In this document: one piece after another, positions 1-18,304 of the stretch | Layout of the letters: each line of letters opens with the position of its first letter | Position numbering within the stretch: position 1 is the stretch's first letter | Source: a virus | Taxonomy: Duplodnaviria > Heunggongvirae > Uroviricota > Caudoviricetes | Direction: 5' to 3' (one strand) | IMG/VR virus record: IMGVR_UViG_2529292908_000003 | Length of the DNA: 18,304 nt | Notes under the pieces: model-generated | Seen by the model: only the letters and a program-made list of their open reading frames with translations | The model's database searches: none | What the model was told of the DNA's origin: nothing | Program-made: the position numbers and the translations under genes

Positions 1-208
1 GTTCAGCGGTGGTGAGCCCGCCATCACCGCCTCCGGTATCCCGCTCATGCTGGCGTACCCAGACACGCAGAGTCTCCGGTGTACAGCCAATCTTTGGGGC
101 AATGGAACAAATTGCCGCCCACTGTGAGTCATATTCGCTCTGACTTTCCAGAACCATACGGACTGCCCGTTGACGGACTTCGGGGGAAAAACGAGTATTT
201 TTAGTCAT
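1..208 (-). CDS. insE: IS3 transposase OrfA (InsE), N-terminal part; 3' end lies outside the window
   Basis: Minus-strand ATG at 206-208 translates [69 protein letters not shown], the IS3 OrfA sequence from memory; SD-like AGAGGT upstream. Confidence 0.85.
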
Positions 209-262
209 CCTGTTTACCTCTTTCTCAGGAAGTTTAGTCTCCAGGATTCCCGGGGCGGTTCA
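1..262 (-). mobile_element. IS3, partial; left terminal inverted repeat ends at 262 and the element continues beyond the window start
   Basis: Reverse complement of 200-262 reads TGAACCGCCCCGGGAATCCTGGAGACTAAACTTCCTGAGAAAGAGGTAAACAGG followed by ATG of orfA, which matches my recollection of the IS3 left end; not search-verified. Confidence 0.8.
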
Positions 263-1024
263 TTTTCGGTCTACAAGTGTGGCTATATGAGAGTTTTTTG
301 TACCTGAGACTAAATCGCCCTCCCAATGCCCCAGAGAGCGTCTGTTATCGATATTTCGGGAACGTTCGTGAATTGGTGTTCCGTTCACTATGTTAATCGT
401 ACCTCTTTCGCCTTTGCGGGTATGACGCCTGCCATGGCGAAGGCTATGCGACCGTCGCAGATGCTGTATATTCAGGTGGTGTAGCGCTTCACGGCTACGA
501 AAGTACAGCGTTTTATAAATTGTCTCAGGTGATATTCGCAGCGTTTTTTGACGTGGTTTTGTTCGCCTTAACCATCCTGATATTTGCTCTGGAGACCATT
601 TCATCTCCAGCATTTCCAGAACAAGCTTTCGCAATGGTAAATTTTGATCCAGTAAGCACGGTTTTGGCCTTTTCGCCATTCTGTTGGCTCGGTTATTAGC
701 ATCAACAGCTTTGTAATAGCGTCTGCCCCGATTACGCTGAACTTCACGTGAGATCGTCGAAGGACTGCGATTCAGCGCAGTAGCTATCGCACGAATGCTC
801 ATTTTGGCTGACAAACCAGCTCGTATCTCCTCGCGCTCAGACAGTGTCAGGTGAGCTACAGCCCGCTTATGCTCATGGGGTTTTATGCCGCCAGTATCCC
901 TTAACATAGTGAAGATCGTTCCGGGTTTTGAACCCAGGATATTCGCTATTTCACTGAAGCCTGTTCCGTTCTTCCATAGTTCAAAAACAGAGGCTTTTTC
1001 CTCTGCTGTAAATGTTCGTCTCAT
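260..1024 (-). pseudogene. insI: IS30 transposase InsI, C-terminally truncated (254 of about 383 codons); stop codon is supplied by the IS3 end
   Basis: ORF translation MRRTFTAEEKASVFELWKNGTGFSEIANILG...HIATLVDRK matches the IS30 transposase N-terminus; reading frame runs straight into the IS3 terminus. Confidence 0.85.
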
Positions 1025-1086
1025 TCAAAAAACCTCCGCAACCCCATGTTTTCACATAACTGTTGCGTTGACCAATTGAATCTACA
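263..1086 (-). mobile_element. IS30 fragment; left inverted repeat at 1061-1086, distal part replaced by the IS3 insertion at 262/263
   Basis: Reverse complement of 1061-1086 is TGTAGATTCAATTGGTCAACGCAACA, the IS30 terminal repeat as I recall it, followed by the InsI start; element is interrupted after transposase codon 254. Confidence 0.85.
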
Positions 1087-1349
1087 GTTGCTTTTTTTAA
1101 TATATCTCGCTCAAGGCGAGCTTCATTTAACGCCTTACGCAGTTGCAGAATTTCAGATTCCAGTTCAGCCACCGTGCGGGAACCAGGAGTACCGAGCCCT
1201 TTTCTGGCGGCGGTAACCCATTGTCCTAAAGTGCCTTCAGGAAGAGATAATCGGGAAGCGCCTTCACTGATCGAAAGTTGATTTTCAAGAACCGTTCTGA
1301 CAGCTTCGGCTTTGAACTCTTTAGAGTAACGTTGGGTTTTTCTGCTCAT
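1087..1349 (-). pseudogene. IS3-family transposase OrfA (HTH subunit), N-terminal 87 codons, truncated by IS30 insertion
   Basis: ATG at 1347-1349 with AGGAG SD; translation MSRKTQRYSKEFKAEAVRTVLENQLSISEGASRLSLPEGTLGQWV...LERDILKKAT has the IS3-family OrfA HTH and leucine-zipper pattern. The 122-aa ORF in the track is a read-through chimera into the IS30 repeat. Confidence 0.7.
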
Positions 1350-1413
1350 TATTAGCTCCTTCTGATGCCATTCTATTTCAGGAAGGAGTGTCCGTTAAAC
1401 TCAGGCTACCTCA
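1087..1413 (-). mobile_element. IS3-family element (IS600-like), left-end fragment interrupted by IS30; outer boundary near 1400-1413 is approximate
   Basis: OrfA-like ORF begins about 64 bp inside a TG...-type terminus (reverse complement of about 1388-1413 reads TGAGGTAGCCTGAGTTTAACGGACACTCC); the orfA frame is broken by the IS30 terminus at 1086/1087. Confidence 0.55.
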
Positions 1414-1429
1414 GCGTATCTCGGCATCA

Positions 1430-3019
1430 ATGCGCAAACAGCCTGATGCCCTTCGCTACGACCGCCAAACTATTTTTGGCCTTGTCCGTGAGCGTCCGAT
1501 CGACATTCACAAAGATCCCGTAGCACTGAACAAATATATCTGCGAATACCTGACGACAAAGGGCGTGTTTGAGAATGAAGAAACAGACCTGGGCACTGTT
1601 GATGTTCTCCAGTCATCAGAAACACAAACTGATGCAGTGGAAACTGAGGTATCTGATATCCCAAAAAATGAAACCGCGCCGGAAGCTGAACCATCTGTAG
1701 AGCGTGAGGGGCCGTTCTATTTCCTCTTCGCAGATAAGGACGGAGAAAAATACGGTCGCGCAAACAAACTCTCTGGTCTGGATAAGGCACTGGCTGCTGG
1801 CGCCACTGAAATCACAAAAGAAGAATATTTTGCCCGAAAAAATGGCACATACACGGGCTTACCGCAAAATGTAGATACCGCTGAAGATTCAGAACAACCA
1901 GAGCCGATAAAAGTTACCGCTGACGAAGTAAACAAAATTATGCAGGCAGCCAATATCAGCCAGCCTGACGCCGATAAGTTGCTTGCTGCATCACGTGGTG
2001 AATTTGTTGAAGGGATTAGTGACCCGAATGATCCGAAATGGGTTAAGGGGCTCCAGACCCGCGATTCTGTGAACCAGAACCAGCATGAATCGGAACGGAA
2101 CTACCAAAAAGCGGAACAAAACAGTCCAAATGCGTTACAAAACGAGCCAGAAACGAAACAGCCTGAACCAGTAGCGCAACAGGAAGTGGAAAAAGTCTGC
2201 ACCGCCTGCGGTCAGACCGGCGGCGGCAACTGCCCTGATTGTGGCGCGGTGATGGGCGACGCAACATACCAAGAAACATTCGATGAAGAGTATCAGGTTG
2301 AAGTTCAGGAAGATGATCCGGAGGAAATGGAAGGCGCTGAACATCCACACAAGGAGAACACTGGCGGCAATCAGCATCACAATAGCGATAATGAAACTGG
2401 CGAGACGGCAGATCACCCAATTAAGGTGAACGGTCATCACGAAATCACATCCACCAGCAGGACGTGTGACCATCTAATGATCGACCTTGAAACCATGGGA
2501 AAAAATCCTGATGCCCCGATCATCTCAATAGGTGCAATATTTTTCGATCCGCAAACCGGAGATATGGGACCGGAATTTAGTAAGACTATCGATCTGGAAA
2601 CTGCTGGCGGAGTCATTGATCGGGACACCATTAAATGGTGGCTTAAGCAATCACGCGAAGCGCAATCTGCCATTATGACCGATGAAATCCCGTTAGATGA
2701 TGCACTGTTACAATTGCGAGAATTTATCGACGAAAACTCCGGTGAATTTTTTGTTCAGGTTTGGGGAAATGGAGCCAACTTCGACAACACGATTTTGCGC
2801 CGTTCATACGAACGGCAGGGGATCCCCTGCCCGTGGCGTTACTACAACGATCGCGATGTACGCACAATCGTTGAGCTGGGGAAAGCCATAGACTTCGATG
2901 CCAGAACGGCTATTCCATTCGAAGGTGAGCGCCATAATGCACTTGATGACGCCCGTTACCAGGCAAAATACGTTTCAGTTATCTGGCAAAAACTGATCCC
3001 GAGTCAGGCTGATTCTTAA
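1430..3019 (+). CDS. Prophage exonuclease with C-terminal DEDDh (DnaQ-like) 3'-5' exonuclease domain, acidic linker and CxxC-x7-CxxC zinc ribbon; 5' end probably truncated by the IS insertion
   Basis: Exo motifs: DLET (motif I), NGANFDNT (motif II), HNALDDARY (motif III, H-x4-D). The track ORF start at 1388 lies inside the IS terminus, so the first usable ATG is 1430. Sits upstream of xis-int as in lambdoid recombination modules. Confidence 0.65.
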   Translation: MRKQPDALRYDRQTIFGLVRERPIDIHKDPVALNKYICEYLTTKGVFENEETDLGTVDVLQSSETQTDAVETEVSDIPKNETAPEAEPSVEREGPFYFLFADKDGEKYGRANKLSGLDKALAAGATEITKEEYFARKNGTYTGLPQNVDTAEDSEQPEPIKVTADEVNKIMQAANISQPDADKLLAASRGEFVEGISDPNDPKWVKGLQTRDSVNQNQHESERNYQKAEQNSPNALQNEPETKQPEPVAQQEVEKVCTACGQTGGGNCPDCGAVMGDATYQETFDEEYQVEVQEDDPEEMEGAEHPHKENTGGNQHHNSDNETGETADHPIKVNGHHEITSTSRTCDHLMIDLETMGKNPDAPIISIGAIFFDPQTGDMGPEFSKTIDLETAGGVIDRDTIKWWLKQSREAQSAIMTDEIPLDDALLQLREFIDENSGEFFVQVWGNGANFDNTILRRSYERQGIPCPWRYYNDRDVRTIVELGKAIDFDARTAIPFEGERHNALDDARYQAKYVSVIWQKLIPSQADS

Positions 3020-3030
3020 TGTTCAACTGT

Positions 3031-3062
3031 CGCCGGTTGTGACTGGTATTCTGCAACCGGCG
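3031..3062 (+). other. Stable stem-loop between the exonuclease gene and xis (9-bp stem CGCCGGTTG/CAACCGGCG, 14-nt loop), no U-tract
   Basis: Perfect 9-bp inverted repeat read directly; function (processing or pause site, weak terminator) is unknown. Confidence 0.3.
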
Positions 3063-3091
3063 CTCGTCTGATGTAAGAGATAAAGAAATCG

Positions 3092-3342
3092 ATGAGCGAA
3101 GTAATCATGATTGTCTCTCCCGGCAAATGGGTATCCGAAGAGCAGTTAATTGCGCTGAAAGGAATAAAAAAGGTACGTTAAAAAAGGCCCGGGAAAAATC
3201 GTTTATGGAAGGAAGGGAATATAAGCATGTCGCTCATGACGGTATGCCATGGGATAACAGTCCATGCTTTTACAACCTGGAAGAAATTGATCGCTGGATT
3301 GAGCGCCAGGCATCAGCGAGACCAAGACGTCATCTTACTTGA
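3092..3342 (+). CDS. Excisionase (Xis)-like gene split across two frames; a -1 shift at A_AAA_AAG (3166-3172) joins a 27-codon N-terminal ORF (3092-3181) to the 56-codon C-terminal frame
   Basis: Joined product MSEVIMIVSPGKWVSEEQLIALKGIKK + GTLKKAREKSFMEGREYKHV...DRWIERQ has the lambda-Xis-like pattern including a GREY motif (lambda Xis DGREYLF), and lies immediately upstream of the integrase. Confidence 0.5.
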
Positions 3343-3361
3343 CTAAAAGCCACACTAACTA

Positions 3362-4657
3362 ATGAGAGAAGTTGAAATGAAATATCCGACAGGCGTGGAA
3401 AACCATGGAGGGAAATTACGTATCTGGTTTGTTTATAAAGACGTAAGAGTCAGGGAAAATCTGGGGGTTCCTGACACAGCAAAAAACAGGCGCGTTGCAG
3501 GTGAACTACGCTCCTCTGTTTGTTACGCAATAAAAACTGGTGTTTTCGACTATGCAAAACAGTTTCCCTCCTCACGCAATCTGGAAAAATTTGGTGAGGC
3601 CCGACAAGATTTAACCATAAAAGAACTGGCTGAAAAATTTCTGGCACTGAAAGAAACTGAAGTCGCCAAAACATCACTCAACACATACCGTGCCGTCATC
3701 AAAAATATCCTGAGCATAATCGGTGAAAAAAATCTTGCCTCATCGATTAATAAAGAAAAATTACTGGAGGTTCGTAAAGAGTTACTGACTGGATACCAGA
3801 TCCCCAAAAGTAACTATATTGTTACACAACCAGGGAGATCGGCTGTAACTGTAAATAATTACATGACAAATCTTAACGCCGTGTTCCAGTTTGGTGTTGA
3901 TAACGGTTACCTGGCAGATAATCCGTTTAAGGGGATCTCGCCATTAAAGGAATCAAGAACCATTCCGGATCCTCTTTCGCGGGAAGAATTTATCCGTCTT
4001 ATCGATGCGTGCAGAAATCAGCAAGCAAAAAATTTATGGTGTGTTTCTGTTTATACTGGAGTTCGCCCTGGTGAGCTGTGTGCACTTGGATGGGAGGACA
4101 TAGATCTGAAAAATGGAACAATGATGATCAGGAGAAATTTAGCAAAAGACCGTTTCACGGTACCAAAAACACAGGCGGGAACCAATCGGGTCATTCATCT
4201 TATTAAGCCAGCAATCGACGCTCTCCGGAGTCAGATGACATTAACGAGACTGAGCAAAGAGCATATCATTGATGTTCACCTCAGAGAGTATGGCAGAACA
4301 GAAAAACAAAAATGCACCTTTGTTTTTCAACCTGAAGTGTCAGCGAGAGTAAAAAATTATGGTGACCATTTTACCGTTGACTCAATAAGGCAGATGTGGG
4401 ACGCAGCGATAAAACGTGCCGGACTCCGCCATCGAAAATCATATCAGTCGAGACATACTTATGCCTGCTGGTCGCTGACAGCTGGTGCTAACCCGGCATT
4501 TATAGCAAACCAGATGGGCCATGCAGATGCGCAAATGGTATTTCAGGTATACGGAAAATGGATGTCTGAAAACAATAATGCACAGGTAGCTTTGTTAAAT
4601 ACACAGTTAAGCGAGTTTGCCCCAACCATGCCCCATAACGAAGCAATGAAAAATTAA
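3362..4657 (+). CDS. Lambdoid prophage tyrosine integrase (corresponds by synteny to the integrase next to rspB in E. coli K-12); alternative start at 3377 (MKYPTGV)
   Basis: 431-aa ORF with N-terminal arm-binding-like region and C-terminal tyrosine recombinase signature (RHTYA box, catalytic-Tyr region QVYGKW); last gene before host DNA. Confidence 0.9.
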   Translation: MREVEMKYPTGVENHGGKLRIWFVYKDVRVRENLGVPDTAKNRRVAGELRSSVCYAIKTGVFDYAKQFPSSRNLEKFGEARQDLTIKELAEKFLALKETEVAKTSLNTYRAVIKNILSIIGEKNLASSINKEKLLEVRKELLTGYQIPKSNYIVTQPGRSAVTVNNYMTNLNAVFQFGVDNGYLADNPFKGISPLKESRTIPDPLSREEFIRLIDACRNQQAKNLWCVSVYTGVRPGELCALGWEDIDLKNGTMMIRRNLAKDRFTVPKTQAGTNRVIHLIKPAIDALRSQMTLTRLSKEHIIDVHLREYGRTEKQKCTFVFQPEVSARVKNYGDHFTVDSIRQMWDAAIKRAGLRHRKSYQSRHTYACWSLTAGANPAFIANQMGHADAQMVFQVYGKWMSENNNAQVALLNTQLSEFAPTMPHNEAMKN

Positions 4658-4796
4658 TTTAATATTTATCAAATAGTTAACACGCATGACTCTTGAAATC
4701 CATAAATTCAAGCGCAGTGCCCAGCCATCCCGATACTGCTGCTTTCACCAAATCCTTAGTGCTTCTTTCGTGTTTTTCTATTGTCATAATGGTTAT

Positions 4797-4831
4797 CTCT
4801 AAAAAAGAGGTAAGATGCGTACTACTTACTC
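4797..4831 (-). terminator. Putative rho-independent terminator of rspB
   Basis: On the minus strand, 13 nt after the rspB stop: stem GAGTAAG / CTTAC(C)TC with a 10-nt loop, followed by UUUUUU (plus-strand A run 4801-4806). Confidence 0.45.
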
Positions 4832-4844
4832 GCCGTTATTGGTA

Positions 4845-5864
4845 TTATTCAGAAAAAGTGAGTAAGACTTTGCAGCAATGTTTTTGATCCTGTTCAAATA
4901 AACTAATGGCATCAGCAACATGCTGGAAATCAAACGTATGGGTAATTAATTTTTCTGGTTTAATTAACCCTTTACTTAACCAGTCGATAACGATCGGGAA
5001 TTTATTTGCATTTAAGCGTGAAGAGAAAATAGAGAGTTCTTTTCCGGTAATTCCTTGCTGAATCACTTCAGACGGTTCACTGGAGAACCCCATCAATACA
5101 ATACGTGCCGCTGGAGAAGCCAGCGTTACGGCCTCTTTCAGGATAGAAGGATGACAAGCCGCATCGATAATTAATGTCGGCTTGATGCCTTTTTCAGTGA
5201 AAATCTCGCCAAGCGGTGTCTGGCTGTTATTAATCGCCCAGTCAGCCCCGCTCTCTTTCGCTTTTTCCAGTCGTTCATCAATGCGATCGGCAACAATCAC
5301 ATTTTTAACGTTATAGACGCCTTTTAATACCTGAACGATCGTCAGGCCGATTGGACCGGCACCATAAACCAGAACGGTATCATTTTCAGTCGGTTGACCA
5401 TGTCCGGTTACGTTAGCCGCAATGGTAAAAGGTTCGATCATTACCGCATATTGATCGGCCACTGCTTCAGGAATTTTCCACGCATTTTTTGCCGGAACCA
5501 CGGCATATTCACTGAAACCACCGTCAGCGTGCACACCTAATACAGCCAGTGTCGTACAAACGTTCGGTTTACCTATAGAGCACGGATAGCAATGCCCACA
5601 GCTGACCACCGGATCGACAGCAACACGTTCACCGACTCTGGCGCTTTCCACGCCTTCACCCACTGCATCAATGACGCCAAAGAATTCATGACCAATGACG
5701 CGCGGATATTTCGCAAAAGGATTATGCCCACGATAAATATGGCTATCTGAACCACAAATTCCGGCAAGTTTCACTTTTACTCGTACTTCACCCGCTGACG
5801 GGGTGGGTATTTCACGTTCGACAATCGCCAGTTGATTCGGTTTTTCAATTAATATGCTTTTCAT
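4845..5864 (-). CDS. rspB: Starvation-sensing protein RspB, Zn-dependent dehydrogenase (MDR family)
   Basis: Translation MKSILIEKPNQLAIVEREIPTPSAGEVRVKVKLAGICGSDSHIYRGHNPF... with GHE and GxGxxG motifs; AGGAG SD before the ATG at 5864; the track ORF has an 8-codon upstream extension. Confidence 0.9.
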   Translation of the reverse strand: MKSILIEKPNQLAIVEREIPTPSAGEVRVKVKLAGICGSDSHIYRGHNPFAKYPRVIGHEFFGVIDAVGEGVESARVGERVAVDPVVSCGHCYPCSIGKPNVCTTLAVLGVHADGGFSEYAVVPAKNAWKIPEAVADQYAVMIEPFTIAANVTGHGQPTENDTVLVYGAGPIGLTIVQVLKGVYNVKNVIVADRIDERLEKAKESGADWAINNSQTPLGEIFTEKGIKPTLIIDAACHPSILKEAVTLASPAARIVLMGFSSEPSEVIQQGITGKELSIFSSRLNANKFPIVIDWLSKGLIKPEKLITHTFDFQHVADAISLFEQDQKHCCKVLLTFSE

Positions 5865-5875
5865 TATCTTACTCC

Positions 5876-7090
5876 TTACCAGTTCCACAGCGTGCCATCT
5901 TCCAGACGTGCGACTGGTAGATAAGCAGGTTCATAGGGATATTTCGCCGCCAGCTTTTCATCGAATTCGATACCAAGACCCGGTTTGTCTCCCGGATGCA
6001 TATAGCCGTTATCGAAAGTCCAGTTGTGCGGGAAGACTTCGAGCATTTGTTCGGAATAACCCATGTATTCCTGGACACCGAAATTGGGGACCCACAGATC
6101 AAAGTGCAGCGCCGCAGCCATGCAGACTGGTGACAAATCGGAAGGACCGTGTGAGCCAGTACGTACCTGATACAGCGAAGCAAAATCGGCAATCCGGCGC
6201 ATACCGGTAATTCCGCCTGCATGGGTCAGCGTGGTGCGGATATAATCGATGAGTTGCTCTTCAATCAGTTGTTTGCAGTCCCAGATGCTGTTGAAGACTT
6301 CACCCACTGCGATGGGTGTGACGGTATGTTGGCGAATGAGACGGAAGCATTCCTGGTTTTCCGCAGGCGTCGGGTCTTCCATCCAGAACATGCGATAATC
6401 TTCAATGCTTTTACCAAAGCGCGCCGCTTCAATAGGCGTTAAGCGATGGTGCATGTCATGCAGCAAATGTTCATTAAAACCAAACTTGTTACGTACCGCG
6501 TCAAACAATTTCGGCATGAAATCGAGGTATTTCTCCGTCGACCACAGCTGCTCTTCCGGCCACTGTCCTTTGGTTGCGGGTTCATAAGCCAGACCTTTAC
6601 CTTTCGACATGCCGTAGGTGGTTTTCATACCAGGGATTCCGCACTGCACGCGGATGGCTTTGAATCCAAGCTCTTGATGACGGGCATAATCATCCAGAGC
6701 TTCATCAATACTGTGACCGGTGGTATGGCAATAAACCATCACCCCTTCACGAGACGCGCCGCCGAGTAACTGGTAAAGCGGCATGTTGGCAGCTTTGGCT
6801 TTAATATCCCACAGCGCCATATCAACCGCTGAAATGGCCGACATCGTAACCGGACCGCGACGCCAGTAAGCACCTTTATAGAAAAACTGCCAGATATCTT
6901 CGATACGGTGCGCATCGCGACCAATAAGCTGCGGACAAAGGTGATCCTGCAAATAAGAGGCCACGGAAAGCTCACGTCCATTGAGGGTGGCATCCCCAAG
7001 GCCCGTAATACCGTCCTCAGTGGTGATTTTTAATGTGACGAAATTACGCCCCGGACAGGTAACAAAAACTTCAGCCTTTACGATCTTCAT
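5876..7090 (-). CDS. rspA: Starvation-sensing protein RspA, enolase-superfamily mannonate dehydratase-like
   Basis: Translation [40 protein letters not shown]...; 11-bp gap to rspB (operon); AGGAA SD; the track ORF has an 11-codon upstream extension. Confidence 0.9.
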
Positions 7091-7295
7091 GTTCGATTCC
7101 TTGCATCGCTTGTCGTGATGCATGAAATCTACGCAACTGAGCTACTACCATACAAGTATAAAGATCGAAAAAAGCCGGAGTGATCACAAAAAAAGGCGTA
7201 TATTTGCGCTGTGAATGGTTGACAAAAGATGAAATAGAATACCTTTTGTCAGCTGACACTTCCTCTTATCTTATTGATAAAATGGATTTATGTTC

Positions 7296-7622
7296 CTACG
7301 TGCGCCCCCAGCCCGCAACAATGATCAACATGCCGCAAAGCGCAATCAACGCACCCGTCCAGTCATAAAGAGTCAGTTTCACGCCATCCACAACGCGCAG
7401 CCACATCAACGCCGTGCAGACATAAACGCCACCATAAGCCGCGTAAACACGCCCACTCGCCGCTGGATGCAACGTTAACAACCAGACAAACAGCGCCAGT
7501 GAAATCCCCGCCGGAAGCAACAGCCAGATACTGGCGTTTCGTTTTAACCACAACCAGGGCAGAAAGCATCCAATAATTTCACACAGCGCAGTAGCAAAAA
7601 ATAGTAACGTTGTTTTAATCAT
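7296..7622 (-). CDS. ynfA: UPF0060 family inner-membrane protein YnfA (four predicted TM helices)
   Basis: 108-aa hydrophobic [48 protein letters not shown]...; position between rspA and ynfB as in E. coli K-12. Confidence 0.85.
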
Positions 7623-7756
7623 CTTTGTCTCTTATTGACATCATGTATAGTTATAGGGCGACATAATATCATCAATATAAACACCCTCCTGGTACGTTTT
7701 GCGTCCGCAGTGGATGGTGTAGAATCACCTTTAATCATTCATACAGGGAATGAATT

Positions 7757-8098
7757 ATGAAAATCACTCTCAGCAAACGAATCGGCCTGCTCGCTATTCT
7801 GCTGCCTTGCGCACTGGCATTGAGCACAACTGTTCATGCCGAAACTAACAAACTGGTGATTGAGTCTGGCGACAGTGCACAAAGCCGCCAGCACGCCGCT
7901 ATGGAAAAAGAGCAATGGAATGACACGCGCAATCTGCGCCAGAAAGTGAATAAACGCACTGAAAAAGAGTGGGATAAAGCCGACGCCGCTTTTGATAACC
8001 GCGATAAATGTGAGCAAAGCGCCAACATCAATGCCTACTGGGAGCCCAATACTTTGCGCTGCCTGGACCGTCGAACTGGCCGCGTTATTACCCCCTAA
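7757..8098 (+). CDS. ynfB: Secreted small protein YnfB (UPF0482) with N-terminal signal peptide
   Basis: [30 protein letters not shown]... signal peptide; AGGGAA SD; 34 bp upstream of speG. Confidence 0.85.
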
Positions 8099-8132
8099 CC
8101 TGTTATTGATTTAAGGAATGTAAGGACACGTT

Positions 8133-8693
8133 ATGCCAAGCGCCCACAGTGTTAAGCTACGCCCGCTGGAGCGTGAAGATTTACGCTATGTACATCAACT
8201 CGACAATAACGCCAGTGTGATGCGTTACTGGTTTGAGGAACCCTACGAAGCCTTTGTTGAACTCTCTGATCTGTATGATAAGCATATTCACGATCAGAGC
8301 GAACGGCGCTTTGTGGTGGAATGTGACGGCGAAAAAGCCGGTCTGGTGGAGCTGGTGGAAATTAACCATGTTCATCGCCGCGCAGAATTTCAGATAATTA
8401 TCTCCCCGGAGTATCAGGGGAAAGGTCTGGCAACCCGTGCCGCCAAATTAGCAATGGACTATGGCTTTACCGTTCTCAATCTCTATAAGCTGTATCTGAT
8501 CGTTGATAAAGAGAATGAAAAAGCGATTCACATTTACCGCAAGCTTGGCTTTTCGGTTGAAGGTGAATTGATGCACGAGTTCTTTATTAATGGTCAATAT
8601 CGTAATGCCATTCGCATGTGTATATTCCAGCATCAGTATCTGGCAGAGCACAAAACACCGGGTCAGACTCTCCTGAAGCCGACCGCACAATAG
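8133..8693 (+). CDS. speG: Spermidine N1-acetyltransferase SpeG (GNAT family)
   Basis: 186-aa translation [41 protein letters not shown]... matches SpeG from memory. Confidence 0.92.
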
Positions 8694-8695
8694 CA

Positions 8696-9406
8696 TTAAT
8701 AATAATCGATCGTATTTTTGATGGTGTAAACCCGTTCGACGGCGGGTTTTACTCCTTCATCAACAATGATTAGCTGACAGTCCACCGGATTAGCGTGACT
8801 GTCATATTCACAGCTCTGTTTTACATTACCAACCCGTTGATTATTCAGTAAAGTAACCGCTGTGTAATCTAATTTTTTGATCGGATCCGTTGATGGCGTG
8901 GCGCTGACAGATAATGTTTTGTCGTTACTTTTCGTGGTTTTACCCAGCGGATAACCCTGATCATCATAGCGATATTCCATCTGCATTTGTTTGCTGCTGG
9001 CTTTAATCACGAAGCCATTATCATCGGTTTCCCAACTCACCCCGGCAGAAGGTAATTCTGCTAGCTGGCATTTTCCCTGTAAACGTACTCTCTTCTCCAG
9101 CGTCTCGGCATCACGGTAATAATTGGCGTCCAGTACCAGAGCGACCACGGTATTATTTTCCAGATCCAGTAATTCGAGTGAATCAAAACAGCCTTCTTCC
9201 GACAAAGTCCCAGAAACACGTTTCGTCACTTCACCTTGCTCATCCATTAATGTCTGAGTGAAATCTTTTACCGGACCACGCAGCGGATCAAAATCGAATT
9301 CATTAGAGAAACTGGCCATCTCAGGGGTAAATGAAAGTGTTACCTCTGTGCGGTCACATCCTGTGAGGAATATCGCGAGTAAGCATGGTAGTAATTTGTA
9401 TTTCAC
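8696..9406 (-). CDS. ynfC: Lipoprotein YnfC (UPF0257), GTG start
   Basis: From GTG at 9404-9406 the product begins (M)KYKLLPCLLAIFLTGCDR with a lipobox LTGC; GGTGA SD 5 nt upstream. The ATG at 9442 in the track would put 12 residues ahead of the signal peptide. Confidence 0.8.
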   Translation of the reverse strand: MKYKLLPCLLAIFLTGCDRTEVTLSFTPEMASFSNEFDFDPLRGPVKDFTQTLMDEQGEVTKRVSGTLSEEGCFDSLELLDLENNTVVALVLDANYYRDAETLEKRVRLQGKCQLAELPSAGVSWETDDNGFVIKASSKQMQMEYRYDDQGYPLGKTTKSNDKTLSVSATPSTDPIKKLDYTAVTLLNNQRVGNVKQSCEYDSHANPVDCQLIIVDEGVKPAVERVYTIKNTIDYY

Positions 9407-9513
9407 AACAGTCACCAGAGAGTAGAGATGATTCTCAATCATAGTAGCAAATACAGTACTTTACACGTTAAATGCTATGCTTAAAGAAGTTATCTTCGCG
9501 TAAGGAGCTTATG

Positions 9514-9819
9514 ATGAAACTCTCAACCTGCTGTGCCGCGCTTCTGCTCGCCCTCGCCTCACCCGCGGTACTCGCCGCGCCGGGATCCTGTGAGCGCATA
9601 CAGAGCGATATATCACAGCGCATTATCAATAATGGCGTACCCGAAAGCAGCTTCACGTTAAGTATTGTACCCAATGACCAGGTTGATCAGCCTGATTCCC
9701 AGGTCGTCGGCCATTGCGCTAATGATACGCATAAAATTCTCTATACCCGCACCACCAGCGGTAACGTCTCTGCTCCCGCGCAGTCTAGCCAGGATGGCGC
9801 GCCTGCCGAACCGCAGTAA
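9514..9819 (+). CDS. ynfD: Secreted small protein YnfD (DUF1161) with signal peptide
   Basis: MKLSTCCAALLLALASPAVLAAPGSCERIQSDISQRIINNGVPE...; AAGGAG SD 6 nt before ATG 9514; upstream in-frame ATGs lack good spacing. Confidence 0.85.
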   Translation: MKLSTCCAALLLALASPAVLAAPGSCERIQSDISQRIINNGVPESSFTLSIVPNDQVDQPDSQVVGHCANDTHKILYTRTTSGNVSAPAQSSQDGAPAEPQ

Positions 9820-9836
9820 CACATTATCGACTGAAC

Positions 9837-9858
9837 GCCGGATATGACAAATCCGGCG
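9837..9858 (+). terminator. Hairpin after ynfD (8-bp stem CGCCGGAT/ATCCGGCG, 6-nt loop) with a weak U-tract; possible terminator
   Basis: Perfect inverted repeat 17 nt after the ynfD stop, followed by AUUUGAA. Confidence 0.35.
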
Positions 9859-9904
9859 ATTTGAACATACAACATAATCCCACCTTATTACTCATACCCT
9901 TCTA

Positions 9905-9918
9905 TTGATATGGATTAA
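9905..9918. promoter_or_regulatory. Candidate FNR box TTGAT-atgg-ATTAA upstream of ynfE
   Basis: 9 of 10 match to the FNR consensus TTGAT-N4-ATCAA, centred about 106 bp upstream of the ynfE ATG; TAGACT -10-like hexamer about 24 bp downstream. ynfEFGH is reported as anaerobically expressed. Confidence 0.4.
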
Positions 9919-10017
9919 TAATTCTTAACCCAAAATGGGTAGACTCCCTCTATTGTTAGCGCGCTAAATATTCAATATATAAACTTTTATATAACGATAA
10001 AGAACAGGGAGTGAGTT

Positions 10018-12444
10018 ATGTCCAAAAATGAACGAATGGTGGGCATCAGCCGCAGAACACTCGTTAAATCTACCGCGATAGGTTCTCTGGCGCTGGCTGC
10101 AGGCGGTTTTTCTTTGCCGTTTACCCTGCGCAATGCAGCAGCAGCGGTACAACAGGCCCGCGAAAAAGTGGTCTGGGGTGCCTGTTCCGTCAACTGTGGT
10201 AGCCGCTGTGCACTTCGTCTACATGTTAAAGATAATGAAGTGACCTGGGTGGAAACTGACAATACCGGCAGCGATGAGTACGGCAACCATCAGGTACGCG
10301 CCTGTTTGCGCGGTCGCTCCATCCGCCGGCGTATTAATCATCCCGATCGCTTAAATTACCCAATGAAACGCGTGGGCAAACGCGGCGAAGGCAAATTCGA
10401 ACGGATTAGCTGGGATGAAGCCCTGGATACTATCGCCAGTAGCCTGAAGAAAACCGTCGAACAATATGGCAATGAGGCTGTATATATTCAGTACTCTTCG
10501 GGGATCGTTGGCGGCAATATGACCCGCTCTTCGCCATCAGCCTCGGCGGTCAAACGCCTGATGAACTGCTACGGCGGTTCACTCAACCAGTATGGCTCCT
10601 ACAGCACTGCGCAAATTTCCTGTGCCATGCCCTACACCTACGGCAGTAATGATGGCAACAGCACCACGGATATTGAAAACAGCAAGCTGGTCGTGATGTT
10701 TGGTAACAACCCGGCAGAAACCCGCATGAGCGGTGGTGGCATCACTTATCTTCTTGAAAAAGCGCGCGAGAAATCGAACGCCAAAATGATTGTTATCGAT
10801 CCGCGATATACCGATACGGCTGCCGGTCGTGAAGACGAATGGCTCCCTATTCGCCCGGGCACCGATGCCGCGCTGGTTGCGGGTATTGCCTGGGTATTGA
10901 TTAACGAAAATCTCGTTGATCAACCTTTTCTCGATAAATACTGCGTCGGCTATGACGAAAAAACCTTACCCGCAGATGCACCCAAAAATGGTCACTATAA
11001 AGCCTATATTCTTGGTGAAGGTGACGATAAAACAGCGAAAACGCCGCAGTGGGCTTCGCAAATTACCGGTATCCCGGAGGACCGTATCATCAAACTGGCG
11101 CGTGAAATTGGCACAGCAAAACCCGCTTATATCTGCCAGGGCTGGGGGCCACAACGCCAGGCAAACGGCGAACTGACTGCACGCGCTATTGCTATGTTAC
11201 CTATTTTGACGGGCAATGTCGGCATCAGCGGCGGAAATAGTGGCGCGCGTGAATCGACCTATACCATTACCATAGAACGCCTGCCGGTGCTGGATAATCC
11301 GGTCAAAACGTCAATCTCCTGCTTCAGCTGGACAGATGCTATCGATCATGGTCCGCAAATGACGGCAATCCGCGACGGCGTCCGCGGCAAAGATAAACTG
11401 GATGTGCCCATTAAGTTCATCTGGAACTACGCGGGAAATACCCTCGTTAATCAGCATTCTGACATCAACAAAACGCATGAAATTCTGCAGGACGAATCGA
11501 AATGCGAAATGATTGTGGTCATCGAAAACTTTATGACCTCATCGGCAAAATATGCCGACATTCTGCTGCCAGACCTGATGACCGTTGAGCAGGAAGATAT
11601 TATTCCTAACGACTACGCCGGTAACATGGGATATCTCATTTTCCTCCAGCCTGTCACCAGCGAAAAATTCGAACGCAAACCGATTTACTGGATCCTGAGT
11701 GAAGTCGCGAAACGTCTTGGACCTGACGTCTATCAAAAGTTCACAGAAGGTCGCACGCAGGAACAATGGTTACAACATCTGTACGCCAAAATGCTTGCCA
11801 AAGATCCGGCGTTACCGTCTTACGACGAACTGAAAAAAATGGGTATCTATAAGCGTAAAGATCCCAATGGCCATTTTGTCGCCTACAAAGCATTTCGTGA
11901 CGACCCCGAGGCAAATCCACTTAAAACGCCTTCCGGTAAGATTGAAATTTATTCCAGCAGGCTGGCGGAAATTGCCCGTACCTGGGAACTGGAAAAAGAT
12001 GAAGTGATAAGCCCATTGCCAGTTTATGCCTCAACCTTTGAAGGCTGGAACTCCCCTGAACGTAGAACCTTCCCACTGCAACTGTTTGGTTTCCATTACA
12101 AATCCCGTACTCACTCGACCTACGGCAATATTGATCTCCTGAAGGCTGCCTGCCGTCAGGAGGTGTGGATCAACCCTATAGATGCGCAGAAACGTGGGAT
12201 TGCCAACGGCGATATGGTGCGGGTGTTTAACCATCGTGGCGAAGTTCGGCTACCAGCCAAAGTAACACCACGTATTCTCCCTGGAGTTAGCGCTATGGGC
12301 CAGGGAGCCTGGCACGAGGCCAATATGTCTGGCGATAAAATCGACCATGGCGGCTGTGTGAATACGCTAACCACTCTGCGCCCTTCACCACTGGCGAAGG
12401 GAAACCCGCAGCACACTAATCTGGTCGAGATCGAAAAAATATAA
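10018..12444 (+). CDS. ynfE: Tat-exported molybdopterin oxidoreductase catalytic subunit YnfE (DMSO reductase family, putative selenate reductase)
   Basis: 808-aa ORF; twin-arginine signal ISRRTLVKSTAIGSLALAAGG; N-terminal Cys cluster CSVNCGSRC; GGGAG SD. Confidence 0.93.
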   Translation: MSKNERMVGISRRTLVKSTAIGSLALAAGGFSLPFTLRNAAAAVQQAREKVVWGACSVNCGSRCALRLHVKDNEVTWVETDNTGSDEYGNHQVRACLRGRSIRRRINHPDRLNYPMKRVGKRGEGKFERISWDEALDTIASSLKKTVEQYGNEAVYIQYSSGIVGGNMTRSSPSASAVKRLMNCYGGSLNQYGSYSTAQISCAMPYTYGSNDGNSTTDIENSKLVVMFGNNPAETRMSGGGITYLLEKAREKSNAKMIVIDPRYTDTAAGREDEWLPIRPGTDAALVAGIAWVLINENLVDQPFLDKYCVGYDEKTLPADAPKNGHYKAYILGEGDDKTAKTPQWASQITGIPEDRIIKLAREIGTAKPAYICQGWGPQRQANGELTARAIAMLPILTGNVGISGGNSGARESTYTITIERLPVLDNPVKTSISCFSWTDAIDHGPQMTAIRDGVRGKDKLDVPIKFIWNYAGNTLVNQHSDINKTHEILQDESKCEMIVVIENFMTSSAKYADILLPDLMTVEQEDIIPNDYAGNMGYLIFLQPVTSEKFERKPIYWILSEVAKRLGPDVYQKFTEGRTQEQWLQHLYAKMLAKDPALPSYDELKKMGIYKRKDPNGHFVAYKAFRDDPEANPLKTPSGKIEIYSSRLAEIARTWELEKDEVISPLPVYASTFEGWNSPERRTFPLQLFGFHYKSRTHSTYGNIDLLKAACRQEVWINPIDAQKRGIANGDMVRVFNHRGEVRLPAKVTPRILPGVSAMGQGAWHEANMSGDKIDHGGCVNTLTTLRPSPLAKGNPQHTNLVEIEKI

Positions 12445-12504
12445 CCCACGACAACCATAAATTCTGGCATGACATTTTGTTTGAAAAGCAATAAGTGAGT
12501 AATG

Positions 12505-14928
12505 ATGAAAATCCATACCACAGAGGCGCTCATGAAGGCTGAAATCAGCCGTAGAAGTCTGATGAAAACCTCCGCACTTGGCAGTCTTGCGCTGGCAAGC
12601 AGTGCTTTCACTCTGCCATTTTCCCAAATGGTCCGGGCGGCAGAGGCTCCGGTAGAAGAGAAAGCGGTCTGGAGTTCCTGCACCGTTAACTGCGGGAGCC
12701 GCTGTCTGTTACGTTTGCATGTGAAAGATGACACCGTGTACTGGGTGGAGTCTGATACGACAGGTGACGACGTCTACGGTAATCATCAGGTTCGAGCGTG
12801 TTTACGCGGGCGCTCTATCCGCCGACGGATGAATCATCCTGATAGGTTGAAATATCCCATGAAGCGCGTCGGCAAGCGCGGTGAAGGTAAATTTGAACGG
12901 ATAAGTTGGGACGAAGCCCTGGATACCATCAGTGATAATCTTCGGCGGATCCTGAAAGATTACGGCAATGAGGCTGTACATGTCCTGTACGGAACAGGCG
13001 TAGATGGCGGAAACATCACCAACTCAAACGTCCCGTACCGTCTGATGAACTCTTGCGGTGGTTTTCTCAGTCGCTATGGCAGCTACAGTACCGCACAGAT
13101 CAGTGCCGCAATGAGTTATATGTTCGGTGCCAATGATGGCAACAGCCCGGATGATATCGCCAATACGAAACTGGTCGTTATGTTCGGAAATAACCCGGCA
13201 GAAACGCGGATGAGCGGCGGTGGTGTCACTTACTACGTCGAGCAAGCCCGCGAACGTTCAAACGCACGCATGATCGTCATCGATCCACGTTATAACGACA
13301 CTGCTGCCGGGCGTGAAGATGAATGGCTGCCCATTCGCCCTGGCACCGATGGCGCACTGGCCTGTGCGATTGCCTGGGTACTGATTACTGAAAACATGGT
13401 CGATCAGCCATTTCTCGACAAATATTGTGTTGGTTACGATGAAAAAACGCTGCCCGCCAACGCACCACGTAACGCGCATTATAAAGCCTATATTCTGGGC
13501 GAAGGGCCTGACGGCATAGCTAAAACGCCGGAATGGGCAGCAAAAATCACCAGCATCCCGGCAGAAAAAATTATCCAGTTGGCACGAGAGATCGGTTCAG
13601 CAAAACCTGCTTATATTTGTCAGGGTTGGGGGCCACAACGACATTCCAACGGCGAGCAAACATCCCGCGCTATTGCCATGCTTTCCGTTCTCACCGGCAA
13701 CGTCGGCATAAACGGCGGCAACTCAGGCGTACGCGAAGGTAGCTGGGATCTGGGGGTAGAATGGTTCCCGATGCTCGAGAATCCTGTTAAAACGCAGATT
13801 TCCGTCTTTACATGGACAGATGCCATCGACCATGGTACGGAAATGACCGCGACCCGTGATGGTGTTCGTGGAAAAGAAAAACTGGATGTCCCCATCAAGT
13901 TTTTATGGTGCTACGCCAGTAACACATTGATCAATCAACATGGCGACATCAATCACACCCATGAGGTGCTTCAGGATGACAGCAAGTGCGAGATGATTGT
14001 TGGCATTGACCACTTCATGACGGCCTCGGCTAAGTATTGCGATATCCTGTTGCCCGACCTGATGCCAACAGAGCAAGAAGACCTTATCTCTCATGAATCT
14101 GCAGGGAATATGGGCTATGTGATCCTCGCCCAACCCGCAACCTCAGCAAAATTTGAACGCAAACCCATCTACTGGATGCTGAGTGAAGTCGCCAAACGCT
14201 TAGGACCAGACGTTTATCAAACCTTTACTGAAGGTCGCAGTCAGCATGAATGGATCAAATATCTCCATGCGAAAACGAAGGAACGTAACCCTGAGATGCC
14301 CGACTACGAGGAGATGAAAACGACCGGGATCTTTAAGAAAAAATGCCCGGAAGAACACTACGTCGCTTTCCGCGCATTCCGTGAAGATCCACAGGCAAAC
14401 CCGTTGAAAACACCTTCGGGGAAAATCGAAATTTATTCTGAACGACTGGCGAAGATTGCAGATACCTGGGAATTGAAAAAAGATGAAATTATTCATCCCC
14501 TTCCTGCGTATACCCCAGGTTTTGATGGCTGGGACGATCCCCTGCGGAAAACCTATCCACTGCAGTTAACGGGCTTCCATTACAAAGCGCGTACCCACTC
14601 CAGCTACGGCAATATTGATGTGTTACAGCAGGCCTGCCCACAAGAGGTGTGGATCAACCCCATTGATGCTCAGGCACGCGGTATCCGTCATGGCGATACC
14701 GTGCGGGTATTTAACAATAATGGAGAAATGCTGATTGCCGCAAAAGTGACTCCGCGTATTCTGCCTGGCGTTACCGCCATCGGGCAAGGTGCGTGGCTTA
14801 AAGCGGATATGTTTGGTGACCGGGTCGATCACGGCGGCAGTATCAATATTCTGACCTCTCACCGCCCTTCACCGCTGGCAAAGGGAAACCCGTCGCACAG
14901 CAATCTTGTCCAGATCGAAAAGGTTTAA
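12505..14928 (+). CDS. ynfF: Tat-exported molybdopterin oxidoreductase YnfF, paralog of YnfE
   Basis: 807 aa from the second ATG (SD AGTGAG 5 nt upstream); Tat motif ISRRSLMK; high similarity to YnfE throughout. Confidence 0.93.
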   Translation: MKIHTTEALMKAEISRRSLMKTSALGSLALASSAFTLPFSQMVRAAEAPVEEKAVWSSCTVNCGSRCLLRLHVKDDTVYWVESDTTGDDVYGNHQVRACLRGRSIRRRMNHPDRLKYPMKRVGKRGEGKFERISWDEALDTISDNLRRILKDYGNEAVHVLYGTGVDGGNITNSNVPYRLMNSCGGFLSRYGSYSTAQISAAMSYMFGANDGNSPDDIANTKLVVMFGNNPAETRMSGGGVTYYVEQARERSNARMIVIDPRYNDTAAGREDEWLPIRPGTDGALACAIAWVLITENMVDQPFLDKYCVGYDEKTLPANAPRNAHYKAYILGEGPDGIAKTPEWAAKITSIPAEKIIQLAREIGSAKPAYICQGWGPQRHSNGEQTSRAIAMLSVLTGNVGINGGNSGVREGSWDLGVEWFPMLENPVKTQISVFTWTDAIDHGTEMTATRDGVRGKEKLDVPIKFLWCYASNTLINQHGDINHTHEVLQDDSKCEMIVGIDHFMTASAKYCDILLPDLMPTEQEDLISHESAGNMGYVILAQPATSAKFERKPIYWMLSEVAKRLGPDVYQTFTEGRSQHEWIKYLHAKTKERNPEMPDYEEMKTTGIFKKKCPEEHYVAFRAFREDPQANPLKTPSGKIEIYSERLAKIADTWELKKDEIIHPLPAYTPGFDGWDDPLRKTYPLQLTGFHYKARTHSSYGNIDVLQQACPQEVWINPIDAQARGIRHGDTVRVFNNNGEMLIAAKVTPRILPGVTAIGQGAWLKADMFGDRVDHGGSINILTSHRPSPLAKGNPSHSNLVQIEKV

Positions 14929-14938
14929 GGAGTAGCCC

Positions 14939-15051
14939 ATGACCACACAATATGGATTTTTATCGATTCCAGCCGCTGTACTGGCTGTAAAACCTGCGAA
15001 CTGGCGTGCAAAGATTTTAAAGTTGGTTACGTATCGTTTAAAATCAATTAG
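14939..15051 (+). pseudogene. ynfG: ynfG remnant (4Fe-4S ferredoxin subunit): frameshift in a T5 run at 14957-14961, then truncation about 26 codons in
   Basis: ATG 14939 gives MTTQYGF; the ferredoxin motif IDSSRCTGCKTCELACKD lies in the +1 frame with no start codon, ends at TAG 15049-15051, and is followed by unrelated DNA. YnfG is about 205 aa in K-12 (recalled). Confidence 0.7.
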
Positions 15052-15095
15052 ATAGCCCGTCATTTCTGCGCTCACACGTCCCAACATTGAAAAAC

Positions 15096-15129
15096 ATGCA
15101 AAGCTTTGTAAGCCGATGCAAAGCTTTGT
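15096..15129. promoter_or_regulatory. Two copies of a 14-bp repeat ATGCAAAGCTTTGT, each containing the perfect 10-bp palindrome CAAAGCTTTG, spaced 20 bp centre to centre; operator-like
   Basis: Palindromes at 15099-15108 and 15119-15128, read directly; two-helical-turn spacing is typical of a dimeric repressor operator pair. Confidence 0.4.
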
Positions 15130-15215
15130 GTGTCTCACTTTTGTCCCAATACCAATCCGAATCCACCCTTTGTCATCATTGAGAAATGGCAAGGAAGAAA
15201 AGGATGTTACTGCAC

Positions 15216-15248
15216 GATTTGACAAATCCGCCAGAGCTATCGCATACT
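15216..15248 (+). promoter_or_regulatory. Promoter-like module A: palindrome GATTTGACAAATC overlapping a consensus -35 TTGACA (15219-15224), 18-bp spacer, -10-like CATACT
   Basis: 16-bp GATTTGACAAATCCGC is identical to 16628-16643; consensus -35; weak -10. Confidence 0.4.
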
Positions 15249-15266
15249 GACCGCACTACAACGTCA

Positions 15267-15302
15267 GCGGTCAACCGCACCCGATAGCTTTGCGGCTTTT
15301 TT
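15267..15302 (+). terminator. Attenuator/terminator-like element A: GCGG-tcaa-CCGC-(12 nt)-GCGG-c-UUUUUU
   Basis: Three short complementary segments allowing alternative pairings, followed by T6; same layout as 16692-16726. Confidence 0.4.
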
Positions 15303-15407
15303 ATGCCTGTTTACAGGTATCGCCATATCAATGGCGGGTCGAGAGAGCCTAATACAATACCCTTTCGGGAAATACGCTCCGCCGTCTGACGCGGTAGTTG
15401 AAGCCCG

Positions 15408-15416
15408 CCCCCCCCC
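15408..15416. repeat. Homopolymeric C9 tract about 40 bp upstream of the antirepressor-like gene A start
   Basis: Nine consecutive C at 15408-15416 (preceded by GCCCG), within the 5' leader of gene A. Confidence 0.9.
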
Positions 15417-15458
15417 ACTAAGGTGGCAGTCAATACTAAAACGTCAGGAGTCATAATT

Positions 15459-15743
15459 ATGACTAATCAACTCATTCCCGTTTTCGATGGAACCATCAAC
15501 AACGAACCAGTTTTACTTTGCAATGCTCGCAATCTGCACGCTTTTCTTGGTATTGGTAAAATGTTTGCTCACTGGATCAAGGACAGGCTGGGTGAATATG
15601 GATTCGTTGAAAATCAAGATTTTGTGATTGCTTGCCAAAATTGGCAAGCAAAAGGTAGAGGCGGTCACAACCGCAAGGAATACCACCTCACCCTCGACAC
15701 AGCCAAAGAGCTTGCGATGGTTGACGACTGCGTCCAATACTGA
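15459..15743 (+). CDS. Antirepressor-like protein, AntA-type N-terminal domain only (truncated paralog of the gene at 15993)
   Basis: AGGAG SD 8 nt before ATG 15459; product MTNQLIPVFDGTINNEPVLLCNARNLHAFLG...HLTLDTAKELAMV is about 60 percent identical to the N-terminus of the next gene, then diverges and stops; 44 bp (15681-15724) are identical to 16209-16252. Confidence 0.6.
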   Translation: MTNQLIPVFDGTINNEPVLLCNARNLHAFLGIGKMFAHWIKDRLGEYGFVENQDFVIACQNWQAKGRGGHNRKEYHLTLDTAKELAMVDDCVQY

Positions 15744-15790
15744 CTATACTCCGCGCCGAGGCCTCGAAAACCTCCCAAAAGCGGATTAAA

Positions 15791-15816
15791 CCAACCCCGT
15801 CAGTGTTGGATTTTTT
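15791..15816 (+). terminator. Putative intrinsic terminator after gene A (stem CCAAC/GTTGG, loop CCCGTCAGT, then A-UUUUUU)
   Basis: Hairpin plus T6, 48 bp after the gene A stop; loop sequence CCCGTCAGT recurs at 16704-16712. Confidence 0.45.
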
Positions 15817-15992
15817 ATGCCTGTTATTCAGTGATAGCACAGTGTGCGGTCACATCCCCGATCAATGTCGGGAGGGCGACGAATACAACACCCGCAAGGG
15901 GAATAAGTCCGCGGTATCTTTTGGGCCGTTTCGAGCCTCCCGGCACCACATCTTGTGGTGGCATTTCTCGAAAAAAGCCAAAGGAGGTCATC

Positions 15993-16622
15993 ATGACCAC
16001 TCAACTCATCCCTGTGTTTGAAGGTACAATCTCAAATGAACCTACGCTTCTGGTGAACGCGCGTGATTTGCATGGATTTTTAGAGGTAGGTAAAGATTTT
16101 TCTAACTGGATACGGGCCAGGCTAAACGAGTATGGATTCGTAGAAAATTTAGACTACATTCTATTTTCGCCAAATTTGGCGAAAACTCCAGGCCGCCGCC
16201 GCAAGGATTACCACCTCACCCTCGACACAGCCAAAGAGCTTGCGATGGTTGAACGTAACGAAAAAGGCCGCCAGATACGCCGCTACTTCATCGAGTGCGA
16301 AAAGAAACTTCGCAACATTCAGCCAGTACAAGCAGAACCACAGCCGCAATTCACAGCCGAGGAAATCATCCTCCTTTGCTACATGCAGCTCTGGATGGAA
16401 AAAGCCCAGGACATCAGCAAACACCTGTATCCCATTATGAAAGAGCTGAACTCCTCATACACGAACAAGCTGTATGACATTGCGTTTGAGACCATCTACA
16501 TGGTGACGAAGAACAGAGACGCGCTACTGAGGGAGGTAACACGTCTCGACATGTCAAGTTCCGTTATCCAGCGGGCCATGCCAATGCTGAAAAGCCTGCG
16601 GGCAAGACAATTCGAGTTTTAA
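15993..16622 (+). CDS. Phage antirepressor-like protein (AntA-type N-terminal domain plus a C-terminal domain shared with the gene at 16877)
   Basis: AGGAGG SD 5 nt before ATG 15993; MTTQLIPVFEGTISNEPTLLVNARDLHGFLEVGKDFSNWIRARLNEYGFVE...HLTLDTAKELAMVERNEKGRQIRRYFIE, and a C-terminus PQFTAEEIILLCYMQLWMEKAQ...LRARQFEF shared with the next gene. The track's 54-codon upstream extension has no RBS. Confidence 0.75.
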   Translation: MTTQLIPVFEGTISNEPTLLVNARDLHGFLEVGKDFSNWIRARLNEYGFVENLDYILFSPNLAKTPGRRRKDYHLTLDTAKELAMVERNEKGRQIRRYFIECEKKLRNIQPVQAEPQPQFTAEEIILLCYMQLWMEKAQDISKHLYPIMKELNSSYTNKLYDIAFETIYMVTKNRDALLREVTRLDMSSSVIQRAMPMLKSLRARQFEF

Positions 16623-16627
16623 GGCCA

Positions 16628-16660
16628 GATTTGACAAATCCGCATTAACGGGGATATATT
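16628..16660 (+). promoter_or_regulatory. Promoter-like module C: palindrome GATTTGACAAATC with -35 TTGACA (16631-16636), 18-bp spacer, -10 TATATT (16655-16660)
   Basis: Consensus -35, 5 of 6 -10; 16-bp identity with module A; begins 6 bp after the gene B stop. Confidence 0.5.
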
Positions 16661-16691
16661 CCGCTCCATGGTGCTGAACACACCTTCGAAA

Positions 16692-16726
16692 GCGGAAACC
16701 GCGCCCGTCAGTCATGCGGATTTTTT
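16692..16726 (+). terminator. Attenuator/terminator-like element C: GCGG-aaa-CCGC-(13 nt, containing CCCGTCAGT)-GCGG-a-UUUUUU
   Basis: Same three-segment layout as 15267-15302 despite different intervening sequence; T6 at 16721-16726. Confidence 0.4.
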
Positions 16727-16876
16727 ATGTCCATTTTTCAGATATGGTCGGGTAGCGCGTATACCGAAAAACAGCCGTAAGGCTAAGGATGCGGGCCGAA
16801 CTTTCGACGGTGTTCAAGTACCCGACCGCCCTGCTGAACACGGGGTGATCTGAACGAATCGAAAGGACATAAAACT

Positions 16877-17509
16877 ATGAGCACTCAACTTGTATTCCAC
16901 AATGTTCAATTCCAGACCGTTCAACGAGATGGTCTACTGTGGTTGTCTGCCCCCCAAATAGCCAGCGCGTTACAATATGCAGATCAAAGCTCGGTAACAC
17001 GCATCTATGCCCGTCACGCAGATGAATTCACAAACGGTATGACAGCCTCGGTCAAATTGACCGATCCTAAAGGGGACAAGCAAGAGACTCGCATCTTCTC
17101 ATTACGCGGCGCTCACCTAATAGCGATGTTTGCTCGAACTCCAATAGCAAAAGAGTTTCGTCGCTGGGTATTGGATATTCTGGACCGTGAAGCTGAAAAA
17201 AGCGCTATACCGCCACAACCTCATATTCAGCCTCAATTCACAGCAGAAGACATCATCCTGCTCTGCTACGTTCAACTCTGGATGGAAAAAGCACAACAAC
17301 TCAGTAAACAGCTATACCCCGTCATGAGAGAACTGAACTCTGATTACTATGGAAAGCTGTTTGATCTGGCCTACGAAACTCGTCATATAACCAACCGGAC
17401 TCGCGACACATTGCTCCGCGAAGCAGCAAAACTTGATCCCGCCAACTATACGGTGCACAGGGCCAGAAGTATGCTGGCGCAACTAAGAGCAAGACAATTT
17501 GAATTCTGA
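16877..17509 (+). CDS. Phage antirepressor-like protein (Bro-N-type N-terminal domain plus the C-terminal domain shared with the gene at 15993)
   Basis: AAGGA SD; N-terminus MSTQLVFHNVQFQTVQRDGLLWLSAPQIASALQY (Bro-N-like); C-terminus PQFTAEDIILLCYVQLWMEKAQ...LRARQFEF about 65 percent identical to the preceding gene. Confidence 0.75.
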   Translation: MSTQLVFHNVQFQTVQRDGLLWLSAPQIASALQYADQSSVTRIYARHADEFTNGMTASVKLTDPKGDKQETRIFSLRGAHLIAMFARTPIAKEFRRWVLDILDREAEKSAIPPQPHIQPQFTAEDIILLCYVQLWMEKAQQLSKQLYPVMRELNSDYYGKLFDLAYETRHITNRTRDTLLREAAKLDPANYTVHRARSMLAQLRARQFEF

Positions 17510-17514
17510 AACCA

Positions 17515-17536
17515 AAGGAGCTTCGGCTCCTTTTTT
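17515..17536 (+). terminator. Rho-independent terminator after the antirepressor array: 7-bp stem AAGGAGC/GCTCCTT, UUCG tetraloop, T-run
   Basis: Perfect stem with UUCG loop and T6, read directly, 6 nt after the stop at 17509. Confidence 0.75.
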
Positions 17537-17556
17537 CATGCCTGAAGGAAAGGAAA

Positions 17557-17778
17557 ATGGCAGATATCATCGACAATGCCGCTGAAATCGAAGAATTGCA
17601 GCGCAATCTCTCCCTGCAAAAATACAAATCCGATAGTAATGCCCCATCTGCTACTCATTGTTGCGAGTGTGGCGATCCGATAGATGAGCGGCGACGCCTG
17701 GCTGTTCGTGGATGCCGAGCTTGCGCCAGTTGCCAGCAGGATATTGAACTTATCAACAAACAGAGAGGTGTGAAGTGA
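17557..17778 (+). CDS. TraR/DksA-family C4 zinc-finger protein (phage TraR-like transcription modulator)
   Basis: AAGGAAAGGA SD; 73 aa with CxxC-x17-CxxC (CECGDPIDERRRLAVRGCRACASCQ), typical of TraR-like proteins of conjugative elements and lambdoid phages. Confidence 0.75.
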   Translation: MADIIDNAAEIEELQRNLSLQKYKSDSNAPSATHCCECGDPIDERRRLAVRGCRACASCQQDIELINKQRGVK

Positions 17779-18092
17779 ACATCAACACCACGATAACGAT
17801 CGATACAGCCCTGAACACCGGCCTGGCGCTCCTTGGTTATTTCTACATCATGTTCTGCAGCGGACGATGGCTGTCACTGTTGTTCATGAAAAAATGGAAT
17901 AAACGCCGTAAGCAGGAGCAACGCCAGAAGGCAATGGATGCATTTTTCGAAGCCTTCGGGATTGACAGCATGGAACCAGGGGATCCAGCTCGCGCAATCA
18001 GCAGAGGGGGCGTAGTAATCCTTGTATATCGGAGTGAAGAGAAAAATGACGATCACAAAACAACGTGTAGAAAAAATCATATATCGCCATGA
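17775..18092 (+). CDS. Hypothetical small protein with one predicted TM segment; GTG start overlaps the TraR-like stop (GTGA)
   Basis: ORF start and stop overlap suggests translational coupling; hydrophobic stretch GLALLGYFYIMFCSGRWLSLLF followed by a basic region; no family recognised. Confidence 0.35.
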   Translation: MNINTTITIDTALNTGLALLGYFYIMFCSGRWLSLLFMKKWNKRRKQEQRQKAMDAFFEAFGIDSMEPGDPARAISRGGVVILVYRSEEKNDDHKTTCRKNHISP

Positions 18093-18304
18093 AATGGGAC
18101 TGAACAGCGATGTCACTGCCGAAGAGGTTTATGACCTGGCTGTACTGGCGCTGAATTTATCAAATATCGCAAACCTGAAGCGATACGAGCTTGATATGGA
18201 TTGTTGTGACTCGTTCGGTCAGGATTGTGGCGCTGACATGACTGAAGATTCTGATGGCGATTATGTTCTGTTTGATGACGTGGTTAAGTTGTTTGAGTTT
18301 GATA
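18046..18304 (+). CDS. Hypothetical acidic protein, 5' part; ORF runs off the window end
   Basis: ATG 18046 with GGAG 11 nt upstream; 86 codons without a stop (MTITKQRVEKIIYRHEMGLNSDVTAEEVYDLAV...DGDYVLFDDVVKLFEF); absent from the ORF track because it has no stop. Confidence 0.45.
   Translation, partial: MTITKQRVEKIIYRHEMGLNSDVTAEEVYDLAVLALNLSNIANLKRYELDMDCCDSFGQDCGADMTEDSDGDYVLFDDVVKLFEFD

Follow-up and report, generated by a model that had tools for sequence, protein, structure and literature searches.

Our data indicate that one end of the DNA analysed here very probably records three successive insertions of ordinary IS elements, piled up at the int-xis-exo end of a Qin-type cryptic prophage beside rspB. 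The stretch, referred to here as the window, is 18,304 nt long and comprises the entire draft contig AIFX01000047.1 (assembly GCA_000249635.2), so that position 1 is a physical contig end, 262 bp inside a multi-copy IS. Its gene order, exo'-xis-int-rspB-rspA-ynfA-ynfB-speG-ynfC-ynfD-ynfE-ynfF, matches that of Escherichia coli K-12 across the right end of cryptic prophage Qin and into the adjoining chromosome. Since rspB and rspA, which are chromosomal, come after the integrase gene, we place the locus at the right end of Qin. From the outside inwards, the nest consists of IS600, IS30, and an IS629/IS1203-like element (Table 1). Intermediate states of the nest were surveyed among 5426 complete E. 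coli genomes.

Table 1. Coordinates of the nested elements, their visible target duplications and the adjoining prophage genes in the window.
Feature	Position	Strand	Basis or remark
IS629/IS1203-like IS3-family element, left end	1..262	-	terminal inverted repeat ends at 262; orfA from 208
IS30 nt 1-824	263..1086	-	left inverted repeat 1061-1086; transposase start 1024
IS600 nt 1-327	1087..1413	-	left terminus 1413; orfA start 1349; orfA cut in codon 88
GT, visible copy of the 2-bp target duplication of IS30 in IS600	1087..1088		ML35 compared with intact IS600
GCG, visible copy of the 3-bp target duplication of IS600	1414..1416		comparison with the empty site of TOE17
Exonuclease gene, 3' two-thirds (approximately 535 codons)	1414..3019	+	99.6% identity to the TOE17 gene
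Excisionase gene	3092..3342	+	1-nt deletion in an A7 run, window 3166-3171
Tyrosine integrase gene, intact	3377..4657	+	open reading frame list; annotated as a 426-aa site-specific integrase in ML35, AST198 and TOE17

We found that all three boundaries are exact and coincide with canonical IS ends, and that the reading frames of all three elements lie on the minus strand. The original prediction had read this end of the window as three IS nested in series, with independent termini and a common orientation, and our data bear this out. The possibility it had set against this, that the junctions are internal to a single composite element, fails, since each of the junctions is formed by a canonical IS end. 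With 95-100% identity to annotated IS copies over hundreds of bases, chance similarity is ruled out. A repeat scan of window 1-3200 returned no significant internal repeats.

The outermost level is IS600. The left terminus of IS600 occupies window 1401-1413 (reverse complement, TGAGGTAGCCTGA), which fixes at exactly 1413 a terminus that had been placed near that position; it reads TGAGGTAGCC. The visible IS600 segment is 100% identical to the uninterrupted 1264-bp IS600 of strain AST198, both ends of which begin TGAGGT, and the element is named here after the PGAP label of that copy, 'IS3-like element IS600 family transposase, programmed frameshift'. Where an interruption of orfA by the IS30 terminus had been predicted, we found that 263 nt of the frame remain, that is, 87 codons and 2 nt. 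The OrfA fragment matches the Pfam family HTH_Tnp_1 (E 1e-20). In the intact copy the frameshift site reads TTAAAAAAAGCAAC, and a -1 shift in its A-run leads into orfB, which lies beyond the window; orfA is cut 4 nt 3' of this A7 run. The empty target in TOE17 reads GGAAGCGTATCTCGG, also given as GGAAGCGTATC, while AST198 and ML35 read GGAAGCG-IS600-GCGTATCTCGG (GGAAGCG-IS600-GCGTATC), with the 3-bp duplication GCG on both sides. Assignment to IS600 is thus based on near-identity and termini, on the OrfA helix-turn-helix match and frameshift run, and on the 3-bp duplication.

The middle level is IS30, whose hallmark is a pair of 26-bp terminal inverted repeats (TGTAGATTCAAT...). The 26-nt left inverted repeat (reverse complement, TGTAGATTCAATTGGTCAACGCAACA) ends exactly at 1086, the terminus that had been predicted, and the ML35 copy at this locus, which has both repeats, measures 1221 bp. 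Window 263-1086 differs from this intact copy at a single position, 612. From the transposase start 762 nt remain, which are exactly 254 codons and agree with the predicted cut after codon 254; the C-terminal third (129 of the 383 codons) is missing. The truncated 254-aa product scores 111.9 bits against the NCBIfam model transpos_IS30 (cut-off 80 bits), over model positions 1-157 of 267, and matches Pfam HTH_38 (E 1e-23). The intact IS600 target reads CGCTGTTGC and ML35 reads CGCTGT-IS30-GTTGC. The inverted repeat, the transposase model, and the 2-bp duplication within a near-palindromic hot spot together identify the element as IS30. Target duplications of 3 and 2 bp had been anticipated, and both were found in complete genomes, GCG for IS600 and GT for IS30.

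The innermost element had been called IS3, an identification that our data contradict. A blastn search at word size 7 against IS3A of MG1655 returned only 9-nt chance matches, leaving no detectable nucleotide similarity to the K-12 IS3, and its OrfA is unrelated to the IS3 OrfA at the N-terminus. The third terminus itself lies exactly at 262, as proposed: window 256-262 reads CGGTTCA, the reverse complement of the tip (TGAACCG...) of the IS629/IS1203 terminal repeat, which in this group reads TGAACCGCCCCGGG..., and IS30 resumes at 263. OrfA leaves the contig at codon 69 and matches Pfam HTH_Tnp_1 (E 7e-8). Window 1-262 is 94.7% identical to an element of O157:H7 strain F7349 that PGAP labels 'IS3-like element IS1203 family', 96.9% identical to a copy in strain M15, and 99.6% identical to fragments (truncated copies) on F-type plasmids. 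Judged by its left end, the element belongs to the IS629/IS1203 group, its isoform being IS629, IS1203, IS3411 or another.

Intermediate states of the nest survive among the complete genomes. TOE17 carries an intact exonuclease gene with an empty IS600 target, and 23CRST047 has an empty target in the same left context as the IS-bearing strains, where a DUF977 remnant borders an exonuclease gene truncated at its N-terminus. IS600 alone is present at the locus in AST198, flanked by the GCG duplication. ML35 and 32 other genomes (n = 33) contain IS600 with an intact IS30 and the GT duplication, and are 99.97% identical to window 262-3100. The junction between the exonuclease gene and IS600 occurs in 36 genomes, and the triple nest at this locus in none of the 5426. 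Because each insertion disables the element it enters, the outer elements are the older ones, and for steps 1 and 2 the intermediates that survive confirm this order. The proposed chronology of sequential insertions therefore stands as documented for the first two steps, while step 3 is seen from one side only.

Elements of the IS3 and IS30 families are copy-out-paste-in elements. In step 1, IS600 (IS3 family, 1264 bp) entered the exonuclease gene at approximately codon 290 with duplication of GCG, and the gene lost its continuity at that point. In step 2, IS30 (1221 bp) entered IS600 at nt 326-327, duplicating GT. The site, 4 nt 3' of the slippery A7 run, is a near-palindromic hot spot for IS30. 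The insertion parts orfA from orfB and costs IS600 codons 88-100 of orfA together with the link to orfB, leaving a copy unable to make its OrfAB transposase. In step 3, the IS629/IS1203-like element, which is approximately 1310 bp long in related copies, would have gone in after IS30 nt 824, severing the transposase after codon 254 with loss of the C-terminal third of its catalytic region. The innermost element, of which 262 nt are visible, could alone still be autonomous.

We infer that step 3 was a simple insertion into this very IS30 copy. The right end of the IS629-like element would then read ...GGGGCGGTTCA in reverse orientation, and the rest of IS30 (398 bp) and of IS600 (937 bp) should lie approximately 1.05 kb past the contig end, which is a reasonable prediction from the arrangement in ML35. 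Only one junction of the third-level insertion falls within the contig. Neither the 5426 complete E. coli genomes nor any other contig in the gene index contained this IS629-like/IS30 junction; a 34-nt junction query also had no match in a contig collection with one genome per species, a comparison that is little informative. For the truncated 254-aa IS30 product, the window contig is the sole record. The third insertion is thus either strain-specific and recent or mis-assembled.

Entry of IS629/IS1203-type elements into IS30 is recurrent. At the hchA locus of M15 such an element lies after IS30 nt 827 with the duplication TGA, and in a P2-like prophage remnant of O157:H7 F7349 IS1203 lies after IS30 nt 1070 with the duplication GTA. 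Both insertions have the same relative orientation as in the window and clean 3-bp duplications on both sides, but they differ from it in their IS30 position (nt 824 here), in their loci, and in their IS variants over the 262 nt. We rejected a common ancestral event for M15 and the window. The M15 event is independent because the two junctions, although close, are 3 bp apart, because its IS30 is inverted relative to IS600 and lies at the different locus hchA, and because the IS ends differ at 8 of 262 positions.

The gene struck by IS600 is a Qin-type exonuclease gene, a homologue of K-12 ydfE. In TOE17 it is intact with 823 codons (2472 nt), and the insertion point lies approximately 868 nt into it, at approximately codon 290; from there on the window matches the TOE17 gene. 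IS600 is therefore not at the 5' end of the gene, where it had been placed. Nor is the description of the locus as a recombination module supported. Against the NCBIfam RecE/exonuclease VIII equivalog model PRK09709, which has a cut-off of 1269 bits, the exonuclease scored 258-281 bits, confined to model positions 271-600, and its C-terminus is a DEDD Rv2179c-like 3'-5' exonuclease domain (Pfam E 1e-67). By these matches the disrupted gene is a chimera with a RecE-like middle and a DEDD-exonuclease C-terminus. No recT or bet annealing-protein gene lies beside the intact TOE17 locus, which has dicB and ydfD upstream and xis downstream. With a RecE match below the cut-off and no adjacent RecT or Bet, the gene does not qualify as part of a RecE-type recombination module, and any role in recombination would be putative.

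The genes to the left of IS600 differ from those in TOE17, and we considered an adjacent deletion caused by IS600. This idea was dropped because the left flank of IS600 keeps 381 bp of the exonuclease gene together with a perfect GCG duplication. The N-terminal truncation of the exonuclease gene is a separate event that is also found in 23CRST047, where IS600 is lacking.

The prophage had also been described as a decayed, IS-ridden remnant, and this is supported by pseudogenes and by insertions of ISNCY, ISKpn26, and ISCro1 near the locus in relatives, and by IS2E in the K-12 gene. In the window, alignment with ML35 and TOE17 revealed the deletion in the excisionase gene listed in Table 1; the gene call is 45 aa on this contig compared to an 83-aa excisionase family protein in relatives. 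The right end of Qin in K-12 reads ydfE pseudogene, IS2E remnant, intQ pseudogene, rspB. It is the same prophage with the same exonuclease gene and rspB junction, and there too the gene has been wrecked by an IS. In K-12, however, the IS is IS2, and xis and part of intQ have been deleted with it, whereas the window keeps xis and int.

We read step 2 as a hot-spot insertion, targeted rather than random, because the same IS600 dinucleotide is used repeatedly, because the homologous site in IS911A has also been hit, and because the target is symmetric and resembles a known IS30 hot spot in lambda. IS600 nt 327 is joined to the left end of IS30, with 100% conservation of the junction, in 1284 of the 5426 genomes at several loci, including K-12 (KpLE2, near fecE) and an ST-enterotoxin plasmid, with the similarity stopping exactly at the IS600 terminus. 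In 850 genomes the same dinucleotide is joined to the right end of IS30, in the opposite orientation, and both orientations are found at different loci and on plasmids. IS30A of K-12 lies in IS911A at the homologous dinucleotide with the duplication AC. The IS911A site reads ...TTAAAAAAGGCT(AC) and the IS600 site TTAAAAAAAGCA(AC), both located 4 nt 3' of a slippery A-run. IS30 is a copy-out-paste-in IS that targets near-palindromic hot spots with a 2-bp stagger (PMC9333248). The 24-mer around the IS600 target is within the 9 most symmetric of 1241 IS600 positions. Aligned in register with the lambda LHS hot spot, it agrees at 16 of 24 positions, and its central dinucleotide coincides with lambda 33290/33291, where the LHS split is placed (PMC9333248); this comparison uses the LHS coordinates of that paper and not the published IS30 consensus ('GOHS').

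Two K-12 structures resemble level 2 of the nest. IS911A::IS30A in the cryptic prophage CP4-6, drawn as IS911 interrupted by IS30A in a figure legend (Fig 3 of PMC9333248), shares an IS3-family host, the homologous dinucleotide, a 2-bp duplication, and the relative orientation of IS30, but its host is IS911 instead of IS600, it lies in another prophage, and it is without a third-level insertion. IS600'/IS30D in KpLE2 near fecE shows IS600 nt 1-327 joined to the left end of IS30 exactly as in the window, with 99.8% identity across 1549 nt. It differs in lying outside Qin and in that the far side of IS30 is the 5' half of an inward-facing IS911-like element. Its flanking dinucleotides are AC and GT, which are reverse complements, and together with the IS911-like far side they indicate a rearrangement, not a simple insertion. 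Taken together, we think it likely that IS30 has a conserved, natural and near-palindromic hot spot, TTAAAAAA(A/G)GC(A/T) followed by the target dinucleotide AC, directly 3' of the -1 frameshift run of IS600 and IS911, that IS30 repeatedly and specifically disables their OrfAB synthesis, and that level 2 is a product of this targeting. We found no account of such an IS30 hot spot in IS3-family elements in the searchable literature, although the subject may be covered by Olasz et al. 1998.

The widespread occurrence of the IS600::IS30 junction through the hot spot means that insertion in situ is not the only route by which level 2 could have reached the Qin locus. The pair may have arrived ready-made, as a composite mobilised in trans or by recombination or gene conversion with a KpLE2-type copy, in which case the nesting would not date local events; the identical junction at other loci in the 1284 genomes, K-12 KpLE2 and the ST-enterotoxin plasmid among them, fits such a transfer. 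Against it, the IS600 that AST198 carries at this site, flanked by the same GCG duplication, is uninterrupted, and IS30 re-enters the dinucleotide independently, as the 850 opposite-orientation genomes and the homologous IS911A site attest, so that a fresh hot-spot insertion accounts for the data without extra steps. We regard ready-made arrival as unlikely and insertion of IS30 in situ as likely, and the order of IS600 before IS30 stands either way.

Slightly less probable still, and equal to each other in this respect, are two alternatives to simple insertion at the third level. The junction at 262 could mark where a rearrangement mediated by IS629 ends, for instance a deletion or inversion next to the element, and the distal parts of IS30 and IS600 would then not follow. 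IS629-type elements are associated with adjacent deletions in E. coli O157, and a single junction is visible here whereas the insertions in M15 and O157:H7 show 3-bp duplications on both sides. However, the 33 closest genomes (99.97% identity) keep both distal parts directly adjacent, and IS629/IS1203-type elements have entered IS30 by simple insertion twice elsewhere. The other alternative is an assembly artefact, in which the junction, though genuine sequence of the strain, stems from another IS30 copy, was joined to this locus via the 824-bp IS30 repeat, and hides a local IS30 that, like that of ML35, is intact. The window, a whole draft contig, ends inside a repeat, the 824-nt IS30 segment is a repeat beyond the short-read span, and IS30 and IS600 are multi-copy in most E. 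coli, with 4154-4464 of the 5426 genomes partly matching the junction queries. An artefact would also account for the lack of the triple nest at this locus in complete genomes, and M15 has a very similar IS30::IS3-family structure at hchA to draw on. Yet the IS30 segment is 1 base from the same-locus ML35 copy and 4 from the M15 copy, and the junction lies 3 bp from that of M15, so it is not simply the M15 structure and copies no known junction. Moreover, assembly contigs usually break at branch points, and this one runs 262 bp past. We therefore favour a simple insertion of the IS629/IS1203-like element into the IS30 copy at the Qin locus.

Nested IS in a cryptic prophage are an ordinary, already-known kind of genome decay, and 33 complete genomes already carry two of the three levels in annotated form. 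The sole new part is the strain-specific third insertion, seen at a contig end from one side; its IS629-like/IS30 junction is a possible strain-specific marker for the lineage of the draft assembly. The locus offers a worked example in which the logic that outer is older holds for the two levels visible from both sides. The IS600::IS30 junction, present in roughly a quarter of E. coli genomes, is a hot-spot product and is therefore unfit to argue for common ancestry or for a composite transposon. The most interesting by-product of this analysis is the IS30 hot spot at the frameshift window of IS3-family elements which, if true, would mean that one IS acts as a targeted disabler of another.

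The exonuclease gene of the Qin-type prophage encodes a chimera of domains. Profile models place its middle region with RecE (RecE model positions 271-600), and this RecE-like region is joined to a DEDD Rv2179c-like 3'-5' exonuclease domain. The DEDD domain takes the place of the nuclease domain known from RecE. In the window, a GTG within the IS600 terminal repeat opens a reading frame that continues in phase through the remaining 534 exonuclease codons, including the entire DEDD domain. The sequence homologous to this frame is annotated as a pseudogene by PGAP.

We found by alignment that the excisionase gene, xis, contains an A6 tract in the window while ML35 and TOE17 have A7. The shorter tract puts the 83-codon gene out of frame, and only 45 aa are called for it in the window contig. 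In a draft assembly, A6 could reflect a sequencing error in the homopolymer, or else a genuine mutation that inactivates xis.

At the other side of the window, the complete genomes AST198, TOE17, and 23CRST047 align at 99.1-99.8% across the final segment. In all three, ynfG, the 4Fe-4S subunit gene that follows ynfF, is annotated as cut after approximately 84 nt. Beyond it begins a second lambdoid prophage, represented first by its early region, and the right end of the window contig falls within this prophage. Two matches to sRNA-Xcc1 (Rfam gathering score, 53), spaced approximately 880 nt apart, both lie in the antirepressor region of this second prophage.

Features at the Qin end and in compared E. 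coli sequences
Feature	Sequence	Coordinates	Strand	Remarks
Exonuclease gene, intact	TOE17 (L005)	5136-7607
Exonuclease gene, remaining part	Window	1414-3019	+
Open frame	Window	1388-3019	+
xis	Window	3092-3342
xis A6 tract	Window	3166-3171
Segment aligned to three genomes	Window	~14939-18304
sRNA-Xcc1 match 1	Window	15867-15952	+	Rfam, 73.4 bits
sRNA-Xcc1 match 2	Window	16746-16835	+	Rfam, 67.7 bits
Second prophage early-region genes	AST198, TOE17, 23CRST047			Annotated AntA/AntB antirepressors, P22AR, TraR/DksA, DUF4752, Ea22-like
ISCro1 (IS66 family) in int	23CRST047 (L011)	4966-8953 and 1052-2032		Ranges joint with ISKpn26
ISKpn26 (IS5 family) in methyltransferase gene	23CRST047 (L011)	4966-8953 and 1052-2032		Ranges joint with ISCro1
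IS2E in ydfE	K-12 Qin (L013)	5844-6549
IS30D	K-12 KpLE2 region with IS30D and its flanks (L006)	2578-4388

The Qin end has been struck independently by other insertion sequences in other lineages, namely those of 23CRST047 and K-12. Within the KpLE2 region of K-12, IS30D has the 5' half of an IS3-family element on either side, and the two elements differ: one is IS911-like and the other is IS600. Both halves face inward and end at the homologous hot-spot dinucleotide, the IS30 target just 3' of the frameshift A-run. The dinucleotides bordering IS30D, AC and GT, are reverse complements and form no direct repeat. Such flanks are the mark of an inversion associated with IS30, or of two IS30 copies having recombined.

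Follow-up and report, generated by a model that had tools for sequence, protein, structure and literature searches.

Within the PF06806 (DUF1233) family of putative excisionases, the member with experimentally shown activity is a distant one, XisR (YdaQ) of the Rac prophage in Escherichia coli K-12, which induces excision of Rac and binds attR (PMC4632033). XisR is similar in size to the protein considered here and is likewise encoded 5' of an integrase gene, but it is intact, belongs to a different prophage with a different attachment site, and shares only 26% identity over 62 residues. Far closer are the gene encoding WP_000005552.1, found in the Qin-type prophages adjacent to rspB, and the excisionase genes of phages HannyBb and PhiR42_1, all of which have the same nucleotide sequence as the copy described here except in the length of one run of adenines. 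The WP_000005552.1 gene also shares its start, its stop, and its position directly 5' of the integrase gene. Where these genes carry seven adenines (A7), the copy here carries six (A6) and is split as a result. A more distant relative is the Klebsiella pneumoniae putative excisionase whose structure was determined by NMR (2KVV), with about 22% identity and a profile match that spans residues 6-73. Lambda Xis is also a small basic protein whose gene lies 5' of int, and it has a local GREY motif in common with the protein studied here. The first-pass annotation had drawn on this resemblance, but as homology it did not hold up, since hhalign aligned only 7 columns around GREY with a probability of 1%, and lambda Xis was not retrieved in PDB profile or fold searches with the protein encoded here.

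The point at which the copy is split carries the heptamer A_AAA_AAG, which is identical to the heptamer of the -1 ribosomal frameshifting sites of dnaX and IS3/IS911 and stands in the same X_XXY_YYZ register. At those sites, A_AAA_AAG is accompanied by an upstream Shine-Dalgarno (SD) sequence and a downstream hairpin or pseudoknot. In the correct frame, A_AAA_AAG belongs to the E. coli motifs most prone to shifting, highly so when stimulated; SD-like sequences were taken as stimulatory when located 6-17 nt ahead of the motif's second base, and heptamers without a stimulator reached 2.1-10 times a background of 0.055% (Sharma et al. 2014, PMC4066793). In contrast to dnaX and IS3/IS911, the site here is without a conserved two-ORF layout, a downstream structure, or an SD at 6-17 nt. 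Its likeness to the dnaX and IS3 sites is a mutational accident.

The window, meaning the whole 18,304-nt stretch of E. coli-type DNA that was analyzed, contains the following features at this locus:

3092..3342, + strand: the whole xis pseudogene, a PF06806/DUF1233 excisionase gene with a 1-bp deletion
3092..3181, + strand: ORF1, the N-terminal fragment of xis, with 27 authentic codons, then 2 that are out of frame, then TAA
3127..3342, + strand: ORF2 as called mechanically, 71 aa, its first 15 codons being out-of-frame sequence
3166..3171, + strand: the A6 run, site of the deletion, which together with G3172 gives A_AAA_AAG in the ORF1 frame
3172..3342, + strand: the C-terminal 56 codons of xis and the stop, in the -1 frame, which form the in-frame portion of ORF2
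3180..3186, + strand: a second A_AAA_AAG (TTA AAA AAG) in the downstream authentic frame, coding for the LKK of GTLKK

When the sequence is read directly, ORF1 runs ATG(3092) AGC GAA ... CTG AAA GGA ATA AAA AAG GTA CGT TAA(3179-3181). In the list of ORFs, its translation is 29 aa long (MSEVIMIVSPGKWVSEEQLIALKGIKKVR), while ORF2, whose frame is -1 to that of ORF1, gives 71 aa (MGIRRAVNCAERNKKGTLKKAREK...RRHLT). The first-pass annotation had described an ORF from ATG 3092 to TAA 3179-3181 and a second one at 3127-3342 in its -1 frame, with the heptamer between them, and our reading of the sequence and the ORF list agrees with this. AAAAAAG occupies 3166-3172 and is read ATA AAA AAG in the ORF1 frame, and therefore stands as A_AAA_AAG in the X_XXY_YYZ register; the zero-frame stop comes 2 codons past the heptamer, after GTA CGT; and a -1 shift at this position is correct, in reading-frame terms, as a way of restoring a full-length protein. 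The one figure that needs amendment is the length of ORF1, which had been given as 27 codons. ORF1 has 29 sense codons, and 27 is right only as the number that enter the joined protein. The change of frame between ORF1 and ORF2 coincides exactly with A_AAA_AAG at 3166-3172, and the protein obtained by joining them there has 83 aa (MSEVIMIVSPGKWVSEEQLIALKGIKK followed by GTLKKAREK...RRHLT).

In Pfam, the joined 83-aa protein scores 108.1 bits (cut-off 22) with PF06806 (DUF1233, putative excisionase), its residues 5-73 aligning to positions 1-69 of the 70 in the profile. This near-complete match bears out the earlier description of the joined protein as excisionase-like. The 29-aa peptide of ORF1 alone matches PF06806 positions 1-23 (24.5 bits), and ORF2 alone places its residues 14-61 on positions 22-69. 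Since positions 1-23 and 22-69 adjoin, the two ORFs make up abutting halves of a single domain, well beyond what chance would give. An NCBIfam search found no model matching the joined protein, and a literature search for excisionase together with DUF1233 found no paper.

In an alignment of 21 family members, with identity down to 53%, LKGIKKGTLKKAR (junction LKGIKKGTLKK) is kept in one frame, and G24, G28, and K31 are invariant or nearly so. The family profile aligns to 2KVV over residues 6-73 with E = 1.3e-6. An AlphaFold2 model of the joined protein, of moderate confidence (mean pLDDT 75.4, pTM 0.60), has a strand at 13-15, helices at 16-23 and 29-36, strands at 44-46 and 59-62, and a helix at 63-72. 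The top PDB match of this moderate-confidence model in Foldseek is again 2KVV (probability 1.00, E = 6e-3, TM 0.57-0.60), which is supportive of the small helix-turn-helix with a beta wing expected of the family. In the predicted fold, the point where the frame breaks (residue 27/28) lies in the turn separating helix 1 and helix 2. Because the junction sits between these two helices, ORF2 alone, should it be translated, would be left without strand 1 and helix 1, while ORF1 yields a 29-aa stub, and we infer that the truncated products are inactive. Members of this family are expected to have an uninterrupted frame of about 70-85 codons and a co-oriented tyrosine integrase gene directly downstream at the end of the prophage. 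The integrase gene is present here, in the same layout as in relatives, but the change from A7 to A6 interrupts the frame after codon 27. The xis copy here is a pseudogene of a PF06806/DUF1233 member.

The K-12 Rac XisR sequence was considered as an identity for the 71-aa ORF and rejected, since XisR is another PF06806 member with 26% identity. Judged by sequence, the xis gene in the window is a broken member of the family and no orthologue of xisR. Among the records examined, the PGAP symbol 'xisR' sits on frameshifted or truncated copies and not on intact 83-aa copies. Because K-12 Rac XisR is only 26% identical, this symbol is misleading and reflects a transfer of naming, not orthology.

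The length of the A-run in relatives distinguishes between the two readings that the first-pass annotation had offered, namely a one-base deletion from an ancestral A7 run that left a pseudogene, or a programmed frameshift by which the dose of excisionase is set. A 321-nt query found a match in 2663 of the 5426 complete E. coli genomes, in most cases over 322 nt. Alleles were counted with queries of 86-88 nt that differ only in the A-run, and among the 2577 matching complete E. coli genomes, exact matches were found to A7 in 2476, to A6 in 9, and to A8 in 0. The A7 version is a single 83-codon ORF, annotated in strain HB-Coli0 as the excisionase family protein WP_000005552.1. Copies in strain 190 and IAI39 have the same start and end as the one here, and PGAP describes them as 'excisionase family protein, frameshifted'. 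The DNA of the isolated phage HannyBb has A7 (ATA AAA AAA GGT), and tblastn recovered the excisionases of HannyBb and PhiR42_1 in a single frame, both with 100% identity to the joined 83 aa. The homologue was in one tblastn piece in 153 of 153 matching phage records, and the copy in Escherichia ruysiae also has A7. In more diverged genera, the junction is ATT AAA AAG GGG (Leclercia), ATC AAA AAG GGG (Raoultella), TTG AAA GAA GGA (Silvania), or CTG AAG GAA GGC (Scandinavium), in each case within a single ORF and without an in-register X_XXY_YYZ. The Shigella flexneri copy, which has A6 and two further frameshifts, is evidently a pseudogene. A contig labelled as a MAG of Veillonella parvula (JAGZPX010000007.1) carries an E. 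coli-type prophage xis with A7 and a translation 100% identical to the joined protein; in all likelihood it stems from Enterobacterales and was mis-binned.

A comparison of this kind had been proposed in the first-pass annotation, and its outcome, an intact A7 gene in relatives with no conservation of the heptamer, favors a mutation over programmed frameshifting. The deletion reading is upheld by the preponderance of A7 over A6 (2476 versus 9 of 2577 genomes) and by the presence of A7 in E. ruysiae and HannyBb. The dosage reading has to be given up, as relatives are single-frame, the heptamer is unconserved when they are diverged, and a stimulatory element is absent. We accordingly consider it very probable that this is an ordinary one-base-deletion pseudogene in a PF06806/DUF1233 xis, with no programmed frameshift.

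Homopolymer under-calling is a common sequencing error, and a strain that is truly A7 could have had one A dropped from the run by the sequencing chemistry. Some A6 records do lie beside other genes called 'frameshifted', with four such genes in 12 kb in ET791 and one frameshifted neighbor each in strain 190 and Z1814, and a few A6 records, such as that of ET791, are possibly sequencing errors. For the window itself, the comparison with the A7 strain HB-Coli0 argues against this explanation, with 36 substitutions and a single gap over 4969 nt and no other indel in that span. A6 is also present in GCA_000176535.2 (scaffold GL883782.1), a draft assembly of independent origin that is 99.98% identical to the window over 5430 nt. 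Ten further contigs, likewise independent, that code for precisely the 71-aa ORF have it as well, as do IAI39 and four genomes related to it, which come from different projects. Because an independent assembly with 99.98% identity has the same run length, the A6 in the window is probably a true allele rather than a read error, and an artefact of sequencing or assembly appears very unlikely. The supposition that a two-ORF layout with A_AAA_AAG evolved to set the dose of Xis can point to a canonical heptamer in the correct frame, to a -1 product that is a complete PF06806 domain, and to the strongly shift-prone nature of A_AAA_AAG when stimulated (PMC4066793). Set against this are the rarity of the two-ORF layout, found in just 9 of 2577 genomes while 2476 have a single ORF, and the single ORF without the heptamer in diverged relatives. 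The signals that would be expected around such a site also fail to appear. The 80 nt downstream of the heptamer fold at -10.1 kcal/mol, worse than the mean of -14.9 kcal/mol for shuffled sequences (z = +1.76), with 193 of 200 shuffles folding as well or better, so that this region contains no downstream hairpin, as the first reading of the sequence had already suggested.

The only SD-like sequence is an AGGA at 3160-3163, which, in line with the spacing reported previously, ends 2 nt before the first base of the heptamer and 3 nt before the second. Since it is only 3 nt from the heptamer's second base, outside the stimulatory interval of 6-17 nt (PMC4066793), the AGGA would not be stimulatory. 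In Rfam, the window gave just two matches, both to sRNA-Xcc1 at other sites and neither to a recoding element, and constructs without a stimulator gave shifting at only 2-10 times the 0.055% background (PMC4066793). Because neither the two-frame layout nor the heptamer is conserved among homologues, programmed -1 frameshifting is refuted as an explanation, and we regard it as extremely improbable. A further proposal would be that ORF2 (71 aa from ATG 3127; peptide MGIRRAVNCAER...) is expressed as a functional excisionase or regulator with an altered N-terminus. It retains PF06806 positions 22-69 and is predicted by gene callers, and at least 24 contigs have precisely this protein among their calls. 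Residues 1-15, though, derive from out-of-frame sequence, and ORF2 is without strand 1 and helix 1 of both the predicted fold and the 2KVV alignment. Reading of the sequence found no Shine-Dalgarno-like element before ATG 3127 (...TCTCTCCCGGCAA ATG), and this form is absent from all diverged relatives in the 21-member alignment. We give a functional ORF2 product virtually no credence.

The preferred reading, a deletion in an A7 gene, leads to the matter of how often this allele has arisen. IAI39, CE10, AR_0013, N32, and AF57 have A6 on one background, with an exonuclease gene cut by IS629 and the same integrase allele, and A6 has been inherited in at least this one lineage of five genomes. Other backgrounds with A6 are those of strain 190, MSHS 472, ET791, O157:H7 (Z1814, with only 95% flank identity), and Shigella flexneri. 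In a neighbor-joining tree of xis and int, the A6 and A7 alleles are intermixed; with few informative sites and an over-sampling of A6, this tree shows mixing and not counts of events. Since A6 occurs on several haplotype backgrounds mixed with A7, the deletion looks recurrent, and the simplest reading of these sequences would be the repeated loss of one A at a homopolymer, with inheritance in some lineages. For the under-representation of A7, a high rate of indel mutation has been proposed as one possible reason (Sharma et al. 2014, PMC4066793). The asymmetry between 9 A6 and 0 A8 alleles could be a hint of selection, the numbers being small.

A_AAA_AAG is by itself not rare in the window, where 11 occur on both strands against 5.1 expected. 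One of these is the second heptamer at 3180-3186, 14 nt downstream of the first, on which the first-pass annotation had been silent. This second run was A6 in 24 of 24 loci in which run lengths were read, and diverged relatives have CTA AAG AAG, CTG AAG AAG, or TTA AAG AAC at this site. In the intact A7 gene, slippage at the second A_AAA_AAG or at A_AAA_AAA would lead into a short dead-end frame. For the A6 allele, rescue by -1 slippage is expected to amount to roughly 0.5% or less, because heptamers without a stimulator give 2.1-10 times 0.055% (PMC4066793). Some functional read-through of the A6 allele is possible.

The surroundings of xis are those of a prophage in decay, and the features that flank it are:

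260..1349, - strand: IS fragments bordering the prophage remnant, with partial matches to NCBIfam NF033563 and NF033516
1413..3019, + strand: prophage 3'-5' exonuclease gene with a PF16473 match, its 5' part lost to IS
3362..4657, + strand: tyrosine integrase gene, intact, with PF12167 Arm DNA-binding and PF00589 matches, directly 3' of xis
4845..5888, - strand: rspB, a chromosomal gene that flanks the integrase end, annotated as rspB at the same relative position in relatives

According to PGAP the integrase starts at ATG 3377, giving 426 aa, and it is annotated as a site-specific integrase in relatives. rspB and rspA adjoin the integrase side, which is the position of a Qin-type lambdoid prophage in E. 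coli. On the other side, a fragment of an IS30-family transposase gene (260-1024, - strand) lies beside or inside a fragment of an IS3-family orfA (981-1349, - strand). Bases 1-262 of the window have an IS629-type likeness, and 1-1412 as a whole are nested IS debris. This debris removes roughly the first 288 codons of the exonuclease gene, which is cut at 1412/1413 and in its intact form in HB-Coli0 measures 2472 bp. Similarity to other genomes begins at 1413, and the best complete E. coli matches cover 1413-18304, none of them identical. The prophage is a degraded, cryptic lambdoid remnant integrated next to rspB. That IS elements have cut the exonuclease gene next to xis fits a prophage in decay.

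A separate mobile element is found toward the other end of the window. At about 14930-18304, ynfG, the gene for a 4Fe-4S subunit that follows ynfF, is truncated by an inserted element; in strain TOE17 (99.7% identical), only an 84-bp remnant of ynfG is present in the PGAP annotation. The cargo of this element includes an AntA gene that is truncated (15423-15743), two complete antirepressor genes, a gene for a TraR/DksA zinc-finger protein (17557-17778), and a DUF4752 gene (17775-18092). The Rfam family sRNA-Xcc1 (RF02221) has matches at 15867-15952 and 16746-16835 on the + strand, scoring 73 and 68 bits where the gathering score is 53. Just 3' of each match, an AntA/Bro-type antirepressor gene (15831-16622 and 16877-17509) has its likely ATG, as though sRNA-Xcc1 were a conserved 5' leader of these two genes.

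Under the reading of a one-base-deletion pseudogene, the ancestral xis was one ORF of 83 codons in which Ile-Lys-Lys-Gly was written ATA AAA AAA GGT. The loss of one A from A7 shifted the frame after codon 27 and brought in a stop two codons on, and the remainder of xis survives only as the tail of an ORF that begins at the out-of-frame ATG 3127. The A_AAA_AAG did not evolve as a recoding signal but came about as a by-product when a base was deleted within two lysine codons. Unstimulated -1 slippage of tRNA-Lys, or slippage of RNA polymerase, could remake a trace of the wild-type protein at most, and the product of a -1 slip would equal that of the A7 gene exactly.

That copies with the same A6 stretch are frameshifted is already known, as public annotation flags them in this way. 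The locus here should be labelled a frameshifted excisionase pseudogene of a decaying prophage remnant beside rspB, and no protein should be called from the 71-aa ORF. This case also calls for caution in scans for recoding sites, since a perfect A_AAA_AAG at the junction of two ORFs arises trivially from the A7 of two lysine codons minus one base. The decisive test for such junctions is conservation across relatives.

A more speculative idea is that the A7 tract acts as a hypermutable on/off switch, in which the recurrent change to A6 locks a useful cryptic prophage in place while -1 slippage, which still yields a little authentic Xis, throttles its excision without abolishing it. The recurrence of A6 on several backgrounds, the absence of A8, and the identity of the slip product with the wild-type protein are all compatible with such a switch, which we nevertheless hold to be a long shot. 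Such a switch, if real, would offer a further and simple mechanism by which prophages are domesticated.

Follow-up and report, generated by a model that had tools for sequence, protein, structure and literature searches.

How does ynfG come to break off 28 codons after its start, directly downstream of a complete ynfF, and is a frameshift, a deletion or an insertion behind the break? The initial annotation of this locus had proposed that ynfG was inactivated by a frameshift in a run of T and was replaced after codon ~26 by phage-like accessory DNA. Here, the locus is compared with K-12, with related E. coli genomes and with phages over the window, i.e. the whole stretch of 18,304 nt that was analysed.

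The ynfG stub and its chromosomal surroundings

The window is E. coli chromosome and carries rspB-rspA-ynfA-ynfB-speG-ynfC-ynfD-ynfE-ynfF in order, followed by the beginning of ynfG. The features next to the break are:

10018-12444: ynfE
12505-14928, plus strand: ynfF, catalytic paralogue of the selenate/tellurate reductase, intact, 807 aa (open reading frame list; RefSeq annotation in O104:H4 and K-12)
14939-15022, plus strand: ynfG', the 5' remnant of ynfG, codons 1-28 and the first base of codon 29, matching K-12 ynfG minus one T
14957-14961, plus strand: T5 homopolymer, a private loss of one base that shifts the frame of ynfG'; T6 in essentially all other E. coli

The reading frame of ynfF closes with TAA at 14926-14928, and the ynfG ATG follows ten bases further on at 14939-14941. 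In tblastn searches with K-12 YnfG, residues 1-7 were found at 14939-14959 and residues 8-28 one frame over at 14959-15021, each with 100% identity, and the protein past residue 28 had no match anywhere in the window. The literal frame of ynfG reads MTTQYGFLSIPAAVLAVKPANWRAKILKLVTYRLKSIR* with its stop at 15053-15055, and the shifted frame, which carries the ferredoxin motif, reads IDSSRCTGCKTCELACKDFKVGYVSFKIN* and closes at TAG 15049-15051. What had been read directly from the sequence (the ynfG start after the ynfF stop, T5 at 14957-14961, the motif in the next frame, the closing TAG) holds throughout; the end of identity, placed at codon ~26, lies after codon 28 (K28) in the alignment to K-12 ynfG, with 15022 as the last identical base. 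Only the first of the Cys groups (C14-C17-C20-C24) is found in the stub. An intact four-cluster subunit of the DmsB/YnfG type, with four Cys groups in one polypeptide of ~205 aa, is absent from the window, which holds residues 1-28 (group I) in two frames. In relatives with T6, ynfG' is a 37-aa open reading frame that terminates at the same TAG (15049-15051), and RefSeq labels it '4Fe-4S binding protein, incomplete, missing C-terminus' in O104:H4, AST198 and TOE17. The exact YnfF protein is present in more than 11,000 blocks of the collection and is thus undiscriminating, yet it was the source of many of the T6 controls used below.

Prophages border the 10-kb rspBA-ynfABCD-ynfEF block on both sides, and each of the two interrupts a gene in its 5' part. 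The second prophage end, at 1388-4787, is unrelated to the first; it carries the xis-int side of a Qin-like prophage, which occupies ydfJ here just as in K-12:

1388-3019: YdfE-like 3'-5' exonuclease, 5'-truncated
3377-4657: integrase of the Qin-like prophage, 426 aa
4695-4787, minus strand: first ~31 codons of ydfJ

At the corresponding place in O104:H4, ydfJ is intact. The O104:H4 backbone shares 99.0% identity with the window, differing from it at 105 positions over 11 kb, lacks its left 4.7 kb and has no Qin-like prophage beside rspB. Insertion sequences are nested at 1-1412, where an IS30-type transposase reading frame (260-1024, minus strand) interrupts an IS600-like element of the IS3 family (orfA 981-1349, minus strand). 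The IS600-like element truncates the exonuclease gene of the prophage, and AST198 has IS600 at the same place.

The junction between ynfG and phage DNA

Phage DNA starts at 15023 where K-12 identity ends at 15022, in agreement with the original reading of a boundary of inserted phage DNA in ynfG. The best phage matches from this base onward are the right ends of the Shigella phages POC-J13 (POCJ13; NC_025434) and 75/02 Stx (KF766125.2). Their terminus at the junction is identical to that of the window for at least the first 77-85 nt, and the POCJ13 record terminates exactly at the base equivalent to 15023. The phage side was assigned from these matches and, for the genes, from RefSeq and Pfam labels in relatives:

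15016-15022, no strand: att core TTTAAAG, 7 bp, common to attB (K-12 ynfG) and attP, with strand exchange within it, from the comparison of attB, attP and the two junctions
15023-15458, plus strand: non-coding integrase-distal arm (P' arm), 100% identical near the junction to the right ends of POCJ13 and 75/02 Stx
15459-15743, plus strand: truncated AntA
15993-16622, plus strand: AntA/P22_AR_C antirepressor
16877-17509, plus strand: Bro-N/P22_AR_C protein
17557-17778, plus strand: TraR/DksA zinc finger
17775-18092, plus strand: DUF4752

The comparison of four sequences accounts for both sides of the break. In K-12 ynfG, attB reads ...GCAAAGATT-TTTAAAG-ATCTTGGCCC..., its right side beginning ATCTTGG, and attP, contiguous over the start/end join of the circular 75/02 Stx record, reads ...GGTGAGCAACAAC-TTTAAAG-TTGGTTACGTATCG... 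(short form AGCAACAAC-TTTAAAG-TTGGTTACG), with the core inside a 14-bp perfect palindrome, CAACTTTAAAGTTG. The junction in the window, ...GCAAAGATT-TTTAAAG-TTGGTTACGTATCG... (short form GATT-TTTAAAG-TTGGTTACG), joins the left side of attB to the right side of attP. The reciprocal junction in O104:H4 2011C-3493, ...GGTGAGCAACAAC-TTTAAAG-ATCTTGGCCC... (short left side AGCAACAAC), joins the left side of attP to the right side of attB. The recombination at TTTAAAG is conservative and site-specific, and it physically splits ynfEFGH-dmsD.

In relatives, a tyrosine integrase gene adjoins the other junction: in O104:H4 and FORC_043 it immediately precedes the displaced ynfG, and in the phage records it sits at 52-1215. 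In both genomes, intD is followed in the same orientation by 5'-truncated ynfG, ynfH and dmsD. The downstream inspection proposed at the outset yields, in relatives, int and then the rest of the operon, with the TTTAAAG core at both junctions (O104:H4). It had been noted that the rest of ynfG, ynfH and dmsD were absent; this is true of the window but does not amount to a loss, since they are displaced to the far prophage end in every relative examined. Likewise, the integration module does lie beyond the window (int is ~60 kb off in relatives) and no integrase is found at this end, but the window does contain one at 3377-4657, that of the Qin-like prophage.

The distance from junction to junction is 59.9 kb in O104:H4 and ~62.5 kb in FORC_043, and a complete lambdoid gene set of a short-tailed phage lies in between. 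From the int end it runs through int, exo/bet/gam, repressor, cro, cII and replication genes and continues with nin, Q, SASA esterase, lysis, terminase, portal and capsid genes; the antirepressor side has a gene for a 2,783-aa LPD38 protein and then the antirepressor cluster as in the window. No stx is annotated between Q and the SASA esterase gene in FORC_043 and O104:H4, the closest complete-genome relatives. The stx-negative 933W-like ynfG prophages of O104:H4 (2011C-3493 and others) and of the Korean FORC_043, FORC_029 and NCCP 13905 share the junction of the window. Over 14600-18304, the FORC and NCCP strains, FORC_043 among them, are 99.9% identical to the window, with a sole gap at the T run (T6 rather than T5). 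RefSeq treats the displaced ynfG inconsistently: in O104:H4 2011C-3493 (L004, 10204-10758) RefSeq/PGAP gives a complete 184-aa 'DMSO/selenate family reductase complex B subunit', an open reading frame that begins at a GTG within phage DNA, and in FORC_043 (L039, 4598-5137) a pseudogene missing the N-terminus.

We interpret the interval with high confidence as the attachment junction on the integrase-distal side (attR by lambda convention) of a ~60 kb 933W-like (Sepvirinae) lambdoid prophage, seated in the ynfG core TTTAAAG. As the second junction is out of view, relatives are the basis for what we infer about this genome, namely its integrase, its reciprocal junction and what became of the ynfG 3' part, ynfH and dmsD. 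In the proposed mechanism, the tyrosine integrase of the phage would insert the prophage at the 7-bp TTTAAAG in codons 27-28 of ynfG. Integration cuts the operon such that ynfE, ynfF and the 28-codon stub remain on the side of the window, and the far side should carry int and then, in the same orientation, ynfG codons 27-205, ynfH and dmsD. The predicted far junction is a lambdoid gene set ending in int, followed by GTGGTGAGCAACAAC-TTTAAAG-ATCTTGGCCCGGAAG, ynfH and dmsD, and precise excision would regenerate GATTTTAAAGATC.

Alternatively, ynfG might have been joined to a prophage already present next to it by a deletion or rearrangement in which its remainder, ynfH and dmsD were lost. The single junction and the missing downstream genes in the window would be compatible with this, and prophages at the ynfG site are internally deleted in some strains. 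However, the break falls exactly on the att core, and it is the same base for base in 51 of 5,426 complete E. coli genomes of varied serotypes and in every fetched draft or metagenome locus that has the Bro-N protein of the window beside ynfF (>10 draft loci), which a random deletion would not reproduce. Moreover, the complete genomes that were inspected have the reciprocal junction together with what remains of ynfG and with ynfH and dmsD, and the phage side coincides exactly with the end of the POCJ13 and 75/02 records, so that we regard a deletion as very improbable. A chance insertion by a transposable (Mu-like) phage or mediated by an insertion sequence would fit an insertion within coding sequence and phage DNA that begins T-TG..., but its probability is negligible: the position is the same in unrelated lineages (O104:H4, O113:H4, Shigella flexneri and S. 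sonnei) and in laboratory MG1655 lysogens, the 7-bp core is common to attP and attB and pre-exists in attP, a tyrosine integrase and no transposase lies at the other end of a lambdoid, 933W-like gene content, and the fixed site in the four-way att comparison refutes Mu-like transposition.

The attachment junction in ynfG is also an already known feature at a described integration site, of which the window is one further instance. Gray et al. found POC-J13 in S1742 of S. flexneri and in ynfG of MG1655 lysogens and concluded that integration was site-specific (PMC4193171), the S. sonnei phage 75/02 Stx integrates at that site, too (PMC5447701), and the Stx1a prophage of O113:H4 RM10410 is listed as extending from ynfG to ynfG (PMC10562709). 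The break had first been described as the boundary of an insertion or deletion; insertion stands, and the breakpoint is not an unexplained one since it is this known att site of the POC-J13/75-02 type.

Within the P' arm, two exact 14-nt direct repeats, ATGCAAAGCTTTGT, lie at 15096-15109 and 15116-15129 (spacing 20 nt, 74-107 nt inside the arm), each containing the palindrome CAAAGCTTTG. Further, the host GATTTTAAA at the junction recurs inverted as TTTAAAATC 15 nt into the phage arm (15013-15045). The repeats and the inverted pair GATTTTAAA/TTTAAAATC are possible sites for integrase, Xis or IHF. GTCCCAA occurs twice within 65 nt of the arm (15078-15084 and 15143-15149), with related TGTCCCA copies at the int side, and was considered as an arm-type integrase site; with 3 occurrences window-wide against 2.2 expected it is not above chance and is a candidate at most. 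A mir-19 match at 15092-15135 (26 bits, gathering score 50) was discarded as noise from the palindromic 14-nt repeats. A promoter and terminator scan of 14850-15550 gave consensus-level matches only, the 'terminator' being the same pair of repeats.

The accessory genes from 15459 to 18304 read inward from the junction and show 0 mismatches to the metagenome scaffold L023. Three plus-strand matches to sRNA-Xcc1 (Rfam RF02221), arranged in tandem, accompany them at 15333-15417, 15867-15952 and 16746-16835, with 49.9 (just under the gathering score), 73.4 and 67.7 bits. Between the end of each copy and the start codon of the next antirepressor-type gene (the truncated AntA, Ant and Bro-N) lie ~40 nt, and the N-termini of the three proteins are alike (MTNQLI, MTTQLI and MSTQL, respectively). 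The pairing is kept in every related locus that was scanned (nine; listed as L002, L013, L019-L024, L027 and L028), and sRNA-Xcc1 was seen upstream of an ORF6N gene in a study of APSE phages. The slot upstream of the ORF6N/P22_AR_C gene in L024 holds isrK and C4 antisense-RNA matches in place of sRNA-Xcc1. C4 is the classical P1 regulator of ant. This suggests that sRNA-Xcc1 may be a cis-encoded leader or immunity RNA of antirepressor cassettes, comparable to P1 c4-ant, rather than a free-standing sRNA. The C9 run at 15408-15416, with which the first sRNA-Xcc1-like copy ends on its 3' side, differs in length between relatives, with C9 in O104:H4, L020, L023 and L025 and C7 in AST198 and TOE17.

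TOE17 and AST198 carry internally deleted remnants of the ynfG prophage, and the element of the window may be neither intact nor inducible.

The shortened T run

The comparison of the T run across strains that had been called for shows a difference that is genuine in the window sequence yet private. A 71-nt query centred on the run was exact in one of 5,318 complete genomes and one position off in the other 5,317, which have T6. The sole T5 genome is SA53-3, an unrelated buffalo isolate in which ynfG is otherwise uninterrupted. T6 is also found in K-12, in O104:H4 and in 23/23 fetched loci that contain the stretch, more than 10 of them with the same prophage junction. The metagenome scaffold L023 has zero mismatches to window positions 14000-18304 and a single gap, the T-run base, and is otherwise identical over 4.3 kb. 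A phase-variable or programmed-frameshift homopolymer would not be expected to look like this, T5 being confined to the window and one unrelated genome.

The initial annotation had held this frameshift responsible for the inactivation of ynfG. No relative with this junction shows the frameshift, and it sits in a 28-codon fragment already cut off by integration, so that it is not the cause. Either way, the change from T6 to T5 is a separate private event in an already orphaned stub, with no added functional consequence while the prophage is present.

The missing base is probably a homopolymer miscall in the source assembly. A second private loss of one base shifts the frame of xis (3092-3342) in the neighbouring prophage, where A7 is contracted to A6 at 3166-3171; 12/12 relatives have A7 and an 83-aa product. 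Two private single-base homopolymer losses next to a handful of private substitutions in ~15 kb form the pattern of homopolymer under-calling. In E. coli mutation-accumulation experiments, natural indels at runs this long arise far less often than substitutions summed over 15 kb.

It is nevertheless quite possible that T5 is a genuine mutation of the strain, i.e. neutral replication slippage in the orphaned stub after integration. The base is absent from the sequence as given, and the same T5 in the uninterrupted ynfG of SA53-3 means that such a slip is possible or that the run is recurrently miscalled. Moreover, the DNA that holds the two private indels, one in the ynfG stub and the other in the xis of a prophage disrupted by insertion sequences, is presumably free of constraint, so slippage would persist there. 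At the remaining homopolymers (37 of at least 6 nt in the window, the contracted A6 included), the comparison with AST198 (L006) and TOE17 (L007) over 1087-16612 revealed no further length difference private to the window. Against a genuine mutation, the change is private (23/23 relatives have T6, one of them the otherwise identical scaffold), and the private indel-to-substitution ratio is much above the natural one known from mutation accumulation. That T5 is real and followed integration, such that the insertion has become irreversible for the host, is a tentative and rather unlikely reading; it would be a small example of the decay of a host gene while interrupted by a prophage. If T5 is real, even a prophage that excised precisely would leave behind a ynfG that is still frameshifted and dead. 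A suitable annotation would name the stretch an attachment junction of a prophage in ynfG, class the 28-codon stub as a fragment of a pseudogene and mark the lost base as a possible error of the assembly.

Consequences of the split operon and comparison with known systems

YnfG has been described as the electron-transfer subunit linking YnfE to YnfH (PMC5203670). The split operon parts YnfEF from an intact YnfG, as had been proposed from the start. In relatives, the displaced part of ynfG begins at F27 and is without Cys group I (C14, C17, C20, C24), so that it should fail to build all four [4Fe-4S] clusters. From what is known of the DmsB family, the displaced YnfG is presumably non-functional as a four-cluster ferredoxin of the DmsB type. 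DmsB/DmsC are reportedly interchangeable with YnfG/YnfH to some degree, a result credited to Lubitz and Weiner (2003), and given this partial interchangeability a complete loss of YnfE/F activity is not certain.

Integration would also sever ynfH and dmsD from the ynfE promoter, leaving them readable only from int or from internal promoters. Since dmsD is essential for the maturation of the DMSO reductase DmsABC (PMC12096835), a polar effect would reach beyond selenate reduction. More speculatively, int might read into the displaced ynfG-ynfH-dmsD, so that the lysogen rewires dmsD expression; lysogeny at ynfG would then alter anaerobic respiration beyond selenate reduction. Hence, YnfEFGH-dependent selenate reduction may be lost in lysogens and expression of the DmsD chaperone may change, which would hardly surprise a specialist.

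Among known phages, POC-J13 and 75/02 Stx are the closest counterparts. Both belong to the genus Diegovirus (Sepvirinae), are Stx1a-converting and integrate in ynfG/S1742 at the same core as in the window. An occupied ynfG site is a marker of lysogeny by this phage group, which has brought stx1a to Shigella flexneri, S. sonnei and some E. coli. Their antirepressor region is ~91-93% identical to the window, and the gene order at this end, i.e. AntA, Ant, DUF4752, Ea22, DUF551 and then the giant LPD38 protein on the opposite strand, is shared by these phages and the element of the window. Compared with them, the element of the window has an additional Bro-N/P22_AR_C cassette, and the match covers 68% of 15040-18304.

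The site further resembles the lambda-type att system in its 7-bp identical core within a 14-bp attP palindrome, its reciprocal hybrid junctions and the integrase gene beside one junction. In lambda, inverted core-type sites flank the 7-bp overlap region, and the palindrome of the ynfG attP is the arrangement that such sites would give. Unlike lambda-type att systems, however, integration here interrupts a protein-coding gene in its 5' part without rebuilding it, and the displaced part is without the first Cys group.

What the first reader, a model, noticed from the sequence alone, without database searches (positions are those of the whole stretch)
15096..15129. Twin perfect 10-bp palindromes CAAAGCTTTG at two-helical-turn spacing at the island boundary
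A 14-bp direct repeat ATGCAAAGCTTTGT occurs twice, 20 bp apart, each enclosing a perfect palindrome. This arrangement is typical of tandem operators bound cooperatively by a dimeric HTH repressor (phage immunity-region style). It lies between the ynfG remnant and the first promoter-like module, yet no repressor gene is visible nearby in the window, so the cognate regulator may lie elsewhere in the element, or this is an orphan operator.
Basis: seen in the sequence. Interest (0 to 1): 0.5.

Follow-up and report, generated by a model that had tools for sequence, protein, structure and literature searches.

The report
Prophage attachment-site arm, not orphan operator
The twin palindromes are real, but they are a standard part of the attachment-site arm of a P22-type integrase/excisionase module at the end of a prophage inserted in ynfG, where they form a conserved hairpin between integrase-binding sites, so they are not an orphan repressor operator.

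Summary
In detail: ATGCAAAGCTTTGT occurs at 15096-15109 and 15116-15129, and each copy encloses CAAAGCTTTG. The repressor-operator reading is not supported.

The repeats lie 75-114 bp inside the right end (attR) of a ~60-kb Stx-like prophage inserted in ynfG at a 7-bp core, TTTAAAG (15016-15022). A P22-family integrase (71-73% identical) and an intact P22-like excisionase are encoded at the far end.

The same block sits in the attachment-site arm of P22, phage L and SfII, which have a different core (the thrW tRNA gene) and different downstream genes. So it travels with int/xis.

It lies between GTCCCA-type integrase arm sites. There are five on the two arms, all in one orientation.

A direct repeat of a palindrome is also an inverted repeat. 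Here it gives a 17-bp hairpin that relatives keep through compensatory changes while the direct repeat and the palindromes decay. Two phage records annotate it as a predicted terminator.

All arm classes, including those without the hairpin, share four A-tract boxes 10 bp apart. The twin AAAG cores are boxes 2 and 4. This is the usual excisionase-site layout.

The motif is absent from the rest of the prophage. This is a new member of a known kind, of low interest.

The parts
14940..15022 (+). 5' remnant of ynfG (84 nt), cut by prophage integration
   Evidence: RefSeq annotates a '4Fe-4S binding protein, missing C-terminus' here. Joining this remnant to the ynfG 3' part from the far end gives an intact ynfG, found in 5,235 of 5,426 genomes.
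15016..15022 (.). att core / crossover segment TTTAAAG, shared by attR, attL and attB
   Evidence: attR reads gcaaagatTTTAAAGttggtt and attL reads caacaacTTTAAAGatcttgg. The reconstructed attP would carry the palindrome CAACTTTAAAGTTG.
15042..15054 (+). IHF-like site AATCAATTAGATA (12 of 13 to WATCAANNNNTTR); inferred only
   Evidence: Read directly from the sequence. It aligns with GTCAACAACATA of the P22-type arm. A review table states that the P22 attP has IHF sites.
15066..15083 (+). Integrase arm-type site 'a' (GTCCCA at 15078-15083) with its conserved context GCGCTCACACGTCCCA
   Evidence: Invariant in all seven arm classes, partly because it served as the scan anchor. The GTCCCA motif also occurs twice in tandem in the other arm, inside the int 3' end.
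15090..15123 (+). Four A-tract boxes 10 bp apart: AAAAAC 15090-15095, AAAG 15100-15103, AAG 15110-15112, AAAG 15120-15123. Candidate Xis-binding and bending array
   Evidence: The boxes start at spacer positions 7/8, 17, 27/28 and 36-38 in almost every class, including those without the hairpin (SfII lacks box 4 and class F lacks box 3). None of 2000 shuffles matched the phasing. AAAAnATnnAAA is invariant across the family.
15094..15133 (+). The finding itself: twin 14-mers, equal to a 17-bp hairpin (arms 15094-15110 and 15117-15133, loop 15111-15116)
   Evidence: Searches show the repeats. RNA folding gives -22.7 kcal/mol, z -5.8. The scan calls it terminator-like. The homologous segment is annotated as a terminator in the phage L and SfII records.
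15132..15148 (+). Integrase arm-type sites 'b' (GTCTCA 15132-15137) and 'c' (GTCCCA 15143-15148), with the T run 15139-15142 between them
   Evidence: The block GTCyCnnTTTTGTCyCA is conserved in all classes.
15228..15301 (+). Second, strong stem-loop with a T6 run (intrinsic terminator-like). Not part of the att module
   Evidence: Folding gives -30.8 kcal/mol. The stems are conserved and the loop differs in phages 75/02 Stx and PhiR5_2. The segment is shared with many Stx phages.

Best explanation
The twin palindromes are the middle of the 'P arm' of attR. This is the cis-acting recombination site at the end of a ~60-kb Stx-like prophage that integrated into ynfG using a P22-family integrase and excisionase.

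The order from the 7-bp core TTTAAAG is: an IHF-like site, integrase arm site a (GTCCCA), a 48-bp spacer holding the twin repeats, then arm sites b and c.

Shown here:
- The placement at the junction.
- The homology to the P22/L/SfII attP arm.
- The linkage to int/xis rather than to neighbouring cargo genes.
- Conservation of the 17-bp hairpin by compensatory changes.
- Four A-tract boxes 10 bp apart in every arm class.

Inferred:
1. At the DNA level, the spacer is where Xis binds head-to-tail on the phased AAAG boxes. It would bend the arm so that Int bound at the arm sites can reach the core. This would promote excision at attR and inhibit integration.
2. At the RNA level, the inverted-repeat form that makes the repeats look like palindromes is kept because the int-sense transcript folds into a hairpin followed by a U run. 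This would act as a terminator or processing element like lambda tI/sib. It lies downstream of int in the circular phage and is separated from int in the prophage. In this lysogen it is also the first barrier to read-through from ynfEF into the antirepressor genes.
For: Junction and module:
- The core is shared by attR and attL, and the rebuilt attB is an intact ynfG in 5,235 genomes.
- Int is at the far end, with a protein accession identical in O104:H4 and in the window's own strain FORC_043. Xis is an intact 123-aa ORF.
- Int is 71-73% identical to P22-type Int. Xis is 72-74% identical overall and 80% in the N-terminal DNA-binding part. Family assignments are PF00589, HTH_17 and PHROG excisionase.

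Homology:
- The attP arm of ST160 is 100% identical to two P22 records and to phage L over the 341-bp attP segment queried (98.2% to other P22 records such as AF217253 and P22-pbi). It carries CACACGTCCCA...AAAAACATGCAAAGCcTTGcAAGCCGATGCAAAGCTTTGTGTGTCcC..TTTTGTCCCA, with a thrW core and gtrA downstream.

Arm sites:
- Four of the eight forward-strand GTCCCA copies in 59.9 kb lie in the two att arms, all in one orientation, plus the variant GTCTCA.
- The motif tracks the type of the Int N-terminal domain. It is present in APSE-2 and replaced by GGCACA/GTGACA in HK446 and Erwinia phage 59.

Hairpin:
- 94% of cells are paired over 14 distinct variants, and 4 pairs show changes on both sides (1 of 500 shuffles reached this).
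- One variant keeps 17 of 17 pairs while direct-repeat identity falls to 7 of 14 and the palindromes to 2-3 of 5 pairs.
- The G-U pairs fit the int-sense strand.
- The hairpin persists in HK446-like phages where the P22-type arm sites have decayed.
- Two records annotate it as a terminator.

Xis array:
- The boxes are phased 10 bp apart across all classes (SfII lacks box 4 and class F lacks box 3).
- Classes A, B and D share nearly the same Xis DNA-binding domain but not the palindromes.
- Recombination directionality factors typically bind tandem repeats one helical turn apart and bend DNA, and P22 Xis binds cooperatively and bends att DNA (PMC7498355).
Against: - No binding or transcript data exist for this element.
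- The primary P22 footprinting papers (Smith-Mungo 1994; Mattis 2008) were not available. Placing the P22 Xis footprint in this spacer therefore rests on position, on general properties of such factors and on my memory.
- The terminator annotations in the phage L and SfII records were made by prediction programs, and the two records put it on opposite strands.
- On the int-sense strand the U run is only 4 nt long and lies 5 nt after the stem. The stem has only 5 G-C pairs.
- Arm classes C-F lack the long hairpin and have only weak alternatives (z -0.4 to -4.8). The hairpin is therefore not needed for recombination in the family.
- The covariation comes from few independent lineages. It is partly confounded because four equivalent half-sites evolving together would also give paired changes.
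- The A-tract shuffle test does not correct for shared ancestry.
Confidence: 0.72

Rival explanations
1. It is only a transcription terminator or retroregulatory hairpin and has no role in Xis binding. The inverted repeat is an intrinsic, possibly bidirectional, terminator that happens to sit between integrase arm sites.
For: The hairpin is the feature kept by compensatory change, while the direct repeat decays even though Xis is nearly identical. It persists in HK446-like phages outside any functional P22-type arm, between convergent int and tail-fibre genes. An A run lies upstream and a T run downstream, which fits a bidirectional terminator. Two records predict a terminator here.
Against: Classes C-F keep the same spacer length and the phased A-tract boxes without the long hairpin. 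That points to a DNA-level constraint independent of the hairpin. In all characterised lambda-type systems the excisionase site lies in this arm next to arm-type sites, and no other free stretch is obvious in this short arm.
Confidence: 0.15
2. It is only a set of Xis binding sites, with two strong 14-bp direct repeats 20 bp apart like lambda X1/X2. On this view the hairpin potential is an accident of the site sequence.
For: The position is between arm-type sites at +75 to +114 from the core. The 20-bp spacing with weaker boxes in between resembles lambda X1-X1.5-X2. The boxes are phased.
Against: In SfII-type arms the two repeats share only 7-9 of 14 positions, although the Xis DNA-binding domain is almost unchanged. 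The 17-bp pairing is nevertheless preserved, including two or more double changes.
Confidence: 0.08
3. One reading: tandem operators for a dimeric HTH repressor that controls a nearby promoter (for example for the ant genes), with the repressor encoded elsewhere or lost.
For: Each repeat is a perfect palindrome, the spacing is two helical turns, and antirepressor genes lie downstream.
Against: No promoter-like site overlaps the repeats. A strong terminator and about 330 bp separate them from the first ant gene. Nothing within 2 mismatches of the 14-mer, and no other copy of the 10-mer, occurs anywhere else in the prophage, and the cI/cro intergenic region carries unrelated palindromes. The same block in P22, SfII and HK446 precedes unrelated genes. 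The palindromes are not conserved in relatives.
Confidence: 0.03
4. The repeats are themselves integrase arm-type sites.
For: They are direct repeats in an att arm. A half-match, GATGCAAAG, occurs in the other arm at the int stop codon.
Against: A much better arm-type candidate exists. GTCCCA is present on both arms in one orientation (two copies in the P' arm; GTCCCA, GTCTCA and GTCCCA in the P arm) and tracks the Int N-terminal domain type. APSE-2 has the GTCCCA sites and the same Int N-terminal type but no twin repeat.
Confidence: 0.02

Closest known systems
Bacteriophage P22 attP P arm (also phage L, ST64T, ST104, SfII, SfV and similar)
   Same: The sequence block is homologous: arm site a, then AAAAACATGCAAAGCyTTGyAAGCCGATGCAAAGCTTTGTGT, then arm sites b and c. 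Int and Xis are homologous (71-74% identical). The order xis-int-core-arm is the same, and there are two tandem GTCCCA sites inside the int 3' end.
   Different: The core and target differ: 7-bp TTTAAAG inside ynfG instead of the thrW tRNA gene. The distance from the core to site a is about 14 bp shorter. Here both repeats are perfect palindromes, whereas P22 has one imperfect copy. The downstream cargo is antirepressor genes instead of gtrABC. The host phage is a 933W/Stx-like podovirus rather than a P22-like one.
Lambda attP P arm with the X1-X1.5-X2 Xis sites
   Same: Two good direct repeats lie 20 bp apart with weaker boxes in between. They sit in the arm opposite int, about 70-110 bp from the core, next to Int arm-type sites. 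An excisionase with a (winged) helix-turn-helix domain is encoded beside int.
   Different: There is no sequence similarity. Here the sites lie between arm-type sites and also form a long hairpin. P22-type Xis is larger (116-123 aa). Binding has not been tested here.
Lambda tI/sib retroregulator
   Same: It is a hairpin with a U run downstream of int across the att core, so integration separates it from int.
   Different: Lambda sib lies outside the protein-binding part of attP, whereas this one is embedded between arm sites. Termination and RNase III cleavage are untested. The U run is short.

Membership tests
att site arm of a heterobivalent (lambda/P22-type) tyrosine integrase | Lies next to a core sequence shared by attL, attR and the empty attB | tested here: met
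   TTTAAAG is present at both junctions. The rebuilt attB is an intact ynfG in 5,235 genomes.
att site arm of a heterobivalent (lambda/P22-type) tyrosine integrase | A cognate tyrosine integrase and excisionase are encoded in the same element | tested here: met
   Int matches PF00589 and is 71-73% identical to P22-type Int. Xis matches HTH_17 and PHROG excisionase and is an intact 123-aa ORF, also in FORC_043.
att site arm of a heterobivalent (lambda/P22-type) tyrosine integrase | Repeated arm-type integrase sites on both arms, distinct from the core sites | tested here: met
   Five GTCCCA/GTCTCA copies lie on the two arms, all in one orientation. They are conserved in relatives and track the Int N-terminal type. 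Binding itself cannot be tested with these tools.
att site arm of a heterobivalent (lambda/P22-type) tyrosine integrase | Sequence homology to an experimentally defined attP (P22) | tested here: met
   The block aligns with the attP region of P22, phage L and ST160, where the records annotate the attP core.
Excisionase (recombination directionality factor) binding array | Same-strand repeats spaced one helical turn apart, in the arm, next to arm-type sites | tested here: met
   Four A-tract boxes start at positions 7/8, 17, 27/28 and 36-38 in almost every arm class (SfII lacks box 4 and class F lacks box 3). The general rule is taken from PMC7498355.
Excisionase (recombination directionality factor) binding array | Xis binds and bends this DNA | not testable with these tools
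   The P22 footprint paper is not held. No DNA-protein modelling tool is available.
Rho-independent terminator / tI-sib-like hairpin | A stable stem-loop conserved by covariation | tested here: met
   Folding gives -22.7 kcal/mol, z -5.8. 94% of cells are paired and 4 pairs show double changes.
Rho-independent terminator / tI-sib-like hairpin | A G+C-rich stem followed directly by a U run | tested here: inconclusive
   Only 5 of 17 pairs are G-C. On the + strand a U4 run lies 5 nt after the stem, and on the - strand a U5 run lies 2-4 nt after it. The two database records put the terminator on opposite strands.
Rho-independent terminator / tI-sib-like hairpin | Transcripts end or are processed here | not testable with these tools
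   No transcript data are available.
Tandem operators of an HTH repressor (immunity-type) | Overlaps or flanks a promoter that it controls | tested here: not met
   No promoter-like site lies at 15084-15150. A strong terminator lies between the repeats and the ant genes.
Tandem operators of an HTH repressor (immunity-type) | The motif recurs at the repressor's own gene or at other operators in the element | tested here: not met
   No other copy of the 10-mer and nothing within 2 mismatches of the 14-mer occurs in the 59.9-kb prophage (the closest sequences differ at 3 positions), and the 10-mer and 14-mer are absent from the FORC_043 int-to-immunity region.
Tandem operators of an HTH repressor (immunity-type) | The dyad symmetry of each site is conserved in relatives | tested here: not met
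   The within-repeat dyads fall to 2-4 of 5 pairs in SfII-type arms and are absent in classes D-F.

The most novel reading that the evidence does not exclude
The spacer is a dual-coded element. The same 40 bp would serve as the Xis-binding and bending array on DNA, and as a tI/sib-like hairpin on the int-sense transcript that integration separates from int. P22-family phages would then have lambda-style retroregulation built into attP itself. In ynfG lysogens the hairpin would also shield three antirepressor genes from read-through of the anaerobically expressed ynfEFGH operon, which could couple host physiology to prophage induction if the barrier is leaky.
Probability: 0.2. Interest if true: 0.45.

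Novelty: new member of a known kind. Interest (0 to 1): 0.2.

Why it matters
The main value is in correct annotation. Perfect palindromes at a prophage boundary look like repressor operators, but here they are the cis-acting arm of the integration/excision module.

The result defines the att site of the ynfG-integrating Stx-like phages, including the POCJ13 and 75/02 Stx-converting Shigella phages and an O104:H4 prophage. The core is TTTAAAG, there are five GTCCCA-type integrase sites, and there is a candidate Xis array. This is useful for predicting whether these prophages can excise and for building integration vectors.

A smaller point may interest recombination specialists. The inverted-repeat form of the Xis spacer is under its own selection, which suggests an RNA-level role (terminator or retroregulator) embedded in attP.

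Tried and rejected
- Base-level footprinting with the closest phages (POCJ13, 75/02 Stx, PhiR5_2, O104:H4) gave nothing. The arm is 100% identical from the core to about +230.
- I first argued from HK446 that the repeats co-vary with Xis rather than Int. I dropped this argument. The HK446 copy lies distal to its own GGCACA-type arm and looks like a decayed P22-type arm. Some contigs that join an HK446-type int to an SfII-type arm are best read as hybrid att sites of tandem prophages.
- The primary P22 literature could not be read, and several full-text searches gave no site coordinates.
- Rfam has no family for the hairpin. It gave only a spurious mir-19 match at 26 bits.
- The PDB sequence search found no solved relative of this Xis.
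- The one genome-collection scan gave 15 loci. Three Flavobacteria hits and two E. coli-like contigs labelled as Bacillus/Bacillota MAGs are unrelated or probable contamination and were ignored.
- An operator role for the ant genes, and a role as integrase arm sites, were considered and rejected. The reasons are given under the rival explanations.

Full report
**Observation.** The window reads ...GAAAAAC ATGCAAAGCTTTGT AAGCCG ATGCAAAGCTTTGT GTGTCTCAC TTTTGTCCCAAT.... The 14-mer lies at 15096-15109 and 15116-15129, 20 bp start to start. Each copy encloses the perfect palindrome CAAAGCTTTG, at 15099-15108 and 15119-15128. The count of the 10-mer alone is not significant: 2 found against 0.88 expected, and 46 of 200 shuffles had at least 2. 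The exact 14-bp local duplication is significant. No simulated window out of 200 had a local repeat longer than 12 bp. A direct repeat of a palindrome is also an inverted repeat. Here 15094-15110 pairs with 15117-15133, giving 17 pairs and a 6-nt loop.

**Context.** The window carries ynfE, ynfF and the first 84 nt of ynfG, followed by foreign DNA. It is 100% identical to E. coli FORC_043 and related strains. The junction is 99.8% identical to E. coli O104:H4. In O104:H4 strain 2011C-3493 the insert is a 59.9-kb 933W/Stx-like prophage without stx. At its far end are a tyrosine integrase, an overlapping excisionase ORF and the rest of ynfG. FORC_043 has the same integrase protein (WP_001387389.1). 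Its 123-aa Xis ORF is identical and intact, although the RefSeq annotation (NCBI's PGAP pipeline) calls it a pseudogene.

The two junctions share TTTAAAG: attR reads gcaaagatTTTAAAGttggtt and attL reads caacaacTTTAAAGatcttgg. Joining the host flanks gives an intact ynfG, found in 5,235 of 5,426 complete E. coli genomes. The finding therefore lies 75-114 bp inside attR, in the arm opposite int. This corresponds to the lambda 'P arm'. In the circular phage this arm lies directly downstream of int.

**Family.** The integrase is 71-73% identical to P22-type and SfII integrases, 69% to APSE-2, 56% to Erwinia phage 59 and 53% to HK446. Xis is 72-74% identical to P22/SfII Xis, and 80% over the N-terminal DNA-binding part. 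It matches Pfam HTH_17 and the PHROG excisionase family.

The attP arm of the P22-like phage ST160 is 100% identical to two P22 records and to phage L over the 341-bp attP segment queried, and 98.2% to other P22 records such as AF217253 and P22-pbi. It contains the same block: CTGCGCTCACACGTCCCAtcttcGAAAAACATGCAAAGCcTTGcAAGCCGATGCAAAGCTTTGTGTGTCcCgTTTTTGTCCCA. Yet its core is the thrW tRNA gene and gtrA follows it. SfII has a diverged version. HK446 has a copy distal to its own arm.

A second scan added more. The block therefore belongs to the int/xis/att module and not to the neighbouring genes. Those genes are antirepressors here, gtrABC in P22 and SfII, and a tail fibre gene in HK446.

**Integrase arm sites.** GTCCCA-type motifs flank the repeats at 15078-15083, 15132-15137 (GTCTCA) and 15143-15148. 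Two more occur in tandem in the other arm, inside the int 3' end (GATGTCCCAAATTTGTCCCACC). Four of the eight forward-strand GTCCCA copies in the whole prophage are in the two arms. The motif is kept in P22, SfII, APSE-2 and all arm classes. It is replaced by GGCACA/GTGACA in HK446 and Erwinia phage 59, whose Int N-terminal domains are of another type. These are the best candidates for arm-type Int sites. From memory, three sites in the P arm and two in the P' arm matches the published P22 map, but I could not verify this.

**What is conserved in the repeats.** Among 13-14 distinct variants of the P22/ynfG type (A), the SfII type (B) and the HK446 type, the 17-bp hairpin is 94% paired. Four pairs have changed on both sides: C-G to U-A, U-A to C-G, and two A-U to G-C. 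One SfII-type variant keeps 17 of 17 pairs, three of them G-U and valid only on the int-sense strand. In that variant the two '14-mers' share only 7 of 14 positions and the palindromes keep 2-3 of 5 pairs. A Citrobacter copy keeps 16 of 17 pairs, and HK446-like copies keep 13-15 even though their flanking P22-type arm sites have decayed. Folding gives -22.7 kcal/mol (z -5.8) on the int-sense strand and -16.7 (z -2.4) on the other strand. The consensus scan calls it terminator-like. The SfII record (int-sense strand) and the phage L record (opposite strand) annotate exactly this segment as a terminator, though only from prediction programs.

Selection therefore acts on the inverted repeat. It does not act on the palindromes or on the direct repeat as such.

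**A DNA-level feature that does not depend on the hairpin.** Other arm classes (C-F) have the same arm sites and the same spacer length, but no long hairpin. Aligning one representative per class shows an invariant AAAAnATnnAAA. It also shows A-tract boxes starting at spacer positions 7/8, 17, 27/28 and 36-38. All four are present in five of the seven classes. SfII lacks box 4 (TGAGG) and class F lacks box 3. No shuffle out of 2000 matched this phasing, although the test is not corrected for shared ancestry. In the window these boxes are AAAAAC 15090, AAAG 15100, AAG 15110 and AAAG 15120. The two AAAG cores of the twin repeat are boxes 2 and 4.

Classes A, B and D have almost the same Xis DNA-binding domain. 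What their arms share is the phased boxes, not the palindromes. Same-strand repeats one helical turn apart, next to arm-type sites, are the usual layout for excisionase binding. P22 Xis is reported to bind cooperatively and to bend att DNA strongly (PMC7498355; PMC4111918).

**Against the operator reading.**
- No promoter-like site overlaps the repeats.
- About 330 bp separate them from the first ant gene. That stretch holds a strong terminator (15228-15301, -30.8 kcal/mol, T6) and an sRNA-Xcc1-like element.
- No other copy of the 10-mer and nothing within 2 mismatches of the 14-mer occurs in the rest of the prophage (the closest sequences differ at 3 positions). The cI/cro intergenic region of FORC_043 carries unrelated palindromes.
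- The 81-bp arm occurs once per genome in 82 of 5,426 E. coli genomes.

**Mechanism, with shown and inferred steps marked.**
- Shown: the element is the attR P arm of a P22-family module. It has conserved integrase-type sites, a conserved hairpin and phased A-tract boxes.
- Inferred: Xis binds the boxes and bends the arm, so that Int bridging the arm sites and the core can carry out excision.
- Inferred: the int-sense RNA hairpin acts as a terminator or as a tI/sib-like element that integration separates from int. In this lysogen it is the first barrier to ynfEF read-through.

I put 0.72 on this combined picture. That the element is an att arm, and not a repressor operator, I consider nearly certain. 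The rivals are terminator only (0.15), Xis sites only (0.08), repressor operator (0.03) and integrase arm sites (0.02).

**Novelty.** The P22 attP is a characterised system, and relatives already carry a predicted-terminator annotation. This is a new member of a known kind, with a new core in ynfG. The one modestly new point is that the inverted-repeat form of the Xis spacer is maintained by compensatory change.

Noticed in passing
window 15333-15417 (+): Full-length match to the Rfam family sRNA-Xcc1 (RF02221): 49.9 bits against a gathering score of 53, E 7.7e-8. It lies between the att arm and the first antA gene.
   Followed up: no
window 15219-15301 (+): A sigma-70-like promoter (TTGACA-18-CATACT, 10 of 12) is followed directly by a long stem-loop with a T6 run (-30.8 kcal/mol). 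This could be a small RNA or a strong terminator. The stems are conserved and the loop differs in phages 75/02 Stx and PhiR5_2. The segment 15210-15362 is about 83% identical to a segment found in many of the 212 matching phage records, most of them Stx phages.
   Followed up: partly
window 15459-17509 (+): Three tandem antirepressor-type genes: an AntA fragment, AntA+P22_AR_C and Bro-N+P22_AR_C. TraR/DksA and DUF4752 genes follow. All are transcribed inward from attR, so in the circular phage they lie downstream of int across attP.
   Followed up: partly
L002 5204-5758 and L140 8598-9137 (far end of the prophage): The ynfG 3' part next to int is annotated as a complete 184-aa CDS in O104:H4 but as a pseudogene in FORC_043. 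The phage side supplies a possible new GTG start just upstream of the core, so a shortened YnfG might still be made.
   Followed up: no
L002 6815-7186 (-) and L140 about 10209-10580 (-): The RefSeq annotation (PGAP) marks the excisionase gene as an incomplete pseudogene in both genomes, but the ORF is intact (123 aa). It overlaps the int start by about 124 nt, as in P22.
   Followed up: yes
L042, L069, L079, L092, L099 (viral contigs): An HK446-type int/xis, whose P' arm carries GGCACA sites, is followed directly by an SfII-type P arm with GTCCCA sites across the thrW core. These are probably hybrid att sites between tandem prophages at thrW.
   Followed up: partly
L143 and L148 (genome contigs): Contigs labelled as Bacillus or Bacillota metagenome-assembled genomes carry an E. 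coli/Shigella-type phage arm. L148 is identical to an E. coli contig over the ~107 bases compared. This is probably contamination of the assemblies.
   Followed up: no

Follow-up and report, generated by a model that had tools for sequence, protein, structure and literature searches.

The DNA studied here (the window, 18,304 nucleotides from a virus of the Caudoviricetes) raises the question of what is achieved by the short, similar units that recur upstream of its antirepressor-like genes. An earlier note on the sequence had read them as two copies of a promoter-palindrome with an attenuator-like leader, plus a third, degenerate copy. The window contains three such repeat units (modules A, B and C), each heading one cassette of the same plan. 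It is likely, in our judgement, that each unit heads a complete RNA control cassette of its own, serving a single antirepressor-type gene and following the logic of P1/P7 c4, P4 CI and IsrK-STnc1160; three prophage antirepressor genes are probably silenced in this way, one by each cassette.

The order in each cassette was a sigma-70-like promoter, a leader of 50-60 nt, an sRNA-Xcc1 sequence of ~87 nt and the ribosome binding site (RBS) of an AntA or Bro-N antirepressor gene. The 3' end of each leader was formed by a short hairpin and a T-run, located 49-61 nt downstream of the -10, and sRNA-Xcc1 (RF02221) started 20-50 nt past each T-run. An address was found in the leader (a1/b1) and at the Shine-Dalgarno (SD) sequence (a2/b2), with its reverse complement in hairpin 2 of Xcc1 and the strand that follows (b'/a'). 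Neither Xcc1 nor this three-site complementarity, which links leader, Xcc1 and RBS, had been included in the earlier note. The features are listed by position in the window.

15216-15231, + strand: 16-mer GATTTGACAAATCCGC, overlapping the module A -35.
15219-15248, + strand: module A promoter-like site, -35 TTGACA at 15219-15224 and -10 CATACT at 15243-15248, kept in homologous modules.
15220-15242: promoter spacer, 5' arm of the module A long hairpin; its 3' arm is the leader hairpin region.
15255-15270, + strand: module A leader targets, a1 ACTAC (15255-15259) and b1 CGTCAG (15262-15267), then GCGG (segment 1 of the earlier note).
15275-15302, + strand: module A leader hairpin CCGCA/TGCGG with loop CCCGATAGCTT and T6 at 15297-15302, terminator-like.
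15333-15417, + strand: sRNA-Xcc1 copy A, b' CTGACG at 15386-15391 and a' GTAGT at 15394-15398.
15435-15461, + strand: module A downstream targets, a2 ACTA (15435-15438), b2 CGTCAG (15442-15447) and SD GGAG (15447-15450).
15459-15743, + strand: module A gene, a truncated AntA, ATG at 15459.
15721-15750, + strand: module B promoter-like site TTGACG-N18-TATACT, inside the 3' end of ORF1.
15732-15744 and 15799-15811: arms of the module B long hairpin.
15763-15784, + strand: module B leader targets, a1 CTCGAAA (15763-15769, within the loop of a hairpin GAGG/CCTC) and b1 CCCAAAAG (15774-15781), then GCGG.
15791-15816, + strand: module B leader hairpin CCAAC/GTTGG with loop CCCGTCAGT and T6 at 15811-15816.
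15867-15952, + strand: sRNA-Xcc1 copy B, b' CTTTTGGG at 15918-15925 and a' TTTCGAG at 15929-15935.
15967-15995, + strand: module B downstream targets, a2 CTCGAAA (15967-15973), b2 CCAAAG (15978-15983) and SD GGAGG (15983-15987).
15993-16622, + strand: module B gene, AntA plus P22_AR_C, ATG at 15993.
16631-16660, + strand: module C promoter-like site TTGACA-N18-TATATT (11/12 matches), with the 16-mer at 16628-16643.
16632-16652 and 16704-16727: arms of the module C long hairpin.
16674-16695, + strand: module C leader targets, a1 CTGAAC (16674-16679, within the loop of a hairpin GGTG/CACC) and b1 TCGAAAG (16686-16692), then GCGG.
16699-16732, + strand: module C leader hairpin CCGCG/TGCGG with loop CCCGTCAGTCA and T6 at 16721-16726.
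16723-16732, + strand: TTTTATGTCC of module C, complementary to the SD region at 16865-16874.
16746-16835, + strand: sRNA-Xcc1 copy C, b' CTTTCGA at 16801-16807 and a' GTTCAAG at 16812-16818.
16850-16879, + strand: module C downstream targets, a2 CTGAAC (16850-16855), b2 TCGAAAG (16859-16865) and SD AGGA (16864-16867).
16877-17509, + strand: module C gene, Bro-N plus P22_AR_C, ATG at 16877.

Much of the repeat pattern described previously was recovered. The 16-mer was exact at both of its positions, with 0.01 matches expected by chance, and GGNTTTTTTATGYC was found three times (at 15294, 15808 and 16718; chance expectation 0.09). The GCGG/CCGC/GCGG layout was present in A (15267/15275/15292) and C (16692/16699/16716), and the loop CCCGTCAGT was common to copies B and C. 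The modules did lie upstream of antirepressor-like genes, the T-run ends being 157, 177 and 151 nt from the ATG of ORFs with AntA or Bro-N. The copy at 15775-15832, however, had been taken for a degenerate one retaining the terminator half only, and it proved to be a complete unit with its own promoter-like site, leader targets and long hairpin; it is of a different sequence type from A and C. No ORF was present between Xcc1 and the ant start in the window cassettes, where b2 adjoins the ant SD, and no promoter-like site was found between the T-run and the Xcc1 5' end when the modules were searched for a separate Xcc1 promoter. A leader peptide from the ATG after the T-run was rejected as a candidate (frames of 5, 17 and 28 codons, lacking an SD and not conserved), as was the 24B_1 micro-RNA of phage Phi24B, which belongs to a different locus, the lom region.

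With the sRNA-Xcc1 model (gathering score 53 bits), copies B and C scored above the threshold (73.4 and 67.7 bits), and copy A was slightly under it (49.9 bits, E = 3e-7). The MAFFT alignment of the Xcc1 copies was not consistent with structure, and a hand alignment from cmscan output, together with nhmmer, was used. The closing stem was followed by ACCA or RCCC. C4 RNA is cut from its operon transcript by RNase P, and for a similar excision of Xcc1 this 3' sequence and the lack of a promoter-like site ahead of Xcc1 are circumstantial pointers. The most conserved features were the loop YCCGWYAG and the AAUACAA internal loop of hairpin 1, which have no role in the model proposed below. The read-through product was abundant in EDL933: 40,293 RNA-seq reads, approximately the level of CsrB, and only 290 ribosome footprints came from an Xcc1 whose module is identical in type. 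Elsewhere, the genes 3' of Xcc1 coded for Bro-N, Rha, ORF6N, KilA-N, AntA, HTH and SymE toxin proteins.

The matched addresses were seen at three sites in all 22 phage module types and changed together, as in AACAAATAAG / CTTATTTG / AACAAATAAG and ACTTCAAAG / CTTTGAAG / ACTTCAAAG. Modules A, B and C were only 65-85% similar, yet each had matching addresses at its three sites. Cognate Xcc1-target duplexes averaged -27.9 kcal/mol at t1 and -17.3 kcal/mol at t2, compared with -18.7 and -11.6 kcal/mol for non-cognate duplexes. When whole Xcc1 was run against whole leaders in RNAduplex, GC-rich stretches made the energies of non-cognate pairs large as well, and short accessible segments and exact-word tests were used instead. 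Within the window, the diagonal of the 3x3 matrix was -17.0/-21.3/-18.9 for t1 (off-diagonal -5 to -10) and -12.6/-18.9/-14.1 for t2 (off-diagonal -4.7 to -12.5). As the addresses of the three cassettes are different, an Xcc1 would be expected to act chiefly on the gene of its own cassette. The exact-word test covered 108 instances of varied bacterial origin: one word present in the leader and 3' of Xcc1, and found in hairpin 2 as its reverse complement, reached at least 7 nt in 35 of them (1.6 expected with hairpins swapped between loci) and at least 6 nt in 59 (7.3 expected). Only approximately one third to one half of the distant instances had an exact three-site word. The downstream word ended a median of 9 nt ahead of the start codon. 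The Xanthomonas-type units had a clear leader site and no obvious RBS copy.

In their construction the cassettes resemble the c4 antisense system of phage P1. This is a relation of architecture and not of demonstrable homology. No C4 (RF01695), c4-a1b1 (RF03163) or isrK (RF01394) model matched the window, with an E cutoff of 5 for 14900-17600 and of 10 for 16640-16880. The same search on P1 returned c4 at 68.8 bits and its leader as c4-a1b1 at 51 bits; the isrK model gave 35 bits on the P1 leader, under its gathering score of 50. P1 immI has the same one-strand order at similar spacing, namely promoter, a1, b1, hairpin with T-run, an RNA of ~87 nt folded into a closing stem plus two hairpins, then a2, b2 at the SD, and the gene. 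In both, the hairpin-2 loop contains b' and the strand that follows contains a', b1 is the address followed by CGG and b2 the address followed by (A)GG, and the closing stems are similar (AUGGYGGG...CCYGCCACC). The P1 leader, which reads GCGGACAACCGCAGATTTCCGATATTGCGGTATTTTTGTGTCC, shares the sequence GCGG/CCGC/loop with YCCGAUA/GCGG/U-run/RUGUCC (GTGTCC in P1), its a1 is in a hairpin loop as in modules B and C, and the address varies from one immunity type to another. As in C4 RNAs, the loop and joining strand were complementary to a1/b1 upstream and to a2/b2 at the RBS. The window differs from P1 in its three tandem cassettes, in the promoter nested in a long hairpin, and in the long hairpin 1 of Xcc1 with its invariant AAUACAA internal loop. 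In P1 the target of c4 is the RBS of icd, whose translation is required for ant transcription, whereas the window has no icd-like ORF and the target is the ant SD itself. The host range of Xcc1 cassettes also extends far beyond enterobacterial phages.

Other phage systems resemble the cassettes in part. The CA RNA of N15 is a leader-processed RNA that controls lytic or anti-immunity genes. The P4 CI RNA (seqA-seqB-seqC), as summarised in secondary accounts, is likewise processed from a leader and controls genes of these kinds. Both are complementary to one upstream and one downstream site of the same transcript, as in the window, a likeness by description only; their output is premature transcription termination, whereas the downstream site in the window covers the SD, which points to translational control. 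In Gifsy-1, the short RNA IsrK has its 3' end at a leaky Rho-independent terminator, and read-through gives a processed stable RNA complementary to IsrK and then the antirepressor gene (PMC4825925). The order and spacing of IsrK/STnc1160/anrP are those of the window cassettes; IsrK differs in activating via orf45 coupling, an ORF of a kind that the window cassettes lack. The earlier note had pointed to P22 sar, a small RNA that likewise pairs with an antirepressor mRNA at its RBS region. P1 c4 and Gifsy-1 IsrK are the fitting parallels: sar is made across its target from the other strand, whereas the window has its regulator and both targets on one strand, matched through short addresses only. 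The central RNA of each cassette is in the same family (RF02221) as the discrete 88-nt sRNA-Xcc1 of Xanthomonas campestris pv. campestris 8004, which has been described as trans-acting and virulence-linked, with predicted distant targets, and which lies upstream of symE on the same strand in Xanthomonas integrons. The searched literature contained no mention of its leader, terminator or matched leader/RBS sites, and the searchable literature assigned no mechanism to it.

These likenesses suggest how a cassette may work. A constitutive sigma-70 promoter would start a transcript whose first ~20 nt present the targets a1 and b1. A weak hairpin and U-run would halt part of the transcripts, giving a leader RNA of ~50-60 nt (the counterpart of IsrK/c4-a1b1), and the remainder would read through into the ~87-nt structured sRNA-Xcc1, the counterpart of c4. 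Xcc1 is probably excised from the leader and stable; its b' (in the hairpin-2 loop) and a' are complementary to both a1/b1 and a2/b2, and by pairing with a2/b2, which overlaps the ant SD, it would block translation of the antirepressor. The a1/b1 leader would be the second partner of the Xcc1 loop, as an IsrK-like competitor that frees the RBS or as a P4-like feedback site acting on termination.

The feedback version can be taken as the main control, similar to P4 CI and N15 CA: free Xcc1 binding a1/b1 of the nascent leader would trigger termination and so limit its own synthesis and the ant mRNA, with regulation mainly transcriptional. The complementarity of Xcc1 with the leader is longer and stronger than with the RBS, the target is directly 5' of the terminator, and besides the P4 precedent the same idea has been proposed for STnc1160 at the IsrK terminator. 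However, no conserved alternative structure ties occupancy of a1/b1 to the hairpin, the high abundance of Xcc1 in EDL933 indicates that read-through is not shut off, and co-expression of STnc1160 left the IsrK effect in Gifsy-1 unreduced. We consider this unlikely as the main mode of control.

An attenuator acting in cis was the proposal of the earlier note: segment 1 (GCGG) would pair with segment 2 (CCGC), blocking the 2:3 terminator, in a signal-switched manner. The terminator half of this proposal was supported as a prediction. The 2:3 stem covaried, with 5 of 6 pairs changing on both sides (score 0.376 against 0.177 in shuffled data, 0/500 as high). Of the 108 instances, 89 had at least five consecutive Ts in the 110 nt preceding Xcc1, compared with 13% of control windows, and a hairpin abutted the T-run in 99/109 leader ends, with 30 different stems, compared with 25% after shuffling. 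The remark that the stems are weak for an intrinsic terminator was also correct, the short hairpins having 5 bp and loops of 9-11 nt. The antiterminator half was not supported. The three segments are present in A and C, and RNAfold drew the 1:2 hairpin in short transcripts, but segment 1 remained GCGG/ACGG while the terminator stem turned to CCAAC, CCCACC, ATCAC, CCACA and others, so that 1:2 pairing was possible in just 14 of 30 stem types, and module B cannot form it. The middle 1:2 pair was broken without compensation in 28 of 55 leaders, only 3 cells changed on both sides, and the 1:2 covariation score was 0.120 against 0.099 in shuffles. A classical attenuator conserves both exclusive helices; here the terminator covaried and the antiterminator did not, and such a switch appears distinctly improbable.

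RNAs from the predicted start site folded no better than shuffles, and the minimum-free-energy folds of whole leaders varied by module: in module A the leader paired with Xcc1 in cis, and in module C the segment past the T-run sequestered the SD. Anti-SD pairing of this RUGYC segment was convincing for type C and M15 only and is retained solely as a module C feature; in other types the segment resembled, by eye, the 5' strand of a small local hairpin.

The promoter reading of the earlier note held up as a prediction: a -35/-10 pair was present in every E. coli-type module despite differing surroundings, and in EDL933 a module identical in type is followed by the very abundant RNA described above. 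In distant taxa, 18/84 passed a sigma-70 consensus scan compared with 4/84 controls, a result that is weak for high-GC hosts, and the median spacing from -10 to T-run was 60 nt. The palindrome GATTTG-A-CAAATC within the 16-mer is a perfect 6+6 one across the -35 in A and C, and it had been suggested to be a protein operator. P1 offers a parallel: its c4 has a second upstream promoter, P2c4, whose -35 is overlapped by the C1-controlled operator Oc4. Nevertheless, one half-site was changed without compensation in 6 of the 18 TTGACA-promoter types (M06, M08, M11, M16, M18 and M20), the palindrome was missing from B, M09, M14 and M15, and its right half is also accounted for as the base of the long hairpin. 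The copy in the EDL933 lysogen has a broken palindrome, yet Xcc1 is abundant there. There is thus little probability that a repressor bound at this palindrome is the chief control of these promoters. A by-eye look for LexA boxes and CI-type operators near the promoters gave nothing convincing.

In the E. coli types the promoter spacer was complementary to the 3' side of the terminator. The pairing of these arms amounted to -21 kcal/mol per module, compared with -8 +/- 2.5 for shuffled spacers (0/1000 as good), and the z-scores of the long hairpins in the window were -4.6, -3.3 and -3.2. A transcript started upstream would consequently form a long, strong hairpin and one from the module's own promoter only a weak one; the long hairpin may insulate these cassettes from upstream transcription. 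It was absent from M09, M14, M15 and P1, and within type A it decayed with no compensation. An integron attC-like element or a single-strand-DNA promoter was considered for it and lacked a supporting feature.

That the units are an ordinary boundary of terminator and promoter between 'morons', repeated by ant duplication and unconnected with RNA regulation, Xcc1 being an unrelated trans-acting sRNA, is very improbable: the upstream partners of module C differ among genomes (Ant or ORF6N genes), which implies that modules are shuffled, and TTTTTCATGCCTG also follows an ordinary terminator 3' of ORF3, but the T-run is downstream and not upstream of the promoter, the three-site addresses match within each module despite the divergence between modules, and the same layout occurs across phyla and in P1, the 99 of 109 leader ends that share it being non-identical and from unrelated bacteria, which argues against recent local duplication as the source of the repeats.

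The general idea of the earlier note, that RNA controls the antirepressor genes, is supported, and the favoured reading is that each unit heads a cassette in which Xcc1 probably represses its own antirepressor gene. We suggest, tentatively and as a possibility with the greater chance against it, that sRNA-Xcc1 and its leader form a widespread programmable three-site switch, composed of a decoy (a1b1), a repressor loop (a'b') and an RBS (a2b2), with the terminated leader as anti-antisense RNA, a promoter-nested terminator and orthogonal tandem cassettes. If this is true, the switch would serve phages, integron cassettes and islands, ranging from Proteobacteria to Acidobacteria, as a gate on antirepressor, KilA-N-type and toxin genes, and the short terminated leader RNA would set the threshold for release. 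In the E. coli phages, whose promoter lies inside the terminator hairpin, the start point of a transcript would determine how strongly it is terminated. An antirepressor can bring its own prophage or neighbouring ones into lytic growth with no need for the SOS response, which in Stx-type phages leads to toxin production, and orthogonal tandem addresses would let one Stx-type prophage run several antirepressors independently. No description of how the AntA/Bro genes beside the attachment site of these phages are silenced was found in the searchable literature, and the present analysis offers a concrete, testable account. It also proposes a mechanism for the sRNA-Xcc1 family, annotated in many genomes only as 'Xanthomonas-like sRNA', and ties it by architecture to c4, CI and IsrK. 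Its short covarying addresses would constitute a natural set of orthogonal RNA regulators.

The window contains ynfE/ynfF-like genes, and a ynfG-like gene begins within it (ATG 14940). The reading frame of this ynfG/dmsB-like gene is lost near 15025 (window 14940-15050), where phage-like sequence starts, and from approximately 15025 onward the match is to Stx-type lambdoid phages, at their end, for example to Shigella phages POCJ13 and 75/02 Stx. This junction, checked by homology to POCJ13-type phages, suggests that a prophage was inserted in ynfG. At the prophage end, between the interrupted gene and module A (the first of three repeat modules, A to C), ATGCAAAGCTTTGT occurs twice at 15094-15133 as 14-nt direct repeats (15096 and 15116) that also form a 17-bp hairpin; they may serve as arm sites for a recombinase or as a terminator. 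The first prophage genes, the Rfam matches to sRNA-Xcc1 (RF02221) and the promoter-like site of module B are listed below.

15333-15417, + strand: sRNA-Xcc1 copy A (49.9 bits, just under the gathering score of 53)
15459-15743, + strand: truncated AntA gene (ORF1), first of the prophage genes
15721-15750, + strand: promoter-like site of module B, TTGACG-N18-TATACT
15867-15952, + strand: sRNA-Xcc1 copy B (73.4 bits)
15993-16622, + strand: AntA + P22_AR_C gene
16746-16835, + strand: sRNA-Xcc1 copy C (67.7 bits)
16877-17509, + strand: Bro-N + P22_AR_C gene (ORF3)
After the Bro-N gene, + strand: TraR/DksA zinc-finger gene and DUF4752 gene

The repeat reported in the earlier note is real: the 16-mer GATTTGACAAATCCGC is present in exactly two copies (15216 and 16628; 0.01 expected), GGNTTTTTTATGYC occurs three times in the window (0.09 expected), and the GCGG/CCGC/GCGG segments (1 to 3) and T6 runs lie where that note had placed them. 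The middle copy, B, which had been regarded as degenerate, is a complete unit with every other part and its own promoter-like site. As sRNA-Xcc1 was found 20-50 nt past each T-run and directly ahead of each ant gene, the repeat unit is the head of a larger cassette, ordered promoter, leader, hairpin + T-run, Xcc1, Shine-Dalgarno (SD) sequence, gene. ORF1 is truncated at the -35 of module B (15715-15750), and since this junction was also present in 24 IMG/VR loci (type M01), it represents an established recombinant rather than a local accident. The gene following Xcc1 copy A is a 94-aa AntA N-terminal fragment, and the 3' tail of this copy carries a C9 homopolymer (15408-15416), which is CCACCCC or C7 in homologous modules. 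After ORF3, a terminator (GGAGCttcgGCTCC + T6, 17517-17544) is followed by CATGCCTG, the post-T-run motif also found in the modules, ahead of the TraR/DksA-like gene.

In 113 phage loci encoding relatives of the two full-length Ant proteins, 127 Xcc1 copies were located, which collapsed to 54 unique modules of 22 types. The palindrome over the -35 was not maintained: one half was changed without compensation in M06, M08, M11, M16, M18 and M20, and it was missing from B, M09, M14 and M15, unlike the -35 hexamer, which was retained in all module types. A sequence two mismatches from the 16-mer, GATATGACAAATCCGG, lies upstream of the ynfE-like ORF (9841-9856), probably by chance. CCGC occurs at, or no more than 3 nt after, each -10 box (15251-15254, 15752-15755 and 16661-16664). 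These GC-rich discriminators, with a TraR/DksA-family gene 700 nt downstream of module C, make stringent or DksA-type regulation of the module promoters conceivable.

In each of the 22 phage types, a short variable word occurred three times. It was observed in the leader, a few nt past the predicted transcription start and immediately 5' of the first GCGG; downstream, directly 5' of or overlapping the SD sequence; and, in reverse-complement form, in the hairpin-2 loop of Xcc1. Written in the order leader / hairpin 2 / SD site, examples are AACAAATAAG / CTTATTTG / AACAAATAAG, ACTTCAAAG / CTTTGAAG / ACTTCAAAG, ACAAACAG / CTGTTTGT / ACAAACAG and AATATAGG / CCTATATT / AATATAGG. Another word, which varies less, is present in the leader and again ahead of the SD, and is complementary to the strand 3' of hairpin 2. 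The sites were named following P1 usage.

Address sites in the leader (a1, b1), in Xcc1 (b', a') and before the gene (a2, b2), with start positions
Module A: a1 ACTAC 15255; b1 CGTCAG 15262; b' CTGACG 15386; a' GTAGT 15394; a2 ACTA 15435; b2 CGTCAG 15442
Module B: a1 CTCGAAA 15763; b1 CCCAAAAG 15774; b' CTTTTGGG 15918; a' TTTCGAG 15929; a2 CTCGAAA 15967; b2 CCAAAG 15978
Module C: a1 CTGAAC 16674; b1 TCGAAAG 16686; b' CTTTCGA 16801; a' GTTCAAG 16812; a2 CTGAAC 16850; b2 TCGAAAG 16859

For all 3x3 module combinations, duplex energies were computed for each target with the accessible b'-a' segment. Cognate leader duplexes of A, B and C reached -17.0, -21.3 and -18.9 kcal/mol (non-cognate -5 to -10), and cognate SD-site duplexes -12.6, -18.9 and -14.1 kcal/mol (non-cognate -4.7 to -12.5). 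Cognate pairing also exceeded non-cognate pairing across the 22 phage types.

A scan for the Xcc1 core pattern in one genome per species yielded 120 loci, from Pseudomonas, Xanthomonas, Neisseria, Pasteurellaceae, Desulfovibrionaceae, Alphaproteobacteria, Acidobacteria and other groups, of which 108 non-redundant instances were analysed. An exact match common to the leader, the region after Xcc1 and the reverse-complemented hairpin 2 was at least 7 nt long in 35 instances and at least 6 nt long in 59, compared with 1.6 and 7.3 expected when hairpins were swapped between loci. The downstream word ended a median of 9 nt ahead of the start codon. A T-run of at least 5 was present within 110 nt upstream of Xcc1 in 89/108 instances (13% of control windows), at a median of 37 nt from the Xcc1 5' end, and was adjoined by a hairpin in 99 of 109 non-identical leader ends (25% after shuffling). 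These hairpins have 30 different stems and one conserved loop, YCCGWYAG, kept from P1 to Acidobacteria (in the window at 15280-15290, 15796-15804 and 16704-16714), with RUGC after the T-run. In hairpin 1 of Xcc1, the internal loop AAUACAA...GAAU was nearly invariant in the same scan. Pairing with the target sites accounts for neither loop, and both are possible protein or RNase recognition sites. Genes after Xcc1 encode Bro-N, Rha, ORF6N, KilA-N, AntA, HTH and SymE-toxin products, in agreement with publications that place Xcc1 ahead of symE in integron cassettes of Xanthomonas and ahead of an ORF6N gene in APSE phages. In Haemophilus influenzae, a tandem leader + Xcc1 unit lies approximately 150 nt past the Xcc1 of one locus, without an intervening ORF, and Xylella fastidiosa has five tandem copies at ~380-bp spacing (PMC12189769); it appears that RNA-only arrays of the cassette are possible.

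The earlier note had proposed alternative leader helices, an antiterminator (1:2) and a terminator (2:3), and covariation in 55 aligned leader ends, with pairs counted per helix, upheld only the latter. In the terminator, both sides were changed in 5 of 6 pairs. Double changes occupied 56 cells, compared with 27.5 +/- 4.9 for shuffles, none of 500 of which reached this count, and the covariation score was 0.376, compared with 0.177 for shuffles and no more than 0.108 with a slid partner. The central pair of 1:2 was broken in 28/55 sequences, cells with double changes numbered only 3, and the score was 0.120, compared with 0.099 for shuffles. Segment 1 is GCGG or ACGG regardless of the terminator stem, and in many families it belongs to the stretch complementary to hairpin 2 on its 5' strand. 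Minimum-free-energy folds of the whole leader differ among modules.

Folding from the -35 to the T-run gave a long hairpin in modules A (-30.8 kcal/mol, z -4.6), B (-27.6, z -3.3) and C (-35.2, z -3.2); RNAs from the predicted start site folded no better than shuffles. The 5' arm is the promoter spacer and the 3' arm is the terminator loop plus 3' strand, and their pairing reached approximately -21 kcal/mol in each of three unrelated types, compared with -8 +/- 2.5 for shuffled spacers (0/1000 as good). Transcripts entering from upstream would meet a strong terminator, and those from the module's own promoter would lack the 5' arm. The long hairpin is peculiar to E. coli types; it was absent from M09, M14, M15 and P1, and Pasteurellaceae have instead a separate upstream terminator overlapping the promoter. 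Small hairpins were also present directly 3' of Xcc1 copies B (15944-15960, CACCAC/GTGGTG) and C (16828-16847, CGCCCTG/CGGGGTG); their stems vary among module types, and they may be a protective 3' structure or a piece of a larger fold.

Concerning expression, EDL933 carries one M06 cassette beside a 'phage antirepressor Ant' gene, and a study that combined RNA-seq with ribosome profiling has an 'sRNA-Xcc1' entry identical in sequence to the Xcc1 of this cassette. The 40,293 reads of this entry, a number near that of CsrB, and its 290 footprints indicate that the promoter is active in the lysogen, that the T-run is read through and that the RNA is untranslated. This abundance, the lack of a promoter-like site between T-run and Xcc1 in the window modules, and the discrete 88-nt Xcc1 RNA of Xanthomonas suggest that Xcc1 is excised from the leader transcript.

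The cassette order, with similar spacing, is that of the P1 record: promoter P1c4, a1, b1, c4 RNA, a2, b2, icd. The P1 leader between b1 and c4, GTGCGGACAACCGCAGATTTCCGATATTGCGGTATTTTTGTGTCC, has the layout of the window (GCGG, CCGC, loop with UCCGAUAU, GCGG, T-run, GTGTCC). The P1 b1/b2 pair is GTTAGTG+CGG / GTTAGTG+AGG, and the window counterpart is address+GCGG / address+GGAG. As in Xcc1, b' lies in the hairpin-2 loop of c4 and a' in the strand after hairpin 2, and each of the two Rfam models spans 87 nt and comprises a closing stem plus two hairpins. On P1, Rfam detected C4, c4-a1b1 and a sub-threshold isrK match; none of these three models matched the window even at E<=10, so the kinship is one of architecture and a few shared sequence features, not of family membership. 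Among systems studied by experiment, Gifsy-1 IsrK, a short RNA ending at a leaky terminator, comes closest to the terminator-ended small RNA that the earlier note had envisaged. Read-through there leads to processed STnc1160, complementary to IsrK and ahead of the antirepressor gene anrP, and its authors relate IsrK to P4 seqA (PMC4825925).

In the papers that name it, sRNA-Xcc1 is treated as a trans-acting or merely annotated sRNA, and it does not appear in a 2025 review of phage sRNAs. RefSeq has no annotation between the coding sequences at module C in any of the 12 genomes listed from the 119 complete E. coli genomes carrying module C. No description of the leader, the three-site addresses or the link to c4 was found in the open-access full-text literature. 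The modules are, in our view, quite probably c4/IsrK-type cassettes, in which Xcc1 would pair with a2/b2 and so block ant translation, and the repeat unit would contribute promoter, a1/b1 partner and leaky terminator. In module C, an extra pairing of TTTTATGTCC with GGACATAAAA might add cis repression. The leader might act as a decoy relieving repression, like IsrK, or as a site of Xcc1-dependent termination, like P4.

Follow-up and report, generated by a model that had tools for sequence, protein, structure and literature searches.

A nine-cytosine tract in the tail of a probable C4-like antisense RNA module upstream of a prophage antirepressor gene

The run of nine cytosines (C9) located at positions 15408-15416, + strand, of the window (the whole stretch of 18,304 nucleotides that was analysed) is probably a homopolymer of recent origin and prone to slippage, which belongs to the 3' tail of an antisense RNA module that resembles C4 and would control a prophage antirepressor gene. 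The RNA of this module (module A) is a copy of sRNA-Xcc1, and modules B and C follow it with their own copies. By analogy with the immI region of phages P1 and P7, arranged as a1/b1 - C4 - a2/b2 - icd/ant, the Xcc1 RNA would be cut out of the leader and accumulate, the 5' cut being made probably by RNase P at AU^G by means of the acceptor-like stem and the RCC tail. Once released, the RNA would prevent ribosomes from binding to the mRNA of its own antirepressor, whether in cis or in trans, and as the loop sequence would set the specificity, modules A, B and C would constitute separate channels. The small RNA of module A probably silences the adjoining antirepressor gene, as C4 does in the phage P1 model, while a site duplicated upstream of the RNA may act as a decoy or as an activator. 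The tract itself is probably, according to the folding predictions, a near-neutral mutational hotspot in the tail of the RNA.

Module A and the location of the tract

The leader of module A starts at a sigma70-like promoter (TTGACA, an 18-nt spacer and CATACT, with 10/12 matches; 15219-15248, + strand). Next comes a promoter-proximal hairpin, CCGC-ACUACAACGUCA-GCGG (15251-15270, +), which contains an upstream copy, CGUCAG (15262-15267), of the target located near the SD and is analogous to a1/b1 of phage P1 immI. The following hairpin, CCGCA...UGCGG and then CUUUUUU (15275-15302, +), is terminator-like and, from the alignment, homologous to the isrK-like terminator of the phage P1 immI leader. 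A consensus terminator scan did not call the 15275-15302 hairpin, the loop of which is longer than 8 nt, and the short leaders of the modules, folded as single sequences, do so no better than shuffles; hence the name of terminator is based on homology and on the U-run, and not on energy.

The RNA element itself, a three-way-junction structure of the sRNA-Xcc1 type, occupies positions 15333-15417 (+) and matches the Rfam model RF02221 over its full length (1-87) with 49.9 bits and an E value of 2e-7. The alignment to the model contains all the helices of the P1/P2/P3 three-way junction, with two non-canonical P1 pairs. Stem P1 is formed by GGCGGG (15333-15338) and CCCGCC (15404-15409), the P3 loop determinant is UCUGACG (15385-15391) and the junction segment J3/1 is GUUGAA (15397-15402). 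The conserved AAUACAAYACCC-GNRA-GGGRAAU core of sRNA-Xcc1 is also present, as UAAUACAAUACCCUUUCGGGAAAU. The closing stem has only 6 bp and is absent from the thermodynamic MFE, and plain MFE folding of the module A leader departs from the Rfam fold; it served here only for comparisons between alleles. The element falls below the RF02221 gathering score of 53 bits and surfaced at a relaxed threshold. When the alleles of the tract described below were scored, CCACCCC reached 53.0 bits, equal to the cutoff, C7 reached 51.5, and C6, C8, C9 and C10 gave 49.5-50.0; the module A copy is thus missed at the curated Rfam cutoff because the A-to-C change and the extra cytosines lower its score.

Downstream of stem P1, a small hairpin (P4) is formed by CCAC (15415-15418) and GUGG (15423-15426). 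It is weak in module A (-5.5 kcal/mol, z -0.3) and stronger in modules B (-11.9, z -2.5) and C (-10.6, z -1.7). The downstream target extends from 15430 to 15450 (+) and includes UCAAUAC (15430-15436), complementary to J3/1, and CGUCAGG (15442-15448), complementary to the P3 loop and overlapping the module A SD, AGGAG (15446-15450). The bipartite RNAduplex between the RNA and this target was calculated at -14.5 kcal/mol, with a weak preference for the cognate combination, since the non-cognate ones gave -13.4 and -13.7 kcal/mol. Gene A (15459-15743, +) is a 94-aa ORF with an AntA domain (Pfam, E 4e-25) and without the P22_AR_C part. It is marked as a pseudogene by PGAP in FORC_029, and phage POCJ13 retains this short ORF; as the gene is truncated and annotated in this way, selection on the module A copy may be relaxed.

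The tract lies within this arrangement in the context ...GUAGUUGAAGCCCG-CCCCCCCCC-ACUAAGGUGGCAG..., and comprises the last 2 nt of the 3' arm of stem P1, the position of the 'NCC' tail, and the linker between that tail and the small hairpin. The sequence-only reading had placed nine cytosines there, about 40 bp before gene A and downstream of a promoter-like module, and its description was exact: the gene A ATG (15459-15461) is found 42 nt past the end of the tract, and the tract starts about 160 nt downstream of the promoter. Its allusion to the leader of an antirepressor-like gene stands in that the tract precedes an AntA gene, but the region is a structured sRNA-Xcc1 element and not a plain leader. 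The tract had also been called unusual, with reason, as no other run of C or G in the window reaches seven, the second in length being a C6 at 16950. A run of nine C or G is expected 0.06 times per shuffled window and was present in 8 of 200 dinucleotide-preserving shuffles, so that C9 is unusual for the window, yet not wildly so.

Alleles of the tract and the effect of its length

To find relatives of the locus, IMG/VR and metagenomes were scanned with patterns and E. coli genomes were searched with BLAST. Among these relatives the sequence at the tract site is mostly CCACCCC, which is the family consensus, the Rfam tail being 'aCCC'. One exact 170-nt haplotype, defined by identity over 90 nt upstream and 45 nt downstream of the tract, was recovered with the tract as its sole variable: CCACCCC four times, C6 once, C7 six times, C8 six times, C9 four times and C10 once. 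A run of six or more cytosines at this site was found in none of the 115 other sRNA-Xcc1 family members among the matches listed. The simplest history suggested by the alleles would be a single A-to-C change by which CC and CCCC were joined into C7, with later gains and losses of C by slippage giving C6 to C10; on this comparison of sequences, C9 is a recent derived mutation and a lineage-specific mutational hotspot. The expectation that the tract is prone to slippage is thus borne out by the range from C6 to C10 on an identical haplotype, although some of the differences could be homopolymer sequencing errors.

The same 191-nt stretch containing C9 is present with 100% identity in at least 17 complete E. 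coli genomes, mostly of the O104:H4 outbreak lineage and including 2009EL-2050 and FORC_029, as well as in one metagenome contig (L018). Tract length compared across strains, as had been proposed, ranges from C6 to C10 on one haplotype, and a uniform C9 is shared by 17 or more assemblies from the O104:H4 clade and its relatives.

The sequence-only reading had further suggested that the tract could change the length or structure of the leader in a phase-variable manner. In its full form this explanation holds that slippage alters leader processing, structure or spacing and so switches antirepressor expression and, with it, the propensity of the prophage to be induced. It would be favoured by the C6-C10 series on an otherwise identical haplotype, by the proximity of the tract to a functionally plausible NCC tail and to the linker towards P4, by the cost of about 2.6 kcal/mol that the A-to-C change is predicted to impose on the tail hairpin and, conceivably, by an influence of a C-rich unstructured stretch on Rho loading. 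A resemblance also exists with the poly-C and poly-G contingency loci of Neisseria, Haemophilus, Bordetella and Campylobacter, which share with the tract a C/G homopolymer of nine or more and length polymorphism among close strains. The tract differs from them in that it is located outside any promoter spacer or reading frame, is not kept as a repeat in homologues and has no predicted effect on expression. Partition-function folding of CCACCCC and of C7 to C12 left the predicted unpaired state of the SD unchanged, at 0.09 when the RNA was folded from the Xcc1 5' end and at 0.34-0.36 from the transcription start, and the predicted folding energy shifted by about 0.1 kcal/mol per added C. The bases that come first after the stem remain N-C-C at any tract length and the complementary sites are untouched; since extra cytosines just lengthen the linker between the stem with its NCC tail and the weak CCAC/GUGG hairpin, tract length is probably near neutral. 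The absence of a homopolymer from all 115 other family members listed argues against a designed feature, C9 is uniform in at least 17 assemblies, and the gene downstream in the window is a truncated AntA ORF. A switch of this kind thus appears unlikely, and phase-variable regulation by tract length is not supported by the predictions. The tract may still influence RNase P kinetics, 3'-end formation or Rho loading, effects that lie outside the reach of thermodynamic prediction.

Two specific forms of the switch were considered and rejected. Phase variation of a promoter spacer would need a -35/-10 pair flanking the tract, and none does so, TTGAAG at 15398-15403 being without a usable -10 at 16-18 nt. 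A frameshift or upstream-ORF effect finds just two ORFs over the tract, of 41 and 47 aa, located inside the structured RNA and without an SD. The ATG at 15331, on the 5' border of stem P1, opens a frame shared with gene A in the CCACCCC, C7 and C10 alleles; in C6 and C9 this frame ends 2 nt ahead of the gene A ATG, and in C8 it ends early. The dependence of this frame on the tract was judged coincidental because the ATG lacks an SD and belongs to the P1 stem of a covarying RNA.

Three cassettes, the sRNA-Xcc1 family and the immI region of phage P1

Module B (15721-16622, +) is composed of a promoter (15721-15750), a decoy leader (CUCGAAAACCUCCCAAAAG), a terminator-like hairpin, an Xcc1 RNA (15867-15952; 73.4 bits with RF02221), a P4 hairpin ACCACA/UGUGGU, the target CUCGAA...CCAAAGGAGG and an Ant gene (15993-16622). 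Module C (16631-17509, +) likewise contains a promoter (16631-16660), a decoy leader (CUGAAC...UUCGAAAG), a terminator-like hairpin, an Xcc1 RNA (16746-16835; 67.7 bits with RF02221), P4, the target CUGAAC...UCGAAAGGA and a Bro-N/P22_AR_C gene (16877-17509). The Xcc1 copies upstream of genes B and C are both above the 53-bit Rfam cutoff. The three modules align with one another and keep the same order of promoter, decoy hairpin, terminator-like hairpin with U6, Xcc1 RNA, P4, SD and gene; the domains encoded downstream are AntA in A, AntA plus P22_AR_C in B, and Bro-N plus P22_AR_C in C.

In each cassette the P3 apical loop and J3/1 are complementary to two sites situated upstream of the SD or overlapping it, and the same target sites are duplicated in the promoter-proximal leader, so that the putative decoys are a copy of the SD-proximal sequence without the SD. 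The upstream decoy and the SD-proximal target are, respectively, ACUACAACGUCAGCGG and ACUAAAACGUCAGGAG in module A, CUCGAAAACCUCCCAAAAGCGG and CUCGAAAAAAGCCAAAGGAGG in module B, and CUGAACACACCUUCGAAAGCGG and CUGAACGAAUCGAAAGGAC in module C. When the RNA determinants were paired with all the sites in 3x3 RNAduplex matrices, the cognate combination was the best in every row and column. The cognate duplexes with the downstream targets had energies of -14.5 (A), -19.8 (B) and -17.8 kcal/mol (C), and those with the upstream leaders of -23.9 (A), -22.7 (B) and -27.3 kcal/mol (C).

To follow this architecture through the family, one genome per species was searched for degenerate matches to the conserved core AATACAAYACCCNNNNGGGRAAT, which gave at least 120 loci. 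Among the matches listed, these belong to Xanthomonadaceae, Pasteurellaceae, Neisseriaceae, Enterobacterales, Desulfovibrionaceae and Alphaproteobacteria, and to single genomes of Bacteroidota, Acidobacteriota and Verrucomicrobiota. An ORF is present downstream of stem P1 in 114 of 116 usable copies among these matches, at a median distance of 50 nt (interquartile range 44-55), and is preceded by a strong SD in 105 of the 114. P4 usually begins 0-3 nt past stem P1, with the 'tail' as its 5' arm, and has a stem of at least 7 bp in 48 of 112 copies listed, versus 8 of 112 after shuffling.

The complementarity between the RNA and its flanking sites is a property of the family, as the comparison of cognate with non-cognate pairs revealed. 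For the P3 loop against the SD region, scores of 7 or more were obtained in 36% of the cognate and 2.3% of the non-cognate pairs (Mann-Whitney p 9e-15, about 112 members among the matches listed), and the loop/SD duplex occupies roughly positions -16 to -9 relative to the start codon. A site between P4 and the SD shows complementarity to J3/1 (p 1.4e-10 for cognate versus non-cognate, among the matches listed), and for the P3 loop a second complementary site, some 65-75 nt upstream of stem P1, was detected in 83% of cognate versus 15% of non-cognate pairs (p 1e-41, same matches). These tests are conservative, since related sequences are included among the non-cognate controls. A run of five or more T is found within 75 nt upstream of stem P1, between the upstream site and P1, in 91 of 109 members listed. 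Examples of loop/SD pairs are GGUCUCGUUGA/UCAACGAGGUC in locus L053, UCUGACG/CGUCAGG in window module A and UCUUUUGG/CCAAAGGA in window module B, and UUCACUUUG/CAAAGUGGA and UUCUGAUUG/CAAUCAGGA in the two tandem copies of locus L132. A compensatory change was found in E. coli HY220605, in which the loop CUAUACG is matched by the upstream site CGUAUAG, versus CUGACG and CGUCAG in the window, the two sequences being about 95% identical over 205 nt. From these alignments, both target sites covary with the P3 loop across about 112 members from many phyla among the matches listed.

The genes that follow the RNA encode antirepressor-type domains (Bro-N in 10 cases, Phage_pRha (Rha) in 9, AntA in 7, KilA-N in 3, ORF6N in 3 and P22_AR_N in 2, among the matches listed) and SymE toxins (11), many others having no Pfam match. 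They agree with publications in which Xcc1 precedes symE or an ORF6N gene, the former described in Xanthomonas (bioRxiv 10.1101/2025.06.18.660453). Among Xanthomonadaceae, loci such as L036, L038 and L047 are devoid of the AUG/RCC signature described below, and have a conserved UGCCUGC before stem P1 and a long GC-rich P4; in this subgroup the upstream loop-complementary site is very clear, the loop/SD match is weak and many downstream ORFs have no Pfam domain. Tandem Xcc1 cassettes with differing loop and target sequences occur at L132:5418 and L132:7264, and an island of Xylella Temecula1 has been described with five tandem cassettes spaced about 380 nt apart, Xcc1, isrK and C4 being adjacent in Xylella (PMC12189769). 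The L132 and Xylella tandem cassettes suggest that arrays of separate RNA channels are common.

The arrangement resembles that of phage P1 immI, which in the GenBank record has the order promoter P1c4, putative a1, b1, C4 RNA, a2, b2, icd and ant. The C4 RNA is annotated there as 77 nt ending in ...CCUGCC-ACC, and a2/b2 as 'repression of icd ant translation'. Rfam models found on the phage P1 stretch C4 (RF01695), c4-a1b1 (RF03163) and, between them, an isrK-like fold with a terminator, the latter at 35 bits and below its cutoff. Both systems share the succession of promoter, upstream target copies, terminator-like hairpin, three-way-junction RNA, downstream targets and antirepressor gene, as well as a GC closing stem with an (A)CC tail and a distal target placed over the RBS. 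In window modules A, B and C, as in immI, two RNA determinants are complementary to two sites before the start, the junction determinant to the proximal site and the hairpin-loop determinant to a site at about -17 to -10 of the start, and the target sites are duplicated upstream of the RNA. The likeness reaches the sequence at short flanking segments: the ends of the C4 consensus, AuGGcgGg...cCcgCCaCC, nearly match AUGGCGGG ... CCCGCC[A]CC of module A, and the phage P1 and window leaders align as ...GCGG-N-CAACCGCA...UUGCGG-N-UUUUUU-AUG... There are also differences, as the interior of Xcc1 consists of P2, with the AAUACAA/GNRA internal loop, and P3, and not of the C4 fold; the Xcc1 cassettes have the extra hairpin P4 after the stem; and the window has three tandem modules and no icd-like ORF between RNA and ant. 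The Rfam models of C4, c4-a1b1 and isrK had no match in window positions 15150-17000 at E values up to 10, in a search that was positive in phage P1 and HY220605; the relation between the window and C4 is therefore one of architecture and short flanking similarity.

The C4 RNA is reportedly matured by RNase P, as Hartmann et al. are said to have found in 1995, and this enzyme prefers U(-1), G(+1) and a 3' RCC(A). In 34 of 116 copies among the matches listed, including modules A and B, stem P1 has an AUG at its 5' edge; the G of this AUG pairs with a C in 28 of the 34 and the tail is N-C-C in 26 of them, mostly GCC or ACC. The AUG-edge G-C pair and the N-C-C tail would fit a maturation of the Xcc1 RNA by RNase P similar to that of C4.

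Partial likeness exists also with IsrK. In both cases a promoter-proximal short RNA extends to a terminator, and read-through leads into an antirepressor operon with an occluded RBS. An isrK-like fold is moreover present in the phage P1 immI leader, which aligns with the window leaders, but the isrK model itself has no match in the window. That the short leader RNA of the window might be a trans activator or a decoy is speculation. In Salmonella Gifsy-1, the isrK-orf45-anrP region gives rise to a short terminated RNA and to a long, translationally inactive antirepressor mRNA (PMC12197685).

A different explanation of the conserved structure would be that Xcc1 is a purely cis-acting structured 5' UTR, that is, a translational operator resembling a riboswitch or a thermosensor, which is never released and in which the tract is a neutral spacer. 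The constant location of the element about 50 nt upstream of a start with a strong SD would agree with it, as would the long-range helix that occludes the SD in the thermodynamic MFE of the module A leader and the conservation across phyla of the internal-loop sequence AAUACAAYACCC-N4-GGGRAAU. This possibility seems nevertheless quite unlikely. The covarying duplicate of the site upstream, together with a promoter-terminator leader homologous to that of phage P1 immI, is a feature of the C4 antisense design; there are orphan copies without a following ORF, as in HY220605; and tandem arrays exist in Xylella (PMC12189769). Moreover, the RNA of an sRNA-Xcc1 locus is abundant and poorly covered by ribosomes in the EHEC strain EDL933 (PMC5331693). 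The HY220605 copy (NZ_CM132922.1) forms part of a leader (L163:344-725) in which both RNA classes are in tandem, with an Xcc1 of 60 bits that lacks a downstream target of its own, an isrK-like/c4-a1b1-like leader, a genuine C4 (70.6 bits) and then the Ant gene.

Sequencing error, family function and genomic setting

Homopolymers of 8-10 are error-prone on several sequencing platforms, and the sequence-only reading had also regarded the tract as a possible sequencing or assembly hotspot. Were the tract, or the length differences among strains, due to such errors, the discrepancy between the near-identical genomes FORC_029 (C9) and FORC_069 (C8) would be explained, and several of the metagenome contigs have a coverage of only about 2-4x. 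However, C9 recurs in one metagenome contig and in no fewer than 17 genomes that were finished independently, and consequently is no artefact of one single assembly; lengths from C6 to C10 appear in three separate collections; and the A-to-C change that created the run is a base change and not an error of length. Errors of this type are thus a very unlikely source of the tract or of its variation.

It is highly improbable that the length of the tract tunes the maturation of the module A antisense RNA (by way of RNase P acting on the NCC tail, of 3'-end formation or of Rho entry), with slippage generating subpopulations that differ in antirepressor output, although if this were true it would lead to heritable heterogeneity in the spontaneous induction of the ynfG-integrated prophage in O104:H4-type E. 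coli. Much more likely than such tuning is that the whole sRNA-Xcc1 family constitutes a so far unrecognised class of programmable antisense RNAs which, in the manner of C4, regulate antirepressors and SymE toxins across phyla. The family (RF02221) was described from an integron cassette of Xanthomonas campestris as a trans-acting, stand-alone sRNA controlled by HrpG/HrpX, with its target unknown in the literature. Modules B and C are clear members of it and module A matches the full model at 49.9 bits, but here the RNA appears at the centre of a larger cassette encoded in cis, in which the upstream and SD-proximal sites covary with it. A link of sRNA-Xcc1 to a C4-like mechanism was not found in the searchable literature. 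Until now an orphan, 'virulence-associated' sRNA family, sRNA-Xcc1 would thus appear as the core of a C4/immI-type antisense cassette, and such cassettes lie before genes for antirepressors or SymE toxins in many phyla, where they belong to prophages, integrons and islands, including Stx-converting phages and the O104:H4 lineage. If confirmed, the proposed mechanism would provide a means of keeping several prophage antirepressors silent through separate RNA channels, and the function of an Rfam family would be re-assigned. The homopolymer itself is minor in this respect, its practical effect being to push the element just under the Rfam cutoff, so that routine annotation misses the module A copy.

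The window corresponds to E. coli chromosome (ynfE and ynfF, 808 aa each) that continues into a prophage with ynfG as its insertion site. Over 3.4 kb the window is 99.97% identical to FORC_029, which has the same three antirepressor genes, and the region is common to Stx-converting and Shigella phages, such as POCJ13, with 84-92% identity. In strain 2011C-3493 (O104:H4) the same C9 leader precedes a single fused Ant of 211 aa. A 54-nt repeat, 98% identical, is located inside genes A and B (15671-15724 and 16199-16252), and this repeat, together with the presence of one fused Ant in 2011C-3493 versus three modules in the window, suggests recombination between module genes. The three modules are followed, at positions 17557-18092, by a zinc-finger gene of the TraR/DksA type and a DUF4752 gene, an arrangement also present in O104:H4 and FORC_029. 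A tandem direct repeat, ATGCAAAGCTTTGT(AAGCCG)ATGCAAAGCTTTGT, is found at 15094-15133, just past the truncated ynfG remnant near the junction of chromosome and prophage; it is possibly att-related, and was flagged as a hairpin by the terminator scan. A weak match to ohsC_RNA, a type I antitoxin RNA, was obtained in a relative (L163:136-211; 42 bits versus a cutoff of 50). It is equivalent to about 15125-15200 of the window and adjoins the upstream side of the module A promoter.

Follow-up and report, generated by a model that had tools for sequence, protein, structure and literature searches.

A tandem array of three antirepressor-like genes at the edge of a Shiga toxin-type prophage, each probably under a P1 c4-like RNA module of the sRNA-Xcc1 family

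The window (the whole stretch of DNA analysed, 18,304 nucleotides) is E. coli DNA and carries an array of three consecutive same-strand genes, which the original prediction had placed at 15459-15743 (A), 15993-16622 (B) and 16877-17509 (C) and which we find at exactly these coordinates. A 933W-like (Sepvirinae) prophage of the Shiga toxin type is inserted in ynfG, and the array forms its attP-proximal edge, with the host/prophage junction just 3' of the ynfG stub. The genes and their surroundings are as follows.

10018-12444: ynfE
12502-14928: ynfF
14938-15021, + strand: ynfG stub, truncated (4Fe-4S subunit; as annotated in RefSeq for strain FORC_043, which is 100% identical)
15459-15743, + strand: gene A, AntA-only open reading frame of 94 aa (ORF list, Pfam)
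15993-16622, + strand: gene B, AntA plus P22_AR_C, 209 aa (Pfam; full-length match to PHROG 377, "anti-repressor Ant")
16338-16619, + strand: shared P22_AR_C-type C-domain in B, with its partner in C at 17225-17506
16877-17509, + strand: gene C, Bro-N plus P22_AR_C, 210 aa (Pfam, PHROG)
17514-17536, + strand: terminator-like hairpin 3' of gene C, AAAGGAGC-UUCG-GCUCCUUU plus U-run (read from the sequence)

The 3' end of gene A overlaps the -35 and spacer of the next promoter, and PGAP labels this gene incomplete. Cassette copy number ranges from one to three between strains and phages, and frameshifted copies are present in some strains.

With respect to protein domains, assigned by Pfam gathering score (AntA, PF08346; BRO, PF02498), gene A has AntA as its sole domain (88.5 bits, cut-off 27) and is missing P22_AR_C, gene B combines AntA (93.6 bits, cut-off 27) with P22_AR_C (29.4 bits, cut-off 22.4), and gene C combines Bro-N (44.0 bits, cut-off 25.6) with P22_AR_C (30.8 bits, cut-off 22.4). 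The profile search agrees with the AntA-type (A, B) and Bro-N-type (C) N-domains that had been proposed from the sequence, and P22_AR_N is found in none of the three proteins. The C-domains of B and C are 62% identical in protein (58/94 aa; claimed, about 65%) and 61% in DNA (173/282 nt), on N-domains that are unrelated (24/110 identical), and A shares 65% of residues with the B N-domain (58/89 aa; claimed, about 60%). The suggestion that the shared C-domain is KilAC/ANT-like has to be replaced by P22_AR_C, with no ANT/KilAC match in A, B or C at E ≤ 0.1 in Pfam. A PDB sequence search with B and C returned nothing at E ≤ 1. The AntA-only form of 94-95 aa is a separate, recurrent PHROG family.

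The main organising feature of the region, overlooked in the original prediction, is that each gene has its own promoter, sRNA-Xcc1/c4-like RNA and duplicated target sites. Every cassette runs from a sigma70-like promoter through a leader of ~50-60 nt with sites a1 and b1, a hairpin/U-run and an sRNA-Xcc1 RNA of ~87 nt (a three-way junction) to sites a2 and b2 at the Shine-Dalgarno (SD) sequence.

15219-15248, + strand: cassette A promoter-like site, TTGACA-18-CATACT (consensus match)
15254-15267, + strand: cassette A a1 CACUAC (15254-15259) and b1 CGUCAG (15262-15267), from the duplex with the RNA
15267-15302, + strand: cassette A GCGG/CCGC/GCGG hairpins and U-run, resembling a leaky terminator and homologous to the leader of P1 immI
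15333-15417, + strand: cassette A sRNA-Xcc1-type RNA (Rfam RF02221, 49.9 bits, E = 3.8e-7)
15386-15391 and 15394-15398, + strand: cassette A b' CUGACG (P3 loop) and a' GUAGU (J3/1) within the RNA
15433-15450, + strand: cassette A a2 AUACUA and b2 CGUCAG, into SD GGAG
15721-15750, + strand: cassette B promoter-like site, TTGACG-18-TATACT, its -35 spanning the A truncation junction
15763-15781, + strand: cassette B a1 CUCGAAA and b1 CCAAAAG, from the duplex with the RNA
15791-15816, + strand: cassette B hairpin CCAAC..GUUGG and U-run
15867-15952, + strand: cassette B sRNA-Xcc1-type RNA (Rfam RF02221, 73.4 bits)
15918-15924 and 15929-15935, + strand: cassette B b' CUUUUGG and a' UUUCGAG within the RNA
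15967-15987, + strand: cassette B a2 CUCGAAA and b2 CCAAAGG, overlapping SD GGAGG
16631-16660, + strand: cassette C promoter-like site, TTGACA-18-TATATT
16675-16692, + strand: cassette C a1 UGAAC and b1 UCGAAAG, from the duplex with the RNA
16692-16726, + strand: cassette C GCGG/CCGC/GCGG hairpins and U-run
16746-16835, + strand: cassette C sRNA-Xcc1-type RNA (Rfam RF02221, 67.7 bits)
16801-16807 and 16812-16816, + strand: cassette C b' CUUUCGA and a' GUUCA within the RNA
16851-16867, + strand: cassette C a2 UGAAC and b2 UCGAAAG, into SD AGGA

The B and C copies exceed the RF02221 gathering score of 53 bits and the A copy falls just below it; across the window and eight related arrays there is one sRNA-Xcc1 copy per antirepressor-like gene, the A-type copy of locus L003 being below the gathering score. 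The promoter-like sites, consensus matches only, occupy equivalent positions in the three cassettes, and in viral-contig homologues such a site lies 84-99 or 112-130 nt 5' of the RNA. No LexA box (CTG-N10-CAG) was seen by eye in the three cassette promoter regions. The leader hairpin shows a compensatory change, A and C having CCGC..GCGG where B has CCAAC..GUUGG. A terminator scan did not call the hairpin/U-run elements, which are weak, and single-sequence MFE folding gives the leaders no significant gain in stability over shuffles (z = -0.8 to -1.8). A -10-like TATG/CAATG directly 5' of the RNA was considered as the RNA's promoter and rejected because covariation puts the whole P1 stem inside the RNA; we now take it for the U(-1)/G(+1) setting of a processing site, similar to that of c4. 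The RNA starts with G after (A/U)AU in 49 of 74 instances, and its 3' end is RCC(A/C) in 61 of the 74.

The P3 loop (b') and the J3/1 strand (a') are complementary to the b and a sites, and these sequences differ from cassette to cassette, so each gene is probably regulated largely independently. Duplexes of a1b1 with the cognate RNA reach -23.9 (A), -24.2 (B) and -21.0 (C) kcal/mol, compared with -12.2 and -13.9 kcal/mol for the cassette A RNA on non-cognate upstream sites, and those of a2b2 reach -14.5, -19.8 and -14.5 kcal/mol, respectively. Cognate pairing is the strongest within the window with one exception, the B RNA on the C a2b2 (-15.3 versus -14.5 kcal/mol for C's own RNA); the B RNA pairs with the C target about as well as the C RNA does, and orthogonality is therefore incomplete. 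The same correspondence is observed among 74 non-redundant viral-contig instances when RNA-target pairing is permuted 5000 times, both for the P3 region against the SD region (-14.26 cognate versus -9.64 ± 0.29 permuted, with 0/5000 reaching the observed value) and for the P3 loop alone (-9.55 versus -4.58 ± 0.22) and J3/1 against the a2 zone (-6.36 versus -4.25 ± 0.21). An upstream target copy is also detected in the viral instances (longest common substring, 7.3 versus 5.5 ± 0.11), and 69 distinct P3 loops occur among the 74. The RNA lies 40-54 nt from the start codon, and 71 of 81 distinct downstream proteins carry P22_AR_N, Bro-N, Phage_pRha, KilA-N, AntA or ORF6N, which places the same module 5' of at least six antirepressor-type protein families. 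The loop/target code is apparently simple enough for experimental reprogramming.

A J3/1 strand and a P3 loop complementary to two sites next to the ribosome-binding site (RBS), together with duplicates a1 and b1 between promoter and RNA, are features of a c4-type module that are present here. In the annotated record of phage P1 the order is a1 b1, c4, a2 b2, icd, with a2 the complement of J3/1 and b2 that of the P3 loop. The window shares with P1 immI the succession of promoter, a1 b1, hairpin/U-run, three-way-junction RNA, a2 b2, RBS and antirepressor operon, the placement of a' in the J3/1 strand and b' in the P3 loop, and the distances of about 120 nt from -10 to RNA and about 50 nt from RNA to ATG (120 and 50 nt in P1). 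The RNA is flanked in both by U/G on the 5' side and on the 3' side by ACC (c4) or RCC(A/C) (window), the Rfam C4 model (RF01695) being an 87-nt three-way junction with AU/GG before and ACC after. Furthermore, the leader hairpin/U-run segment of P1 can be aligned with those of the window cassettes, and in P1/P7 heteroimmunity a few loop nucleotides set specificity (PMC12197685), as here.

There are also clear differences from P1 immI. Stem P1 has 9 bp in the window RNAs (about 17 bp in c4), their P2 is extended by comparison and has a conserved AAUACAA/GAA internal loop, and the a2-b2 gap is 3-6 nt versus 22 nt. The window has no icd, and the target of the RNA is the antirepressor-like gene's own SD: no small (icd-like) open reading frame lies between RNA and gene in A, B or C, and b2 abuts each gene's SD. 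The module is moreover in tandem triplicate with three specificities. The Rfam models C4 (clan CL00128), c4-a1b1 (RF03163) and isrK have no match in 14900-18304 at E ≤ 5 (the P1 positive control gives 68.8 and 51.0 bits), and the sRNA-Xcc1 model has none on P1 immI. Since the C4 and Xcc1 models do not cross-match, kinship with c4 rests on architecture and one alignable leader segment. The cA RNA of N15, with antA/antB, is reportedly of the same type as P1 c4. By this comparison, the control logic would be the same as that of the c4 immunity RNA of P1, and the sRNA-Xcc1-type cassettes would represent a variant of the known c4-type design.

The Gifsy-1 IsrK-orf45-anrP system resembles the window in several ways: a short RNA made close to the promoter stops at a leaky terminator, the antirepressor-like mRNA produced by read-through is translationally silent and the short RNA activates it in trans, with IsrK raising anrP translation 139-fold (PMC4825925); the Rfam isrK model also covers the P1 a1b1 and terminator segment (35 bits). 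It differs in that the published model involves a 45-codon open reading frame and alternative long-range helices without a c4/Xcc1-type RNA, and the isrK model has no match in the window.

Taken as a whole, the region is probably a tandem array of three immI-type (P1 c4-like) antirepressor modules, for which we infer RNA processing, translational repression and antirepressor activity. A constitutive-looking sigma70 promoter would drive each module, and the RNA would be excised from the transcript, probably by RNase P, which is also said to mature c4. Its a' (J3/1) and b' (P3 loop) would then pair with a2/b2, in cis or in trans, so that translation of the RNA's own gene is blocked, and the a1/b1 copy, acting in cis or as a separate short RNA ending at the terminator, may relieve the block by competing for the RNA loops, a decoy action that we liken to that of IsrK on the Gifsy-1 antirepressor-like gene anrP. 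The proteins (two AntA alleles and one Bro-N on P22_AR_C) would most likely bind and inactivate a CI-type repressor, with faster induction as the outcome.

It is conceivable, though rather unlikely, that the array is mainly a multi-specificity RNA immunity locus, in which three c4-like RNAs silence, in trans, the matching antirepressor genes of superinfecting or co-resident phages. This would explain why cassette A keeps an intact promoter, decoys, RNA and target despite its truncated protein, and why full-length antirepressor genes with the exact A-type target circulate in other phages. If true, the phages silenced by the c4-like RNAs would otherwise induce this prophage, and no other programmable riboregulator of antirepressor-type genes would be as widespread as sRNA-Xcc1 (69 loops in 74 instances, six N-domain families).

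In our view it is doubtful that the proteins, rather than antagonising a repressor, act as DNA-binding effectors that are toxic or aimed at the host (KilA-, Bro- or SymE-like) and may serve in anti-defence, with the RNA as an antitoxin-like silencer in the lysogen, as the presence of the same RNA family 5' of symE in Xanthomonas integron cassettes might suggest (bioRxiv 10.1101/2025.06.18.660453). The RNA is likewise found 5' of KilA-N, Rha and ORF6N proteins and of small Pfam-less proteins, and antirepressor activity is not demonstrated for any AntA + P22_AR_C or Bro-N + P22_AR_C protein of this type. Against such effectors, the AntA-family genes of N15 under c4-type RNAs are antirepressors. 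P22_AR_C is moreover the C-domain of the archetypal P22 antirepressor, P1 Ant under a c4-type RNA is an antirepressor (P1 annotation), and Phi24B ant, at the same genome position, promotes induction: in the knockout, late-promoter activity upon induction falls to about 30%, and late-gene expression is delayed or reduced (PMC3064807).

In Stx phages, Phi24B ant and 933W L0142 hold the same position as the array does here, coming first on the far side of attP from int and preceding a TraR/DksA zinc-finger gene and ea22-like genes, and L0142 has its own Xcc1 copy and a C-domain 50% identical over residues 74-210 of C. Phi24B and 933W have one cassette versus three in the window prophage. The Phi24B Ant C-terminus is reported to be 82% identical to P22 Ant, but the P22_AR_C matches of B and C are weak (E ~1e-7); Phi24B is likened by genome position, and the RNA module is not described in that work (PMC3064807). 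P22 immI shares the P22_AR_C domain and antisense-RNA control of antirepressor translation (PMC12197685), but its sar is transcribed off the opposite strand as a true cis-antisense RNA, Ant is also under Mnt and Arc, the P22 Ant N-domain is P22_AR_N, and P22 has no three-way-junction RNA. In Stx phages the module fronts ant, which affects the speed of prophage induction and hence toxin production, making the RNA a plausible control point for Stx prophage induction.

We regard it as improbable that the Xcc1 elements work in cis only, as leaders of the riboswitch or thermosensor kind that yield no processed trans RNA. In such leaders a ligand or protein would be sensed by the three-way junction, with a P3-loop/SD pseudoknot as expression platform. 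The strongly conserved P2 internal loop (AAUACAA/GAA) and GNRA-type tetraloop, the fixed spacing from RNA to start codon and an SD-proximal pairing that is workable in cis too would fit such leaders, but a discrete RNA accumulates both in Xanthomonas (88 nt; PMC2996969) and in EHEC, where EDL933 has an abundant 89-nt RNA with low ribosome coverage (PMC5331693). The 933W Xcc1 copy upstream of ant agrees with the latter in length and strand; the published EDL933 coordinate (1392052; PMC5331693) is not at the ant leader in NZ_CP008957, probably because of a different genome version, and the link is indirect, via 933W. A second target copy upstream, a layout collinear with that of P1 c4, a trans-acting RNA, and U(-1)/G(+1) and RCC(A/C) flanks resembling a processing signal also speak against a cis-leader, for which there is no known ligand.

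The original prediction had further marked a 44-bp identity between A and B as a recent gene conversion or recombination junction; it lies within the following block.

15671-15724, + strand: conserved AntA linker block and crossover site, equal to 16199-16252 in B

The identity is exact (15681-15724 = 16209-16252) and exceeds that of its flank: allowing one mismatch, 52/53 positions agree over 15672-15724 versus 136/213 (64%) upstream (Fisher P = 4e-8), and at identical residues the same codon is used in 15/15 cases in the block versus 16/38 upstream (P = 9e-5). The block is highly conserved in all eight AntA-type alleles compared (mean pairwise nucleotide identity, 0.90-0.94 versus 0.61-0.75 elsewhere) and is therefore not peculiar to the A/B pair. 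It is a real recombination substrate, since strain 23CRST047 (L002) carries an A-N::B-C chimera with the crossover within it, yet the abrupt end of A is not recent, the same junction being found in divergent alleles. Strains L003 and L005 carry B::C hybrids with the crossover within the shared C-domain, a second zone at 16341-16453 (B) / 17228-17340 (C), and full-length A alleles occur with either C-domain type. These A::B and B::C hybrids indicate that the array recombines at its repeats, and with the domain assignments they bear out the predicted tandem mosaic of N-domains swapped on a common C-domain. Homologous recombination, acting on the conserved AntA linker and inside the C-domain, is probably what changes the array.

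Homology of gene A to full-length genes stops at 15724/15725, where …ATGGTTGA is joined to CGACTGCGTCC… and the protein ends in MVDDCVQY. Judging from allele comparison, the truncation is an old junction common to several alleles, as it is identical in alleles elsewhere only 69-79% identical to A (L088, POCJ13, L004, L005 and L150). A single old deletion may have made gene A AntA-only and joined it to the next cassette's promoter; an undeleted cassette B promoter, which would be evidence for a TTGA(C) microhomology deletion, was not found among the loci compared. Gene A may be non-functional. It is nevertheless very unlikely that the array is neutral debris of unequal recombination, with A a dead pseudogene, B and C redundant duplicates and strain variation a sign of decay. 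The PGAP call on A, the frameshifts and the variable copy number agree with decay, but several divergent alleles with the same junction retain both an intact A open reading frame and the complete RNA module (promoter, a1/b1, RNA and a2/b2), the 95-aa form recurs as a PHROG family, and matched, distinct specificities are kept in all three cassettes.

For Xanthomonas and Xylella, where target predictions and HrpG/HrpX-dependent expression are published (PMC2996969; PMC12189769, the latter citing Chen et al. 2011), sRNA-Xcc1 has been proposed to regulate host or virulence genes as an ordinary trans-acting sRNA. That this holds for the copies here, with incidental ant-like neighbours, is scarcely credible: of 81 downstream genes, 71 fall into six antirepressor-type families with fixed spacing, and the loops covary with the adjacent SD region, a pairing signal strongly against it. 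The window RNAs belong to the same covariance-model family as X. campestris sRNA-Xcc1, which differs in being described as integron-borne, trans-acting and virulence-linked. Rfam places sRNA-Xcc1 in no clan, and the literature searched holds no link to antirepressor genes or c4 bar a passing APSE note. Under the c4-like reading, sRNA-Xcc1 would turn from a virulence-linked trans-acting sRNA into a phage/mobile-element c4-type regulator whose base pairing matches the RNA to the RBS of the gene behind.

An integron-type array, in which attC-bounded cassettes lacking promoters adjoin an intI integrase, was considered in view of the integron origin of sRNA-Xcc1 and rejected: each cassette has its own promoter-like site, the crossovers lie inside homologous coding segments, and the neighbouring integrase is the phage int across attP (circular phage). 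Phage regulators of the KilA-N/Bro-N/ORF6N type reportedly carry interchangeable N-terminal DNA-binding-type domains on various C-domains. The array differs from that general shuffling in that exchanges are visible between near-identical strains, with mapped crossover zones, and in that all N-domain families stand under one RNA control module; with its three specificities and natural A::B and B::C hybrids, it is a clear case of ongoing domain and regulator shuffling.

Each of the three genes of the tandem antirepressor-like array is part of a regulatory cassette, comprising the gene with its own leader and RNA, a layer that the original prediction overlooked. The three open reading frames stand at the predicted coordinates, and Pfam matches, all above the curated cut-offs, assign AntA only to gene A, AntA and P22_AR_C to gene B, and Bro-N and P22_AR_C to gene C. 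The C-domain common to B and C (16338-16619 and 17225-17506; 62% protein and 61% DNA identity) had been guessed to be ANT/KilAC-like, for which there is no Pfam match, P22_AR_C being matched instead. The N-domains of B and C are indeed unrelated, and gene A is 65% identical to the N-domain of B. We observe an sRNA-Xcc1 copy (Rfam RF02221) in every cassette, with predicted sigma70-like promoters at equivalent places.

Elements of the three cassettes (a1/b1, target sites after the promoter)
15219-15248, predicted promoter of cassette A (consensus scan)
15254-15267, a1/b1 region of cassette A
15333-15417, sRNA-Xcc1 of cassette A (Rfam, 49.9 bits)
15459-15743, + strand, gene A
15721-15750, predicted promoter of cassette B (consensus scan)
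15763-15781, a1/b1 region of cassette B
15867-15952, sRNA-Xcc1 of cassette B (Rfam, 73.4 bits)
15993-16622, + strand, gene B
16631-16660, predicted promoter of cassette C (consensus scan)
16675-16692, a1/b1 region of cassette C
16746-16835, sRNA-Xcc1 of cassette C (Rfam, 67.7 bits)
16877-17509, + strand, gene C

Promoter and terminator calls in the window are consensus matches. Promoter and RNA are separated by a conserved hairpin segment, GCGG/CCGC/GCGG, that carries a U-run and for which cassette B has the compensatory variant CCAAC/GUUGG; single-sequence folds are not significant. The motif TTTTTT(A/C)ATG(C/T)C(T/C)(G/A) stands after every U-run (15297-15311, 15811-15825, 16721-16735 and 17531-17545, the last belonging to the terminator behind gene C), and its counterpart at the equivalent place in phage P1 is UAUUUUUGUGUCCGU.

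In every cassette, the RNA strands b' (P3 loop) and a' (J3/1) are complementary to the sites a2/b2, just 5' of and reaching into the Shine-Dalgarno sequence (SD), and also to the second site copy, a1/b1, directly 3' of the promoter. The site sequences are ACUAC / CGUCAG in cassette A, CUCGAAA / CCAAA(A)G in B and UGAAC / UCGAAAG in C, and in nearly every row and column of the RNA-by-target matrix the cognate duplex is predicted to be the most stable. The exception is the B RNA (15909-15937), which reaches -15.3 kcal/mol with the SD-proximal target of C (16842-16879) versus -14.5 kcal/mol for the C RNA; orthogonality of the B RNA with respect to the C target thus appears imperfect. Since the B a-site UCGAAA resembles the C b-site UCGAAAG, cross-regulation between B and C is possible. 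Furthermore, predicted RNA duplex energies in all three cassettes are -21 to -24 kcal/mol for a1/b1 versus -14.5 to -19.8 kcal/mol for a2/b2, so that the decoy would be favoured whenever both are present.

With respect to the immunity RNA c4 of phage P1, for which the annotated P1 record (immI, locus L129) served as reference, we observe a common plan. In the Rfam C4 model, a three-way junction of 87 nt combines a tetraloop hairpin with a large-loop hairpin and a single-stranded J3/1 and is flanked by AU|GG before and ACC after; sRNA-Xcc1 differs in its shorter P1 and its longer P2 with a conserved AAUACAA/GAA internal loop.

Elements of P1 immI (positions in L129)
224, -10 end of promoter P1c4
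256-262, a1
270-277, b1
344-420, c4 RNA
424-430, a2
453-460, b2
471, icd ATG

The distances match (-10 to RNA, 120 nt; RNA to ATG, 50 nt), and the leader hairpin/U-run segments of P1 and the window cassettes can be aligned at the sequence level. Reading the P1 sequence, the c4 J3/1 strand CUGUCAA is the complement of a2 (TTGACAG), and the P3 loop UCACUAAC is that of b2 GTTAGTGA. Neither covariance model finds the other locus (C4 has no match in 14900-18304 at E<=5, sRNA-Xcc1 none in the P1 locus), and we therefore name the arrangement a c4-type module and not a member of Rfam C4. Unlike P1, the window has no icd, the RNA being complementary to the antirepressor-like gene's own SD.

A scan of IMG/VR with the RNA core pattern AATACAANACCCNNNNGGGNAA returned at least 120 DNA stretches. 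Among the matches listed, 85 instances have a leader of 30-62 nt, counted to the start codon from where stem P1 ends, with lengths clustering at 40-54 nt. Six N-terminal domains cover 71 of the 81 distinct downstream proteins among the matches listed (P22_AR_N in 14, Bro-N in 14, Phage_pRha in 13, KilA-N in 12, AntA in 10 and ORF6N in 8), P22_AR_C is present in 21, and the Pfam census of this leader set leaves 10 of the 81 without a match. Cognate partners were compared with permuted ones in 74 non-redundant instances among the matches listed, which have 69 different loops. In this set, the P3 region pairs with the final 30 leader nucleotides at a mean of -14.26 kcal/mol for cognate versus -9.64 +/- 0.29 for permuted partners (cognate mean equalled by 0 of 5000 permutations), the hairpin loop alone gives -9.55 versus -4.58 +/- 0.22, and J3/1 against the a2 zone gives -6.36 versus -4.25 +/- 0.21. 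Among the matches listed, the upstream target copy is general as well (longest common substring 7.3 versus 5.5 +/- 0.11; duplex energy -19.5 versus -16.0 +/- 0.28), good matches to a promoter occur 84-99 or 112-130 nt 5' of the RNA, (A/U)AU|G stands at the RNA 5' end in 49 of 74 instances and RCC(A/C) 3' of stem P1 in 61 of 74.

Related arrays likewise have one Xcc1 copy per antirepressor-like gene, the A-type copy in one of them (L003) falling below the gathering score. In a further locus (L111:816-1109), two sRNA-Xcc1 copies, 209 nt apart and with no ORF between them, precede a single Rha-type gene. A family of 83-85-aa proteins (MNPLCTVLPDLP...) is also found behind Xcc1-type RNAs in viral loci (e.g., L008, L013, L036, L044 and L094), with a longer leader of about 72 nt by a rough measure.

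What is observed directly is the set of parts, the order and conservation of these parts, and the cognate complementarity; all functional statements on the array are bioinformatic. We propose that the Xcc1 RNA would be excised from the transcript, probably by RNase P, with which U(-1), G(+1) and the RCCA-like determinants are consistent, that it would repress its own gene via a2/b2, and that the a1/b1 leader would lift this repression; B and C would be repressor antagonists. Processing of c4 by RNase P was reportedly described by Hartmann et al. in 1995. Xanthomonas sRNA-Xcc1 is a discrete 88-nt RNA (PMC2996969), and in Escherichia coli EDL933 an 89-nt minus-strand sRNA-Xcc1 is abundant, its read counts being similar to those of CsrB and its ribosome coverage very low (PMC5331693). 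Exactly such a copy precedes ant (L0142) in 933W, at a distance of about 450 bp from attR. Pairing of c4 around the ribosome-binding site blocks ant expression and is the basis of P1/P7 heteroimmunity (PMC12197685, PMC8546580), the short terminated IsrK RNA of Gifsy-1 activates the silent anrP read-through mRNA, whose translation rises 139-fold (PMC4825925), and in Phi24B a deletion of ant leaves about 30% of the late-promoter activity on induction (PMC3064807). It is already known that antirepressor genes occupy this position, that antirepressors can be under antisense control and that Bro/KilA-type proteins shuffle their domains. No link of sRNA-Xcc1 to c4 or to antirepressor control was found in the searchable literature, and papers beyond it may add to this; the sole mention concerns an APSE phage with an sRNA-Xcc1 copy 5' of an ORF6N protein. 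In Rfam, sRNA-Xcc1 belongs to no listed clan.

The original prediction had also read a 44-bp exact match between A (15681-15724) and B (16209-16252) as a recent recombination junction. The match is real and stands out from the DNA 5' of it (52/53 in the surrounding block versus 64% upstream, p = 4e-8), with synonymous positions kept too (15/15 codons versus 16/38, p = 9e-5). Prophages at the same ynfG site in other strains have differing arrays, and in strain 23CRST047 (L002) the role as a junction is borne out: its single full-length AntA gene resembles the A region in its 5' part (85%) and B from 16199 on (99.4%), and by these identities it is an A-N::B-C chimera with its crossover in the conserved block. 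The block is nevertheless not peculiar to A and B, since it is the best-conserved DNA across the AntA alleles compared (0.90-0.94 identity versus 0.61-0.75 elsewhere), and it acts as a linker for recombination in general. In L003 and L005, gene A is accompanied by a B::C hybrid (crossover in 16341-16450 / 17234-17340), L004 retains the three genes, C carrying a frameshift, and viral contigs have full-length A alleles (209-211 aa) that share the A-type leader and end in either a B-type or a C-type C-domain.

Gene A ends at a deletion junction (…ATGGTTGA|CGACTGCG…), by which its ORF has been joined to the -35 (TTGACG) of the cassette B promoter. The supposed recency of this end does not hold, since the junction is identical in alleles with only 69-79% identity elsewhere and the 95-aa A form is a separate PHROG family, indicating an old and widely inherited junction, which may have arisen from TTGA(C) microhomology. 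In the window, the A block matches the B block without a mismatch, whereas four positions separate the L005 A-type block from the window B block, which makes local homogenisation or allele replacement plausible.

The source of the window is E. coli, and 14900-18304 is 100% identical to FORC_043 and four further genomes.

Genes flanking the array
10018-12444, ynfE
12502-14928, ynfF
14938-15021, ynfG stub of 28 codons, after which prophage DNA starts
17557-17778, TraR/DksA C4 zinc-finger gene, directly 3' of the array
17775-18092, DUF4752 gene, overlapping the TraR/DksA gene by 4 nt

As the prophage cuts ynfG after 28 codons, the selenate/tellurate reductase operon ynfEFGH-dmsD is interrupted in the source strain. 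Stx phages of the Sepvirinae (among them POCJ13, 75/02 Stx, 933W and the Stx1/Stx2 phages of O157) share the prophage block that holds the array, in the order antirepressor-like gene(s), TraR/DksA zinc-finger gene, DUF4752, ea22-like genes and, on the opposite strand, a giant LPD38 protein. The circular Stx1 phage AP005153 has xis, int, attP, ant, TraR and further genes in this order, on one strand throughout, which makes the array the first element reached from int on crossing attP; once integrated, it lies at the far end of the prophage, adjoining host DNA.

Between the prophage end and the cassette A promoter, the palindromic ATGCAAAGCTTTGT occurs twice with 6 nt spacing (15094-15133), a region with a terminator-like score on the + strand and a spurious mir-19 match, which could shield the array against ynfEF read-through or be a protein-binding site. 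In Stx phages, the TraR/DksA and DUF4752 pair is kept behind ant, and both the Stx1 phage (L007:6830-7004) and the EDL933 933W prophage (L128:2444-2599) have a toxin-antitoxin module of the hok/sok type a few kb 3' of the ant region.

Follow-up and report, generated by a model that had tools for sequence, protein, structure and literature searches.

Opening genes of the orf73-ea22 early accessory block in a 933W/Sp5-like prophage of Escherichia coli, with gene overlaps that coincide with mosaic module boundaries

The last part of an 18,304-nucleotide stretch of viral DNA (IMG/VR record IMGVR_UViG_2529292908_000003; hereafter the window) carries three overlapping open reading frames on its plus strand behind a terminator-like hairpin, and raises the questions of what these genes are, whether the overlaps that join them reflect a common function, and how they come to be expressed. 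The arrangement given in the original prediction is present in the sequence as described, with the stop codon of a TraR-like gene overlapping the GTG of a 105-codon reading frame (GTGA), which in turn overlaps by 47 bp an acidic reading frame running off the window.

A search with positions 17400–18304 only showed that this part of the window is 100% identical to the chromosome of E. coli FORC_069. The FORC_069 stretch of the full window length contains the host genes ydfG through ynfE and ynfF and then a truncated ynfG, with these last three lying on the plus strand immediately upstream of a prophage end. The host/prophage junction is at about 15016–15022, a short TTTAAAG core is common to both junctions, and the inserted element is a lambdoid prophage of about 62 kb of the 933W/Sp5 short-tailed type (Sepvirinae), situated within E. 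coli ynfG. The prophage is complete, carries an N4-gp56-type capsid gene and a Q antiterminator, and has a nanS-p-like esterase in place of stx. Its far end holds the integrase gene, exo, bet, gam, kil, an N-like antiterminator (PHROG 271, 7.6e-35) and the repressor, and the plus strand of the window enters the prophage from the end opposite the integrase. Read in this direction, an antA pseudogene, Ant and BRO precede the hairpin, and behind it come the TraR-like gene, DUF4752, a hypothetical gene, two ead/Ea22-like genes and DUF551; the RefSeq annotation already covers all of these genes including the three in question. The region opens the orf73-ea22 early accessory block of a 933W/Sp5-like prophage, and with the three genes already annotated and catalogued there is nothing new in its gene content.

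Gene 1 (17557–17778, plus strand; RefSeq WP_000763353.1) begins with an ATG that has an AGGA Shine-Dalgarno sequence 7 nt upstream, and ends with a TGA at 17776–17778. As judged from its sequence, it is the ortholog of lambda orf73, with 71% identity between the products over the full length (E 3e-39), the lambda sequence being read from the lambda record, where the interval between ea22 and orf61 carries no annotation. The prediction of a 73-residue TraR/DksA-type C4 zinc-finger protein is upheld by this identity and by matches to Pfam zf-dskA_traR (PF01258; 31.8 bits, above the gathering cut-off of 24.9) and PHROG 54 ('DksA-like zinc-finger protein', 5e-24), and the family assignment was already known. 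The N-terminus carries the DxxDxA motif defined in PMC9239242, here as D3-I-I-D6-N-A8, and the zinc motif is CxxC-17-CxxC (C35, C38, C56 and C59), with additional cysteines at positions 36 and 53 and a basic RRR patch; all of these elements, as well as the length of 73 residues, are common to lambda Orf73. The two proteins differ at residues 17–31, where the prophage has a different variant (LSLQKYKSDSNAPS, as opposed to TAIKMRRLNHQAIS in lambda), and crossovers within the conserved zinc-finger core are seen in IMG/VR at the recombinant loci L032–L036. An identical Orf73-type protein is present in further Stx phages in IMG/VR. F-plasmid TraR (PDB 6N57 and 5W1S) belongs to the same small-protein family and has the same motif set, although it is a distant relative with a conjugative rather than a phage context. 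The scores against the NCBIfam TraR family model TIGR02419 (52.6 bits, cut-off 59.7) and the F TraR equivalog (18.8, cut-off 108) both lie below the cut-offs, which argues that the protein is not an F-TraR equivalog and has no bearing on its orthology with Orf73. A PDB search detected TraR (6n57 and 5w1s; E 1.5e-3 to 2.5e-3) together with YbiI.

Lambda Orf73 has been shown by experiment to bind RNA polymerase and inhibit rRNA and ribosomal-protein promoters, and it complements a dksA null mutant, slows host growth and raises phage yield about four-fold (PMC9239242). It functions alone in vitro, and does not activate the promoters that TraR activates (PMC9239242). The original prediction that a TraR-like protein reprograms host RNA polymerase is right for the family, and by homology with lambda Orf73 it would hold here as well. 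As the lambda protein does, the prophage protein would then bind the secondary channel of the host RNA polymerase and turn off rRNA and ribosomal-protein promoters without ppGpp, and this shutdown of host promoters would divert resources to phage production.

The hairpin upstream of gene 1 has the form AAAGGAGC-UUCG-GCUCCUUU followed by a T-run, with the stem-loop at 17514–17533 and the T-run extending to 17536 on the plus strand; the original prediction placed its start one base late, at 17515. The 8 bp stem consists of five core pairs, four of them G-C, and three A-U pairs, and six T residues follow when counted from the core stem. Folded alone it has a free energy of -11.5 kcal/mol (z -3.8), and one of 200 dinucleotide shuffles folds as well. 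It has the G/C-rich stem, short loop and immediate 3' T-run of an intrinsic terminator, and is a predicted terminator by these features; its core stem is short, and the strength ascribed to it in the original prediction is presumptive. A simple consensus terminator scan does not report it, apparently because a stem extended over the A-U pairs has too short a T tail behind it. The exact core of the hairpin is found in 27 IMG/VR loci of the window type and also in phage 75/02 Stx, where the loop is UUCA.

The hairpin follows a BRO/antirepressor gene (16877–17509, plus strand; RefSeq 'BRO family protein') that encodes a Bro-N domain (Pfam, 3.6e-11) and a P22AR C-terminal domain (P22_AR_C, 3.2e-07). 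A second copy of the sequence from the BRO stop codon to the T-run, differing at one base, follows an ORF6N gene in the prophage's own nin region, and similarity between the two copies stops right after the T-run. This recurrence shows that the hairpin forms the 3' end of an antirepressor-type cassette, here the upstream BRO cassette, which is joined to the orf73 module, and that it is not a feature of the TraR unit. A separate terminator-like hairpin lies at about 31,265–31,287 in lambda and is probably tL3; a literature search for the coordinates or sequence of tL3 found none. As the counterpart of the hairpin preceding orf73, tL3 was rejected in favor of t2 of Bloch et al., a terminator predicted between orf61 and orf73 in both lambda and Phi24B (PMC4195576). 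The t2 hairpin resembles ours in being of the rho-independent type, in lying directly before orf73, and in having the same GGAGC/GCUCC core with a T-run, but the loop and flanks differ, and it is 60 nt from the ATG compared to 20 nt here. Because the hairpin described here lies within an antirepressor cassette, its relation to t2 may be one of analogy and not homology. The reduced mRNA levels that follow t2 in lambda (PMC4195576) give indirect support to the prediction that the hairpin terminates transcription here.

Gene 2 (17775–18092, plus strand; 105 codons) has a GTG start and a GAGAGG Shine-Dalgarno sequence at 17763–17768. The original prediction recognized no family for either of the two small proteins, but both belong to catalogued ones. 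The gene 2 product matches Pfam DUF4752 (PF15944) over the whole profile (positions 1–84 of 84; E 2.5e-40, 136.8 bits against a gathering threshold of 27), with an N-terminus and core like those of the family, and is also a member of PHROG 667. The family is narrow, with 94 homolog clusters at 90% identity, and the named sources are E. coli, Shigella, Salmonella and E. marmotae; a scan of GTDB representative genomes yielded a single 484-bp contig, labelled Xanthomonas pisi, that is probably contamination. In the alignment, homologs are typically 91–96 residues long; the hydrophobic helix at the N-terminus is conserved, and there is a basic KKWNKRRKQ segment and a small C-terminal region with a variable tail. 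The single transmembrane segment that had been predicted is no more than moderately supported: the Kyte-Doolittle maximum over 19 residues is 1.36 (residues 19–37), below the usual 1.6, and there is a conserved Arg/Lys residue inside the segment as well as a basic flank after it. A transmembrane segment is plausible on this sequence evidence but not firm. AlphaFold2 models the protein as one long helix (residues 3–61) and a beta-hairpin (73–84) with a pLDDT of 68.9; Foldseek comparison of this model with BFVD gave no match with E below 0.9, and the matches from a PDB profile search, all to designed repeat proteins, were spurious and due to the basic helix. A literature search for 'DUF4752' found nothing. 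Our guess is that the DUF4752 product is a small early protein, probably anchored in the membrane and presenting a basic face to the cytoplasm.

The third gene (ORF3; plus strand, ATG at 18046) runs to the end of the window at 18304 and was completed, as the original prediction had suggested, from the identical FORC_069 record. It ends 55 nt beyond the window, in a 14-nt overlap of its stop with the GTG that begins an ead/Ea22-like gene, and encodes an acidic protein of 104 residues (pI 4.1, net charge -15). The product corresponds to PHROG 3126 (6.1e-63, positions 1–105 of 105), and a Pfam search gave no model for it. Its 221 homolog clusters have an invariant N-terminus, MTITKQR, and the homologs, which are found in P22-like and other lambdoid phages, are normally encoded immediately upstream of Ead/Ea22 genes; one is also present on a phage contig of about 47 kb where no Ea22 gene is close by. 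When 1.8 billion representatives were searched with a profile, each of the two halves of ORF3 turned up on its own in larger proteins, as a module at the N-terminus or within the chain, and these proteins carry Ead_Ea22, DUF551 or dATP/dGTP-pyrophosphohydrolase domains; a fusion of ORF3 with Ea22 is seen in P0215. The separate recurrence of the halves in these mosaic proteins, which are of the type encoded in lambdoid ea and nin regions, indicates that ORF3 is a module of the Ea22-type repertoire, differing from them in that it is free-standing here. We guess that it is an Ea22-type N-terminal module, probably acting together with Ea22 proteins. A Salmonella gene of 104 residues located two genes downstream of DUF4752 was tested as a possible ORF3 homolog and was rejected. 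The AlphaFold2 model of ORF3 (pLDDT 49) is too poor for a fold search, and a PDB profile search with ORF3 found nothing; profile and structure searches of the two small proteins, which had been proposed as a check, thus supplied Pfam and PHROG families but no usable fold or PDB match. NCBIfam searches with the DUF4752 protein and ORF3 gave no match, nor did any of the three proteins match a PADLOC defence model.

Comparison with homologs shows purifying selection on all three reading frames, which are real, conserved genes. The dN/dS of the Orf73 ortholog against lambda-type genes is 0.10–0.20; DUF4752 compared with the 75/02 Stx type gives 0.12, and ORF3 gives 0.14–0.49. It had been considered that the small reading frames might prove to be poorly conserved, or that the antisense frame might be the conserved one, and neither is the case. 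The 80-residue antisense reading frame at 17874–18116 was rejected as a gene: it spans a mosaic junction, it is interrupted by a stop codon in the 75/02 Stx homolog, and dN/dS in the sense frame is low.

How the block is transcribed is suggested by its position on the phage map. A consensus promoter scan found no promoter-like site between 17509 and 17557, that is, from the hairpin to the orf73 ATG. In the circular record of phage 75/02 Stx and in this prophage, N, kil, gam, bet, exo, int, attP, the ant genes, orf73 and DUF4752 all lie on one strand, followed on the same strand by ea22 and DUF551, with ORF3 placed between DUF4752 and ea22 in this prophage. The lambda order is exo, orf60a-63-61, t2, orf73, ea22, xis, int, in which orf73 lies between exo and xis and has orf61 upstream and ea22 downstream; here, on the circular map, the int/attP module is upstream of the orf73-ea22 block, such that orf73 lies beyond int and attP and has an antirepressor gene upstream and DUF4752 downstream. 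In both phages a terminator-like hairpin precedes orf73 and its stop codon overlaps the GTG of the next gene. The lack of a promoter-like site of its own and the same-strand order from pL make N-antiterminated transcription from pL the most likely source of expression, as inferred from gene order. The block would then be the distal part of the pL operon, with N-modified polymerase passing int, attP and the hairpin to reach orf73 and its neighbors. Integration would cut the block off from pL, and expression would occur upon infection or after excision, with each downstream cistron translated from its own Shine-Dalgarno sequence inside the gene before it. A weak promoter that escaped the scan could provide a different route, as could transcription from the promoter upstream of BRO through a leaky terminator.

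Taken together, the explanation that we consider quite probable is that of a 933W/Sp5-like orf73-ea22 block with an Orf73-like function, expressed from pL with the help of N after excision or infection. A bolder form, which we put forward only tentatively, is that the placement of int and attP in the middle of the leftward operon constitutes an excision-coupled gate on a host-shutoff factor, reminiscent of sib retroregulation in lambda, with DUF4752 acting as a small membrane effector.

A different reading, and one that we think unlikely, is that the genes form a moron-like unit expressed in the lysogen, either from the BRO promoter through a leaky hairpin or from a cryptic promoter overlapping it, and that they alter host physiology during lysogeny. 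The block is indeed physically cut off from pL when integrated, and there is a good sigma-70-like promoter (TTGACA-18-TATATT, from a promoter scan) at 16631–16660 upstream of BRO. In lambda the mRNA levels of orf73, ea22 and ea8.5 are lower downstream of t2, but this is not so in Phi24B, where orf73 and ea22 are strongly expressed despite t2 and a promoter overlapping this analogous hairpin has been proposed (PMC4195576). However, the interval between hairpin and ATG is devoid of promoter-like sites in our scan, the GC content is 0.45–0.50 throughout with no compositional shift, and the block is a conserved early accessory region and not an insertion flanked by its own signals. Moreover, lambda Orf73 slows host growth (PMC9239242) and would be costly in a lysogen. 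Of the early or moron functions that had been suggested for the small proteins, we therefore retain the early one, as part of an accessory block; 'moron' is not an apt term for these genes.

The overlaps between the three cistrons could be taken as a sign that the products work together, and the orf73-DUF4752 pair is present in many Stx phages. A dedicated three-protein system, for example a membrane-tethered regulator of RNA polymerase, is nonetheless very improbable, having been largely refuted by the gene neighborhoods. The orf73 TGA overlaps the DUF4752 GTG at 17775, and this GTGA joint is conserved in lambda and in every one of the 80 IMG/VR loci that have a relative of orf73, with the GAGAGG Shine-Dalgarno sequence of the downstream gene embedded in the KQRG codons of orf73. 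But the product of the gene that follows the joint in these 80 loci and lambda is DUF4752, Ea22 or a protein starting VMANLQLAVKSEYFD, three families unrelated to one another, which identifies the joint as a conserved mosaic boundary and not a dedicated partnership. DUF4752 is found elsewhere without orf73, following DUF4406, DUF551 or an intergenic gap, and ORF3 occurs in P22-like and other phages that have neither partner. The exact trio is present in 10 of 5426 complete E. coli genomes, and the activity of lambda Orf73 by itself in vitro (PMC9239242) also argues against such a system. The mosaic boundary also permits coupled translation, and the translational coupling of the original prediction stands insofar as the overlaps are real and conserved, but it does not define a functional trio, the partners being variable.

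The longer overlap between DUF4752 and ORF3 has a similar origin. Homology to the 75/02 Stx/Sp5-type arrangement (orf73-DUF4752-ea22) ends exactly at the ATGA of the ORF3 start (18046–18049, plus strand), and the matches to phages and E. coli end at window positions 18049–18052 (query positions 650–653). Because homology stops at the ORF3 ATG, the DUF4752 frame gains 11 non-conserved codons past ...EEKNERD, and the resulting C-terminal tail of about 11 residues sets this protein apart from the Pfam family. The 47-nt overlap thus arose as a side effect when modules were swapped at the ORF3 ATG, and is not an evolved arrangement. The overlapping stops and starts of the three genes coincide with mosaic module boundaries.

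Expression in the lysogen by read-through from the anaerobically induced host ynfEF operon, which is directed into the prophage end on the same strand, with the truncated ynfG next to it, is the least credible proposal and highly improbable, in that at least two terminator-like hairpins (one at 15094–15133, between the ynf genes and the orf73 block, and that at 17514–17536) and three antirepressor genes intervene.

Beyond annotation there is little here, and both the coupling and the 47-nt overlap stem from the mosaic nature of lambdoid phages. The Orf73-type protein is identical to that of the Stx2 phage Sp5 and its relatives, so that its effect on host transcription may matter for the yield of Shiga toxin phages. 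DUF4752 and PHROG 3126 are conserved and functionally blank families that travel with Ea22 genes, and learning what they do would close a small gap in the knowledge of lambdoid phages. Only one point is more than trivial, and it concerns architecture: the orf73-ea22 block lies across attP from pL, and its expression may depend on excision. If such a gate is real, the host-shutoff factor and its neighbors would be made only after excision or upon fresh infection.

The junction between prophage and host lies inside ynfG, at approximately 15016-15022 in the window and at approximately 1134-1190 in L003, a stretch of the prophage's genome record, and the two junctions have in common only the short core TTTAAAG. 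The host genes ynfE and ynfF share a strand with the phage genes and are directed into the end of the prophage. About 75 nt inside this end there is a perfect 17-bp hairpin on the plus strand (15094-15133), containing two copies of ATGCAAAGCTTTGT; the 101-nt stretch around it folds with -23.7 kcal/mol, and none of 200 shuffled versions folds as well. In the circular phage this hairpin would sit just past int and attP, the place that the tI/sib retroregulator has in lambda. By position the hairpin could be tI/sib-like, and it could equally represent Int arm sites.

Recombination is evident in the orf73 genes of five IMG/VR loci (L032-L036), with crossovers within the conserved zinc-finger core. 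Some of these genes join a window-type N-terminus, together with the hairpin, to a lambda-type C-terminus, with ea22 as the next gene; in others the arrangement is reversed. We also note that in a further group of IMG/VR loci (L037-L075) the downstream gene belongs to a third family, starting VMANLQLAVKSEYFDAMIRGEKTEEYR, with the GTGA overlap with orf73 as elsewhere. ORF3 overlaps the downstream Ea22-like gene by 14 nt (6948-6961 in L001, another stretch of the prophage record), and at least one cluster representative protein, P0215 (278 aa), is built as a fusion of ORF3 and Ead_Ea22. A DUF4752 protein with 93% identity to that of E. coli is encoded on a 484 bp contig labelled Xanthomonas pisi (NZ_JPLE01000321.1), which is probably assembly contamination.

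Three tandem antirepressor paralogues, an antA pseudogene, Ant, and BRO, are situated on the plus strand at the prophage end (15459-17509), and the P22AR-type C-terminal halves of Ant and BRO are closely alike. A second copy of the terminator cassette that ends the BRO gene is present in the nin region of the same prophage, 3' of an ORF6N gene (L003 18627-18646), with the sequence ...CAATTTGAATTCTGAAAC[C/T]AAAGGAGCTTCGGCTCCTTTTTT. The middle gene, Ant (15993-16622), has 3' coding sequence in common with this nin-region ORF6N gene, but lacks the hairpin.

Each of the three paralogues is preceded, about 40 nt upstream, by one full-length plus-strand match to the Rfam family RF02221 (sRNA-Xcc1), located at 15333-15417 (49.9 bits), 15867-15952 (73.4 bits), and 16746-16835 (67.7 bits), the gathering score of the family being 53. 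In APSE phages the RF02221 motif is likewise found 5' of an ORF6N gene (PMC7313666). A cis-acting 5' leader of genes of the KilA-N/Bro-N/ORF6N type seems a better description of the motif than an independent sRNA.
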